This document shows, piece by piece, positions 1-64,000 of a stretch of 64,000 bases of DNA. The DNA is taken from NCBI GenBank assembly GCA_964016885.1, contig OZ024743.1, positions 118,482,001 through 118,546,000 on the forward strand. The letters run 5' to 3'. This DNA comes from Eledone cirrhosa (taxonomy: Eukaryota). Below the pieces are notes generated by a model, which was given only the letters and a program-made list of their open reading frames with translations, was not told the DNA's origin and did not search any database. Numbering within the stretch: the first letter of the stretch is position 1; each line of letters opens with the position of its first letter. The position numbers were made by a program, and so were the translations under genes.

Positions 1-23
1 GCGGTGTGTCACATATCAAATCA

Positions 24-93
24 TATATTTTGTCTGATGAAGACGTACTTAAAAACACCATTTGTACCTTTGCAATATGTATCATAAAATATA
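24..93 (+). ncRNA. Degenerate type I hammerhead ribozyme motif in a Penelope-like 3' end (window edge, repeat runs to about 222)
   Basis: TATATTTTGT-CTGATGA-AGACGTAC...GTACCTTT-GCAA (GAAA mutated)-TATGTA-TC-ATAAAATATA. Stem I arms are complementary. Downstream 120-222 resembles 5910-6015. Confidence 0.6.
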
Positions 94-222
94 TATTTTG
101 ATTATGAGAATATTATTCATTTATTATCATTTTGAATAATATTAAAAACTCCAGGAAAATCTCCGTTGAGTGCTTCTAATATTGTATTTGTTGAGTAATC
201 AACGAACCATATTAATCTTTGG

Positions 223-301
<79 letters not shown>

Positions 302-560
302 TGTGTGAGTCGCTTCTATCTTTTATAATTTATTTCATATTAAAAAATGAAATAAATTATAAAAGATACACATATGAATATTTATTTCATTTTTTAATAA
401 ATATTTTTTCTCTTTGATATTTTTTTTATAAATATTTTTTCTATTTGATATATATTTATCCTTATCGAGCCCTCTTTGGATTTTAGTCTTCACATTTATT
501 ATTATTATTATATATATATAGAGAGAGAGAGAGAAAGAGAGAGAGAGACAGAGAGAGAGA

Positions 561-652
<92 letters not shown>

Positions 653-691
653 ATAAGAAGTCAGATTTGCAAATTGTAATGAAACTTTATT

Positions 692-780
692 GCATGTTAC
701 AACTGTTTCGATATTGATTGTCCTCGGGTATCATCAGACGATCGGATCCCGACACTTAATCGATACGTCTTCAGATATGC
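692..780 (-). ncRNA. Hammerhead ribozyme-like motif with long stem II followed by AATAAA (Penelope-like pLTR remnant)
   Basis: Minus strand reads GCATAT-CTGAAGA-C-GTATCGATT...AATCAATAT-C-GAAA-CAGTTG-TA-ACATGC-AATAAA. One mismatch in stem I and a near-palindromic stem III. Confidence 0.55.
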
Positions 781-813
781 GAGTTTACATACTTGGGTGG
801 TCCCATCCAAACA

Positions 814-917
<104 letters not shown>

Positions 918-1129
918 GTTAAAGTGTACATCTACATATGTATACGGAAGTATTAGTATGCATATAAATACACACATGTATACATATGTACATGTACTCA
1001 GCTTTTCACTAGACACTTTACAGTGAGTGTCAGCTAGTCTGTATGTAACCACACAGGCGGACCGGGTTTTAGAGTCATACGAGTTTTCAAGGAAACACAT
1101 TTCCTCTATTCTCCAGCGGGCCAGACAGG

Positions 1130-1174
1130 AATATTGGACTAGTTTCGATGTTATTACATCTCATCAGCAATATT
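1130..1174 (-). ncRNA. Type I hammerhead ribozyme, family A (second copy 1599-1643)
   Basis: AATATTG-CTGATGA-GATGT aata ACATC-GAAA-CTAG-TC-CAATATT: complete core, 7-bp stem I, 5-bp stem II, palindromic ACTAGT stem III, GUC cleavage triplet. Confidence 0.9.
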
Positions 1175-2081
1175 TACCCATCTTCCGGCTTCTCTGGAGA
1201 ATTGTAAAAGCACATATCGTTATATGCTTTTTCTATGAAAATTAGTAGTGGGTAGACTAATTTGCATAGAACGTGAGTCATTGTACGCACCGGTTCAGCG
1301 GAAACGATAAAAACAAATAACGAAACGAAATTAAATTTCGTTTCGCTTCTAACTCACTTTTGTATGACTGACGCTTAAACAATTAAGTTAAAGTGTACAT
1401 CTACATATGTATACGGAAGTATTAGTATGCATATAAATACACACATGTATACATATGTACATGTACTCAGCTTTTCACTAGACACTTTACAGTGAGTGTC
1501 AGCTAGTCTGTATGTAACCACACAGGCGGACCGGGTTTTAGAGTCATACGAGTTTTCAAGGAAACACATTTCCTCTATTCTCCAGAGGGCCAGACAGGAA
1601 TATTGGACTAGTTTCGATGTTATTACATCTCATCAGCAATATTTACCCATCTTCCGGCTTCTCTGGAGAATTGTAAAAGCACATATCGTTATATGCTTTT
1701 TCTATGAAAATTAGTAGTGGGTAGACTAATTTGCATAGAACATGAGTCATTGTACGCACCGGTTCAGCGGAAACGATAAAAACAAATAACGAAACGAAAT
1801 TAAATTTCGTTTCGCTTCTAACTCACTTTTGTATGACTGACGCTTAAACAATTAACTTAATTGTTTAACTTAATTGTTTAAGCGTCAGTCATACAGAAGT
1901 GAGTTAGAAGCGAAACGAAATTTAATTTCGTTTCGTTATTTGTTTTTATCGTTTCCGCTGAACCGGTGCGTACAATGACTCACGTTCTATGCAAATTAGT
2001 CTACCCACTACTAATTTTCATAGAAAAAGCATATAACGATATGTGCTTTTACAATTCTCCAGAGAAGCCGGAAGATGGGTA

Positions 2082-2126
2082 AATATTGCTGATGAGATGT
2101 AATAACATCGAAACTAGTCCAATATT
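2082..2126 (+). ncRNA. Type I hammerhead ribozyme, family A, inverted arm
   Basis: Same motif as 1130-1174, read directly on the plus strand. Confidence 0.9.
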
Positions 2127-2410
2127 CCTGTCTGGCCCTCTGGAGAATAGAGGAAATGTGTTTCCTTGAAAACTCGTATGACTCTAAAACCCGGTCCGCC
2201 TGTGTGGTTACATACAGACTAGCTGACACTCACTTTAAAGTGTCTAGTGAAAAGCTGAGTACATGTACATATGTATACATGGGTGTATTTATATGCATAC
2301 TAATACTTCCGTATACATATGTAGATGTACACTTTAACTTAATTGTTTAAGCGTCAGTCATACAAAAGTGAGTTAGAAGCGAAACGAAATTTAATTTCGT
2401 TTCGTTATTT

Positions 2411-2507
<97 letters not shown>

Positions 2508-2508
2508 G

Positions 2509-2562
<54 letters not shown>

Positions 2563-2566
<4 letters not shown>

Positions 2567-2733
2567 TTGAAAAAAGGAAGACAATGACTTCACGTGTAGT
2601 TCTAAATAATTTGATTTAATTATTTAATTATATATTATAATATTATGAGATTCATAATATTATAATATTATAAAATTAAATCAAATTGTTTAGAACTACA
2701 AGTGAAGTCATTCTTTTCTTTTTTTCAAATATA
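2563..2733. repeat. Imperfect palindrome (foldback) next to (TA)n
   Basis: TTTGAAAAAAGGAAGACAATGACTTCACGTGTAGTTCTAAATAATTTGATTTAATT is mirrored by AATTAAATCAAATTGTTTAGAACTACAAGTGAAGTCATTCTTTTCTTTTTTTCAAA. Confidence 0.8.
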
Positions 2734-2783
2734 CGTAACTGTACCAAGGATTTAACCCCCCCCCAAAAAAAAAAACCCACATA

Positions 2784-2818
<35 letters not shown>

Positions 2819-2855
2819 GTAATATTAACAGAATAGATATTCTTGTGATCAATTA

Positions 2856-2922
2856 TATTTTATTATACATATTTCAGATGTACTGAGTTAGGTTTAACAG
2901 TACGTCCGCATCAGATAAAATA
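2856..2922 (-). ncRNA. Hammerhead ribozyme motif (one core substitution) at the 3' end of the Penelope-like element
   Basis: TATTTTAT-CTGATGC-GGACGTACTG...CAGTACATCT-GAAA-TATGTA-TA-ATAAAATA: perfect 8-bp stem I, 10-bp stem II with one mismatch, core A9 changed to C. Confidence 0.7.
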
Positions 2923-4786
2923 GGACGATGCATGACATACCCTGACATAGTAGATGGTTAAGATTCAGTCATGGTAGTGATTAACATATGACAAAACTCA
3001 ATATGTATACCCTAATATTGAGAACATAAGATAACATAATACAAACAATAGAGAGGGTGCGTGTAATATAGCTTAAAAAATACATTGCATCAATATAACA
3101 TATAAACATTTTTTTTTTATAAACTACTGAAGAAAAGGGAGGGAAAGAAAGCATAGAGGAAGAAACAGCTGATGTGATAATATATTTAATAGGTGGCTCG
3201 AAAAACAAATGAAAGATGATTAAAGAGAGAGAGAGAGAGAGAGAGACAAAGGGGAGTTATTTATGTTCAAGTTTATATACAACTTTCCATATACCCAAAT
3301 TAATATGGTTGGCCGTTAATATTCAAAATATTTAATCTAAGTTATTTCAGAGTAATGAATAATATTTTAGGTTTTAAAAGTTAATAGGTATTTGTATTAA
3401 TATTATAATTATGTTTAATTTTTTAAATTTAAATTTTATGAAAACAAATTTAAAGGATTTAGGAAACACAAGAAAGAAAATATATAATTCTTTTATACCC
3501 TCACGAAAGTAATCTTTACCAAAATTATTTATAATATTGACAACAGTTTATATAATACAATTCATAAAATAATTCTAGTTATAATTATTAAAGAATTTAT
3601 TGTTAAATAGTTTGAGTGCCTAAAAGATCAACCGGCCTTATAACTAAACTTAAAGAAATCTGAATTTTTAATTATATATATGTGTTGATCAAAAAATATA
3701 CAAGGATTATAGTTTATTATTTGTTTATAATTGAGCTGAAACCTTTCAAATATATATAATATAATACAATAATACAATATAGTAAATAGGTTACTGAAAA
3801 TATTGTTCACAAAATATATATAGTTAAAAAATATTGTTAAAAAATATTGTTAAAAAATTAATGTTTGATATCAATTATTTTCATTTAGTTGATATACACT
3901 ATAAACATATAAGTCAAAACTACATGAGTCCTAATGATAGGGGCTAGATACAAAGTAAATATACAAATAAAAGATAATGAATTGTTTGCGAAACTTAAAT
4001 ATGCCCAATATTAAAATATATTATAAATGTAATAGTATTTTAATATAGTAGACAAAAGATACATCTAAAATATTTTAGCGAATGTGATAGAAAGAGGAGC
4101 TAAGTATTTGAAAAAGCCGAAGGTAATCTAAATTTAATTAAAATAAAATAAGTTAAATTACTTTATATTATATTAAGTAAAAATCATTATATAAATTCGA
4201 ACTTCCAGGGAATATCAAACACTTATAACAATATAGAGTCATTTGAGTGTCTAAATTATTTATAAATGTAACTACGAGTAAGTTATTACACTAGATAAAG
4301 ATATTTGTACAACTATATAGAGATATTATTATAGGTATTAATGAAACGGTATACATTTAATAAATATATAATTATAATCATTATTAGTAATGCTATAATT
4401 GTAGTTTTACCTCCAGTTCAGTGGAGAGAGAGACCAATATTTGTTGACTATTATAGTTTGTTATATTTATACCTAGATATATATAAAAAAGCAAATCTAA
4501 CTTTCTGAGACCATAAAAACATACTCAAAATGAGTAAAATATGTAAAATATGCAAACGCATGAATGATCCAGAATTCAATTATAATCAGTAAATTTACAA
4601 GTTAAATATCCAAATTATATATTTAAAACAGAGACTGATAAATAAAGATCTGAATCAAAGTTATAAATATCCCAAAAAACCATAAGGTATGCATATTTAT
4701 CAAGTAAACAAGTTATCAAAAGAGTATCCTTCATTCTAACATTAATTCTATCATAAACGATTAGAAGGTAAAGCATTATTAAAGTT

Positions 4787-5893
4787 TTATAAACCGTTAT
4801 GACTTTTTAGGCCCAACAGTTGATAAGAGAGGTCAAAAATTAAGGTCTGATTGTTTAGTGTTTTTTCCTGATTTTTTTGCGAGGCTTGGAATGTAGACAA
4901 AGCTTTATGAAGGCAGTTTGAGAATAATTTACTTTTTTTGTTAATTAAGTTTTCATAATTAGTAATTATTAATAGGGTCTCCTTGGTGCAGAGGTTGCAA
5001 CTAGTTGATATAGATGAGTTCGTATATATTTTACTATTACAAAGCTTCGTCCAAAAGATCGAGTATTTTAAATTTTTGTCTTTTAATGACCAGATAAGTT
5101 GTGATAAAGAAGTCGAAGACTTCCTATTAAAATTCAAAAATGAGCATTTGTGATTTGCAAATCTCGATTTAAATGTCGAAGAAGTTGCTCCTATGTAGTT
5201 GTATGTGTTGTTATTTGTTTTTACGGTGCATTTATACAACAGATTTCTATCCAGACAATTATTTTGCAGAGGACAATCTGGTTTATTTCTACAATTACAT
5301 TTCGATTTATTATTATTTATATTAACACTATTATTAATAGCATTATGTTGATTTTGGTTTAGAATTATACTATTTAGTTTAGCAATGTTTTGGGCCATAT
5401 TCATAGTTGTAGAATAAGACAGTTTAATTGTGTGTCTATTAAATATGGAGTGGTATTTATGTTGACTAGGGAAGGAACTATCTAAAGCTTTAAAAGATAG
5501 ATTAGCTATTGGTGTTCTTACTGCTACAGAAGCAGGGGGGGGGGGCAAACCATATAACTGATTTAGTTCTGGTTGTATTCCTAGATTTATTCACAGTACA
5601 GGTGCTTGAATTATAATTATTAGAATTTTTAGAATTTCGTTTATATATGCCATTATTTTTATCAGCATTAAGACTCGGATAATAATTGTCTATATATTCT
5701 ATATTATTTTTATAACCTGCCTTTCTTAGCGCATCATTGTAATATCCTGCTTTTTCATCAAATATTGATTTATTGGCAGATATTCTAGTTATGCGTTTTT
5801 GTACACTTTTTACAATTGCGTTTTTCACAGATTTAGGGTGCTTAGAGTAGTAACTAACGTAATTTAAGTTTTCATTGGGCTTATGGGAAGGGT
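4787..5893 (-). pseudogene. Penelope-like polyprotein C-terminus: RT thumb, Cys-rich linker, GIY-YIG endonuclease (frameshifted, 5' truncated)
   Basis: KPNENLNYVSYYSKHP...IWFAPP, frameshift in the G-run near 5535-5546, then IFNRHTIKLSYS, CNCRNKPDCPLQNNC, LLY...YIGATSSTFKSRFANH, CNLCTKE...LIN. These motifs are typical of PLE GIY-YIG domains. Confidence 0.88.
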
Positions 5894-6021
5894 AACAAGA
5901 ATATCTATTTTGTTAATATTTTGAATTAATATTAATAACTCTGGAAAATCTTTCTGTTGAGTGCTTCCAATCTATTGTAAAACTCATTCTTTGATGTATT
6001 CATTGAACCTTGTTTAAATTT

Positions 6022-6049
<28 letters not shown>

Positions 6050-6056
<7 letters not shown>

Positions 6057-6832
6057 GTTGAGACAGTAAACAGAAAACAAAAAAAACGTGGAAGCGAAGA
6101 GACAGTACAAATGTTATTATTAATTTCACGCTTGAGAGTGGGGGGGGGGCTTTCGGGCATAAGCCCTTCATGGGGAGAAAGGTGGGCAGGAAGAAAGTTC
6201 CAAGAGTGTATGGGGGAGTGGTGGAAAGAGATTAACAAATTATTTAAAAGGGGGTGGAGTAAAATTTATTTTTGGAGCGTAAAACATTTTTTCATAAAAA
6301 TAAACAAGGGGTGAAATGGTGTGAGGCGTGTAGAGGTGGTGGTGAATGGAGAGGGTAAAAGGAGACGGGGGGGGGTCCGAGCGGGGAGAGCTGAAGGTGG
6401 TGTGTGTGTGTGTGGACGTGAATGTGAGAGTTGGGGGAAGAACGAGGTTCCATGTTCGGGAAATAGGGAAATCGGTGTGTACATGGGTGGGGTGTAAGTC
6501 GGTGTGTGTATGCGTGTGGATGAAGAGGGGTCAGAGAGGGTGGAGGAGAAGGGGCGTGTGGAGTCCGGAGGCTTATTGTGTGTATGTGAGGATACGCATG
6601 TGTGTGTGTTTATAAGTGGTGTCGTTGTATGGTGGCGTGGTGAGAAAATAGTGTAAGTGTTTGCGTGCGTGTTCCTGGGGTTTTTCTACGGACTAGGAGA
6701 CCAGATGTTGGAGATTCTGAGTGTGGCATGATGGATGGCTGGAGCGATGAACCAGTGGTGTAAAATTCTGGTATGGTAGTGAGGAAGTGGAGAGTTTTGG
6801 GGTGCGCGTGCAACAGGAAGTGTTCAGAGGGT
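6050..6832 (-). mobile_element. Probable heavily degenerate Penelope-like 3' fragment
   Basis: Minus strand has CCATGA-AGGGC ttat GCCC-GAAA (remnant HHR stem II, 6151-6173) followed by a T-rich tail ending at (TA)n. Strong G/C strand skew and no readable ORF. Confidence 0.35.
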
Positions 6833-8020
6833 ATATAATTTTCTTATACAAAAAAAATTGATTTTAAAATTTAAATTTCTAACATTCATATTTTGTGTAA
6901 ATAAAACTCCTAAGGAAATATTAACCCCAGGGAATGTATAACAGAAATATGACGACCGTCTTCATTAGCGACATTGTTAAGTACTTACACGGAAAAATTG
7001 AATGTTTACACATGAAACGTGACAACGTTGTAATCTCTTCTTAGAAATGTATTTAGATTCTTCTTCACATACAAAGTACTAAATAAAGAAATCTATAGAA
7101 TCTATGAATCTATGAATAAATACTAATCTGCTAACAATATAGTAGACTAACCTAAAATAAAATATAACCACAAATACGGCGTAATTAGTCCCTTAGACAC
7201 AACACGTGTTAAAAATTATAAACCACGTTTAAAATGAGTCAAATAATACTAACTGCTGAATATATGGACATATTAAAAAATACATTGGAAACAAAATGCA
7301 TATTATATAGCAGCTAACTATAAACGATCGCAATATTAATATGTTACAAGAATTAATATCACATTTTGAGTTACAAATTGCTGACCTATAATTACATGAT
7401 CAAGCAATATTGACTGTCTTGATTTCCAAATTTGAAAGTAAACCTGAAATTTATAAACTTACTCAATCTATCTTTTATCACCACTGAAGTGCACACTTTC
7501 TCATCCGTTCACCATCAATAGAAAATAATGCATTTATCCTATACAAATAATAACCATAAAAACAAACAAATTGATAATTCAGCAAAATACAATAAGAAAC
7601 ACACACATATTATATGTTAGTTTCATACTAGTCACAATATAATATCTCTCACTGACTTGTGGAGTTAAATCTATCCCATCAGATCGAATAATGTATACGA
7701 AATATTACAACCATGCCCATTGAAATTAAGTGCAGTATCTACAAATTACTGTTTATCTGAATGCAGGCAAATAGTATTCACATCACTACATAATAAAAAA
7801 TACTACTTTTCATAAAAAAAGCCCAAATACGCTCCTACAGACAAAAACGTACTAGATTTTATACACAGTCTTCAGAAAGTATCATCTTACAGCAATATGT
7901 CCGTCTTTACTAAAATGTAGCATTTTCAAAAAAGGTTTCAGCGAATATAAAAATTGAAGTGCATATATATGTATATATATATGTATACATATGTATATAT
8001 ATATATATGTATGTATATAA

Positions 8021-8094
<74 letters not shown>

Positions 8095-8179
8095 CCAGGG
8101 GGTGTAACTTGGAGTTACTGCAGGTTCACCCGGGAGAGCACTCGATGTTTAGGTCCACTTCTAGCTATACAGAGTGTAA

Positions 8180-8331
8180 TATATTGAAAGGATAACAAAG
8201 ACGATTGATTACTCCTTCATTGCATTTATTGATAGGTGGCGCGCGTTTCGCCACTGATAAGCTCAAGGTTCGATCTGTATCGATCCTATCCGACTCAATG
8301 GAGAGGTAATCAATCGTCCTTTTTATCCTTT

Positions 8332-8337
<6 letters not shown>
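8180..8337. repeat. Short foldback with a half hammerhead (pLTR-like remnant)
   Basis: Inverted arms of about 43 bp (8180-8222 and 8296-8337). The minus strand inside reads CGAAACGCGCG...AATAAA. Confidence 0.6.
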
Positions 8338-8388
<51 letters not shown>

Positions 8389-8484
8389 AATTAAAATACT
8401 AGAGTGTGTTGGAGTTAAACACCCTCTTCATATTATAGAAATGACAGTATAAGATATAGCTCAATGTAATTAAACAGAGCCGAG

Positions 8485-8561
<77 letters not shown>

Positions 8562-8583
8562 ATATTATATTATATATATATAT

Positions 8584-8658
<75 letters not shown>

Positions 8659-8660
<2 letters not shown>

Positions 8661-8958
8661 CCACCCAGCTTATGCTCGCTCATGAAATCCAACCAGCTTA
8701 TGCTGACCGGACAACCATGTTGCTTGTTTATTTTCCTATCTTCGGTTTGCTCTTATCCTTCTATGTTGTTTACTTGTTCCCCTCGCCTTACGCGAATTCT
8801 GGTCCCAATAACTTTTTTTAGTTATTGCTCGCACCAACCTGAGGTATCTAATTTTTAATGTGATGAAATACCAATAATGGTTGGAAAATCACTGACGAAG
8901 GACTATTTTTATCATATGTAACCCATGTGCAAACCACGCAGTATACTTCTTTCTTCTC

Positions 8959-8965
<7 letters not shown>
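8659..8965 (+). repeat. Unclassified (TA)n-embedded interspersed repeat, family D (other copies 39452-39740 and 41760-42532, minus strand)
   Basis: Shared block GATGAAATACCAATRATGGTTGG..ATCACTGAYGARGGACTA..ATATGTAAYCCAT..AACCAYGCAG next to the (TA)n junction in three loci. Confidence 0.7.
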
Positions 8966-9003
<38 letters not shown>

Positions 9004-9008
<5 letters not shown>

Positions 9009-10332
9009 CAAATAACGAAACGAAATTAAATTTCGTTTCGTTTGTAACTCACTTTTGTATGACTGACGCTTAAACAATTAAGTTAAAAATGTACATCTAC
9101 ATATGCATACTGAAATACTAGTGTGTATATGAATACACACACGTATACATATGTAGGTGTACCAAGTCTTTCACTGGTCGCTTTGCAGTGAGCGGCCCAG
9201 CTATTCTGTATGTAAACACAGACAAACCGGTTTTTAGAGTCATACTGGTTTTTCGGGGGAACACCTTCCCCCTATTCTCCAGAAAGCCAGACAAGGAATA
9301 TTGAACTAGTTTCGTTGTTGTTACAACTCATCAGCAATATTTACCTATCTACCGGCCTTTCTGGAGAATTGTAAAAGCACATATCGTTATATGCTTTTTC
9401 TATGAAAATTAGTAGTGGGCAGACTAATTTGCATAGAGTGTGAGTACGCACCGGTTCAGCGGAGACGATAAAAACAAATAACGAAACGAAATTAAATTTC
9501 GTTTCGTTTGTAAGGTAAATAATTTGCATAGAGTGTGAGTACGCACCGGTTCAGCGGAGACGATAAAAACAAATAACGAAACGAAATTAAATTTCGTTTC
9601 GTTCGTAGGTAAATATTGCTGATGAGTTGTAACAACAACGAAACTAGTTCAATATTCCTTGTCTGGCTTTCTGGACAATAGGGGGAAGGTGTTCCCCCGA
9701 AAAACCAGTATGACTCTAAAAACCGGTTTGTCTGTGTTTACATACAGAATAGCTGGGCCGCTCACTGCAAAGCGACCAGTGAAAGACTTGGTACACCTAC
9801 ATATGTATACGTGTGTGTATTCATATACACACTAGTATTTCAGTATGCATATGTAGATGTACATTTTTAACTTAATTGTTTAAGCGTCAGTCATACAAAA
9901 GTGAGTTACAAACGAAACGAAATTTAATTTCGTTTCGTTATTTGTTTTTATCGTCTCCGCTGAACCGGTGCGTACTCACACTCTATGCAAATTAGTCTGC
10001 CCACTACTAATTTTCATAGAAAAAGCATATAACGATATGTGCTTTTACAATTCTCCAGAAAGGCCGGTAGATAGGTAAATATTGCTGATGAGTTGTAACA
10101 ACAACGAAACTAGTTCAATATTCCTTGTCTGGCTTTCTGGAGAATAGGGGGAAGGTGTTCCCCCGAAAAACCAGTATGACTCTAAAAACCGGTTTGTCTG
10201 TGTTTACATACAGAATAGCTGGGCCGCTCACTGCAAAGCGACCAGTGAAAGACTTGGTACACCTACATATGTATACGTGTGTGTATTCATATACACACTA
10301 GTATGCACATGTAGATGTACATTTTTAACTTA

Positions 10333-10336
<4 letters not shown>
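9004..10336. mobile_element. Retrozyme-like family A locus 2 (subfamily A2, 466-bp unit), head-to-head arms in (TA)n
   Basis: Clear homologue of 912-2413. Left arm 9004 to about 9604 with a short internal duplication; inverted arm about 9606-10336 at a 466-bp period. HHRs at 9297-9341 (-), 9612-9656 (+) and 10078-10122 (+). Confidence 0.85.
9612..9656 (+). ncRNA. Type I hammerhead ribozyme, subfamily A2
   Basis: AATATTG-CTGATGA-GTTGT aaca ACAAC-GAAA-CTAG-TT-CAATATT. Stem II has a compensatory A-T to T-A swap relative to locus 1. GUU triplet. Confidence 0.9.
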
Positions 10337-10363
<27 letters not shown>

Positions 10364-10634
10364 GGATATATATCTATCTCTGGGATGGACACACGCGTGA
10401 AAGTTGCTGAGTAAGTTCTGCTTAAATTTCTATAGAAATTCTTGACTGTAAACTTTTATTTTTGTACCATTTTGTAGAGGGACTGCCAGGTCAAATTTTG
10501 ATCTGGTCGGTCTCTCAAAATATTCTACGCCTTTAGGCGAAATAGTTAACAAAAAGTTTTTTTTTGAAAAGCTAACATTTTTTTTAAATCGCTGAAGCTT
10601 CTTCACCAAAATTCGAAGGAGGAAAGGGGAAGAT

Positions 10635-12400
10635 ATGCTTACAGCTTCCCTCTGCCACTGTCATAGTAGAAGATGTCAAAGACAAAGATCAGCCAGAGGA
10701 AGGATTTTCTCCAGCTGCTGACCGACAACTTGTCGTTGCCATGGCAACAAACCAAAAGTGTGAAACAATGAACAAAACCAACACAACTAGCGGCACCAGC
10801 AACAACAACAACAACAACAACAATGCTACGAACGAAAACAACACCAATAACAATAACAATAACAACAACAACAAGACCAATAACTGTGATAACAACAACA
10901 ATGATAACAACAACACCACCAACTACAACAGTAACACAAACAAGGAAAAGTCTCCTTCGCCCAGACGGCAAGGAAAACCCTCGACTATCTGCCACTAGAT
11001 ATAAGCAAAGCGAAGGAGCTGCTGGCAGATGCCAAAAAAATACATAGTGTACGGGGAAATTGGATCATTTTCGACCCCCCCCCCCGGAACTAAAAAGCCA
11101 GAGACTCCTAAACACTGTCATGTTTAGGACAGTCTCAAACAAAAGCAAAAAACCAGCTCGACCAGAGATGTCATGAAAGACATCATATTCATTCAGAAGA
11201 ATAGACTCTACGGGAGTCTATCCATTCTCATTAAGGACAGGGACACATCAGTGAAACTGTCCATAAAACCAATCACATCCACCGCATACACCTTCTACCC
11301 TACGTACATGGGTAGAAGGACACAAAAAATAAAAATTCACTCCATCCTGCCGATTATGGACAAATGGTGGGTATTGACAGGTTTCTTGAACCTAGACGAT
11401 GACACACTAATATCCATGGGAAAGGCATCGGGTGACGCGTTCAGTGGAACGAGCCTCAAACTTGTAGTTCAAATGAGGCCCGAAAGGATCGCCCAGATCC
11501 CTGAACGCGTCATATACTGGATGCTCAAACTTCTATCAACATTACCGTTGAGGGTAGGCGGCCCTCGTGTTACCTGTGTGGAGCCAGAGGTCACCTGAGG
11601 GCTGTCTGTCCTCAACTTAATAAGAAAACCCCAATCCTGCCTACACCACCAACAACTGCACAACCAACACAATCACCACAATCACCACTACAAAAACCAC
11701 AACCACAGCTCAAACCAAAACAAAACAATGTCCAACCCATCCCCCCACTAAAAAAAAAAACAATTTCCAAAACCCGCACCGCAAACACAACCCGAAAATC
11801 TACCCCTCCCCTCCAACGCGGAAGATGACCCTCTTTCGTCGTCAGACGAGGAGGAGCACTTCCACACAATCAAAAGAAAAAAAAGAAAACACACCTCAGA
11901 CACACAAATGAAAACAACCCCTCCCCAAAACATAACACAGACACCAACACAAAAGAGCACACAACAACAGCAAACAAAAAACACCACACAAAAACAAAAA
12001 CATGCATACACATACATAAACACAAGAAATAAAAAAAACTGCTAAACATTGTGTACAACAATGATTTAGTAAAAACCCAAGGGCCTAACTTCACCCAGGC
12101 AGGGGATTTCCCCCACCTCAAAATGATTAAGGCCCCAAAGGGCACATATAAAACACTAAAAAACAACTTTAAAGAGGACGTGGCCCCCCTCTGCGTCGGG
12201 CACATTAAGCGCGTCCTCCTAAAAAACATCCCCACCTCCTCCCCAAACACCCACACAACTCCAAACACCCCAACAACACATCACACTGATGCCCCCACAC
12301 TTCACAAACCACCACCCCACCCAACAACCCATCCCACACCCCCATGGAAATTGTGCAGCCCGTTACCCGGGACTCAGAGAGGTAAGTGCCTTTTCTCTTC
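10635..12400 (+). pseudogene. LINE ORF1 remnant (gag-like) with (AAC)n tract and zinc knuckle
   Basis: CYLCGARGHLRAVC (CX2CX4HX4C) is encoded at 11568-11609. Several frameshifts and stops; boundaries approximate. Confidence 0.65.
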
Positions 12401-12409
12401 ACCACCAAC

Positions 12410-15400
12410 ATGGCTATGCTAAGAGTAGACTGTCTAAATGCGCGTGGCCTGGGCTCAACTTGGAAGCAAGCAATGCTTCTAAATGACGTCAGGTCACAAC
12501 GTATAGATGTGATGGTTATTTGCTAGGCCCGGATCAGCAACGTGCGGCAGCTGGTCCCCACCTTTGATGACTTTGAGATGCACGCATCTCTCTGTCAGCC
12601 CGGAGGTGGGGGTGGGGTTGTCGTTCTGCTGCAAAAACATGTGGGTCTCGCAACACAGACAGTATATTTGGACCCGGAGGGTCGACTAGTGGTTCTGGAC
12701 CTTGCAGTGGTGAAGGCGGAGCGTTTAGGTTGGTAGCCGTCTACGGCCCTTTCGGGTCCATGCGGCCGGACTTCTTCCATCGTCTGGAGACTTTTCTAGG
12801 GACGTCCCGCTCCTTGCTATTAGTGAGGGACTGGAATGGTATCCTAGATGCACGTTGGGACTACGTAGGGGCCTGTCCCGATAGAGAGGGGTGTAATAGC
12901 CTCAAAGGGTTAATCGGTCGATTTGACCTGGCCGATAGATATCGACTAGATTTTCCGACTGCGGTAAACCGCAGCGGATCATCTAGGTCGTACCTAGATA
13001 GGTTCTTAGTTAGAAATAAGGATAAGGACTTTTTAATTTGTCCAAAAATGTGCATGTTTGGCTATTCCGACCACAAGTTAGTGACCTGCATGGTTAACCT
13101 TGACAGAACGCATAGACAGGGACCCCGTTACTGGAAGCTCAACTTGTCCTTACCGGCAAATAAGGCTTACAGGGACCGGATTAGCACTTTAGTTAAGGAG
13201 CGGTTGACGGGCGCCATCGTCAACAGCAGGTGGTGGGGATCTCTCAAAAGAGAGATTAGAGTAGTCTCTATAGAATTTAGTAAGAAGTTAGCCTCAAATA
13301 GAAATAGGAAGGAAAGGGAGTTGGTAGATAGTGTAGAAGAGGCAATTAGAAGCGGCGACGTGGCCAGAGTGCTAGCATCGAGAACGGCCCTGGGCCAGTT
13401 CTTCGATGCGAAACACGAAGACTGCATCGTCCGAAGCAAAATACGTGCTCTGGGAAACGAGGGGACCAAAGCTGTTAGCTGGGCCCGCGTGACAGAAGCC
13501 AAAAGAGGGAGTAGATCCACTATCCGGTATTTGCGAGACCATGATGGACGGGTGATCCTTGAACCTAAGCAGATGTGCGAGGCTTTTCAAAAGCACTTTG
13601 CCAGATTGTTCGGAAGGGGCGGGGAGCCGGTTGGGGAAGTGGACTTCGGTCCATACCTCGACGGCCTGCCGCGTCACTCGGACAGGGAGACGAAATCCTG
13701 CGAGGAGCCGATTTCAGCCGCTGAGATAGAGGACGTGCTGAGCCAATGCGGCAAACGCAAATCCCCGGGTCTCGATGGTCTTCCATAAGAACTATATCTA
13801 GCTATGCCGGACTTGTTCCCCGATCTCCTCGAGGCGGTCTACTGCAACTGGCAACAGAACGGGAGAATTCCCTGTGCTGTGACCAAGGGCGTAGTGACGC
13901 TAGTGAGGAAGGACGAGAACAAGGGGGACGATATAAATGATTTCAGGCCCAAAACTCTGCTAAATACGGAGTTACAGATTTTGACCAAGGTGCTAGCAAA
14001 GAGGTTGGCAATTGTCATGGGCAACCTGGTGGGAGATGCGCAGACATGTGCTATCCCGTCCAGGTCCATCCACGACAACCTCCACCTCATGCGATACATC
14101 AAAGAGAGGGTTGGGAACGAACCCGGCTTTGGTGGGGCCCTGATCAACTTGGATCAATCTAAGGCGTTCGATAGGGGCGACCATGGTTACCTGGATGCGG
14201 TGCTAGCGGCGGCAGGCTTCGGACCCGTTTTCAGGGGCTGGAATGATGCCATGCACAGCAGCCGCATCTGCTCTAGGGTCAAGGTGAACGGCTACCTCTC
14301 GGATCCGTTCGAAATCGCGCGGTCCATCCGACAAGGGTGCCCTCTCTCTCTTCCCTTCTGTATGTAATGACTCTAGAGCCACTGCTGCGGAAGTTGGAGA
14401 TGTTGCAGGGCATCCCGTTGGAACCGGGATTGCGGAAAGCGGTGTCGGCCTGCGCCGATGACGTAACAGTAATGGTGTCGACGGCCTCAGAAATCGGGGC
14501 GATCGGCACCTTACTGGAGGAGTACGAAAGGTTTACAGGGGCTAAGCCGAACCGGGATAAGTCGATCGGTCTGCAACTCGGCACGTGGAGGGGCAGATCG
14601 ATGCCCTGCGATGGCGTCGTCGGGCGCTGGACGGAGGGCCCGGTGAAGTTGCTCGGAGTCTGGTTCGGACCAGACCTCCAGGTGGAGAAGAACTGGGGTG
14701 AGGTAACGAACAGGGTGTTTGCACTGACCAAGAAGTGGGCCGAGTGCAAACTGTCCCTGAAAGGTCGGGCGGAGGTGGCGAACACTTATATAGCGTCCGT
14801 CATCTACTACCGCCTGACCGTTGTGCCTTGCCCAAGGGAAAGGCTCGCCAAAATGAGGCGCGCACTCTTCCAATTCCTTTGGAAGAAGCGGGCTCCTATG
14901 GTGAGGAGATCCATCTGCTGTCAACACCCTTCGAAAGGAGGGCTGGGGATGCCGTGGCTAATGATACGTAAACACGCACTAAGGCTACGGCACCTCCAAG
15001 CATTCCTCACCGGTCAACCAGTGTGGGCCCCGTTTGTGAGGCGAGCCTTTCCCAGACTCGTCTCGGTCACCGAGCTGCAATCCTGGGTCAAGCAAAGACC
15101 GAGAAAACTGGGCGCCTGGCACACCGAGTGTGCCCACGCGCTCACAGCTCTCTGGCAGGCGGACCCGGCTGTCAGTGGAGAATTCACCTCGTCATTCTAT
15201 AGAGGGCTGGTGGTTAGCAGGTGCGACGACGCCCTCGGAGAAGCCCTAGGCATGGAGGAAGACGAACTGGCCAACCTGTTCGGTAGGACATTCAGCCCGG
15301 GACCCATGGATAACTTCCAGAGGTCCCTGGCCTGGCAGTGCTACCGAGGGGCTCTGCCCGTTTGAGAAAGGCTCTACAGACACGGGCGCCCGGGTAGGGA

Positions 15401-15881
15401 ACCCTCGAAAAAGATCTGTCCCAGATGCGTATGTGACGAGGAAACCGTTGCACGCGCATTGGTACACTGCTCGGGCATTGCCGATCTGCGGGGCTATGTC
15501 GAACGACTGCTGTCACGGGTGGGACCGATCCGGTTGACCACCGAGTCTATTGTAACGATCAAGCCGCCTCCCCTCTTCATAAGCGAAGAAGAGGCAGTGT
15601 TTCTGTGCGTAATAGCCATGGCGAAAGAGGTTCTTTGGTGGACGCGTCTGAAAGGACTGAGGTCAGACACCTTTCTCTCTGGCCAACAACTGGTCCGTTT
15701 CTTCCGATATCATTTCGGAAGAAGGATCAGGATGGAGAAAGACCTCCTGCACCCCAGCCGTGTTTATGAAAGATGGGTGAAAGTGGCGAGAATGGCCCGT
15801 GTGAATGGGCCTTCACTCTACATCAGACTATGGGTGAGGAAGATGAAAGATCAAGGGAGCACCCCCTCTCTGTGCTCCTGA
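12410..15881 (+). pseudogene. LINE ORF2: AP endonuclease, reverse transcriptase, C-terminal cysteine finger (disrupted)
   Basis: CLNARGL, VAVYGP, RDWN, SYLDRF, SDH (APE); KSPGLDG, FRP, DQSKAFDR, RQGCPLS, CADD, LLGVWF (RT); CPRC..ETVA..LVHC. Stops at about 12524, 13786 and 15363; frameshifts near 12720 and 14350. Confidence 0.92.
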
Positions 15882-17521
15882 GGAGAAGTGTTGCACACTT
15901 TTTTCGGGGGTGTATGCGACCCCGCAAGGCGCCTCCTCCCTATTGAGGATTTTGTTATTAAATTTATTTTTGTTATATTTTATATATTATTTTTATATTT
16001 TGTTATTTCCTCCTCCTTATTGAGGACGCCTTTTTATGTAAACTCCTCCCATTGTACTTCTCCCACTTTTTGATGCCCTGGTGGCAAATAAAAAGAAAGT
16101 TATATATATATGGATATACCTGATTTGAATAAGCTACATTGTGTTTCTACTTTGTAACATTGTTCATTGTTCTAAATTAAAGAATATCTAAACGCGAAAA
16201 TAGAAAAGGATCAAGCAAAACATTATTGAAGCATGTCGGTTCAACTCCATGTCCGCTGGACAATGTCTGAAACAAGTAAAGAAACAATAGAGTAAAGAAA
16301 AATAATTAGAAAAATATCAGTCTATCATATTTTGATCAAATTTACTTACAATAAGCCATTTAATTTCTCTGAGAAACTTCAGATTACAAAAGTTTGAATT
16401 TGGGTGGGAAAGAATATACACAAATGATTAGAACGGATTTATTTGAAGAATGGGAAACAGATGAAAATATAGTCTTACAAAGAGATAAATAGTTGTGTTG
16501 CTAGAGAGAGAGAGCAAGAGTTAGAAATAGATAGAGTGAGAGCGAGTGAAAAATAAAGACATATAATTGAATATGTAATATTTTTCTTAAAACGGGCGAA
16601 TGAGCGGAAGAATGATAAGGGAGAGGAAGCGAACAAGAGAGAAGCAGGCCAGAGACAGGCAGCTGAATATATAGCATTTCAGAAAACGAGAGAGTCAGAT
16701 TAAAGAGAGAAACAGATGGGGAGAACGAGACAAACAATGAGATAAATATATGTAATATTTCAGAAATCAAGTGAGTAAGCGACGGAGAAATGAAAAGATG
16801 GAAAGATAGACATAGAGATGCATGCATAAACTTCCACGGAGTATAACAGAGACAGCAGGAGAGAAAGAGAGAGATGAATACATAAATAGACATACAGAAA
16901 GACAGGAAGGGAAACACTTGCAGTGGAGATTTTTCTATTCATGATATACTTACGGAATTTAATCATGCATTTTGAGAAATATACACCCTAGAAAGATGTT
17001 CATCCATTGGGTACATCGTTTATTACAAATATATTTTAATAACAGCTCTTATCAAATCATCAACAGATCTTAAATACAACTTCATCAAACTTTCAAAATG
17101 ACCGAGGGAAAATTTGAACATGGTTATTAACAATAAAGCCTAAAACAAAATCATCTCTAACGTCAACAATACTACTTCAGAATCTGCTACGTTCTTTAGG
17201 AAAGGGTGGCGTCAATTATATATACATACATTCAAGTAAACTAACAAATGTACACACAAACACACAGACATGCACACACACACACACACACATACACGCA
17301 CACACACAAACACACAGACATACATACACACACAATACATACACATACACACATACACACACCCACACGCACACTCATACATACAGACACATACAAACAC
17401 ACCACACCACACAACAAACGCAGATATGCCCATATGCAAAGATACACATACGCAACATACACAGGCATACGTACATAAGAGTGTGTGTATGTATGTATGC
17501 ATGCATGTATATATATATATA

Positions 17522-18094
17522 TGTCAGGTCACCAGTTGGTGCTACTGGTAACATGTATCCCAGTACAACCTGTCTCATGGTCGGGTCGTTGGCGACTAAA
17601 CTGGCAACCCCACCAAGGTTTCTTGGTGAGGAGGGTGACTTTGGACTTCCTGCAGGACTAAAAAAACCTGGCAAAGGAGCTCTTAAGAGTCAATGGTCAT
17701 CCAAAATCACCGGGAGAGATGACCCCTTAGCCTTTGTCAAGGCAGAATTCTAGGAGAAGGAAAGCTCTGATATAACACCTGCAACCTGTTCTTCTCTTTG
17801 ATAAATATCATCTTGGTTAAGAGAGTGTGACTGGCTTTGTGCAGTGCCTTTGCTCACTATAAAAGCTTCACGCCACAGGCATTGCTTTATATCTGGAGAT
17901 CTCTCTGCACTTGTCGTCACATGGTACCATGGGCCCAGCACTATGTGACAATATTGTCACAAGTGTACTGTTTGTACCGGAGTTTTCAAGTCGCTGGCTG
18001 GACCAAAAAGTCACACTCGTTCAGCGCATCGGTAGGGGTTCTCCTACATGGATATAAAGTAGTGGCCGTACTCGAAAACGAGTTGGCAGCCACC
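17522..18094 (+). repeat. Interspersed repeat between microsatellites, possibly a LINE 5' UTR fragment
   Basis: Abrupt GC-richer block bounded by (TA)n, with no credible ORF. Family assignment is tentative. Confidence 0.3.
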
Positions 18095-18429
18095 ATATAT
18101 ATATATATATACAATTATGCAAGAAAAGTACTCAAATAAATCACAAATATTTTTTTAATATGTGACACTGGAACATGCAATTACTATTTTACAAAGTGAC
18201 TGACTGTTATGGTCAGAAAAGTCCAAACACAACCTGCTCAAACATGGCTAACCCAGAGTCAAGCAACAACTTAAACGATTACATGTATATCATGGTGGAG
18301 CTGTAGAAAACGTTCTGGTAAACTAGTACAATATGTAACGTCTGTTAATATCAGTGGACATATAAATAATTTTTGTTTGTGCCCCCACAGATTTTCGGAA
18401 CTTAATGTAACACAATGAATAAATCCGAA

Positions 18430-18474
<45 letters not shown>

Positions 18475-18480
<6 letters not shown>

Positions 18481-18972
18481 GAAAATTTTCGCTCTACATG
18501 GCTGAATACAATAAATATTATCTGAGTTTTTCGAATATTAATAATAACATTCGATTCGTTTGCTATTATGCAAACAAGCCTTTTATTTTGGATTTGGCAA
18601 AGCCGGCCATTTATCGCTCGTATACAGAAAACTGACATGCCAGTCTGCTGATATGCAAATCTGGCTGATCAGTGGATCTGCTAATATGCAGATCCGACTG
18701 ATCAGCCAGTCTGCTAATATGCAAATCAGGCCGATCAGTCACTGTGTATTTTTGAAAATAGCATATATTTTCACTAGCTCTGTCAGTTTGGCAGGTGAAC
18801 AGTGAGCTGTACTGATGAAGTGTGATACCCAGAAACATTAGTGTCGACAGTTCTGTTCGCATGCCAACACAAGAGTTCATTCTACTGATATGGTTATAAA
18901 ATTGAGGCTTGTTTGCATAATAGCAAACGAATCGAATGTTATTATTAATATTCGAAAAACTCAGATTACATT
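18475..18972 (+). mobile_element. Retrozyme-like family C: octamer repeats, HHR and inverted 3' end, inserted in (TA)n
   Basis: Inverted repeat 18524-18580 / 18906-18965, three 33-bp tandem units with ATGCARAT, and an HHR motif at 18804-18853. Confidence 0.75.
18804..18853 (+). ncRNA. Degenerate type I hammerhead ribozyme, family C
   Basis: GAGCTGTA-CTGATGA-AGTGTGATACCCA-GAAA-CATTAGTG-TC-GACAGTTC. Stem I is extended by TTGGCAGGTGAACAG / CTGTTCGCATGCCAA. Stem II is weak. Confidence 0.7.
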
Positions 18973-19027
18973 TATATATATATATATATATATTTAAAAA
19001 AATAGAGGTGTGACACACGAGTTATGA

Positions 19028-19391
19028 TATATTAGTAAAAAGGAAAAGAAAATGCTGACAAATTTTTCCCAGTGAAAAATAGTTTAATTAGAAATAAGTA
19101 TTAATTAGAAATAAGTATTAGTTAGTATTCAGTTTTTAGTTTTAAGTTTTTACCGGTTGCGCATTTCTTATGCTTTTCAAAATTTTGAGATAGTGTGCTC
19201 GTAATTTTTAGAGCAAAAATCACGAGCACGCTAACTCAAAATTATTTTTGAAAAGCATAAAAATGCGCAACCGTTAAAAACTTAAAACTGAAAACTGAAT
19301 ACTAACTAATAATTATTACTAATTTATACTTATGCCTAATTAAACTATTTTTCACTGGGAAAAATTTGTCAGCATTTTCTTTTCCTTTTTA

Positions 19392-19397
<6 letters not shown>
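19028..19397. repeat. Near-perfect palindrome of about 370 bp ending in (TA)n
   Basis: TAGTAAAAAGGAAAAGAAAATGCTGACAAATTTTTCCCAGTGAAAAATAG at the left is mirrored at 19343-19394. Centre near 19211. Confidence 0.85.
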
Positions 19398-19426
<29 letters not shown>

Positions 19427-19829
19427 ATAAGACCGTTGATTGTCTTAACTCGTAAAAGAAAAAATCATTCAGAATATACCGTATACCAACCATTAGCCTG
19501 CACTCATAACTTCCGCTATAAGAAAACCCGGCCCCAATCTCTATCTTCCGTAAACCATCCATTGGCTGCACCACCCACGAAAATGGGGATGACGGGCGTT
19601 ATCAAGCTGCAGCAGTCATATTAATTTATTTTTGCACAATAAAACAATTATTATCTGCAGCGATTGCTATCCCATCACGTGGTCTACACCTTTCTTACGT
19701 ACTAAATTATAAACTTGGCAAAACAAGCCATAAGAACATTATTTATTCTAACGACATGATGCCTTGGGCCGGGAAGCTTTTATTCAAAAAGACATAGCCC
19801 ATACGATACATGCAAATAACCAAATTGTC

Positions 19830-19950
19830 CCTTTGCGGTCTGAGTTCAAATCCCGCCAAGGTTAACTTTGCCTTTCATCCTTACGGGGTCGATAAAATAA
19901 AGTACCAGTAATGTACTTGCTGGCCTTGTGCCAAAAGTAGAAACAATTAT
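19830..19950 (+). mobile_element. SINE fragment (tRNA-derived family with TTGCCTTTCATCCTTACGGGGTCGATAAAATAAAGTACC core)
   Basis: B-box-like GAGTTCAAATC plus the core shared with the 28894, 29108, 34311 and 37875 copies. Confidence 0.75.
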
Positions 19951-21045
19951 TAAATTAAACGAAATGATCCAATGGATAAATATTACATAAATACAATATC
20001 TGCAAAGAAATATAAAAGATAATATAAAACATATCCCAAAGCAATATAAAATATATCAGTTTTCCTAATCAGCCTGTTTTTCTTCTGGAGCAAGACATCT
20101 GAGGGTGGAAGAAAATTGAACACATTATGCAGAAATACAAAATACAAAATATATCTAGGATATACAATCTTAGCCGAGCGGTGTAATATAATGCTGTTCC
20201 TAGTGCTAAAATACGCTGATCTACACAAATGAAAACTAATTGTGACTTTTCAAGCTAATTCCCTCTAGATTAAATGCTTTCACAGTAGAAGAGAAACTTA
20301 CCTACCAATCTAGGAATATACATGTTAGGTTGATCTCTTAAAAAGTAATTAATTTAGCAATTATGAAGTATCCACTCACATGTATATTTAAAAGTAATCA
20401 AATATCTTCCCGTGATAAAGGTTTCTTATATAGGCAAAACAACAAAAAGTTCAGGCGAGGGGAGAGTCAATTAAACCGAATGAAGTCCGTTACAGGTACT
20501 TTATTTTATCGACCCCATAATCGGGATTTGATATCAAAACGTAAGGCAATGCAACTATATGCCACATACATGTTGTCTGACGCTCTACTGGTACAGCCAA
20601 TTCAGTAATGATGATATTTAATATCACATATCTTAACTCACACACACACAAAAAAGATTTATTGATCAAATGTCAGAGCTGGTGAATTATAATGCTCGAA
20701 TATCAATTTTTGTTCAATTTTCAGAGCATAACTGGTATCTTGCAGATTATCTTAGCTTATACCATAAAATCAATCTAAGTTTCTTAACATGTCTTTTCAA
20801 ATAATATCTCCATAATTGATTATGAAATATAATATATTTCAATTGAATAAGACACATTTTCATATCACAATATATAATTACATTATATATAATTATATAT
20901 AATTGGCGAGAGATTAATAAGCAATCGCAATCGGGCAATGTGCTTAAGGGTGCATCTCTAATACATATACACATATATTGATACCGTACCTCTCTCTGTA
21001 TGTCTCTCTCTCTTTCTCCCTCTCTCTGCTAAATATATCTATCTA

Positions 21046-21145
<100 letters not shown>

Positions 21146-21329
21146 TTCGTTTCTGAATTTGTTTAGCAAGATTCTTTATCTGAAATCGTGTGTTATTGGC
21201 AACATGACCCTCCCAAAGTATAACAATATATATATATATATATATACACATGTGTGTATGTATGTGTATATGTGTGTCTGTGTTTGTACATGACTCTGTG
21301 TATGTGCGTGTATGTATAGATGTGTAAGT

Positions 21330-21663
21330 CTTGCATTGGAAAATAATAATTCAAGCCTGACTACATTGAGAGAGATATATGCCCGCCTCCCACGTATATC
21401 TGTCGTTGTATGTAAGAGGAGAGTAAGATTTGCTGGCCACTGCCATCGTGCCACCTACGAGGCTGTGCCCCTATTAATGCCTTGGAAACCACAAGTAAAC
21501 ACTTATAACAGAATGAGCAAGCTCTCCTAACCCGATGTCATCTCCTGAGATTCTGGTATTAAAATCCAGGACTTGGCAACGGAATGAACGACAGACGCAC
21601 GTGGAGATCAATTGTTGAGTCCATCTTGGCTGAGGCCGCCGGATGATCGGATGATGATGATGA
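21330..21663 (+). mobile_element. 3' fragment of an RTE-like LINE with (GAT)n tail
   Basis: EIYARLPRISVVVCKRRVRFAGHCHRA resembles the RTE C-terminal RRLRFAGH motif. Ends in GATGATGATGA. Confidence 0.65.
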
Positions 21664-21762
21664 CATTTTCTCTCTCTGTATACATATATATATATAGAGA
21701 GAGAGAGAAAGAGAATGGAAAACGAAAAATCAGTGATGCATCGGAACTCAATTTATTATATA

Positions 21763-22248
21763 CTAGCAGTGGTACCCGGCGTTGCACGGGATAAGGTATT
21801 TTGGAACGCGGGCCGCCAACAGACCTAATCGTGGAAAAACTGCATGCCTGAAAAATATGTAAAGAAAATAAACCGAATACTCTGATGGCTGGATAATCTT
21901 TAAGATTGTCCTTGATGAAGAAAGAAAAATGCAGGTTTTCACCTAATGCGGGCCCTAGAGGATCAAGAAAATGAATTTTTTTATGTGCATAATATGCCTT
22001 GAAATTTCGGGAAAATCGGCTAGACGTAACGCCTCAAAAAAACCCCTAAAAAGCTGAAAAAAATTTTTTTTCACCTAATGCGGGCCCTAGGAGATCAAAA
22101 AGTTGATTTTTTTATGTGCATAACACTCCCTGAAACAAGTAATACACATGTAAAGTTTTAAAAAATCGGTTGGGTACTTCTCGAGTTTTAGGGATTCAAA
22201 CTCACAGACACACACACAGACAGACATCCTCAGTTTTATATATATAGA
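21763..22248 (-). mobile_element. Non-autonomous Helitron
   Basis: Minus strand begins TCTATATAT and ends CCCGTGCAACGCCGGG-TACCACTG-CTAG (subterminal hairpin plus CTAG). Inserted between A and T with no TSD, and removing it restores the interrupted inverted arm. Confidence 0.88.
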
Positions 22249-22957
22249 TTACAATTGTTTTCCCCGCGATCAGCTCGATGTGCGATCTGTGTGTGGATTG
22301 AACCTGACTCTGGATTCACAGGTTCCACAGACACGTCTATTGATTTCGGAGCAAATCCTCTTCGGAGTCTATATCATCCGTCTTCATCCTGTTTGCGCGT
22401 CCGTGGATTGGTCACTGGTTAGTGACGTCATCATAGTTCTGACCACTGGAAGCAGCCCATTGACCATCGGAGCGTGAGCTGTCACCCACCCACAGTCCCA
22501 TCTGCAAAATTACTGCTGTGTGTGCCTATTGTCACTCCCACATGCAGGCACACACACACACAAGCACAGAGACACGGACAGACACATATAGAATAGCTTG
22601 CGTTCACACATGTACCCACAGAAACAAATACACACATCTCTATATACACATGCACATATATAGTCCCACAAATATACACATACATGCACACACAGAGAGG
22701 CACACACACAGACACACATGTATATATGCATATATATACGCACACACACACACCTGTATATATACATACACACGCATATACACATGCGTGCATACACACA
22801 CACACATATATATATATACATACATATACACACACACATGCATATATATATATATATGTACTCATATCTACACACATGCCCACACACAAATATATTCTTC
22901 CCCCTACACGTGTGTACATACATACACACAGAATCACACATATTCACTTACATATAT

Positions 22958-22993
<36 letters not shown>

Positions 22994-23006
22994 TCACACA
23001 CATATA

Positions 23007-23039
<33 letters not shown>

Positions 23040-23302
23040 GTGTGCCCTACAGGGATATGCGCACGTGCTAACATGAGCACTCTTACACATACACACACCC
23101 ACAGCAGTAATTTTGCCAATGGGACTGTAGGTGGGTGACAGCTCATGCCCCGATGATCAGTAGGTTGCTTCCAGTGGTCAGAATTATGATGACGTTACTA
23201 ACAAGTGACCAATCCAAGGTCGCACAAATAGTATGAAGACAGATGATATAGACTCGTAGGGTCAGAATCGCAGAAAGAGGATTTGCTCCGAAATCACTAG
23301 AA

Positions 23303-23391
23303 GTGTCTGAGGACCCTGTGAATCCAGAGTCAGGTCCGATGCACACACAGATCGTACCTCGAGCTGTTCGCCGGGGAAACAATTGTAATAC
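23303..23391 (+). ncRNA. Type I hammerhead ribozyme with long stem II
   Basis: GTGT-CTGAGGA-CCCTGTGAAT...GTTCGCCGGG-GAAA-CAATTG-TA-ATAC, then AATAAA at 23394. Palindromic ACAATTGT stem III. Confidence 0.75.
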
Positions 23392-23513
23392 GTAATAAAT
23401 TTAGTTCCGATGCATCACTGATTTTTCGTTTTCCATTCTATCATGCTCTGCTCCGTAGGAGCATAGAGTGCTCAACAGTCATATCGTCCATGGACGCATC
23501 CTAGCTACCATAA

Positions 23514-23568
<55 letters not shown>

Positions 23569-24142
23569 GGAAGTGATATTTTAGTAAGTAAGTTAATTTT
23601 ATAATTTTCTTGTCTTACGTCTCTTATATTATTGTTCTGCAACCCCATGCATTGAACCACAATGTTATTAAGACAAAACCTATATATTTGCTAGCATCGA
23701 TATGCATTTGTATGTATATATATGTTACTAGATAAATTCTTTATTATTATCTCCAAAATATTTGTCGAGCAATACTGGCCATGACTGCTACTACTGTAGT
23801 AGGCCGGCCGCTGTCTTATTAACAACCCACTTTCCACCGATTGACCTCGACGTCACGTGTTCGATTCTTTTTGAATTTGCCACGGACACAGAGGCATTGA
23901 TTTTCTCAATGGCTAGGAAGTTATTCCACGCTTTGCTATTTCCTATTCACTGATTTATTTTTTAATAAGCTTCCCGTGTCCTCGCTTCGCCTGGAAACTT
24001 ATATGAGAATTGACTTTCCTGATGACGGGATGTTTCTTTGCACCTTCTTCGGAAGATGTATCTACTCCATTCCAGAAACTAATTAGTTGGAAGTGATATT
24101 TTAGTAAGTAAGTTAATTTTATAATTTTCTTGTCTTACGTCT

Positions 24143-24148
<6 letters not shown>
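23569..24148 (+). mobile_element. Retrozyme-like family E: 520-nt monomer plus a 60-nt terminal direct repeat
   Basis: 23569-23628 is repeated at 24089-24148, HHR at 24013-24094, flanked by microsatellites. Confidence 0.8.
24013..24094 (+). ncRNA. Type I hammerhead ribozyme, family E
   Basis: ACTTTC-CTGATGA-C-GGGATG...CTTC ttcg GAAG...CATTCC-A-GAAA-CTAATTAG-TT-GGAAGT. Stem II is capped by a UUCG tetraloop and stem III is palindromic. Predicted cut at 24088/24089. Confidence 0.8.
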
Positions 24149-24181
<33 letters not shown>

Positions 24182-24185
<4 letters not shown>

Positions 24186-24615
24186 GAAATAGAATGAAAC
24201 GAAATTTCATTTATCACTCTTAGTACGGCAGTTACTTAAATGTAAGTATGTATGTATACGTACATACATATATGTATACAGACGTACAGTAGTAAGTATA
24301 TATATACATACATGCACACATATATATATGCACGTATCGGTTTACCGAACATTTATTATAATGGTCGGTTTGTTTGTTTGTAAACAAACAAACAGCCCGA
24401 ATTATACAAACAAACAAACAAACAAACGAACCGAGCACTATAATAAATGTTGGGTAAACCGATACGTGCATATATATATGTGTGCATGTATGTATATATA
24501 TACATACTACTGTACGTCTGTATACATATATGTATGTACGTATACATACATACATACTTACATTTAAGTAACTGTCGTACTAAGAGTGAGAAATGAAATT
24601 TCGTTTCATTCTATT
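24182..24615. mobile_element. Family B short head-to-head palindrome (both arms truncated before the HHR)
   Basis: GAAACGAAATTTCAT..CACTCTTAGTACG..TTACTTAAATGTAAG at the left and its reverse complement at the right. Centre near 24400. Confidence 0.8.
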
Positions 24616-24616
24616 C

Positions 24617-24683
<67 letters not shown>

Positions 24684-26877
24684 ATACATGCTAATTAACC
24701 GCAGCTCTAACATAGCGTGATTTATGATAGGAGTGGATATGAATACATATACGATATGAACATACGAGAATCTCGCTATGAATATTTTAACATGTGCAAT
24801 ACGCCAACGCCTCCTTAGTAGCCAGTGAGAATACCAGAGAGCTCTTTCTGAATGTTTATCCTTCATTGGTCACACTGGCTCTCTCTATACTGAGGCAGTA
24901 ATAGGTTATAGTCTATATGTTGGCCAGAATATAAATGATCATTGTAGTGTCGTCTCTTGATGTTCCCAGTTCTAAAATTCAATGCGAAGCTCATCCAGAA
25001 AGTTTGATATCCTCGTTGTAATCTTATACAGAACATAAACCAAAGCCACCACGAATAGCTAATATGTTAACAGATAAGCAGAAAGGGGCTGTAATTATTT
25101 TACATGTTTGAAATATAAGATGAATGAAGATTCCTTTGATACCGTCTATGATGTTTTTATCTTGAAGAGATGAACATACCATTTTTTCTCAAAACCTGTA
25201 TTACTACTCAAGCAAAAAGCTCTTAGAGAAAGAGAAATAGGAGTTGGAAAACGTACATTATTTTACGGAATTTATATAATAATCTTGTATCGACAAACTC
25301 TTCGATCAGTCGACTTAAAGGTGTGTTTTAAGGATAGAGTGATTACCTCTAAATATAACGAATAAACAAAAACACTAAACCAGAAATCACTTTTATAAAG
25401 GAAAGAGACACTTTTGATAGCCCAACTAATTTTCATTTAAATATTTATCTTTTGCCATACGTTGCAGACTATCTGGAAGATGTCAGCCAATAAGTACATA
25501 ATATCAGAAATTTGTATAATTTGCCAACGTTCATAAGTAATTCCTAAAATATCTCACCCAGATTTTTCACTGTAAAATGATAAAGATTTATCTTCGGTCA
25601 AGGGTGATGCACGAGCTATTAAATAATCTTGCTATATTTTCGTCTCACGAAAGTATAGAATGAATTAGATTCCTGGAATACGGTATAATTTTAAATAATG
25701 CCTTCTCAACATCCCTGTCATTAATATATTAATTTTGTGGTGAGAGAATAATAAAGTATTTTTTGTGATCGATCTATTGATATTAGTTAATATCTAAACA
25801 GGTAAATTTGCAAACGTGAATGTTAGCAAATATTTTAAATATCTTCATTGTGCAACATTATTTGTTTTAACCCTCTGCCTTCGCAGAAACAACACGATGG
25901 GACAGAATATATCATACTAGTTACAGTGGATTTCCGGATATACGATGCGATACTTATATTTGATACCTACAACAACAAGTAAATAGCGCTTAGCGAATAA
26001 CAGATTATTATTGAATAAAAATGCATCTGACACGGGTAACTTTTTTCAACTAAAACGCTTGGTATGAAAGTGTCTATATGCAGTTACTCGCATAACTTCA
26101 TATGCTGGCCATTCCCTCGTCAAATGGTATGCTACTATCTTTTAAAAGTATAATGATTTAGTCACAGATACAATACTTATTCATAGTTGTAATGTATGCC
26201 TTTCGACATAAGTCGACTCATTCTAAATAATCCTTTGGGTAAGCAACATCGATGACAACGGAAACTGCTACTGAGTCATTTAAAAATGAGTGGCATTCCT
26301 AAACTGTCAATGAAACATCTAATATAAAGTCTTATTTCCAAGTATAAGTAATTCGGTTTACTGAATTATGTATATTCTCTTTCTTTTAATGTTGTTTTCT
26401 TACTTGTGTCTCACGGTTAAAGGAAGTTGTTTTCCTTATAACGACTCCATAAACGATTTCCGTCTCTGATAGTATGTCTATTTCATATTTTAACCTGAAC
26501 TTCCTCTTTTACTCACCCCCACTCTCTCTGTAGATCTGCTTTAAATGATTTTATATTTTATTTTTTATTTTTTATTTTTTAACCCTACAATGGTTTTAAT
26601 ATTAATATCTTCTCACTGACAACCCAATGACTGATGTTCTCATCACTTTTTTTTTCTCCTTTTCATCTAAAGTGAGACGTTCAAATCTTTAACAGATGTA
26701 GCAGTGAGCTAAGTATTGCAACATTATCGTGTTTATGTGGAATCTCCCATACTTCACCACTGTTGGATTTGAGCTATGAAATAAATATTAGTTTTAGATT
26801 AATTCTAAGAAATATAGCACTTTTACAATTGTGAAGAACGTCGCATTGTATGTGTGTACATGTATGTGTGTATGTAG

Positions 26878-26948
<71 letters not shown>

Positions 26949-27051
26949 AGAGAGAGGGAGAGAAAGAGAGAGAAGGTAGAGATATGTTAAATATACGCAC
27001 ACACACACATTGTATGTTTGTACATTTATGTGTGTATGTAGCATCTCTCTT

Positions 27052-27105
<54 letters not shown>

Positions 27106-27142
27106 AGGCAGAGGTATGTTAAATACGCCCCCCCCCCTCACA

Positions 27143-27173
<31 letters not shown>

Positions 27174-28893
27174 GTGTGGGTGTGTGTGTACATGATAGCG
27201 CACGCATGTGAGTGTGTGTACAAACTATCAAAATAGCATAAGATACAATCTGACAGAAGAATTGAAGTATCTTAATTAATTTACATTCGACGGAAGAAAC
27301 TGAATATCCTCTTGTTTGGGGAACAAACTCTTTTTTTTAAAGTATTGCGACATAAATATAGATATTAAGTACTTTGTTATATTAGTTATTTAAGATGTAT
27401 GCTTCATCATACTCGGATTTCTCATACAAAACGTTAAGCGAAAGTGAAGAAAACATTTGAAGGGTTCATGCCACTATCAACCATTTCTTCACAATTATTA
27501 AATCATCTATTTATTCTGCAACATAGGTAAGTTCTCGTTGAAGTGTGTTTAATTTGCATGTTATTTTTGAATTGTACCAATGATGTACCAATATGTCTCC
27601 GCGGTTAAGAAGTTCGTTTCACACCTACCTGGTTTCAAGTTCGCTTCTCCTTCATGGGATGTTGTATATCATAGTATAACATAGTCGAGTATAGAGTGTA
27701 TGACATTTTGAAGCCGAAACTTTTGGAAGATAAATGGTTAGATGCATACATGTTCTTGCGCTGTAGCATTAATTCATCACTTAGATTATCTCTCTTCTAT
27801 AACATTTAAGCTAGACCTACGATATGTTGAAAACTTTCTCCCTTCTTCCCACCAGAGAGGGAAACCCGAAAATGGCACTGGTATTTGCTCTTTCTCTTCT
27901 GATTACCCCACAAAAATAACAAAACACAAAACAAAACAAAACAAAACAATTACTGCACTGGCATTCTTTAAAAACATTTAAAACTCACAATATTCTATTT
28001 GCCCCCCGCGTCTTAATTTCTTCTTCTAACGGTGATCGATTTTTCGTAGGTATGTATATTGTTAAAACTCGTAAAGACGTAACATTTACACCAGTGAGAA
28101 TTGATTTCAGAATTTAAAGAGACGTCACTGAATTTTTCATAATACATGATGCCATACTTGGACTTTATGACTTACTGATAGCTCCACGTTATACGATAAA
28201 TTAACAAGAAATCCTTAATTGGCATTTAAAATGTCAATAAAATAAACTTAATCGAAACTGTATTTATCAGTAGTTTATCTTTTTTGTGGTTAGCTTAGTT
28301 GCTTTTGTCAATATTATTTGAGGAAGGGGTGTATGTAAAATTTCAAGTCCCACAGCAGGATGCAGGCATACATAATTAGCGGATATTTTAAATATAACTT
28401 AAGACTGCTTTAGGGAGGTGGAACAGAACTGTCGAAAAATGTATTACCAACGCCTTAACTAAAGAATTATATCTACCGTAAAGTTTCTTTGCTGACTTCT
28501 AAGTAGATTTCAAGAAGTGTTCGTAAAAAGTTAGAGGAGGTGAGTTATAAAATTCAGTGACTGTAATTGTGTTGCACAATCTCTCCTTTTTAACACAAAA
28601 TCTAACCTTTATTCTCATACGTCTAACGGATATGTAATTTGATGGAATAGGCATACATTTATCAGGCCACAACGACATAGTTCTGAGGTGTAAGTTAAGT
28701 GTGTATTTCATAAATGATCGCTGTTTCACTCACTCTTCAGCCTAAAGAAAATTTACCACCATCGGATAAATGATTCCTGGTAATGTTGTAGTGTAAAGTA
28801 TAAACATTATTATCTAATTAAAAGTACCAGTAATACACTGGAATAATTGCTGGCCTTATGCCAAATGTAGAAACAATTATTATCTAATTAGAA

Positions 28894-29087
28894 GGGCGGT
28901 GGATTGGCAGAATCGGTAGGGCGTCAGATACCATGCTTTGCTGCATAGAGTTATGGCCCTTTATGTTATGAGTTTAAATCCTGCTAAGGTTAGCTTTGCC
29001 TTTCATCCTGACTGGGTCGATAAAATAAAGTACCAGTAATGCACTGGGATAATTACTGGCCTTGTGCCAAAAGTAGAAACAATTATT
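28894..29087 (+). mobile_element. tRNA-derived SINE
   Basis: GGCGGTGGATTGGCAGAATCGG (A-box-like), GAGTTTAAATC (B-box-like), conserved core and AGAAACAATTATT tail. Confidence 0.8.
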
Positions 29088-29107
29088 ATATGATTAGAAA
29101 TGGAATT

Positions 29108-29293
29108 AATAATTGTTTCTACTTTTGGCACAAGGCCAGTAATTATCCCAGTGTATTACTGGTACATTATTTTATCGACCCCGTAAGGATGAAAGGCAAA
29201 GTTAACCTCGGCGGGGTTTGAACTCAGACCATAAACGGCCGTAACTCTTTGCTGCAAAGCATGGCGTCCGACGGATTGCCAATCCACCGCCCT
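29108..29293 (-). mobile_element. tRNA-derived SINE, inverted relative to its neighbour
   Basis: Reverse complement of the 28894 family. Confidence 0.8.
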
Positions 29294-31815
29294 AATGGAA
29301 TTAATAATGTCATAAATACTAACGTCTATTATGTAGTTCTTGTATAACTTCTTTTTGTGCTCTATATTTCTCTGTGTACGACATCTCGCTCTCAATGTCC
29401 AATGAATAATACAATAGATATCCAATCATGCATATACGAATTAATACATATTAATAATGTATTTCTTAAAGAAAGTCATCCATCAGACAATTATACAAAA
29501 CGTTGAATAAATCTGGCATATTGAACATGTTTATGGCACATCAGTAATTAAGACTTCAATTAATATCCATGGTAGTCGACATTCCATGGATCCAAACCCA
29601 ATCCACTCCTTTCAAAGTTATTATCTGTATTAATTAACTTTGTGGGAATTTTATACTCAATTGTCTCTATTGGTATGTGTCCTAAATACCTCAAAATTTT
29701 ATAATGATATATACGTTATTCACTTATCACCTTTCTAGTGTCATAAATATTATCTGTAATTTCTCTGGGAAATATTTGGGAAAAATATAATTTGTTTGCC
29801 AAAAATTTACTTTTTTTCCCTTTACGAGTTAAAATATATGGCAACTAATGTTTAAATTATTTTATCGATTAATCATATTTCTTATCAACCCTTATATTTT
29901 CTTGCTAGAGAGGACAACAGATTGGTTTACCTTCTTGTTTTAGTCAATCTTCTTATTTAGGTTGACTTAAATGCTATGATTTTTTTTCTTTGTATAACTA
30001 TTATGTGAATATAGCAGGTTACCATTCGAGAATATGTGATTCGATAATTGGAATATATGTATTTTTCTGTTAGTAATCAATCCTCTAATACACTCACAAA
30101 TGAAAGTTAATACGTGTCAACGAATAAGCCTCAAGGTTGTCGCCCGTTCTATAAATCATAAAAGCGAAACTTCCCTAACATTACATACTACCTTGACGGA
30201 AATTTTGAGTAATGTCGTTTTAAAATATAATGCTCAGGAAAAAATTACACTGGTCAAAGCTGGAAAATCTTTTGTTATATTTCTGGCTGTTCATGGCTAA
30301 GCTGTGGCTAAATAAAAACGAGGGTTAATAGTTATGAACGACCGAAGTCTTCACAATCTAAAAGAATGTATCGTCTTTTCCTAGTCCAGAGAATAAGTGG
30401 TTAAACTGCATGCTATGCAATCAAGTAGTTCTTATTTGATCTCACTATGCAATGTTTTAGGTAAGAGTATTCTTCCACGGCCCTAATAAAATGTTTGGTG
30501 CATATAGCAAACAAAGTTTTTTTATTGTAGTTTTTTCAATATATAGACACATATGATGCGTCTGATAGTGATTTGGCTATATTTCCAGAAAGGTCAAGCC
30601 AGAGCACGATGCAAATATATCATGACTGTGTGGAAACACGCCATATTAGTTGAGGTGAGTTTAAGACTTGATATGGCATTGGGAAAGTAGAAAGAGACGG
30701 CAATCCAAACATCAGCTAAATATTAGAGATTGCTACTAATCACAAACCTATTGCCATTGGATCTTCACGATTATTTGAATACACTGCTTCATGCACATTT
30801 TAGGTTACAATCAATTCTCTATTACGACTCAACATTCACAGGCATTCAGCACTAATTTACATGTGTATATACGCATGCTTTTGAGTATGTGTATGTAAGT
30901 ACACACATACAGACATTCTATTGAATATGTATATAGGATTTGTTGGAGTGGTAGAAGTTAACGAGAAAGTGTGGAAGGAGTTTAGAACGGGTTACATTTG
31001 TGGCCACATTATATATAACAGTTCGATTGAATTTACATAGGATAGCCCCAGTTCAACGCTCATTTACCAGCCATCTAATAAAATGTATTACGGCAGTGAT
31101 CATCACGTAATTTTGAAAATCTATAACTACAATGTATGTGTTCATTCTTGAGACGTGCGTGTATGATTTTAGGGAGATATTTTTGTTCTATCTAGTTATA
31201 AGGCCTCCCTGACCAGCAGCAGTACCTAGAGAATGTATCCATCATATTTGTAACTGGAATGATACACAATTACTCCTGTAAAGACATGGGCAGATTATCT
31301 ATAAAAATAGACATAGACACGTTCCAGAAAATAGCAACTCTAAAAGCTGTAAATATTGTTAGGACATTCTCATGCAACATTTATTCACCTTCCACATATT
31401 CATGTATGTTTTCCAAGTTGTACCGATTTCTTTTGGAAGAAAGAAAACCCTTGATGTATTTCCTGAACCATAAATAACAACTACAACAATAAAAATAGCA
31501 ACAATGAAAATAGCAATAATAATAATAACGATTTTCACCGTCGGTAATTTTCTTTTTGTCATTATCTTTTTCTTCGCATTCCTCAGCAATACACGCCTTC
31601 TAAACAGTATGCAACCAGCATTAAATGTCTTGTTGCAATTGATGTGGTCACGCTGTATGCATCAGTGCATTCAGAAGACTTAATCGGCTGTTATAGGTAG
31701 ATGTGTGCCTATGTGAATGTGTGACTGTGTGTGATAATCTCTTCAATTTCTTTAGTTACTACACTTTGTATTTTCCATTCATATCTCCACACTTACGTTC
31801 CTTTCTAATTCTCAA

Positions 31816-32062
31816 ACATCATCATCATCATAAACATCAACGAAACATCACTAAACATCAATCATTGTCATCGTCCTCGTTGTCGCCGTCCTACTCATCA
31901 TCACTAACTTCACCATCGTCATCTTCATCGTTACATCATCATCACTAACACCACAGCCACCACCATAACCTCAACCATCACCGCCACCACCATTATCCTC
32001 ATTATCATCACCAACGTCATTATCATCATTGTCGTCTTCGTTATAATCATAATTAGCATCAC
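31816..32062. repeat. Degenerate (CAT)n/(CAC)n trinucleotide tract
   Basis: Visible low-complexity repeat, with a similar tract at 33345-33480. Confidence 0.8.
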
Positions 32063-32082
32063 CTGCAATATATATATATATA

Positions 32083-32811
32083 TAAACGGAAAAAATGAAA
32101 CGAAATTTCATTTCCCACTCTTAGTGCGGCTGTTACTTAAATATAAGTATGTACACGTACATACATATATGTATACAGACGTACAGTAGTATGTATATAT
32201 ATATACATACATGCACACACATATATATATGTACGTATGGATTCACCGAACATTTATTATAATGCTCGGTTTGTTTGTAAACAAACATCCCGTATTACGC
32301 CGTACAGTGTCTAGCAACCACCGTTGCTCGTTTGTTCAACACTGACAAAGGAACGCTGTACTAGTTTCAAGCTTATTAGCTATCGTCAGCAACGTATACC
32401 TTCCTGCCAGATTGTTGAACGTCGACTGAGTAGCCCAATTTGCATATCGAGTGGGTTAATTGGCCGGGTGCACCGAAAACGATAAACGGAAAAAAATGAA
32501 ACGAAATTTCATTTCCCACTCTTAGTACGGCTGTTACTTAAATATAAGTATGTACACGTACATATATATATGTATACAGACGTACAGTAGTATGTATATA
32601 TATATACATACATGCACATATATATATATATATATATATATGTACGTATGGATTCCCGGAACATTTATTATAATGCTCGGTGTGTTTGTAAACAAACATC
32701 CCGTATTACGCCGTAGTGTCCTGCAACCATCGTTGCTCGTTTGTTCAACACTGACAAAGGAACGCTGTACTAGTTTCAAGCTTATTAGCTATCGTCAGCA
32801 ACGTATACCTT

Positions 32812-32813
<2 letters not shown>
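32083..32813 (-). mobile_element. Retrozyme-like family B: about 1.8 tandem units in (TA)n
   Basis: Unit restarts at about 32484. HHRs at 32353-32395 and 32762-32804 (ACGTTG-CTGACGA-TAGCT aata AGCTT-GAAA-CTAG-TA-CAGCGT). Confidence 0.85.
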
Positions 32814-32873
<60 letters not shown>

Positions 32874-34310
32874 ATAAAGAAATACACAGATACATGCGGA
32901 CACATACATATACATGAATATATCCACATATATCCCTGAATTTGTGGTAGAGTATCCATTGAAGTGTAGTGACTGCTGGAAAGCTATCATTACTCAAACT
33001 TCTCGCCATCCTAGCCATCTCTTCTACGGCTTTGTGGTATTTTTTTCTTGGTTGTAAGAGGCTTAGGTCTGTTTCTTGACCGCTGTATCACGTGATTGAC
33101 ACCCCTCCGCCTTTCGGGATTCTATCTCGCGTCCTACGGATGTGTTTTGAAACTCTAAATGAGATATTCTCTTGATAAGTCGGCACACCTCACAAAAATA
33201 CTGTATCTCTGTGATGTAGTGTTTTTTCATAATATGCCACGAAACTACGTAGTCGAGGAGTAATTAAGGAATTTGGGTATGGTATATCTTATTAATCATA
33301 TCTAATGTTTCTTCTTTCTTTATAATGTATTATATATATATACATTGTCGTCATGGTGATCATCAGCATTACCGTCTTCATCATCATCACACCATTATTA
33401 TTATCATCACCTTCATTACCATAATATCACAATCATCGATAGCGGGAGGATACTCCTTCTAATACTCCTTATCATCATCGACGTAACAAGCCTTAGCTCG
33501 AGGTCGTTAACAAAGGCATTTATTTGCTAGAGTCTACATTTGTATTGCTTGCGATTTGGTAGAGCCGTGGGAACCTCGGATGGAATGTTTCGTCTGTACT
33601 TTGAGTTAAAATCGCGTCGAGGTCAATATTGCTTTTCATGATTTCCGCGTCTCTAAATACATTAAAACACTAGCTCCAAAATTGAAAGGCATTCACTTTC
33701 ACACACTGGCTTTATAAACATTCCAAGCTCTATGCGGGGAAGGTTTTGGATGAAACAATTCAAATTGTAAACTTTTATGTGGTCTGTATCTTGAACGCAG
33801 TGATGAGGAGTTCGTTCCAGTGCTAAATCTATTTAAATTGCTTGTTGAAAATAGTTTCAGGTAATTGTCATGATGAATTTCAAGGGTTAAAGTATAATTC
33901 AGGAGCAAGAGATGTCACAGAATGATTTGCCGTTCATATGGAATTTCTACCCCCCAAAAAGCAAGAAGAGCTATTTACGAATTGATTTCATTTTTGTCAT
34001 CATATATTTTCACAAATTAAAACGAAGCAACGAAGTTGAAGGGAACTTAAACATGATTTATGCTCTACACTTTCACGCCCTCCACCGTTGCCAAAGAAAC
34101 AAACAAATCAATCACATGTCTCTCATTGTAAACGAGAAGAAAAGAAATCACAATACTCTGAGATTCTATTAAACTTTAAATATGCATCAGTAATTTTAGA
34201 CTGTTAAGCTGTTACTTTTGTGTATCAAAAGACTATATTTATAAAAAAATTTAAATCCGCTAACATCTCCTATTGCTATCAAATTTGTCAAATTCCGTTA
34301 TATAAATAAT

Positions 34311-34494
34311 TTTCTATTTTTTGGCACAAGGCTAGCAAATTACAGGTGCATTACTGGTACTTTATTTTATCGACCCCGTAAGGATAAAATGCAAAGTTAA
34401 CCTCGGCGGGATTTGAACTCAGAATGGCAAGGGCCGTAACTCTGTGCGTAAAAGCATGGCGTCCGACCCTCTACAGATACTGCCAATCCACCGC
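34311..34494 (-). mobile_element. tRNA-derived SINE with TSD
   Basis: Family core on the minus strand, with TCCGTTATATAAATAAT duplicated on both sides. Confidence 0.8.
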
Positions 34495-35324
34495 AAATCC
34501 GTTATATAAATAATCCAAGTAAATTTATATGTATTGAAAGAATAACAGATGTTTAATATAATATTCATATTATATGTGAATTCAACTGGAAAATGGGGAC
34601 AACATTCTTAAATATGGTGAAAAGTGTGCAATCATTGGTCTTGATAAAACAAGGAATACAAGTAGTAATAGAACTTACTTGGGTAAAATAAATCGACGAT
34701 TTATGTCAATATAAAAGAATCAACTCATTTTATCAATATCATCTTCGTCATTGTTATCAGTATCGTAACTAAGCATCATGACAATCATCAACATAATTTT
34801 CTTGTTGCTGATTCTATTTACATTTCTATGAAAGGGACAAAGTGAGAGAAGCAATGTGAATGAGAGACAAATGAAAGGAAAAAAAGAAAAAGAGAAACAG
34901 TGAGAAATCTCAGAGAGGGAAGGGGGTAGATAGAAACAGGTTAGTATTTTCGTGGCACATAAGATTGATAGGCACGAAAACTGAGAGACTGAGCGGTTGT
35001 CAGCAAAAGCAGCATCACTCCTGTTTCCAACTAATGCCACTTGATCCAACCCTGGGGATGTTGCTTACACGTAGGGCCAATCCCAGGGGTAGAGTCTGGA
35101 AGGGAAACTGGAATGTACTGACAAAAATTTAAAAAAAGTAAATAACAAAATTGCAAATAAAAATATCGCTTTGCATATATATATTAAAATGACAGACATC
35201 ACATCTACATACATTCATAAATTAAACATATATTCATACATACAAACAATTGCATACACACACACACTCGCACACACATACTCACACGCACGCGCGCGCA
35301 TATATATATGTCTGTTTAAATATA

Positions 35325-35393
<69 letters not shown>

Positions 35394-35397
35394 TTAG

Positions 35398-35909
35398 ATG
35401 GAAAAAATGAAATTTCATTTCTCACTCTTAGTACGGCTGATACTTAAATACAAGTATGTATACATACATACATATATGTATACAGACGTACAGTAGTATG
35501 TATACAGATGTACACTAGTATGTATATACATACATGCACACATATATATATATATGTACGTATGGGTCAACCGAACATGTATTATAATGTTCGGTTTGTT
35601 TGTAATCAAACAGTCCGAATTAAGCCGTACAGTGTTCGGCAACCATCGTTGCCCTTTTGTTCAACACTGACAATGGAACGATGAACTAGTTTCTAGCTTA
35701 TTAGCTGTCATCAGCACCGTTTTCGGTACGCCCGGCCGACTAACTCATTCGATATGCAAATCAGGCTGCTCATCCGTTATTATGCATCAGGAAAGTATAT
35801 ACTTTCAAACGTTCAATCGATTGACAGGAAGATATACGGTGATGACAGCTAATAAGCTAGAAACTAGTTCATCGTTCCTTTGTCAGTGTTGAACAAAATG
35901 GCAACAATG
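35398..35909. mobile_element. Retrozyme-like family B, head-to-head, right arm cut short by a LINE fragment
   Basis: HHR at 35677-35721 (-), inversion at about 35722, and a second HHR at about 35836-35877 (+) that lacks CTG of the core. Confidence 0.8.
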
Positions 35910-36700
35910 TCCCTATATCGCTTGGCCAGACACTTAGCGTAGCTGTTACCTGGTATGCTTAAGACTGACATCCCTCTATAAGTGCAGCAAGATCTCTTGT
36001 TTTCTTTTTTGAGAATTAGGATTATCATTCGTGATTGCTATTGCTTAGTTGCCTTTCCAAAGATCTAGGTCACTCGGCACACGCGGGTCAACCAGAGAAT
36101 ACCAGATTTAACATCTCGGGTCAAATTTCACCCTCTCCACATTCGCTCTATTTAATTGCTAATGTGACCTCAGCCTCCGTGAGGTTAGTCATCGCTACCA
36201 GATGCATTACGATTACATCAGAAGATGCTGTTGTGACCGGGTTTAGATTCTCAGCCAAGTAATCTCTCCATTTCGGGAGGACGCACCTCTCTGTAACGCG
36301 AACACCAGATACGTTCCTGATAGCAGGCGTAGAGGAGGAGCTAATGGATGTTCTGCCAGAATACTTTGGTTGCCGATCGTGAATCGGTTTCTAGCTTAAC
36401 CCCGAATACCTTCCATGCTCTAACTTTGGACAACTTTTCTGTCTTTTCTGCTATGTTTCGCACCTTCTCGTACCGCTTGTGTAAAATGGAGGACTTTCAT
36501 TTATTCATTGGAAACTTATTTAGTCATTAAACCAAAGGATCCCCTACCAAAATCAACCCGACCCTAGATCAAGCCGCTTTACCCACAGCTTTTATCAGCT
36601 GATGTAGAAACTGTCGAGATGAACAGACTCCACTCTGTTTCAACGTCCCCAGTTTGCTCCGGGAGTTCTCTGAATTTGTATACAATGATATCACTAATCC
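35910..36700 (-). mobile_element. Degenerate RTE-like LINE fragment (linker and RT N-terminus)
   Basis: Minus-strand remnants such as WRDYLAENLNP and WLTRVCRV, then KKKQE..CTYRG.SVLSIPG. Many stops and frameshifts. Confidence 0.5.
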
Positions 36701-37874
36701 TGTTCCTGATATACTTACCTAGTTATGTAGCTAGGAGTAGGCGATTAAATGCAACTTCTAAAAAAGCTTAGTCTTCGTGAGCCTGAGGAAAGTACCAAAT
36801 TGGTGACGGGTGCTAATGAGACTAACAAAACAGTGCAATATGGCTGAAACATGTAAAGACACCCATACCGCACTGTCATTCACGTTAGTTAGAAGGGATT
36901 TTTCGAATAATATATTGCAGTTTCCACCTAAGGCAGTAAGAACTGGCGATACACCTTCCAACCGTCCTGGGATGCGTGGCTGAAAGCACAAAGTTTACGT
37001 ATCATGAAAACCCAGAGAGGGTCTGGAAACACACTTTGACAATTGGTAAATAGAACCTTACAATCCTTACAGACTAGGAGCAGGAACCAGTGCAGAAAAC
37101 TAGATGCTTCTGGCTATATGTATAGTCGAGGTTCCCACCAACTTTTTGATGGAAGATGGAAACTCGAATATTCAGATATGGAACAAGAAGAGACTGCACA
37201 GGGGATTGTGGGCATACTCACAAGACCCCCCCCCCCCCCACACACACACACACCGTCTGTCAGAATGTCTTAAGAACTGGATCACATGGGGAGGGAGTAT
37301 TTGAAACATGAAGCTTAGAAACTTAGGGTTAAAAGTGGGTGGGGAAAATTTATCGCCAATGAGAGAACCCGAATAGAGACCTTTGCTTGATGAAGTTATT
37401 TCAGTGTTAGATGTAGTTAAGACTGAGTCATATACCCTAATGCAAAGGTTCTGTTGATATCAGTAGATTACTGGGCCAAATCAAGTTATCTTAGATTCTT
37501 TAAAAAATACTCGTACGAATTAAATACAATAAAGTTTCAGTCCAAAACAAAAGCAAGCTATTTCAAATTATATATTTTTGAAATAAAAAAAACATTTGAT
37601 CTCAGTCGAAAAAGCTTTTTTTTCTTTAAATTCTATATTTCACTGTTAGCTGTTGTAATATATTTTGAGTGGATAGACAATTGAAACTGCAAAGTCAAAA
37701 TACAAAAGATGCAAAATATGAAGAGTTTCTTACCTTTCTCTGAAATCACAAACTCAAGGGGAAAATAGTACCTTGCAAAATAATATACCTCGTAGTAAAA
37801 TAAGTAGTAAGGAATGAATTGAGAAGCTTAGTGACTGAGAAAGCAATATTTGTATCCATTATATATAAACATAG

Positions 37875-38057
37875 GCGGTGGATTGGCAGTATCGGTAGAG
37901 AGTCGGAGGCCATGCTTTCCAGCATAGTTACGCCCCTTTACGATCTGAGTTCAAATCCCGCCGAGGTTGACTTTGCCTTTCATCCTTACGGGGTCCATAA
38001 AATAAAGTACCAGTAATGCACTGGGTAATTGCTGGCCTTGTGCCTAAAGTAGAAACA
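37875..38057 (+). mobile_element. tRNA-derived SINE with 17-bp TSD
   Basis: ATTATATATAAACATAG at 37858-37874 and 38058-38074, with A/B-box-like motifs and the family core. Confidence 0.85.
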
Positions 38058-38078
38058 ATTATATATAAACATAGATAG

Positions 38079-38127
<49 letters not shown>

Positions 38128-38253
38128 CATACACACACACAAGTTTGTGTGTATTAGCCTTGGTTTGGGTACAGAAAGAATTTTGTCTACAGTTTTTTAT
38201 TGCCAGGTCAACGGCCACAGCTCTTTTCAACAACGCCAAATAGTAACGCTCCT

Positions 38254-38316
<63 letters not shown>

Positions 38317-38409
38317 GAAGAGAGAAAGAGGGAGGGACACATAGAGTAAGAAATGTGTGTGTGTTTGGTACACGTCTATCTATCTATCTATCTGTCTATT
38401 TATCTCCAA

Positions 38410-38814
38410 CAGGGGGCTCACACCTGCAGCCCGCGAACTACTTATCTGGGGCCCGTGGTAGAACCAATATTTCATATCGCATTATAACTGGTGAAAATAA
38501 GGAGGCGAGCTGGTGGAATCGTTAGCACATCTGGCGAAATGCTTAACGGTACTTCTTCCATTTTTACGTTCTGAGTTCAAATTCCGCCGATCTCAACTTT
38601 GCCTTACATCCTTTTGGGGTCGATGAATTAAGTACCAGTTGTGTATTAGGATCGATGCAATCGACTGAACCCTAAACCGCAAATGTCATGCCTTGTTCCT
38701 ATAGTAGAAATGATTATAACTGGTGAAAATGTTCACCCACTACCGCGTTTGGTCCACTGTGCCTCTCCTCCAGGACGTAAAAGCCCTTTTGTGTCCTTGA
38801 GTTTGAGACCCCTC
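38410..38814. mobile_element. Possible hAT-type MITE interrupted by a SINE
   Basis: Ends CAGGGGGCTCACAC and GTTTGAGACCCCT are imperfect inverted repeats resembling hAT TIRs. No clear 8-bp TSD. Confidence 0.45.
38499..38712 (+). mobile_element. tRNA-derived SINE with 18-bp TSD
   Basis: ATTATAACTGGTGAAAAT at 38481-38498 and 38713-38730, GAGTTCAAATTCC B-box-like motif and related core. Confidence 0.85.
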
Positions 38815-38815
38815 T

Positions 38816-38862
<47 letters not shown>

Positions 38863-38894
38863 TTTACTTTTTTTCTGTCTCTGAACTACGCCCA

Positions 38895-39116
38895 TACTGG
38901 AGCATCACCTTGGTAAGTTATGGCGACGTCAACAAACCAACAAGCATTAGTGGGAGGGCAAACACAAACGCAAAGACACACACAGACATATATACATATA
39001 TACGACGGGCTTCTTTTAGTTTCGGTCTATCAAATCCACTCACAGGGCTTTGGTCTGCTCGGGCAGTGGGACTGAACCCGCAATTATGTGGTTGGGAAAC
39101 AAGCTTCTTGTCACAC

Positions 39117-39118
<2 letters not shown>
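38895..39118 (-). mobile_element. Second tRNA-derived SINE family (internally deleted)
   Basis: Minus strand AAGAAGCTTGTTTCCCAACCAC..GGGTTCAGTCCCACTG (B-box-like) followed by a body with a (TG)-rich tract. Confidence 0.6.
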
Positions 39119-39215
<97 letters not shown>

Positions 39216-39403
39216 TTATACACACACATATATATATATATATGTATAGTAAGTACATTTTTCGAAACAGCGAGCGGGTTTGAAATTATTATAAATGTAA
39301 GCTATCGCCGTATTTTGACTAAAGAAATTAAAGAAATTATTTAGCCTGATAGTGGGGTTAAGAATCCTCGGAGAAATGGAAAAAGATGAGTATGTATGTA
39401 GAT

Positions 39404-39454
<51 letters not shown>

Positions 39455-40320
39455 AATAAACGTGCTGCGTGGTTGCTAATGGGTTACATATGAATAAAGT
39501 TAGTCCTTCATCAGTGATCTTCCAACCATCATTGGTATTTCATCGCTTTAAAGACCATATACCTCCGGTCGGTGCGAGCAACGGGTAAAAAAAGTCGTTG
39601 GGACACGTAAATAAAGGGGACACGAGAGTGTAAACAAACAAAGATGGTGAAGCAACGAAAAGTGAGGAAGAAAGAATCAAGTCCCAAATTTCCATGAATA
39701 TAAGTTCGGTGAACTCGTGAATGAGAGAGAATAAAGACCATATATATATATAGGTAGATTTATATATATATAGTATTGCTTTTTGCTGAACTCCTTATTG
39801 TAGAGTTTTTTTCGGAATGTTTTTGACTGTTATTTCTTGTAAACGAACATTCGTCTCATTCTGACGTCACCAGCCCTGTCTTTACACATGTGCGTTTTAG
39901 TTTTCATAAACACGCTTGATGGTGAACTGGCCTGCTTTTTAATTCCCTTTTTGGCATATTAATCAGTGAGAAATTTTGGTTATCGAGTTGAGCTCTGCTA
40001 AGGATCGAATTCCAACCGTGACCATCTCCACTGAAAGTTTTCGTGAAATAGTCTTCAAGACTATTCAGAGCATTTGAAGTTTTTCCAAATTGAAGGATGA
40101 GTATTTTAAACTATATTTTATCATGAGTTAAGGCTCTATTGATTTTTCCCTGGATTTCACTAAATTCTGTGGATGAATCTATATATTGATTCTTTTTGAG
40201 TTGAGTTTGAATTATTTTCCCACATCTTACGTTAACTATTTTTTCCCATTTTGACGCTATAGTCACTTATATATTATGGAATACTGTTGGCTTTTTGCTA
40301 CAATATTTTCTATACCTTTC

Positions 40321-40382
<62 letters not shown>

Positions 40383-40439
40383 ATTTATATGTATGTATTT
40401 ATATTTATATATATATATGTATGTAGATGTATGTATGTA

Positions 40440-40474
<35 letters not shown>

Positions 40475-40478
<4 letters not shown>

Positions 40479-40585
40479 GGAAAAAATGAAACGAAATTTC
40501 ATTACTCACTCTTAGTACGGCTGTTACTTAAATATAAGTATGTATACGTACATACATACATGTATACAGACGTACAGTAGTAGTA

Positions 40586-40652
<67 letters not shown>

Positions 40653-41745
40653 CATGCACACATATATATATATATATGTACGTACGGATTCACCGAACAT
40701 TTATTATAATGCTCGGTGTGTTTGTAAACAAACATCCCAAATTAACCCTACAGTGTCTAGCAACCATCGTTGCTCATTTGTTCAACACTGACAAAGGAAC
40801 GCTGTATTAGTTTCAAGCTTATTAGCTATCGTCAGCAACGTATACTTTCCTGCGAGATCGTTGAACGTCTGAAAGTATATATTTTCCTTATGCATATTAA
40901 CGGCTGAGCAGCCTAATTTGCATATCGAGTGAGTTAATCTGCCGGGGTACCGAAAACGATAAACGGAAAAAATGAAACGAAATTTCATTTCTCACTCTTA
41001 GTACGGCTGTTACTTAAATATAAGTATGTATACGTACATACATACATGTATACAGACGTACAGTAGTATGTATATATCTATATATATATATATATATACA
41101 TACATGCACACATATATATATGTACGTATGGATTCACCGAACATTTATTATAATGCTCGGTGTGTTTGTAAACAAACATCCCGAATTAAGCCGCACAGTG
41201 TCTAGCAACCATCGTTGCTCATTTGTTCAACACTGATAAAGGAACGCAGTACTAGTTTCAAGCTTATTAGCTATCGTCAGCAACGTATACCTTCCTGCCA
41301 GATGGTTGAACGTCTGAAAGTATATAGATTCCTTATGCATATTAACGGCTGAGCAGCCTAATTTGCATATCGAATGAGTTAATCGGCCGGGGTAGCGAAA
41401 ACGATAAACGGAAAAAATGAAACGAAATTTTATTTCTCACTCGTAGTAGGGCTGTTACTTAAATATAAGTATGTGTACGTACATACATACATGTATACAG
41501 ACGTTAATATGAATCAGGAAAGTATATACTTTCAGACATTCAACCATCTGGCAGGAAGGTATACGTTGCTGACGATAGCTAATAAGCTTGAAAGTAGTAC
41601 AGCGTTCCTTTGTCAGTGTTGAACAAATGAGCAACGATGGTTGCTAGACACTGCACGGCTTAATTCGGGATGTTTGTTTACAAACACACCGAGCTTATAA
41701 TAAATGTTCGGTGAATCCATACGTACATATATATGTGTGCATGTA
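40475..41745. mobile_element. Retrozyme-like family B: about 2.2 tandem units plus an inverted arm
   Basis: Units restart at about 40961 and 41407; inversion at about 41503. HHRs at 40799-40841 (-), 41244-41286 (-) and 41563-41605 (+), each with a point change. Confidence 0.85.
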
Positions 41746-41759
41746 TATATATATATATA

Positions 41760-42532
41760 TATGAAAAACAAGGGGAAGAAGAATACTGCATGGTTGCACA
41801 TGGATTACATATTATAAAATTAGTTCCTCATCTTTGATTTTGCCAACCATCATTGGTATTTCATCTCATTAAAAACCAAATAGAGGTCAGTCGAGAGAAA
41901 AAGTGTAACTGACAGAGAGGGTGAAAGAAGGTAAGAGAAACAGAGAGAACGTGTGAGCAGTGAGAGAGAAAGAGAGAAACAGATAATCGCAGTTTAGGTA
42001 AATATATATGAAAAACAAGGGGAAGAATAATACTGCATGGTTGCACATGGATTACATATTAAAAAATTAGTCCCTCATCAGTGATTTTGCCAACCATCAT
42101 TGGTATTTCATCGCATTAAAAATCAGATACCTTAGGTTGGTGCGAGCAAGAACTAAAATAATCTATTGGGACAAGTGATACGCGTAAAGCGAGTGAGACA
42201 AGTAAACAACAGAAGGAAAAGCAAACCGAAGGTTGGAAAACAGCAAGCCACATGGTAGTTATCCGATCAGCATAAACTGGATGAATTTCATGAGCGGTCA
42301 GAGAAGCAGACCGTACGCCGTGAGTGCGGTGTGAGAAAGAAGGAACCCCACTAGTAGCGAACGGGAGGAAGTGAGAAGGGGAGAACCAGAGAGTGAGTGA
42401 GCGGAAGTGCGAGGAAGAGGTCAGTCGAGAGAAAAAGTGTAACTGACAGAGAGGGTGAAAGAAGGTAAGAGAAACAGAGAGTACAGGGGAGCAGTGAGAG
42501 AGAAAGAGAGAAACAGATAATCGCAGTTTAGA
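41760..42532 (-). repeat. Family D repeat with partial tandem duplication
   Basis: 41760-41875 is repeated at 42007-42120, and 41883-41997 is repeated at 42417-42530. Confidence 0.75.
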
Positions 42533-42542
42533 TATATACATA

Positions 42543-42615
<73 letters not shown>

Positions 42616-45600
42616 CTACATACATATTTACATACATTACGTATGTATATAGCTATGCATTTATACATTTGTATATATACATGCATTTATATTTAAGTGT
42701 GTAAGGCTGTTGATATGATCTATGTCTTCTTTTTTTGGTAAGGAGAACATTTTTGTCACCAGATTTTATTACCTAGGGAGATTAAATACCACACTTCTGG
42801 CTGAAAGCTGACCAGGTTCTCAACCTCATCAAACACTAACGCCGGCCTGTGTGTGTATGTATGTGTGTGTGTAATGTATGTGTATATATGTGTGTGTGTA
42901 TGTATGTATATGTGTGTATGTTCACCACCATTGCTTCTTCTTGTCATTTCTGTTGAAGTAGTCCTTACTTTCATTCTCTTTGATTTCTTTTGATTTTCTT
43001 TCACCTCCCTAGGGACCTCGTTGACAAGCTTCTTTAATTTATTTTCTTTGTTTTCTTCATTCAAATCACTGACTGTCTAAGAGACGTACAACTATGACTT
43101 ATAAAACTTACCAAACTAAAGGGGCTTCTAGCGCCCTCAAAGTTTCAAACGCCCCTTACTGCATAACGCCCCCCTAACGTCCCCTTACTGCATAACGCCC
43201 CACTGCATATGCCCCCCGTTGAGAACCCTTACTACCCTAATGGGAAGACTCCAATGCACATGTTGGCATTGGCTAACTGATATGGAAAAGAGTTATTGGA
43301 AAGAACGGCGATCCCAAACTAAATACGAAAAAAGAAGCCTTATTAGACTTCATTTCTAGTAATTGGTCTCAATTATAAACACTTTCCATTGCATATAATT
43401 TGCCTTTCAGGCCTTATTAAGTTTGAAAATCTATTAAAGGCGTTTACATTTTTTTCTCCATTTATAGAGAAATTCGTTTTTTCTGGAATGCTTACATGCC
43501 TAAATATTAAATATGAGTACATTCGTGTAGTCTCAGCTATCCACACTATACAGATATAACTTTACCGTACACTCAGGTTGCTAGGGCACTTATATATATT
43601 TATATTTACACGTGCACACACACACATAGACATCCGCACATACGCATATATATATACATGTATGTATTTTTCTTTGTATATATGCATGTATGTATGTATG
43701 CATGTATCTTTGTATGTATGTATGTATGTATACGTGTATGTATGTTCTTCTGGTTTTATAATTTCACTGTATGATTGTATGTATGTATGTATATGTATGC
43801 AATAATTCTCCAAATATTTCAACAATATAAGATTTTAAAATGGTGATACCCCAGCAGAACATTGGCTCGTCAGTTTGAACAAGTGCAAGAGAAAACGACA
43901 AAAATATTCTCTGATATTCATAAGCCATTGCTAGACGATATTGACTAGATATCAGAAAATTCATAGCCTACTTAAAACATTCTCACCCACATTTAGCGTA
44001 GAGACTTGCGATGTCTATAAAAACACATAAAAATGGTTCAAAACTTACAACCAAAACATTCATATATTTTTCTGGGCACAGATGCCAAATGACAGATGCA
44101 GCCTTGATACTAAACAATATTCCCCAAAATAATAAAAGAAATGCCTCTGACACATATTACTCGCTCTAGGTCAATCGTGAACGATCTGACCTACGATAAA
44201 ATAGTACATGGTTTCAGTGATTTTAGGAGTTTGTACAACTACATTTTCTAATGTATCATTTCTCCCTTGAAGGTGAAAATGGAAGTATTCCAGCTGTGAC
44301 GCTGCCGTCTTTGTAGAAGTATATAAGGAATAATTTATCTAACGTGTCCTTGTTTGTTTTGTTTTTTTAATATGGCAATACGTGATTTGAAATCAATAAG
44401 CCTGATATCGAACGACTGCATAGAGGACATCTCGTTGGCATTTATACTTCATATTTAAATGGCACATGTGAAGTACGTCCTTTTTAAAAACATCTCTGTC
44501 TATAAAAATCTATCGGATTTATTTCATTTTTCTATACACTAAATTAAAATTTCTTTGTCGCAGGAAATGTTAGTTAATATGCTAAGCAGAGGAAAAGAAA
44601 AAAATGTTAAATATTTTAAAATTGCGAATATCAAATTATTCCATGCGCCCTAGCCAACTTGCAAGTTTCGCTTCATTTAAAATACATAGACTATTTTAGA
44701 ATTATTAGCTGGCAGAATGAATTTACCTCAGAATTATTTCCCATCATATTTTCGCTATTAGCCATGTTATTACATATCTGTATGATTTCTGCTGGCGGGC
44801 TAGGAAGCGTGGGGGTCACATATTCTCTAACAGTATGCAATCTTTCGTTTTCATTCTATTCTTAACTACCCTTTCGCGTATTTACGAATAGCATTGTACC
44901 TCTTGCTTTCAAATTGTAAGGCTTTCTCTTGTTTAAGAAGATAGGCTTCCAGTGATTTCATCGCTTCCTACTATTTTCCTCAGCTTTTCTTCTCTCTCCT
45001 TTTGTTTTTAATAATGGAAAACATTACGAGATTAAGAAAGAAAGGGGATAAAGGAAAGGAGAGATAGTACAGATAGTACAGAAAGTACAGGAAGACCAAT
45101 AAAATGAAAATCACACCATTCCTTCTCTTGGTACATAGAAGTGAAAATTATATAAATTATTAAAATAACCTTTAACCACAACGAAAACATTTATATTTCG
45201 CGGCTAACATCCAGGTAACTTGTGAATGGTCATTATAAAGAATTTGTTGTTGTTGTTGTTATTGTTTAGCTTCATATCAAACTTCATCGATGAGAGCTAT
45301 GGCAAACATTATTTTGGCTATAAGCATTAACTTCTAATGCTGAGTTCAAGTATTGGGCCACGTATCTTAGAGTGGAATGAGTATTATCTACATCAGTCGA
45401 CTATTAGAATCACCAAAATCAGTTCCAACTCCACCATTAGAACAAGAATAACATATCTTCCATCGCCTGTGGCAAACAAATAGTGTATTTTAAAATAATG
45501 TGACCCATTCGGAAAAGTTTAAGTGAATGTGTATCTCGGTAACTTATTCCCAGATGCGCAAGCAATTAGAAGGCGGGGTTGAAATCCAACGAGTAATGTT

Positions 45601-46908
45601 CCAAATTCGAGAACGCAATATTAATAAAACATATGTGAGATTAGGTTTTATGTATCTGATTTGATTAATTTAAATTACATAAAAAAGTGAATGATACGAG
45701 ATAGTCTGGTTGATATAGGCCTGAGTTGGTAAAGCAATGACTGGTAAATATTGAATATTGGACCTTTGAGAAGGTACACAGAGTTACAGGACAAAATGAC
45801 ACAAATGTGATAGCCCATGCACTTTTGCAGCAATGCCTTTGTGTCATAACTCAAAATAACGATACCTTAAATAGTTGTATAAGTATTAACATATTTAATG
45901 CAATAAGTATTAAAAATCTCGATAGAAATAGTTTTTCCCGTAGGGAAATGAATAAAATTAGTGAAAGTCTACATTTAATTTTAAATATTAAAAAAATATA
46001 TATATACTATACAGCTTATACGTAATAGCCTTTAGCCGTATTCTGTCCTCATCTATGAAGCATGAAAAATCATTAGATAAATTACTGTCGACATATTTAA
46101 TGCAGTGACCATTAAAATGGCTGAAATGAAGCCAAAAACCTAAAAGAAAAAACAATTAATAATCAATGACTAATATTGTTTTTTGCTCTGATTATATACG
46201 GAACAAAACTTCGGGCATGGTTGGATCTACCACTATTGAAGATATTTTTCGATCAATTGCAAAATAATCACAATTACAATTACTTAATGTTTTATCTTTC
46301 AAATTATCAGATTTTAAGTAATTTTAATAGTATAACGTTCACTGCACTTTCAGTCATGTATAATTGTTCAATGCATAGTAAGCATTTCTAAAATTGCCGA
46401 TTTTGTGTTTATCTGTAAATAAAGCATGGAGAAGAGTGGGGACTGGGAGACGTAAATCGGTTTAAAGTTTTCAATGAATTATCTGCCAGATCACCAATGA
46501 GGAAAATTTCCTTTTCAGAAGTAGGCTCAAATAACAAAACCAAAAGATATGAAGAAATATGAGCAGATGATTCTTCACACATTTGATATTAGAAGATATG
46601 GTATGAATGTTGTATAATCTTAGTAACATAAATTACTGATCTAAAACCAATCTTACTTTGACCGCCCATCGCCACTAAAAATCCAATAATTTTATCTTAA
46701 CGTGTCTTATCCTTGCATATTTTTCAATATGTAAACTTCTCTATGTCATTTATTTATTTATATAATTCGTAGGCTATTTGTAAATTTGTTTATATGTATA
46801 TATAAACCAACTGACACTATAATCCGAACAAGTAAGTGACATAAAACACACCAACAGATAGGATTAGTTGTACATACAGCCATACATGCACACACACACA
46901 CACACACA

Positions 46909-47014
<106 letters not shown>

Positions 47015-47057
47015 CACACACACATATATACATATATATATATGTATGTATGTATGC

Positions 47058-47108
<51 letters not shown>

Positions 47109-47868
47109 TATATATATATATATGAAATATATGTATGTATATATATGTATCTATCTCTCTCTCTCTATATATATATATATAGAGAGAGAGGGAGATGTAT
47201 ATACATACATACATGCATGCACGCATACATACTTACATACATACAAACTCCTACTCGTAAAAATATATATTCATACGCATAACCATATCTATAAATAGAA
47301 AACATTGTATAAAAATCATCATATATATATATGAAATACATGAGCCTTTGCAAATATGTATATATGTGTGTGTACATCTGTTTATATATTTCGAAGTTTA
47401 AATATGTATAGATATAACGCATAGAAAATTTCACACATCTAAACATATATATAAAGGATACAACCATACGTGTGTTTATATATGAACATATAAATATGAA
47501 TTTGTTTAGGCTCGTTCGCTTTTCAAAGACATTGCGTAAAAAGTAAAATAAGTTTGATATAAAAGGAAGACCAGTGAAGCGAATGACACCTGTCGGTTTT
47601 CTCGGGAAATACTTGCTTTCACCATTACTGCATAAGTAAACTATATTATCAATGTTGGGACACTAGTATTGATGTTGGGAATTGATTCTTTGCAAATCTT
47701 GTTAGAACCAAAGAAAACTATGTTGGTGTGTTTGTGTATGTGTGTGTGTGGTCATCTGCGTTTGTGTGAGTGTATGTGGGTATTATAATTACACTACTGT
47801 GTCACAACTTTAACCTTTTAATACGATTTTCCCCATATTTTTATATGAGTCCTATATATATATATATA

Positions 47869-50800
47869 TCATCATCACCGTTTTACGTCCGTTCTTCCAT
47901 GCTAGCATAGGTTAGACGGGTTGTCCTGTTGTGGGCAGTGTCTGGTCGGCTGACCATGCATTGCTCATACAGGAACTGATTTTGGCTTGATTTCTACAGC
48001 TGGATGCCCTTCCTAACACCAACCTCATTTACAGTGAGTGCTGGGTGCTTTTTTCCGTGGCGCCTACACGTCCACTTTACAGTTTGGGCTGGGTGCTTTT
48101 TTGCCGTGGCACCTCCACGACCACCTTGCAGTGGGAGGGTGTGGGGGCATATTGTCTATATGCTTCAGCTTGTACCCATGGGAGGTCGGGTACTCTGTAT
48201 TACTGCGTGACGCCAGAGGCCACGGACGTGTGTCATCGCCTTTGAGAGGTGTAATTGGGTAAGGTCGGCTTGTATCACCTCATCCCAGGTCTTCATGGGT
48301 CTCCCCACTCCGCGGTTTCTATTGACTTCTAGTGCTCTGCACCTTTTTATTCAGCTGTCATCCTTCATACGCATCACATGTCCATACCAACGCAACCGCC
48401 TCTCCTGCACACAGCATTTGATTCCTCTTATGCTCAGTCTCTCTCTCAATTCATTTATGTTTTGTCGTTTGCGTATATTACTATTACACATCCATCGGAG
48501 CATGCAGGCTTCGTTTCTTTCTCATCTACGTAAGTCTTCCACCTTCAGCGCCCAGGTCTCACTACCATGTAATATTGCTGGTCGGATACACGCATCATAC
48601 AGTCTGCCTTTCATTTTGAGGGAGAAGCCTTTTGCAGCTAGCAGTGGCAGTAGTTCCCTTAACTTCTTCCATCCCGTTCTTACCCTAGTTATTGTACTTT
48701 CTGAACACCCACTTCCGCTGCTAATTCCGTCACCTAGGTAGCAGAAGCTGTCTACTGTTTCTACAGAGCTCTCCCAGAGATTGGTGGTACTTGTTTTCTG
48801 TGGCTGTTTGCTGATTGCTGTCCCAGCACAGCTGCTGCATGTGAAGCCTACCTTCTTAATGAAGCTTCCTGAGATTCCGCTACATCTCTTGTGTACCCAT
48901 TGTTTGCATTTGGGTCAGAGAATGGAGTTCCTACATACTGAGCAAGGCCATTTCCCTGAGGGGATCAGGGTTCTGTTTTCTCGTCTACTTACAAGGACCT
49001 TAGTCTTTGTCATGTTGACTTTGAGACCCTTTCTTTCTAGTCCCTGCTTCCAAGTTTGGAATTTCTTCTCTAGTTCTACCATAGATTCAGGTATAAGTGC
49101 GAGGTCATCAGCATACAGGAGTTCCCATGGGCATCCGGTCTTAAACTCCTCCGTTATTGCCTGCAGGACTATGATGAACAGGAGAGGGCTAAGAACAGAA
49201 CCCTGGTGGACACCAACCTGTACGCTAAATTCCTCGCTATACTCATTGCTAATCCTAAATTTGCAGACTGCTCCACTATACATGGCTTGTACAGCTTTCA
49301 CAAGCCATTCATCTACTCCTAGTTTTCTAAGAGCCCACCAGATTACAGCACGTTGAACTCTGTCAAAGGCTTTCTCGAGATCGACGAATGCCAGGTAGAG
49401 TGGCTTACTTTTAGCTAGGTACTTTTCCTGTAACTGTCTCACAACGAAGAGGGCATCAGTGGTGCCTCTTCCTGGTACAAACCCAAATTGCATCTCATCT
49501 AGTTTCACCCGGTCCCTAATCAACTGTGCTATAACTCTTTCTGTTACTTTCATGACCTGGTCCATCAGCTTCATACCTCTATAGTTTCCTCTATCTAGTG
49601 CATCACCTTTACCTTTGTAGCAGTTGACAATGATGCTACTGCACCAATCTTTTGTTATGACACCTTCATGTATTACCTGGTTAAAAATACGTGTGGTTAT
49701 AGTGTAACCTACAGACCCAGATGCTTTCAGCATCTCGGCAGCTATACCCGATGGACCGGTTGTCTTCCCCATCTTCATATCTTTGATTGGCTTACTTACT
49801 ACGCTGCTGCTGACTTGTACTGCTGGCCCCTCTATAGGGTCTACTTGGGGTAGGGTCTCTTCTTCCCATGCATTCTCCTCATTTAGTAATCTATCATAAT
49901 GGCTCTTCCATGCATCTTTCTTCTCAGCACTTGTGAGGGCAAGCTCACCTTTATCATTCCGGATACACTTCTCTCCAATGACACACTGCCTCGCAATCTT
50001 GAAAACCTCCTGTTTCTGGTCCTCACGTTGCAAAACATGCTTGAATTTTCTATCCTCTGCTTCCCTCCTAGCTAAGTATACTTGTCGCCTAGCTTACCTC
50101 TTTGTCTCTATGTAATGTACCCTGCTTCCCCGTTCTTCCATTATTTCCCTGCCTGTCTCTTGGTCTTAACTGCCTCATCTACCTTATTGTTCCACCACCA
50201 AGTCACTATCCTCCTGCTTGTAGTCTTACTCCAGCCACAGATCTCATCCGTCGCCTCTAGTAAGTTATTTTTTAGGGACTCCCAGTGCTCTTCAACATTG
50301 AATGTCTCTATCTGTTCTTCTTTACTGTCGTAGGCGTTGAGTAAAATATCTTTAAATCTGTTACTGGCTGATGGGTCTTTCAGCTTCCAGATCTTTCTTC
50401 TCCAGGTTGGCCTCTGTTTCCAGGTTCGTCTAGTTCTGACCGTGAGGTCGCTGACAACTAAGCTATGTTGGGAGGTACATTCCTCACTAGGGTAGGCTTT
50501 TGTGTTTACGGCCGTCCATCTGCCACGTCCTCTGATGAGGATAAAATCTATCTGACTAGAATGCTCCCCTGATCAATAGGTCATCAGGTAGTTTTTTGAA
50601 GTTTGTGTTACATATCGACATGTCATTGGCGTCGCAGAATTCTAGAAGTCTGAATCCTTCTCCATTTCTTGTGCCAACACCGTGGCCTCCATGGACTCTA
50701 TTGAAGCCGTCACAGTGTTTACCTACGTGTCCGTTAAAATCTCCTGCGATGATTAGGAAGTCATTGTCGTTTGTTAGAGCAGTAGTGTGCATTAGGGACT

Positions 50801-50950
50801 CGTAAAACGTATCCTTAAGTTCGTCTGGCAACCCCGATTATGGTGCGGAAGCTGATATTATTGTGGTAATTGTTTTATTCAGGACTAGTCTGAGTTTAAT
50901 GGTTCTTGCATTTACCCTGTACACTGAGATTACTTTATCTACCCACTTGT
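47869..50950 (-). mobile_element. 5'-truncated RTE-clade LINE
   Basis: APE remnant, RT and C-terminal domain, a 3' UTR ending in a (TGA)n tail, with (TA)n at both ends. Confidence 0.9.
48165..50950 (-). pseudogene. RTE ORF (APE-RT with Cys/His finger insert), disrupted
   Basis: IIAGDFNGHVG (APE), NYRGMKL, QFGFVPGRGTTDA, FVDLEKAFDRV, GVHQGSVLSPLLF, LLYADDL, GLKVNMTKTK, then WPCSVC..C..WVHKRC..FTCSSC and FCYLGD. Confidence 0.9.
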
Positions 50951-50964
50951 CATATATATATATA

Positions 50965-51166
50965 TAAGTAAGTATGTTTTGAAACAGTGAGGAGGTTTGA
51001 AATTAGAAAATAGAATAGGTTTCACCGTATTTTTTACTAAAGAAATTTTAGTCTGATAATGGGGTTTAGAACCTTCAGATAAATGTAAAAAGATGAGTAT
51101 TGGCGTACATGGGAGTCGAACCCACATCTTTGGTTATCCAGACCACTGTGGTACCATTACACCAAC
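50965..51166 (-). mobile_element. tRNA-headed short repeat in (TA)n (headless copy at 39248-39393)
   Basis: Minus strand TGGTGTAATGG (A box) and GGTTCGACTCC (B box), then a body homologous to 39248-39393. Confidence 0.6.
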
Positions 51167-51194
51167 ATATCATATATATATATATATATATATA

Positions 51195-51255
51195 TATCTG
51201 ATGAGAACGCAGATATTGTGCCATGATGATATTTGTTTTTGAAATGCGCATAATA
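51195..51255 (+). ncRNA. Hammerhead ribozyme motif in a short pLTR-like remnant within (TA)n
   Basis: TAT-CTGATGA-GAACGCAGATATT...GATATTTGTTTTT-GAAA-TGCGCA-TA-ATA. Palindromic ATGCGCAT stem III; stem I is only 3 bp. Confidence 0.6.
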
Positions 51256-51290
51256 AAATAATTGGAACTCTTTTAACCATCTTCTGATCT

Positions 51291-51340
<50 letters not shown>

Positions 51341-51344
<4 letters not shown>

Positions 51345-52360
51345 GGAAAAAATGAAACGAAATTTCATTTCCCACACTTAGTACGGCTGTTACTTAAATA
51401 TAAATATAAGAATGTACACGTACATACATATATGTATACAGACAGTGGGTTAATCGGCCGGGTGCACCGAAAACTATAAACGGAAAAAATGAAACGAAAT
51501 TTCATTTCCCACTCTATACTTATATGTATGTACGTGTACATACTTATATTTAAGTAACAGCCGTACTAAGAGTTTCATTTTTTCCGTTTATCGTTTTCGG
51601 TGCACCCGGCCGATTAACCCACTCGATATGCAAATTGGGCTACTCAGCCGTTAATATGCTAAGGTAAGTATATACGTTCAACAATCTGGCAGGAAGGTAT
51701 ACGTTGCTGACGATAGCTAATAAGCTTGAAACTAGTACAGCGCTCCTTTGTCGGTATTGAACAAACGAGCAACGATGGTTACTGGACACTACAGCTTAAT
51801 ACGGGATGTTTGTTTAAAATCACACCGAGCACTATAATAAATGTTCGGTGAATCCATACGTACATGTATATATGTGTGCATGTATGTATATATACATACT
51901 ACTGTACGTCTGTATACATATATGTATGTACGTGTACATACTTATATTTAAGTAACAGCCGTACTAAGAGTGGGAAATGAAGTTTCGTTTCATTTTTCCG
52001 TTTATCGTTTTCGGTGCACCCGGCCGATTAACCCACTCGATATGCAAATTGGGCTACTCAGCCGTTAATATGCATAAGGTAAGTATATACGTTCAACAAT
52101 CGGGCAGGAAGGTATACGTTGCTGACGATAGCTAATAAGCTTGAAACTAGTACAGCGTTCCTTTGTCAGTGTTGAACAAACGAGCAATGATGGTTGCTGG
52201 ACACTACGGCTTAATACGGGATGTTTGTTTACAAACACACCGAGCACTATAATAAATGTTCGGTGAATCCATACGTACATGTATATATGTGTGCATGTAT
52301 GTATATATATATACTACTGTACGTCTGTAAATATATATATATGTATGTGTACATACTTAT
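51341..52360. mobile_element. Retrozyme-like family B: rearranged short left arm plus two inverted 415-bp units
   Basis: HHRs at 51701-51743 (+) and 52116-52158 (+), flanked by (TA)n. Confidence 0.85.
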
Positions 52361-52377
52361 ATATATGTATATATATA

Positions 52378-52410
<33 letters not shown>

Positions 52411-52864
52411 TAATGTTTCAGTTGCTAGAGAGATGTTCTATCTACAATATTAATTATTAAATAATCGATAATATTTAATTATTTATACGAAGAGTATATT
52501 AATATTAAAATAAACAAATATTGTTTCAAAATATTATTTTACAGGTTAAAGGGGGGTAATTAAATGAGTTGAACCGGTGTCAAATTTACAAAGGAGACTA
52601 TTAATTATCTAAATATTATTGCTAAGTTTGAATTAATATGCGTTAAGCATTTACAATTATTTAAGGGACATTTTATGTGACCAAGATATATATGTGTGTG
52701 AAATATTTAAGAAAATTAATACATTATATTGAAATATAATTTACTTAGTTCAGACCGCGAGGGTTTAAAATGAGATAAGATAATTTATTATATTTAATAA
52801 ATTAATATAACTTGCTGATACTGTATCTGTATATTTTATGATATAGAAATATCTTATATATATA

Positions 52865-53686
52865 TGATGGCTGCAAACTCTAAGAGTATTGCAGTCGCTT
52901 GTCAGATTCAGATGTGTGACGCTCGGATATGCCTTTTGAAGCCTGCTTGAGACTTGCACTCCGCGCACTGACAACTATGGATCTCCCTGGCTACAGGTCT
53001 TGCATCAGGTTGCCTATAAAACCTCATAATATCGTGGAGATCTTAGTTGACTGGTTCTCCTTGAAGATGGCTGCGACTGAGTACACCAATTCAATGGAGA
53101 CACTGATCATTTCGAGAGGTACACCAGGGCATTGCTTACGCACATTCCGTTTGATCTTTTCGTGCTTTATGCGTCTGTTCTCAAAATTATGGACCCCATC
53201 ACTCACCATTCCTTGCTACGTTTCTCTTTCAAGAAATTCTATTTCCCAGTCAGCCACCATCAAACGATTTTTTTCAATGAGTCCTTTACACAATCTTTGA
53301 ATCGCAGCTTTGCTTTGTGAGGTGGTCTCTTTCATTTACAAAACTGGCCATACAACAGTTGTTTCAAGGTTCGATCATCCTCCATTCTGCAGGGGTGTCC
53401 GGTCCATCGCAAACATCGTTGGTGGATGATATTTTCATTTCTACGACACTCATTTCTCTCAAGGACCTCAACATCACTCACATGCATCTGTCAATGATAC
53501 CGAGTATCTTTCTGAGACACTGCTGGTGAAATCGTTCCTGTCTTTTAATATGCCGTTTGTAAGTAACCCATGTCTCACATGCATACAGCAATGCTGACAG
53601 TACACGTGCGGCATTCTCTTTCACCTTGGTCCGCATTGTGGTTCCTCGCCTGCACCAAAGACGGTCGCTGATCCTTTCAAATAACT
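52865..53686 (-). mobile_element. Degenerate 3' fragment of an RTE (BovB-like) LINE
   Basis: Minus strand VLSALLYACETWVTYKRHIKRQERFHQQCLRKIL matches the RTE thumb motif LLYGxETW. Short CAT tail. Confidence 0.75.
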
Positions 53687-54281
53687 ATATATATATATAT
53701 TCATAGAATAATGAAAAGAAATCAACGCAAGAAAGCTGTTTAAACAGCAAAATGCCGTCAATGACAGTGTCGCGTACAATTTACCTCAGTGGCTAGAAGT
53801 GATAGTAGGAAAGAGGCAAAGGAAAAAAATAAACGCGACCACCCACACATCTTCTCACATCTTCAGCTCTCTGACCGATTGTGGTTTCGCACGATTTAAC
53901 TTAAAAGTATCACATGAAATAATCGTGGACCAGAAAAATAGATGTTTATGCTGGTATGGTGTTTGCGTAAACCAGGTCACGGCTAGAAAGATCACCAAGA
54001 GTCCTGACGCTGTGGAGGTGGCAGTAGCGGAAGTGACAAGCAAGCGCCCTGGTTAAGCGAAGGAGGAAGAAAAGAAAAGAAGCAGCAAGAAGAAGGAAAG
54101 AGTCGGGAGAGAGAGAAAGAATGAAGCTAGAAGGGGAAAAATGAAGAGGGAAATAATTAGTCATCGGACCTCAGGCCGTGTTATCCGTCTAAAATTGAAA
54201 GCTAATATAGCTGTGATGAAAATATAAACGAAATTTTCCCTATTTTAGACGGATACCATTTGCCTGAGATTCGTGGGCTAT

Positions 54282-54566
54282 TTAAAGTTTTACAGTACAA
54301 TATTCACAAACTTTGAAATGGTTGATGTCGGCTTTTGCCAAAGATATATCATACATCACCATTTGGGTACATAACTGAAGAACATAAATTGGGTTGTATG
54401 AGACAATCAGTGAGTTACAAAAGGACGAAAACGTACTGATGATTTTTGAAAGTAAAGGCTGGTGTGCAATGCAGTAACAATGCAGTATGCAATTTCTTTT
54501 ATTGTGCACTAACGCTAAGTGCTTTTCCATATTCCAATCAAGTTGATAGATTTTAAGCAAGAACAC
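54282..54566 (-). pseudogene. Possible hAT transposase remnant
   Basis: Only a CIAHQ motif (similar to hAT C(2)H, HCIxHQ) and LDW upstream. Weak. Confidence 0.25.
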
Positions 54567-55605
54567 AAATCTAAAGGAAGTTGTGCAAAGTGGAAATTTA
54601 CTACTTTTCTGTCAAAATTGAACCAAATTTTGCGAACTTTGCTCTACTCCTCAGCAACAAAGACATATTAAATAAAAACCATGTCTATTTACACAATTAT
54701 TATAAGCTTATTATGATTATAAACGATGTTCGCTATATTAATTATTCGTTTTTGAATCATGTTAATGTAACTTTATATTTTAGATTTAAATATAACTACT
54801 ATCTTTGAAATGTCAGATTTATTGTTATGGTTTTTTTCTTCTCATGTAAATGTTGCGGTCAATTTAATTATCCTGGTGTTTTAGATAGTTGTTGGGTAAA
54901 ACGGTCACGAAACACAGAAATAGCATTATAATATCTATATTTCTTCTAGTACATTTCATCTATCTACATTGAAGGAGCTTGTTTCGGCAAGGGATTTTAA
55001 ACTGATTCAACCATCACTCAAACACATAATCTACAATTAGATTAGCCCTTCACTTTTTTTTTTTTTTCTGTTATGGTACTGTCAATCTACACATCCTCTC
55101 CGATAGGTATATAGTACCCAAAATGTGATTGATAAATGGTGGGTTAAACTAGACAATTACAAACAATAATATGGGTGAGACTTACTTCCAACTATCTTCA
55201 GAGTAAAAAGAAATAAAAATGAGAAGAAAAAAACCATAACAATAAATCTGACATTTCAAGGTTTTAGTGGTATCGTTGTAAACAGAAAAATATAAACAAG
55301 TCCATTTGCTATGAATTTTGGTAAGATGGGAATAAAATAATCTGCCAGTCTGCCAGCGTTACTGAAGAAAAGGAAACGCGAGGTTAAATATCTCAAACAT
55401 GAGACAGGCTCTTCGAAGTGTTATTTTTTGTGTGCAAAAGCAGTCCAGTATGTGAAGGCGGGTTGGAAATCAGCCATGAGTTTATTTAATGGATTACAAA
55501 TAGAGAAGGAAACCTTACAGAACATTTAAAGACTTGTCATTGTCTGTCAAAACAGTTCACGGTTAAGTTATTAAAATAGCTCAGCGTATCGACCGAGAAA
55601 GAAGG

Positions 55606-55680
55606 AAAGAGAAGAAAGAGAAGAAAGAGAAGAAAGAGAAGAAAGAGAAGAAAGAGAAGAAAGAGAAGACAGAGAAGAAA
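55606..55680. repeat. 10-bp tandem repeat (AAGAAAGAGA)n
   Basis: About seven visible copies. Confidence 0.9.
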
Positions 55681-55910
55681 ATAAAGGGAAAAAGAAGGGA
55701 ACCCAAGTTGACAACATCTATTTATTTTGACTCATTTATCAAGACAAACGTCACAAACACGCACACCCACCCACCCATATATATATATATATATATGTGT
55801 GTATATATATATATATTCATATATTTACATTTATGTGTGTATATATATATATATATATATGTATGTCTGTGCGAGTGTATTTGTATAAATAATTGTGCAT
55901 AAAATGCATG

Positions 55911-56054
<144 letters not shown>

Positions 56055-56131
56055 TATGTATATGTATATATATATGTAAGTATGTATGTATACGTACATA
56101 CATATATGCATACAGACGTACAGTAGCATGC

Positions 56132-56200
<69 letters not shown>

Positions 56201-56382
56201 CACATACATACACATACACATATGCATACAGGTACACATACATATATGCACGCATCAGTTTAGCCGACGTTTATTATAACGCGTGCTTTGTTCGTTTGTT
56301 TGTCAACAAATCGAACAGCCTGAATTTATGCCATACAGTGTTAAGGCAACCACGTCACCTTTTTGTTCAACACTGACACAGG

Positions 56383-56427
56383 AACGATGTACTAGTTTCA
56401 AGCTTGTTAGCTATCATCAGCACCGTT
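56383..56427 (-). ncRNA. Type I hammerhead ribozyme, subfamily B2 (first of 12 tandem copies)
   Basis: AACGGTG-CTGATGA-TAGCT aaca AGCTT-GAAA-CTAG-TA-CATCGTT. GUA triplet. Confidence 0.88.
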
Positions 56428-56500
56428 TACCCATCTGCCAGATAGTTGAACGTTCGAAAGTATATACTTTCCTTATGAAAATTAACGGCTGAGCAGCCTA

Positions 56501-56508
56501 ATTTGCAT
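56501..56508 (-). promoter_or_regulatory. Octamer motif ATGCAAAT, conserved upstream of the HHR in families A, B and C
   Basis: Present in every full unit inspected (e.g. 1260-1267, 18719-18726, 56501-56508), usually 70-90 nt upstream of the HHR. Function is inferred. Confidence 0.55.
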
Positions 56509-56664
56509 ATTGAGTGAGTTAAATCGGTCAGGCATACCGAGAACGATAAGTTGAAAAAAATGAAAACGAAATTTCATTTCTCACTCTTAGTATGGCACTT
56601 ACTTAAATGTAAGTATGTATGTATACGTACATACATATATGCATACAGACGTACAGTAGCATGC

Positions 56665-56733
<69 letters not shown>

Positions 56734-57187
56734 CACATACACATATGCATACAGGTACACATACATATATGCACGCATCAGTTTAGCCGACGTTTATTAT
56801 AACGCGTGCTTTGTTCGTTTGTTTGTCAACAAATCGAACAGCCTGAATTTATGCCATACAGTGTTAAGGCAACCACGTCACCTTTTTGTTCAACACTGAC
56901 ACAGGAACGATGTACTAGTTTCAAGCTTGTTAGCTATCATCAGCACCGTTTACCCATCTGCCAGATAGTTGAACGTTCGAAAGTATATACTTTCCTTATG
57001 AAAATTAACGGCTGAGCAGCCTAATTTGCATATTGAGTGAGTTAAATCGGTCAGGCATACCGAGAACGATAAGTTGAAAAAAATGAAAACGAAATTTCAT
57101 TTCTCACTCTTAGTATGGCACTTACTTAAATGTAAGTATGTATGTATACGTACATACATATATGCATACAGACGTACAGTAGCATGC

Positions 57188-57264
<77 letters not shown>

Positions 57265-57728
57265 CACATACATACACATACACATATGCATACAGGTACA
57301 CATACATATATGCACGCATCAGTTTAGCCGACGTTTATTATAACGCGTGCTTTGTTCGTTTGTTTGTCAACAAATCGAACAGCCTGAATTTATGCCATAC
57401 AGTGTTAAGGCAACCACGTCACCTTTTTGTTCAACACTGACACAGGAACGATGTACTAGTTTCAAGCTTGTTAGCTATCATCAGCACCGTTTACCCATCT
57501 GCCAGATAGTTGAACGTTCGAAAGTATATACTTTCCTTATGAAAATTAACGGCTGAGCAGCCTAATTTGCATATTGAGTGAGTTAAATCGGTCAGGCATA
57601 CCGAGAACGTAAAGTTGAAAAAAATGAAAACGAAATTTCATTTCTCACTCTTAGTATGGCACTTACTTAAATGTAAGTATGTATGTATACGTACATACAT
57701 ATATGCATACAGACGTACAGTAGCATGC

Positions 57729-57797
<69 letters not shown>

Positions 57798-58261
57798 CAC
57801 ATACATACACATACACATATGCATACAGGTACACATACATATATGCACGCATCAGTTTAGCCGACGTTTATTATAACGCGTGCTTTGTTCGTTTGTTTGT
57901 CAACAAATCGAACAGCCTGAATTTATGCCATACAGTGTTAAGGCAACCACGTCACCTTTTTGTTCAACACTGACACAGGAACGATGTACTAGTTTCAAGC
58001 TTGTTAGCTATCATCAGCACCGTTTACCCATCTGCCAGATAGTTGAACGTTCGAAAGTATATACTTTCCTTATGAAAATTAACGGCTGAGCAGCCTAATT
58101 TGCATATTGAGTGAGTTAAATCGGTCAGGCATACCGAGAACGATAAGTTGAAAAAAATGAAAACGAAATTTCATTTCTCACTCTTAGTATGGCACTTACT
58201 TAAATGTAAGTATGTATGTATACGTACATACATATATGCATACAGACGTACAGTAGCATGC

Positions 58262-58334
<73 letters not shown>

Positions 58335-58798
58335 CACATACATACACATACACATATGCATACAGGTACACATACATATATGCACGCATCAGTTTAGCCG
58401 ACGTTTATTATAACGCGTGCTTTGTTCGTTTGTTTGTCAACAAATCGAACAGCCTGAATTTATGCCATACAGTGTTAAGGCAACCACGTCACCTTTTTGT
58501 TCAACACTGACACAGGAACGATGTACTAGTTTCAAGCTTGTTAGCTATCATCAGCACCGTTTACCCATCTGCCAGATAGTTGAACGTTCGAAAGTATATA
58601 CTTTCCTTATGAAAATTAACGGCTGAGCAGCCTAATTTGCATATTGAGTGAGTTAAATCGGTCAGGCATACCGAGAACGATAAGTTGAAAAAAATGAAAA
58701 CGAAATTTCATTTCTCACTCTTAGTATGGCACTTACTTAAATGTAAGTATGTATGTATACGTACATACATATATGCATACAGACGTACAGTAGCATGC

Positions 58799-58873
<75 letters not shown>

Positions 58874-59327
58874 CACATACACATATGCATACAGGTACAC
58901 ATACATATATGCACGCATCAGTTTAGCCGACGTTTATTATAACGCGTGCTTTGTTCGTTTGTTTGTCAACAAATCGAACAGCCTGAATTTATGCCATACA
59001 GTGTTAAGGCAACCACGTCACCTTTTTGTTCAACACTGACACAGGAACGATGTACTAGTTTCAAGCTTGTTAGCTATCATCAGCACCGTTTACCCATCTG
59101 CCAGATAGTTGAACGTTCGAAAGTATATACTTTCCTTATGAAAATTAACGGCTGAGCAGCCTAATTTGCATATTGAGTGAGTTAAATCGGTCAGGCATAC
59201 CGAGAACGATAAGTTGAAAAAAATGAAAACGAAATTTCATTTCTCACTCTTAGTATGGCACTTACTTAAATGTAAGTATGTATGTATACGTACATACATA
59301 TATGCATACAGACGTACAGTAGCATGC

Positions 59328-59404
<77 letters not shown>

Positions 59405-59868
59405 CACATACATACACATACACATATGCATACAGGTACACATACATATATGCACGCATCAGTTTAGCCGACGTTTATTATAACGCGTGCTTTGTTCGTT
59501 TGTTTGTCAACAAATCGAACAGCCTGAATTTATGCCATACAGTGTTAAGGCAACCACGTCACCTTTTTGTTCAACACTGACACAGGAACGATGTACTAGT
59601 TTCAAGCTTGTTAGCTATCATCAGCACCGTTTACCCATCTGCCAGATAGTTGAACGTTCGAAAGTATATACTTTCCTTATGAAAATTAACGGCTGAGCAG
59701 CCTAATTTGCATATTGAGTGAGTTAAATCGGTCAGGCATACCGAGAACGTAAAGTTGAAAAAAATGAAAACGAAATTTCATTTCTCACTCTTAGTATGGC
59801 ACTTACTTAAATGTAAGTATGTATGTATACGTACATACATATATGCATACAGACGTACAGTAGCATGC

Positions 59869-59937
<69 letters not shown>

Positions 59938-60403
59938 CACATACATACACATACACATATGCATACAGGTACACATACATATATGCACGCATCAGTTTAG
60001 CCGACGTTTATTATAACGCGTGCTTTGTTCGTTTGTTTGTCAACAAATCGAACAGCCTGAATTTATGCCATACAGTGTTAAGGCAACCACGTCACCTTTT
60101 TGTTCAACACTGACACAGGAACGATGTACTAGTTTCAAGCTTGTTAGCTATCATCAGCACCGTTTACCCATCTGCCAGATAGTTGAACGTTCGAAAGTAT
60201 ATACTTTCCTTATGAAAATTAACGGCTGAGCAGCCTAATTTGCATATTGAGTGAGTTAAATCGGTCAGACATACCGAGAACGATAAGTTGAAAAAAATGA
60301 AAACGAAATTTCATTTCTCACTCTTAGTATGGCACTTACTTAAATGTAAGTATGTATGTATACGTACATACATATATGCATACAGACGTACAGTAGCATG
60401 CAT

Positions 60404-60472
<69 letters not shown>

Positions 60473-60936
60473 CACATACATACACATACACATATGCATA
60501 CAGGTACACATACATATATGCACGCATCAGTTTAGCCGACGTTTATTATAACGCGTGCTTTGTTCGTTTGTTTGTCAACAAATCGAACAGCCTGAATTTA
60601 TGCCATACAGTGTTAAGGCAACCACGTCACCTTTTTGTTCAACACTGACACAGGAACGATGTACTAGTTTCAAGCTTGTTAGCTATCATCAGCACCGTTT
60701 ACCCATCTGCCAGATAGTTGAACGTTCGAAAGTATATACTTTCCTTATGAAAATTAACGGCTGAGCAGCCTAATTTGCATATTGAGTGAGTTAAATCGGT
60801 CAGGCATACCGAGAACGATAAGTTGAAAAAAATGAAAACGAAATTTCATTTCTCACTCTTAGTATGGCACTTACTTAAATGTAAGTATGTATGTATACGT
60901 ACATACATATATGCATACAGACGTACAGTAGCATGC

Positions 60937-61005
<69 letters not shown>

Positions 61006-61469
61006 CACATACATACACATACACATATGCATACAGGTACACATACATATATGCACGCATCAGTTTAGCCGACGTTTATTATAACGCGTGCTTTGTTCGT
61101 TTGTTTGTCAACAAATCGAACAGCCTGAATTTATGCCATACAGTGTTAAGGCAACCACGTCACCTTTTTGTTCAACACTGACACAGGAACGATGTACTAG
61201 TTTCAAGCTTGTTAGCTATCATCAGCACCGTTTACCCATCTGCCAGATAGTTGAACGTTCGAAAGTATATACTTTCCTTATGAAAATTAACGGCTGAGCA
61301 GCCTAATTTGCATATTGAGTGAGTTAAATCGGTCAGGCATACCGAGAACGATAAGTTGAAAAAAATGAAAACGAAATTTCATTTCTCACTCTTAGTATGG
61401 CACTTACTTAAATGTAAGTATGTATGTATACGTACATACATATATGCATACAGACGTACAGTAGCATGC

Positions 61470-61538
<69 letters not shown>

Positions 61539-61992
61539 CACATACACATATGCATACAGGTACACATACATATATGCACGCATCAGTTTAGCCGACGTTT
61601 ATTATAACGCGTGCTTTGTTCGTTTGTTTGTCAACAAATCGAACAGCCTGAATTTATGCCATACAGTGTTAAGGCAACCACGTCACCTTTTTGTTCAACA
61701 CTGACACAGGAACGATGTACTAGTTTCAAGCTTGTTAGCTATCATCAGCACCGTTTACCCATCTGCCAGATAGTTGAACGTTCGAAAGTATATACTTTCC
61801 TTATGAAAATTAACGGCTGAGCAGCCTAATTTGCATATTGAGTGAGTTAAATCGGTCAGGCATACCGAGAACGATAAGTTGAAAAAAATGAAAACGAAAT
61901 TTCATTTCTCACTCTTAGTATGGCACTTACTTAAATGTAAGTATGTATGTATACGTACATACATATATGCATACAGACGTACAGTAGCATGC

Positions 61993-62071
<79 letters not shown>

Positions 62072-62446
62072 CACATACATACACATACACATATGCATAC
62101 AGGTACACATACATATATGCACGCATCAGTTTAGCCGACGTTTATTATAACGCGTGCTTTGTTCGTTTGTTTGTCAACAAATCGAACAGCCTGAATTTAT
62201 GCCATACAGTGTTAAGGCAACCACGTCACCTTTTTGTTCAACACTGACACAGGAACGATGTACTAGTTTCAAGCTTGTTAGCTATCATCAGCACCGTTTA
62301 CCCATCTGCCACATTTTTTTCAACTTATCGTTCTCGGTATGCCTGACCGATTTAACTCACTCAATATGCAAATTAGGCTGCTCAGCCGTTAATTTTCATA
62401 AGGAAAGTATATACTTTCGAACGTTCAACTATCTGGCAGATGGGTA

Positions 62447-62491
62447 AACGGTGCTGATGATAGCTAACAAGCTTGAAACTAGTACATCGTT
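62447..62491 (+). ncRNA. Type I hammerhead ribozyme, subfamily B2, inverted arm
   Basis: Same motif as 56383-56427 on the plus strand. Confidence 0.88.
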
Positions 62492-62673
62492 CCTGTGTCA
62501 GTGTTGAACAAAAAGGTGACGTGGTTGCCTTAACACTGTATGGCATAAATTCAGGCTGTTCGATTTGTTGACAAACAAACGAACAAAGCACGCGTTATAA
62601 TAAACGTCGGCTAAACTGATGCGTGCATATATGTATGTGTACCTGTATGCATATGTGTATGTGTATGTATGTG

Positions 62674-62742
<69 letters not shown>

Positions 62743-62888
62743 GCATGCTACTGTACGTCTGTATGCATATATGTATGTACGTATACATACATACTTACAT
62801 TTAAGTAAGTGCCATACTAAGAGTGAGAAATGAAATTTCGTTTTCATTTTTTTCAACTTATATATATATGTATATATATATGTATATA

Positions 62889-62943
<55 letters not shown>

Positions 62944-62953
62944 GTATATGTAT

Positions 62954-62987
<34 letters not shown>

Positions 62988-62992
62988 GTATG

Positions 62993-63047
<55 letters not shown>

Positions 63048-63181
63048 GTATATATATATATTATATTTGGGGAGGGTCATATTTGCGTAATATTGCCAGA
63101 ATTAATAACAGAACACACTCAAAACTAATTCATCGCCGCTATATATATATATATATATGTATATGTATATATATATGTATA

Positions 63182-63244
<63 letters not shown>

Positions 63245-63794
63245 CATGTCTTTCCGAATATTGTGTATTTTATATGAGTGTGTATATATATATGCGTGGT
63301 GTGATGTACATGTTGCGTGTGATGTACTAATATTCATTTGTTTACAAACAGAAATATATGTATATGGGAAACAGAGATTGCTGGTTGTCAGTTTCCAAGG
63401 ATGAGAACTCTGACATGCTGGAAATGACAGTACTATTTATTAACAAGACATAAACACAATTAGTTAAACATTCTTTCTAAACATGTGCATTATGTATACG
63501 TATGTATAACTGCGTGTGCATACATACATATTTGTATGAAAAACTGTTTCGTATGCATTGGTATAATTACAAGAGAGCTCCAGCCTCGTTCTGATCGAGC
63601 AGACCTGTAATGGCATGAATTCAAGTTGTTGCCTATTCATCGTTTTCTAAGAAATGATTTTAATGTGTGTGAGAGATTGGGCTACTATTTCGAGCATGTT
63701 ACTCTACTGTGAAGAGGCTCCTTCATTTGATTAATGCGTCCACTTGAATATTTTGCCCATTTGGTTACGAATGTACACTGACTTCGATAGCAAT

Positions 63795-63848
<54 letters not shown>

Positions 63849-63849
63849 C

Positions 63850-63939
<90 letters not shown>

Positions 63940-63944
63940 GTATT

Positions 63945-63989
<45 letters not shown>

Positions 63990-64000
63990 GTATATATATA

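Follow-up and report, generated by a model that had tools for sequence, protein, structure and literature searches.

The stretch of DNA analyzed here, called the window below, is 64,000 nt long, and it raises the question of whether each of its hammerhead ribozyme units carries the promoter for its own transcript and, if so, of what kind. The initial annotation had proposed that the units are U6-type transcription units, in which an octamer, a PSE and a TATA-like box lie upstream of the ribozyme, and an oligo-T run fixes the 3′ end of a Pol III transcript. To answer the question, the units, their insert ends and the conservation and folding of the upstream block were compared between the families.

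Hammerhead-bearing units of the window

The window consists of AT-rich animal DNA with many microsatellites and broken LINEs, and its repeat features suggest that the host may be an octopod cephalopod. The latter include LINE-type elements at 11128-15881 (+) and 48211-50572 (−), which match Pfam RVT_1 with E-values of 3e-10 and 6e-31. The ribozyme units are tandem, 414-543 nt long, and inserted in (TA)n, and each of them contains one type I hammerhead (Table 1). They belong to families A, B and C, which are about 50% identical. The A1 pair at 912..1860 (−) has its 3′ end at an endpoint designated Y, in (TA)n, while a second endpoint was designated X. In the part of the B2 array from 56071 to 62314 (−) the unit range of 523-543 nt is due to microsatellite length, and one variant near X is shared by the copies at 57484 and 59624, four units apart, which hints at a higher-order repeat. 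An inverted pair of B-family 3′ fragments without a hammerhead was also found at 24185-24616, with both of its ends near X.

Table 1. Positions of the units, the upstream block and the neighboring element in the window
Feature	Position	Strand	Details
Two tandem 469-nt family A1 units	912..1860	−	TRF period 469, 99% matches; junction
Type I hammerhead	1130..1174	−	Helix I, core 1137-1167, palindromic ACUAGU helix III
Predicted transcription start	1192..1196	−	Inferred from geometry, TATA beginning at −30
ATATA box	1221..1225	−	Offset 43 from first base of octamer; inside hairpin 1206-1231
TAATTTTCATA, the initially proposed PSE	1234..1244	−	3′ arm of hairpin 1232-1270; inverted degenerate octamer
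Segment between octamer and pairing arm	1245..1259	−	Moderately conserved
TATGCAAAT	1260..1268	−	Octamer 1260-1267; invariant in 9/9 aligned copies of A, B, C
T5 run	1309..1313	−	Just 5′ of endpoint X
Strong hairpin between endpoints Y and X	1319..1347	−	Fold z −3.8
Inverted A1 unit with ~80-nt extension to endpoint X in (TA)n	1861..2418	+	blastn, junctions
Broken Penelope-like element	2820..6025	−	Frames 4787-5590, 5502-5912; flanked by (TA)n
Family A2 inverted/tandem locus	9002..10331	.	Internal T5; left end X, right end Y
Family C unit (approximate limits)	18480..18972	+	Hammerhead at 18812
Three 33-nt octamer-bearing repeats of family C	18647-18745	+	
Four family B1/B3 loci in 32090..52400	32090-32814, 35404-35909, 40481-41763, 51347-52400	.	
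Family B2 array	56071..62861	.	12 hammerheads on −, 1 inverted on +; units 523-543 nt

The hammerhead core pattern matched the window 27 times, while 0.64 matches were expected. The total of 29 hammerheads used below consists of these 27 matches, a copy at 35833 whose core starts with GTGA, and the family C hammerhead (18812), while degenerate hammerhead-like motifs at 737 and 2914 were excluded. Cleavage is predicted after GUC at 1137 (−). Comparison of eight copies showed covariation, with two-sided changes in four of the seven pairs of helix I and in three of the five pairs of helix II. Helix III is the short palindrome ACUAGU in families A and B, and is longer in C. A short palindromic helix III has been described as the form that works in dimers (PMC4209133). 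In families B and C the splice-acceptor-like sequence TGGCAG, which is not there in A, stands just before helix I (56434-56440 (−), and B1 and C counterparts); the Penelope element of Drosophila has an intron whose end is at helix I (PMC4209133).

The Rfam model HH9 gave 38.6 bits for two A2 copies, which is under its gathering threshold of 52. The sole Rfam match in the window at the gathering threshold was tRNA-like (51101-51171 (−), 33.6 bits, gathering 29); it adjoins (TA)n and is possibly a SINE head or a pseudogene. Spliceosomal snRNAs were absent among the matches listed (150 of 372 for the window). The miRNA matches at the E-value level were below threshold and were rejected as palindrome or microsatellite artifacts. 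An isolated, degenerate hammerhead-like motif at 706-737 (−), located between (AG)n and (TC)n and with helix I unpaired, was unrelated to families A-C by blastn.

The units are non-coding, and the frames of at least 120 amino acids that overlap them are low-complexity microsatellite read-outs. The folding of three monomers in comparison with shuffled sequences gave z values of −10.6 (A1), −9.6 (B2) and −4.1 (B1), which means that all three are strongly self-paired. To judge from the tandem type I hammerhead units, the lack of an encoded protein and the highly self-paired monomer, the units are non-LTR retrozymes, i.e., non-autonomous Penelope-like elements, which are a known kind of element. 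A preprint derives non-LTR retrozymes from Penelope pseudo-LTRs (Li et al. bioRxiv 10.64898/2026.07.22.740005). Like the non-LTR retrozymes described previously (Cervera and de la Pena 2020, PMC7229834), the units of the window are tandem, non-coding and low in GC, with a type I hammerhead in each unit, a short palindromic helix III and strongly self-paired monomers. They differ in their length, which is 414-543 nt versus about 220-390 nt (PMC7229834; 10.64898/2026.07.22.740005). The text of PMC7229834 contains 0 occurrences of the word “octamer” and describes neither an octamer nor a promoter.

The octamer and the ATATA box are conserved in sequence and spacing

The positions of the octamer at 1260-1267 (−), TAATTTTCATA at 1234-1244, GAAAAAGCATATA next to it, and the hammerhead core at 1137-1167 were confirmed, and the B2 and C strings were found exactly as the initial annotation gave them. 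A perfect octamer is present in 24 of the 29 hammerhead copies, and the other five are 5′-truncated downstream of the octamer position. The window contains 29 occurrences of ATGCAAAT versus 6.7 expected, and none of 100 shuffles reached 29, although these copies are repeats and not independent. In the nine-copy alignment TATGCAAAT is the longest invariant run, exceeding every run of the ribozyme core. The region from the octamer to the hammerhead is 41-55% identical between families, and 39 of 121 other gapless upstream columns are identical in A1, B2 and C. At that identity, a run of nine arose in 0.3% of 50,000 simulations, which is a rough figure: the simulation treats sites as independent, the alignment was anchored on the same word, the families share an ancestor, and the base for conservation is three families in one window. 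The octamer is more conserved than its neighboring bases, and the core of the initial observation holds.

The distance from the end of the octamer to CTGA is 92 nt in A, 80 nt in B2, 71-80 nt in B1/B3 and 85 nt in C, with 48 nt in one deleted copy. Hence, the earlier estimate that the octamer lies 74-86 nt before the ribozyme holds if measured to helix I, while to CTGA the range is 71-92 nt apart from the deleted copy. The next three-way invariant run after TATGCAAAT is ATATA, which starts at offset 43 in A, 44 in B2 and 45 in C. The match to a TATA box is weak (TATAAC, TATATAC and TATATTT). In family C the octamer is tripled in the 33-nt repeats, which contain two perfect octamers and one ATGCAGAT. 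The data show that the octamer and ATATA are kept in sequence and in spacing beyond their neighbors. This block is real, and its partial precedent is newt satellite 2; a block of octamer and ATATA in retrozymes or Penelope elements was undescribed in the literature searched, which lay outside subscription journals, Repbase and Dfam.

Folding of the conserved block

An octamer hairpin followed by a second hairpin holding ATATA was predicted in A, B2 and C. The z value of the block fold was −7.65 in A, −2.55 in B2 and −0.44 in C, where the centroid of the octamer stem is mostly open. Two-sided change was observed in one of the 11 pairs of the octamer stem and in none of the nine pairs of TATGCAAAT. 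Variation in the TATGCAAAT pairs is confined to the partner arm, and 85% of the cells of the octamer stem stay paired. The place of ATATA in its hairpin is the 5′ arm in A, the center of a palindrome in B2, and the loop or 3′ arm in C.

The fact that the octamer arm is invariant while its partner varies means that the sequence is conserved, and not only the pairing. This and the distance kept between the octamer and ATATA suggest a constraint on sequence and spacing as expected for DNA-binding factors, superimposed on general selection for a folded RNA. Selection at the RNA level is itself certain, because both motifs lie in predicted stems and the whole monomers are highly structured, and it might account for the octamer and ATATA motifs.

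The proposed PSE is the pairing arm of the octamer

TAATTTTCATA, which had been named as the PSE, is the reverse complement of TATGCAAATTA with one mismatch. Its counterparts vary, with TAATATGCATA in B1, TTATTATGCATC in B3 and none in C. The spacer from TAATTTTCATA to TATA is 9 nt in A and 7 nt in B2, while a PSE-TATA spacer of 15-19 bp has been described, in which changes of 5 bp inactivate U6 (PMC7949045). TAATTTTCATA was therefore rejected as a PSE, given that it is the pairing arm of the octamer, varies, does not occur in C, and stands at the wrong distance from TATA. The only place for a correctly spaced PSE would be the segment at 1245..1259, abutting the octamer. This segment keeps an invariant G, C and CA in all eight aligned copies, and the tripled 33-nt repeat of family C spans the octamer together with the counterpart of the segment. 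A molluscan PSE was not found in the literature searched.

Insert ends and oligo-T runs

Pol III stops at T runs (PMC3499247), and the initial annotation had attributed the fixed 3′ end of the units to such a run. Four of five monomers are free of runs of four or more T between the hammerhead and the terminal run. This agrees with the earlier description of the sense strand in A1 and B2, while the several runs reported for the opposite strand are present in A1 (four) and not in B2 (one). The depletion of T runs was not significant when compared with dinucleotide shuffles (P 0.34 for A1, 0.82 for B2, and 0.29-0.55 for the other three), and marginal when compared with mononucleotide shuffles (P 0.02-0.35). 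Runs of four T also occur within the A block itself, at offsets 27 and 59. The X ends of family B that have a T6 or T7 run show that the insert stops 5-10 nt past the run in five of five cases, and the two B-family ends at 24 kb have no run of four or more T. In family A, endpoint X is located within T5 or at its end, and in A2 it coincides with the end of the run. A second class of ends, Y, is located about 80 nt upstream in A, and the Y ends of A1 have no T run. The T run of B2 is the 3′ arm of a hairpin. The internal T5 of A2, which had already been noted as a complication, is present and counts against the Pol III terminator model. Altogether, the B ends beyond the run, the Y class without a T run, and the role of the B run as a hairpin arm speak against the oligo-T as a terminator responsible for the fixed 3′ end.

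Arrays of up to 12 units in tandem were inserted with the upstream block and every T run included, which means that the RNA template crossed T5-T7 repeatedly. A Pol III transcript does not agree with multi-unit inserts, which need RNA crossing a T5-T7 run per unit, and a separate Pol III monomer, though conceivable, could not be the transposition template.

Junction mapping showed that 16 of the 17 mapped insert ends abut (TA)n, and that six of the eight inverted loci have two unequal ends. Tandem and inverted inserts, a tail at one end and a microsatellite target are the features of non-autonomous Penelope-like elements. In vitro, two internal starts of reverse transcription bound a “tail” in an anole Penelope element (PMC11167929), and the Penelope tail is described as 30-40 nt long. 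The distance between X and Y in family A, about 80 nt, is longer than this tail. By analogy, the insert ends fit Penelope-type internal reverse-transcription starts, and two such starts would explain the fixed ends without a terminator. The hairpin predicted between Y and X could be a candidate landmark for the start of reverse transcription.

A candidate kind of mobilizing element

The remnant at 2820..6025 has CxCX5C, GIY-YIG-like YIG, CxxC and CxH motifs, which are the endonuclease signature of the Hydra clade, and toward its 3′ end, around 2860-2914, it contains a hammerhead that is degenerate (core CTGATGC...GAAA). Elements of the Hydra clade insert in (TA)n and carry hammerheads (Craig et al. 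2021, PMC8557442). The units of the window are similar to these elements (PMC8557442) in their tandem and inverted 5′-truncated inserts, tail at one end, (TA)n target and hammerhead in the repeat, and the remnant with CxCX5C, CxxC and CxH lies 2 kb away. Unlike these elements, the units are non-coding, lack blastn similarity to the remnant, and have in family A a tail of about 80 nt. Because blastn gave no match between this one remnant and the units of the 64-kb window, the remnant is a candidate only for the kind of mobilizer, and its motifs suggest that an element of this kind could mobilize the units. Pfam gave no family for the Penelope-like frames, and a search for homologs of these frames among longer proteins yielded none among 688 candidates, which is weak evidence. 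There is no convincing octamer or ATATA ahead of the hammerhead of the remnant; ATGTTAAT, found 65 nt before it with two mismatches and no ATATA, was rejected as a chance match.

Scans of public contigs

Six public sequencing runs of unspecified kind, from four studies and with four organism labels, contain 0.28-0.60 of the words sampled from the window; no RNA run was among those listed, and this result is neutral as to the readings discussed below. The combined octamer and hammerhead pattern was found at no fewer than 120 and at 7 loci in viral contigs, and the filter for helices I and II was passed by none of the 120 and none of the 7 matches listed, so that these were regarded as chance matches. 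In metagenome contigs at least 104 loci have an octamer 65-95 nt before the hammerhead pattern, and 40 of the 104 listed pass the helix filter. Among the matches listed, the gaps take values throughout 65-95 nt, 37 of 118 motifs come from two families, and none of 89 has ATATA at the position seen in the window or the inverted arm. Since the octamer was a condition of the scan, its matches do not bear on association, and the metagenome matches were not used as support. Blastn of these matches against the window gave two short low-complexity matches only, and the family-specific core pattern had no matches in viral and prokaryote genome contigs; no relative of families A-C was found in the public contigs scanned.

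Two hammerhead families from metagenomes, L129/L137 with 24 and L128/L132 with 13 clustered motifs, show ATGCAAAT roughly 77-93 nt ahead of the core. They were selected by the scan for the octamer, and have no ATATA box. In the single locus L133 (−), 75 nt before the hammerhead, an octamer is followed after about 30 nt by an inverted ATGCATAA arm and further on by TATATA. This layout is loosely like the block of the window, while its spacing differs.

Discussion

Because the octamer and ATATA are conserved beyond their neighbors, in sequence and in spacing, a promoter in each unit is plausible, while the U6 type, the named PSE and the oligo-T terminator of the original proposal are not upheld. 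We see about an even chance that each unit contains a compact Pol II-type promoter made of the octamer and TATA, which gives read-through multimers. In such a unit an octamer for a POU factor and, about 35 nt downstream of it, a weak TATA box would act as the promoter. If TATA is placed at −30, the octamer would occupy about −73 to −66, and transcription would start near 1194 (−), about 27 nt before the ribozyme core, and continue across the T run into the units that follow. The multimer would be cut by paired hammerheads into monomers able to circularize, and a Penelope-like reverse transcriptase/endonuclease acting in trans would copy the multimeric or circular RNA into (TA)n. Reverse transcription starting at the two internal sites X and Y would then give tandem and inverted inserts with fixed ends. 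The promoter sequence would also be present in the RNA, so it would be folded into hairpins by changes of the partner arm only.

Promoters of immunoglobulin and histone H2B genes are Pol II promoters with an octamer and a TATA box. In mouse Nos2, a minimal Pol II promoter consists of an octamer and TATA, and an octamer a few tens of bases upstream of TATA suffices there (PMC3891534). Unlike the units, whose promoter is a predicted one, Nos2 is a vertebrate protein-coding gene and its octamer, at −62 to −44, is about 10 nt closer (PMC3891534). The pseudo-LTR of Penelope holds a promoter that drives the next copy, and the only characterized Penelope promoter is TATA-less (PMC2377424). The predicted promoter of the units has a similar placement. 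The missing TATA of Penelope speaks against the proposed promoter, as do the weak TATA match of the units, the lack of a convincing octamer and ATATA ahead of the hammerhead of the remnant, the lack of a blastn match between remnant and units, the 89 metagenome matches without ATATA at that position or the inverted arm, and the length of the tail in family A.

The octamer upstream of a TATA-like box is shared with the type 3 Pol III promoters of U6, 7SK and H1, the last of which has all its elements packed in 100 bp. The promoter of newt satellite 2 reportedly contains an octamer as well. Satellite 2 (Coats et al. 1994) is cited as having an snRNA-type but Pol II promoter (PMC2220036), hence the precedent invoked in the initial annotation stands as to the snRNA type, while the polymerase cited is Pol II. 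The units are similar to satellite 2 in being hammerhead-bearing tandem repeats with an internal promoter, putative here; in contrast to it they have a conserved TATA-like box and at most a putative PSE.

The predicted hairpins also allow an explanation without a promoter, in which the octamer stem and ATATA hairpin serve as elements of the folded RNA of the retrozyme, their sequence is read by a Penelope-like protein or a host RNA-binding protein, and transcripts arise by host-unit read-through. Both motifs are located in predicted stems, with strong folding in A (z −7.65), which argues against a promoter and for such an RNA-level motif, as do the prediction of both hairpins in A, B2 and C, the large share of octamer-stem cells that stay paired, and the folding of monomers far better than shuffles. 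However, the invariant word coincides exactly with the canonical POU octamer, its distance to ATATA is kept while the place in the hairpin shifts, and in family C the octamer stem is weak and the octamer is multiplied, which makes this explanation of the motifs rather unlikely. Another explanation is a SNAPc promoter with a cryptic PSE at 1245-1259 and its counterparts, driving Pol II or leaky Pol III. A PSE ending 15-19 nt before TATA (PMC7949045) would land on this segment, which has the invariant positions described above and is included in the 33-nt repeat of C; moreover, a compact layout is known from the human H1 promoter (PMC7949045), and newt satellite 2 is cited as snRNA-type Pol II (PMC2220036). 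On the other hand, this PSE would touch the octamer or overlap with it, the segment takes part in base pairing in B and is unlike the predicted PSE of Schistosoma japonicum (PMC5460494), as judged by eye and unscored, and PSE with TATA usually means Pol III (PMC7949045), which is disfavored by the T runs. Hence, we regard a SNAPc promoter of this kind as quite improbable. The broader suggestion of an invertebrate retrozyme lineage with its own ultra-compact octamer promoter, possibly SNAPc-dependent through a PSE abutting the octamer, in which the DNA sites double as hairpin arms of the circular RNA, is in our estimate unlikely.

The U6-type Pol III unit proposed initially, with TAATTTTCATA as PSE, TATA, and an oligo-T terminator fixing the 3′ end, has the order of octamer, motif, TATA-like box and T run just as it was described. 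The absence of long T runs from the hammerhead to the terminal run in most monomers, and the coincidence of endpoint X with the end of T5 in A2, would also fit it. However, the octamer, present upstream in 24 of 29 copies, is much closer than a usual distal element and would lie where a PSE normally begins. The motif taken for the PSE is the variable pairing arm of the octamer, missing in C, and stands 7-9 nt from TATA instead of 15-19 nt (PMC7949045). The insert ends ignore the T run, being located past T6/T7 in family B or lacking such a run at 24 kb, the B2 run forms the arm of a hairpin, a T5 lies inside A2, the T depletion is not significant in dinucleotide shuffles, and inserts of up to 12 units need an RNA that crosses each run. 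We consider this model very improbable.

Returning to the compact octamer and TATA promoter, the start of transcription and the cause of the insert ends are separate questions, which were merged in the initial annotation. A two-motif block with fixed spacing over three diverged families leads to a predicted start at about 1194 (−). Apart from the cited newt and schistosome cases, the retrozyme promoter is undefined in the literature surveyed, and animal retrozymes can be very abundant circular RNAs. If the broader suggestion of an ultra-compact promoter is true, every unit would bring along its own copy of the promoter, and this case and newt satellite 2 would point to POU/snRNA-type transcription as an engine that recurs among animal retrozymes. 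Thousands of such units, whose copies were counted in the 64-kb window only, could be scattered POU-responsive promoters if they are active.
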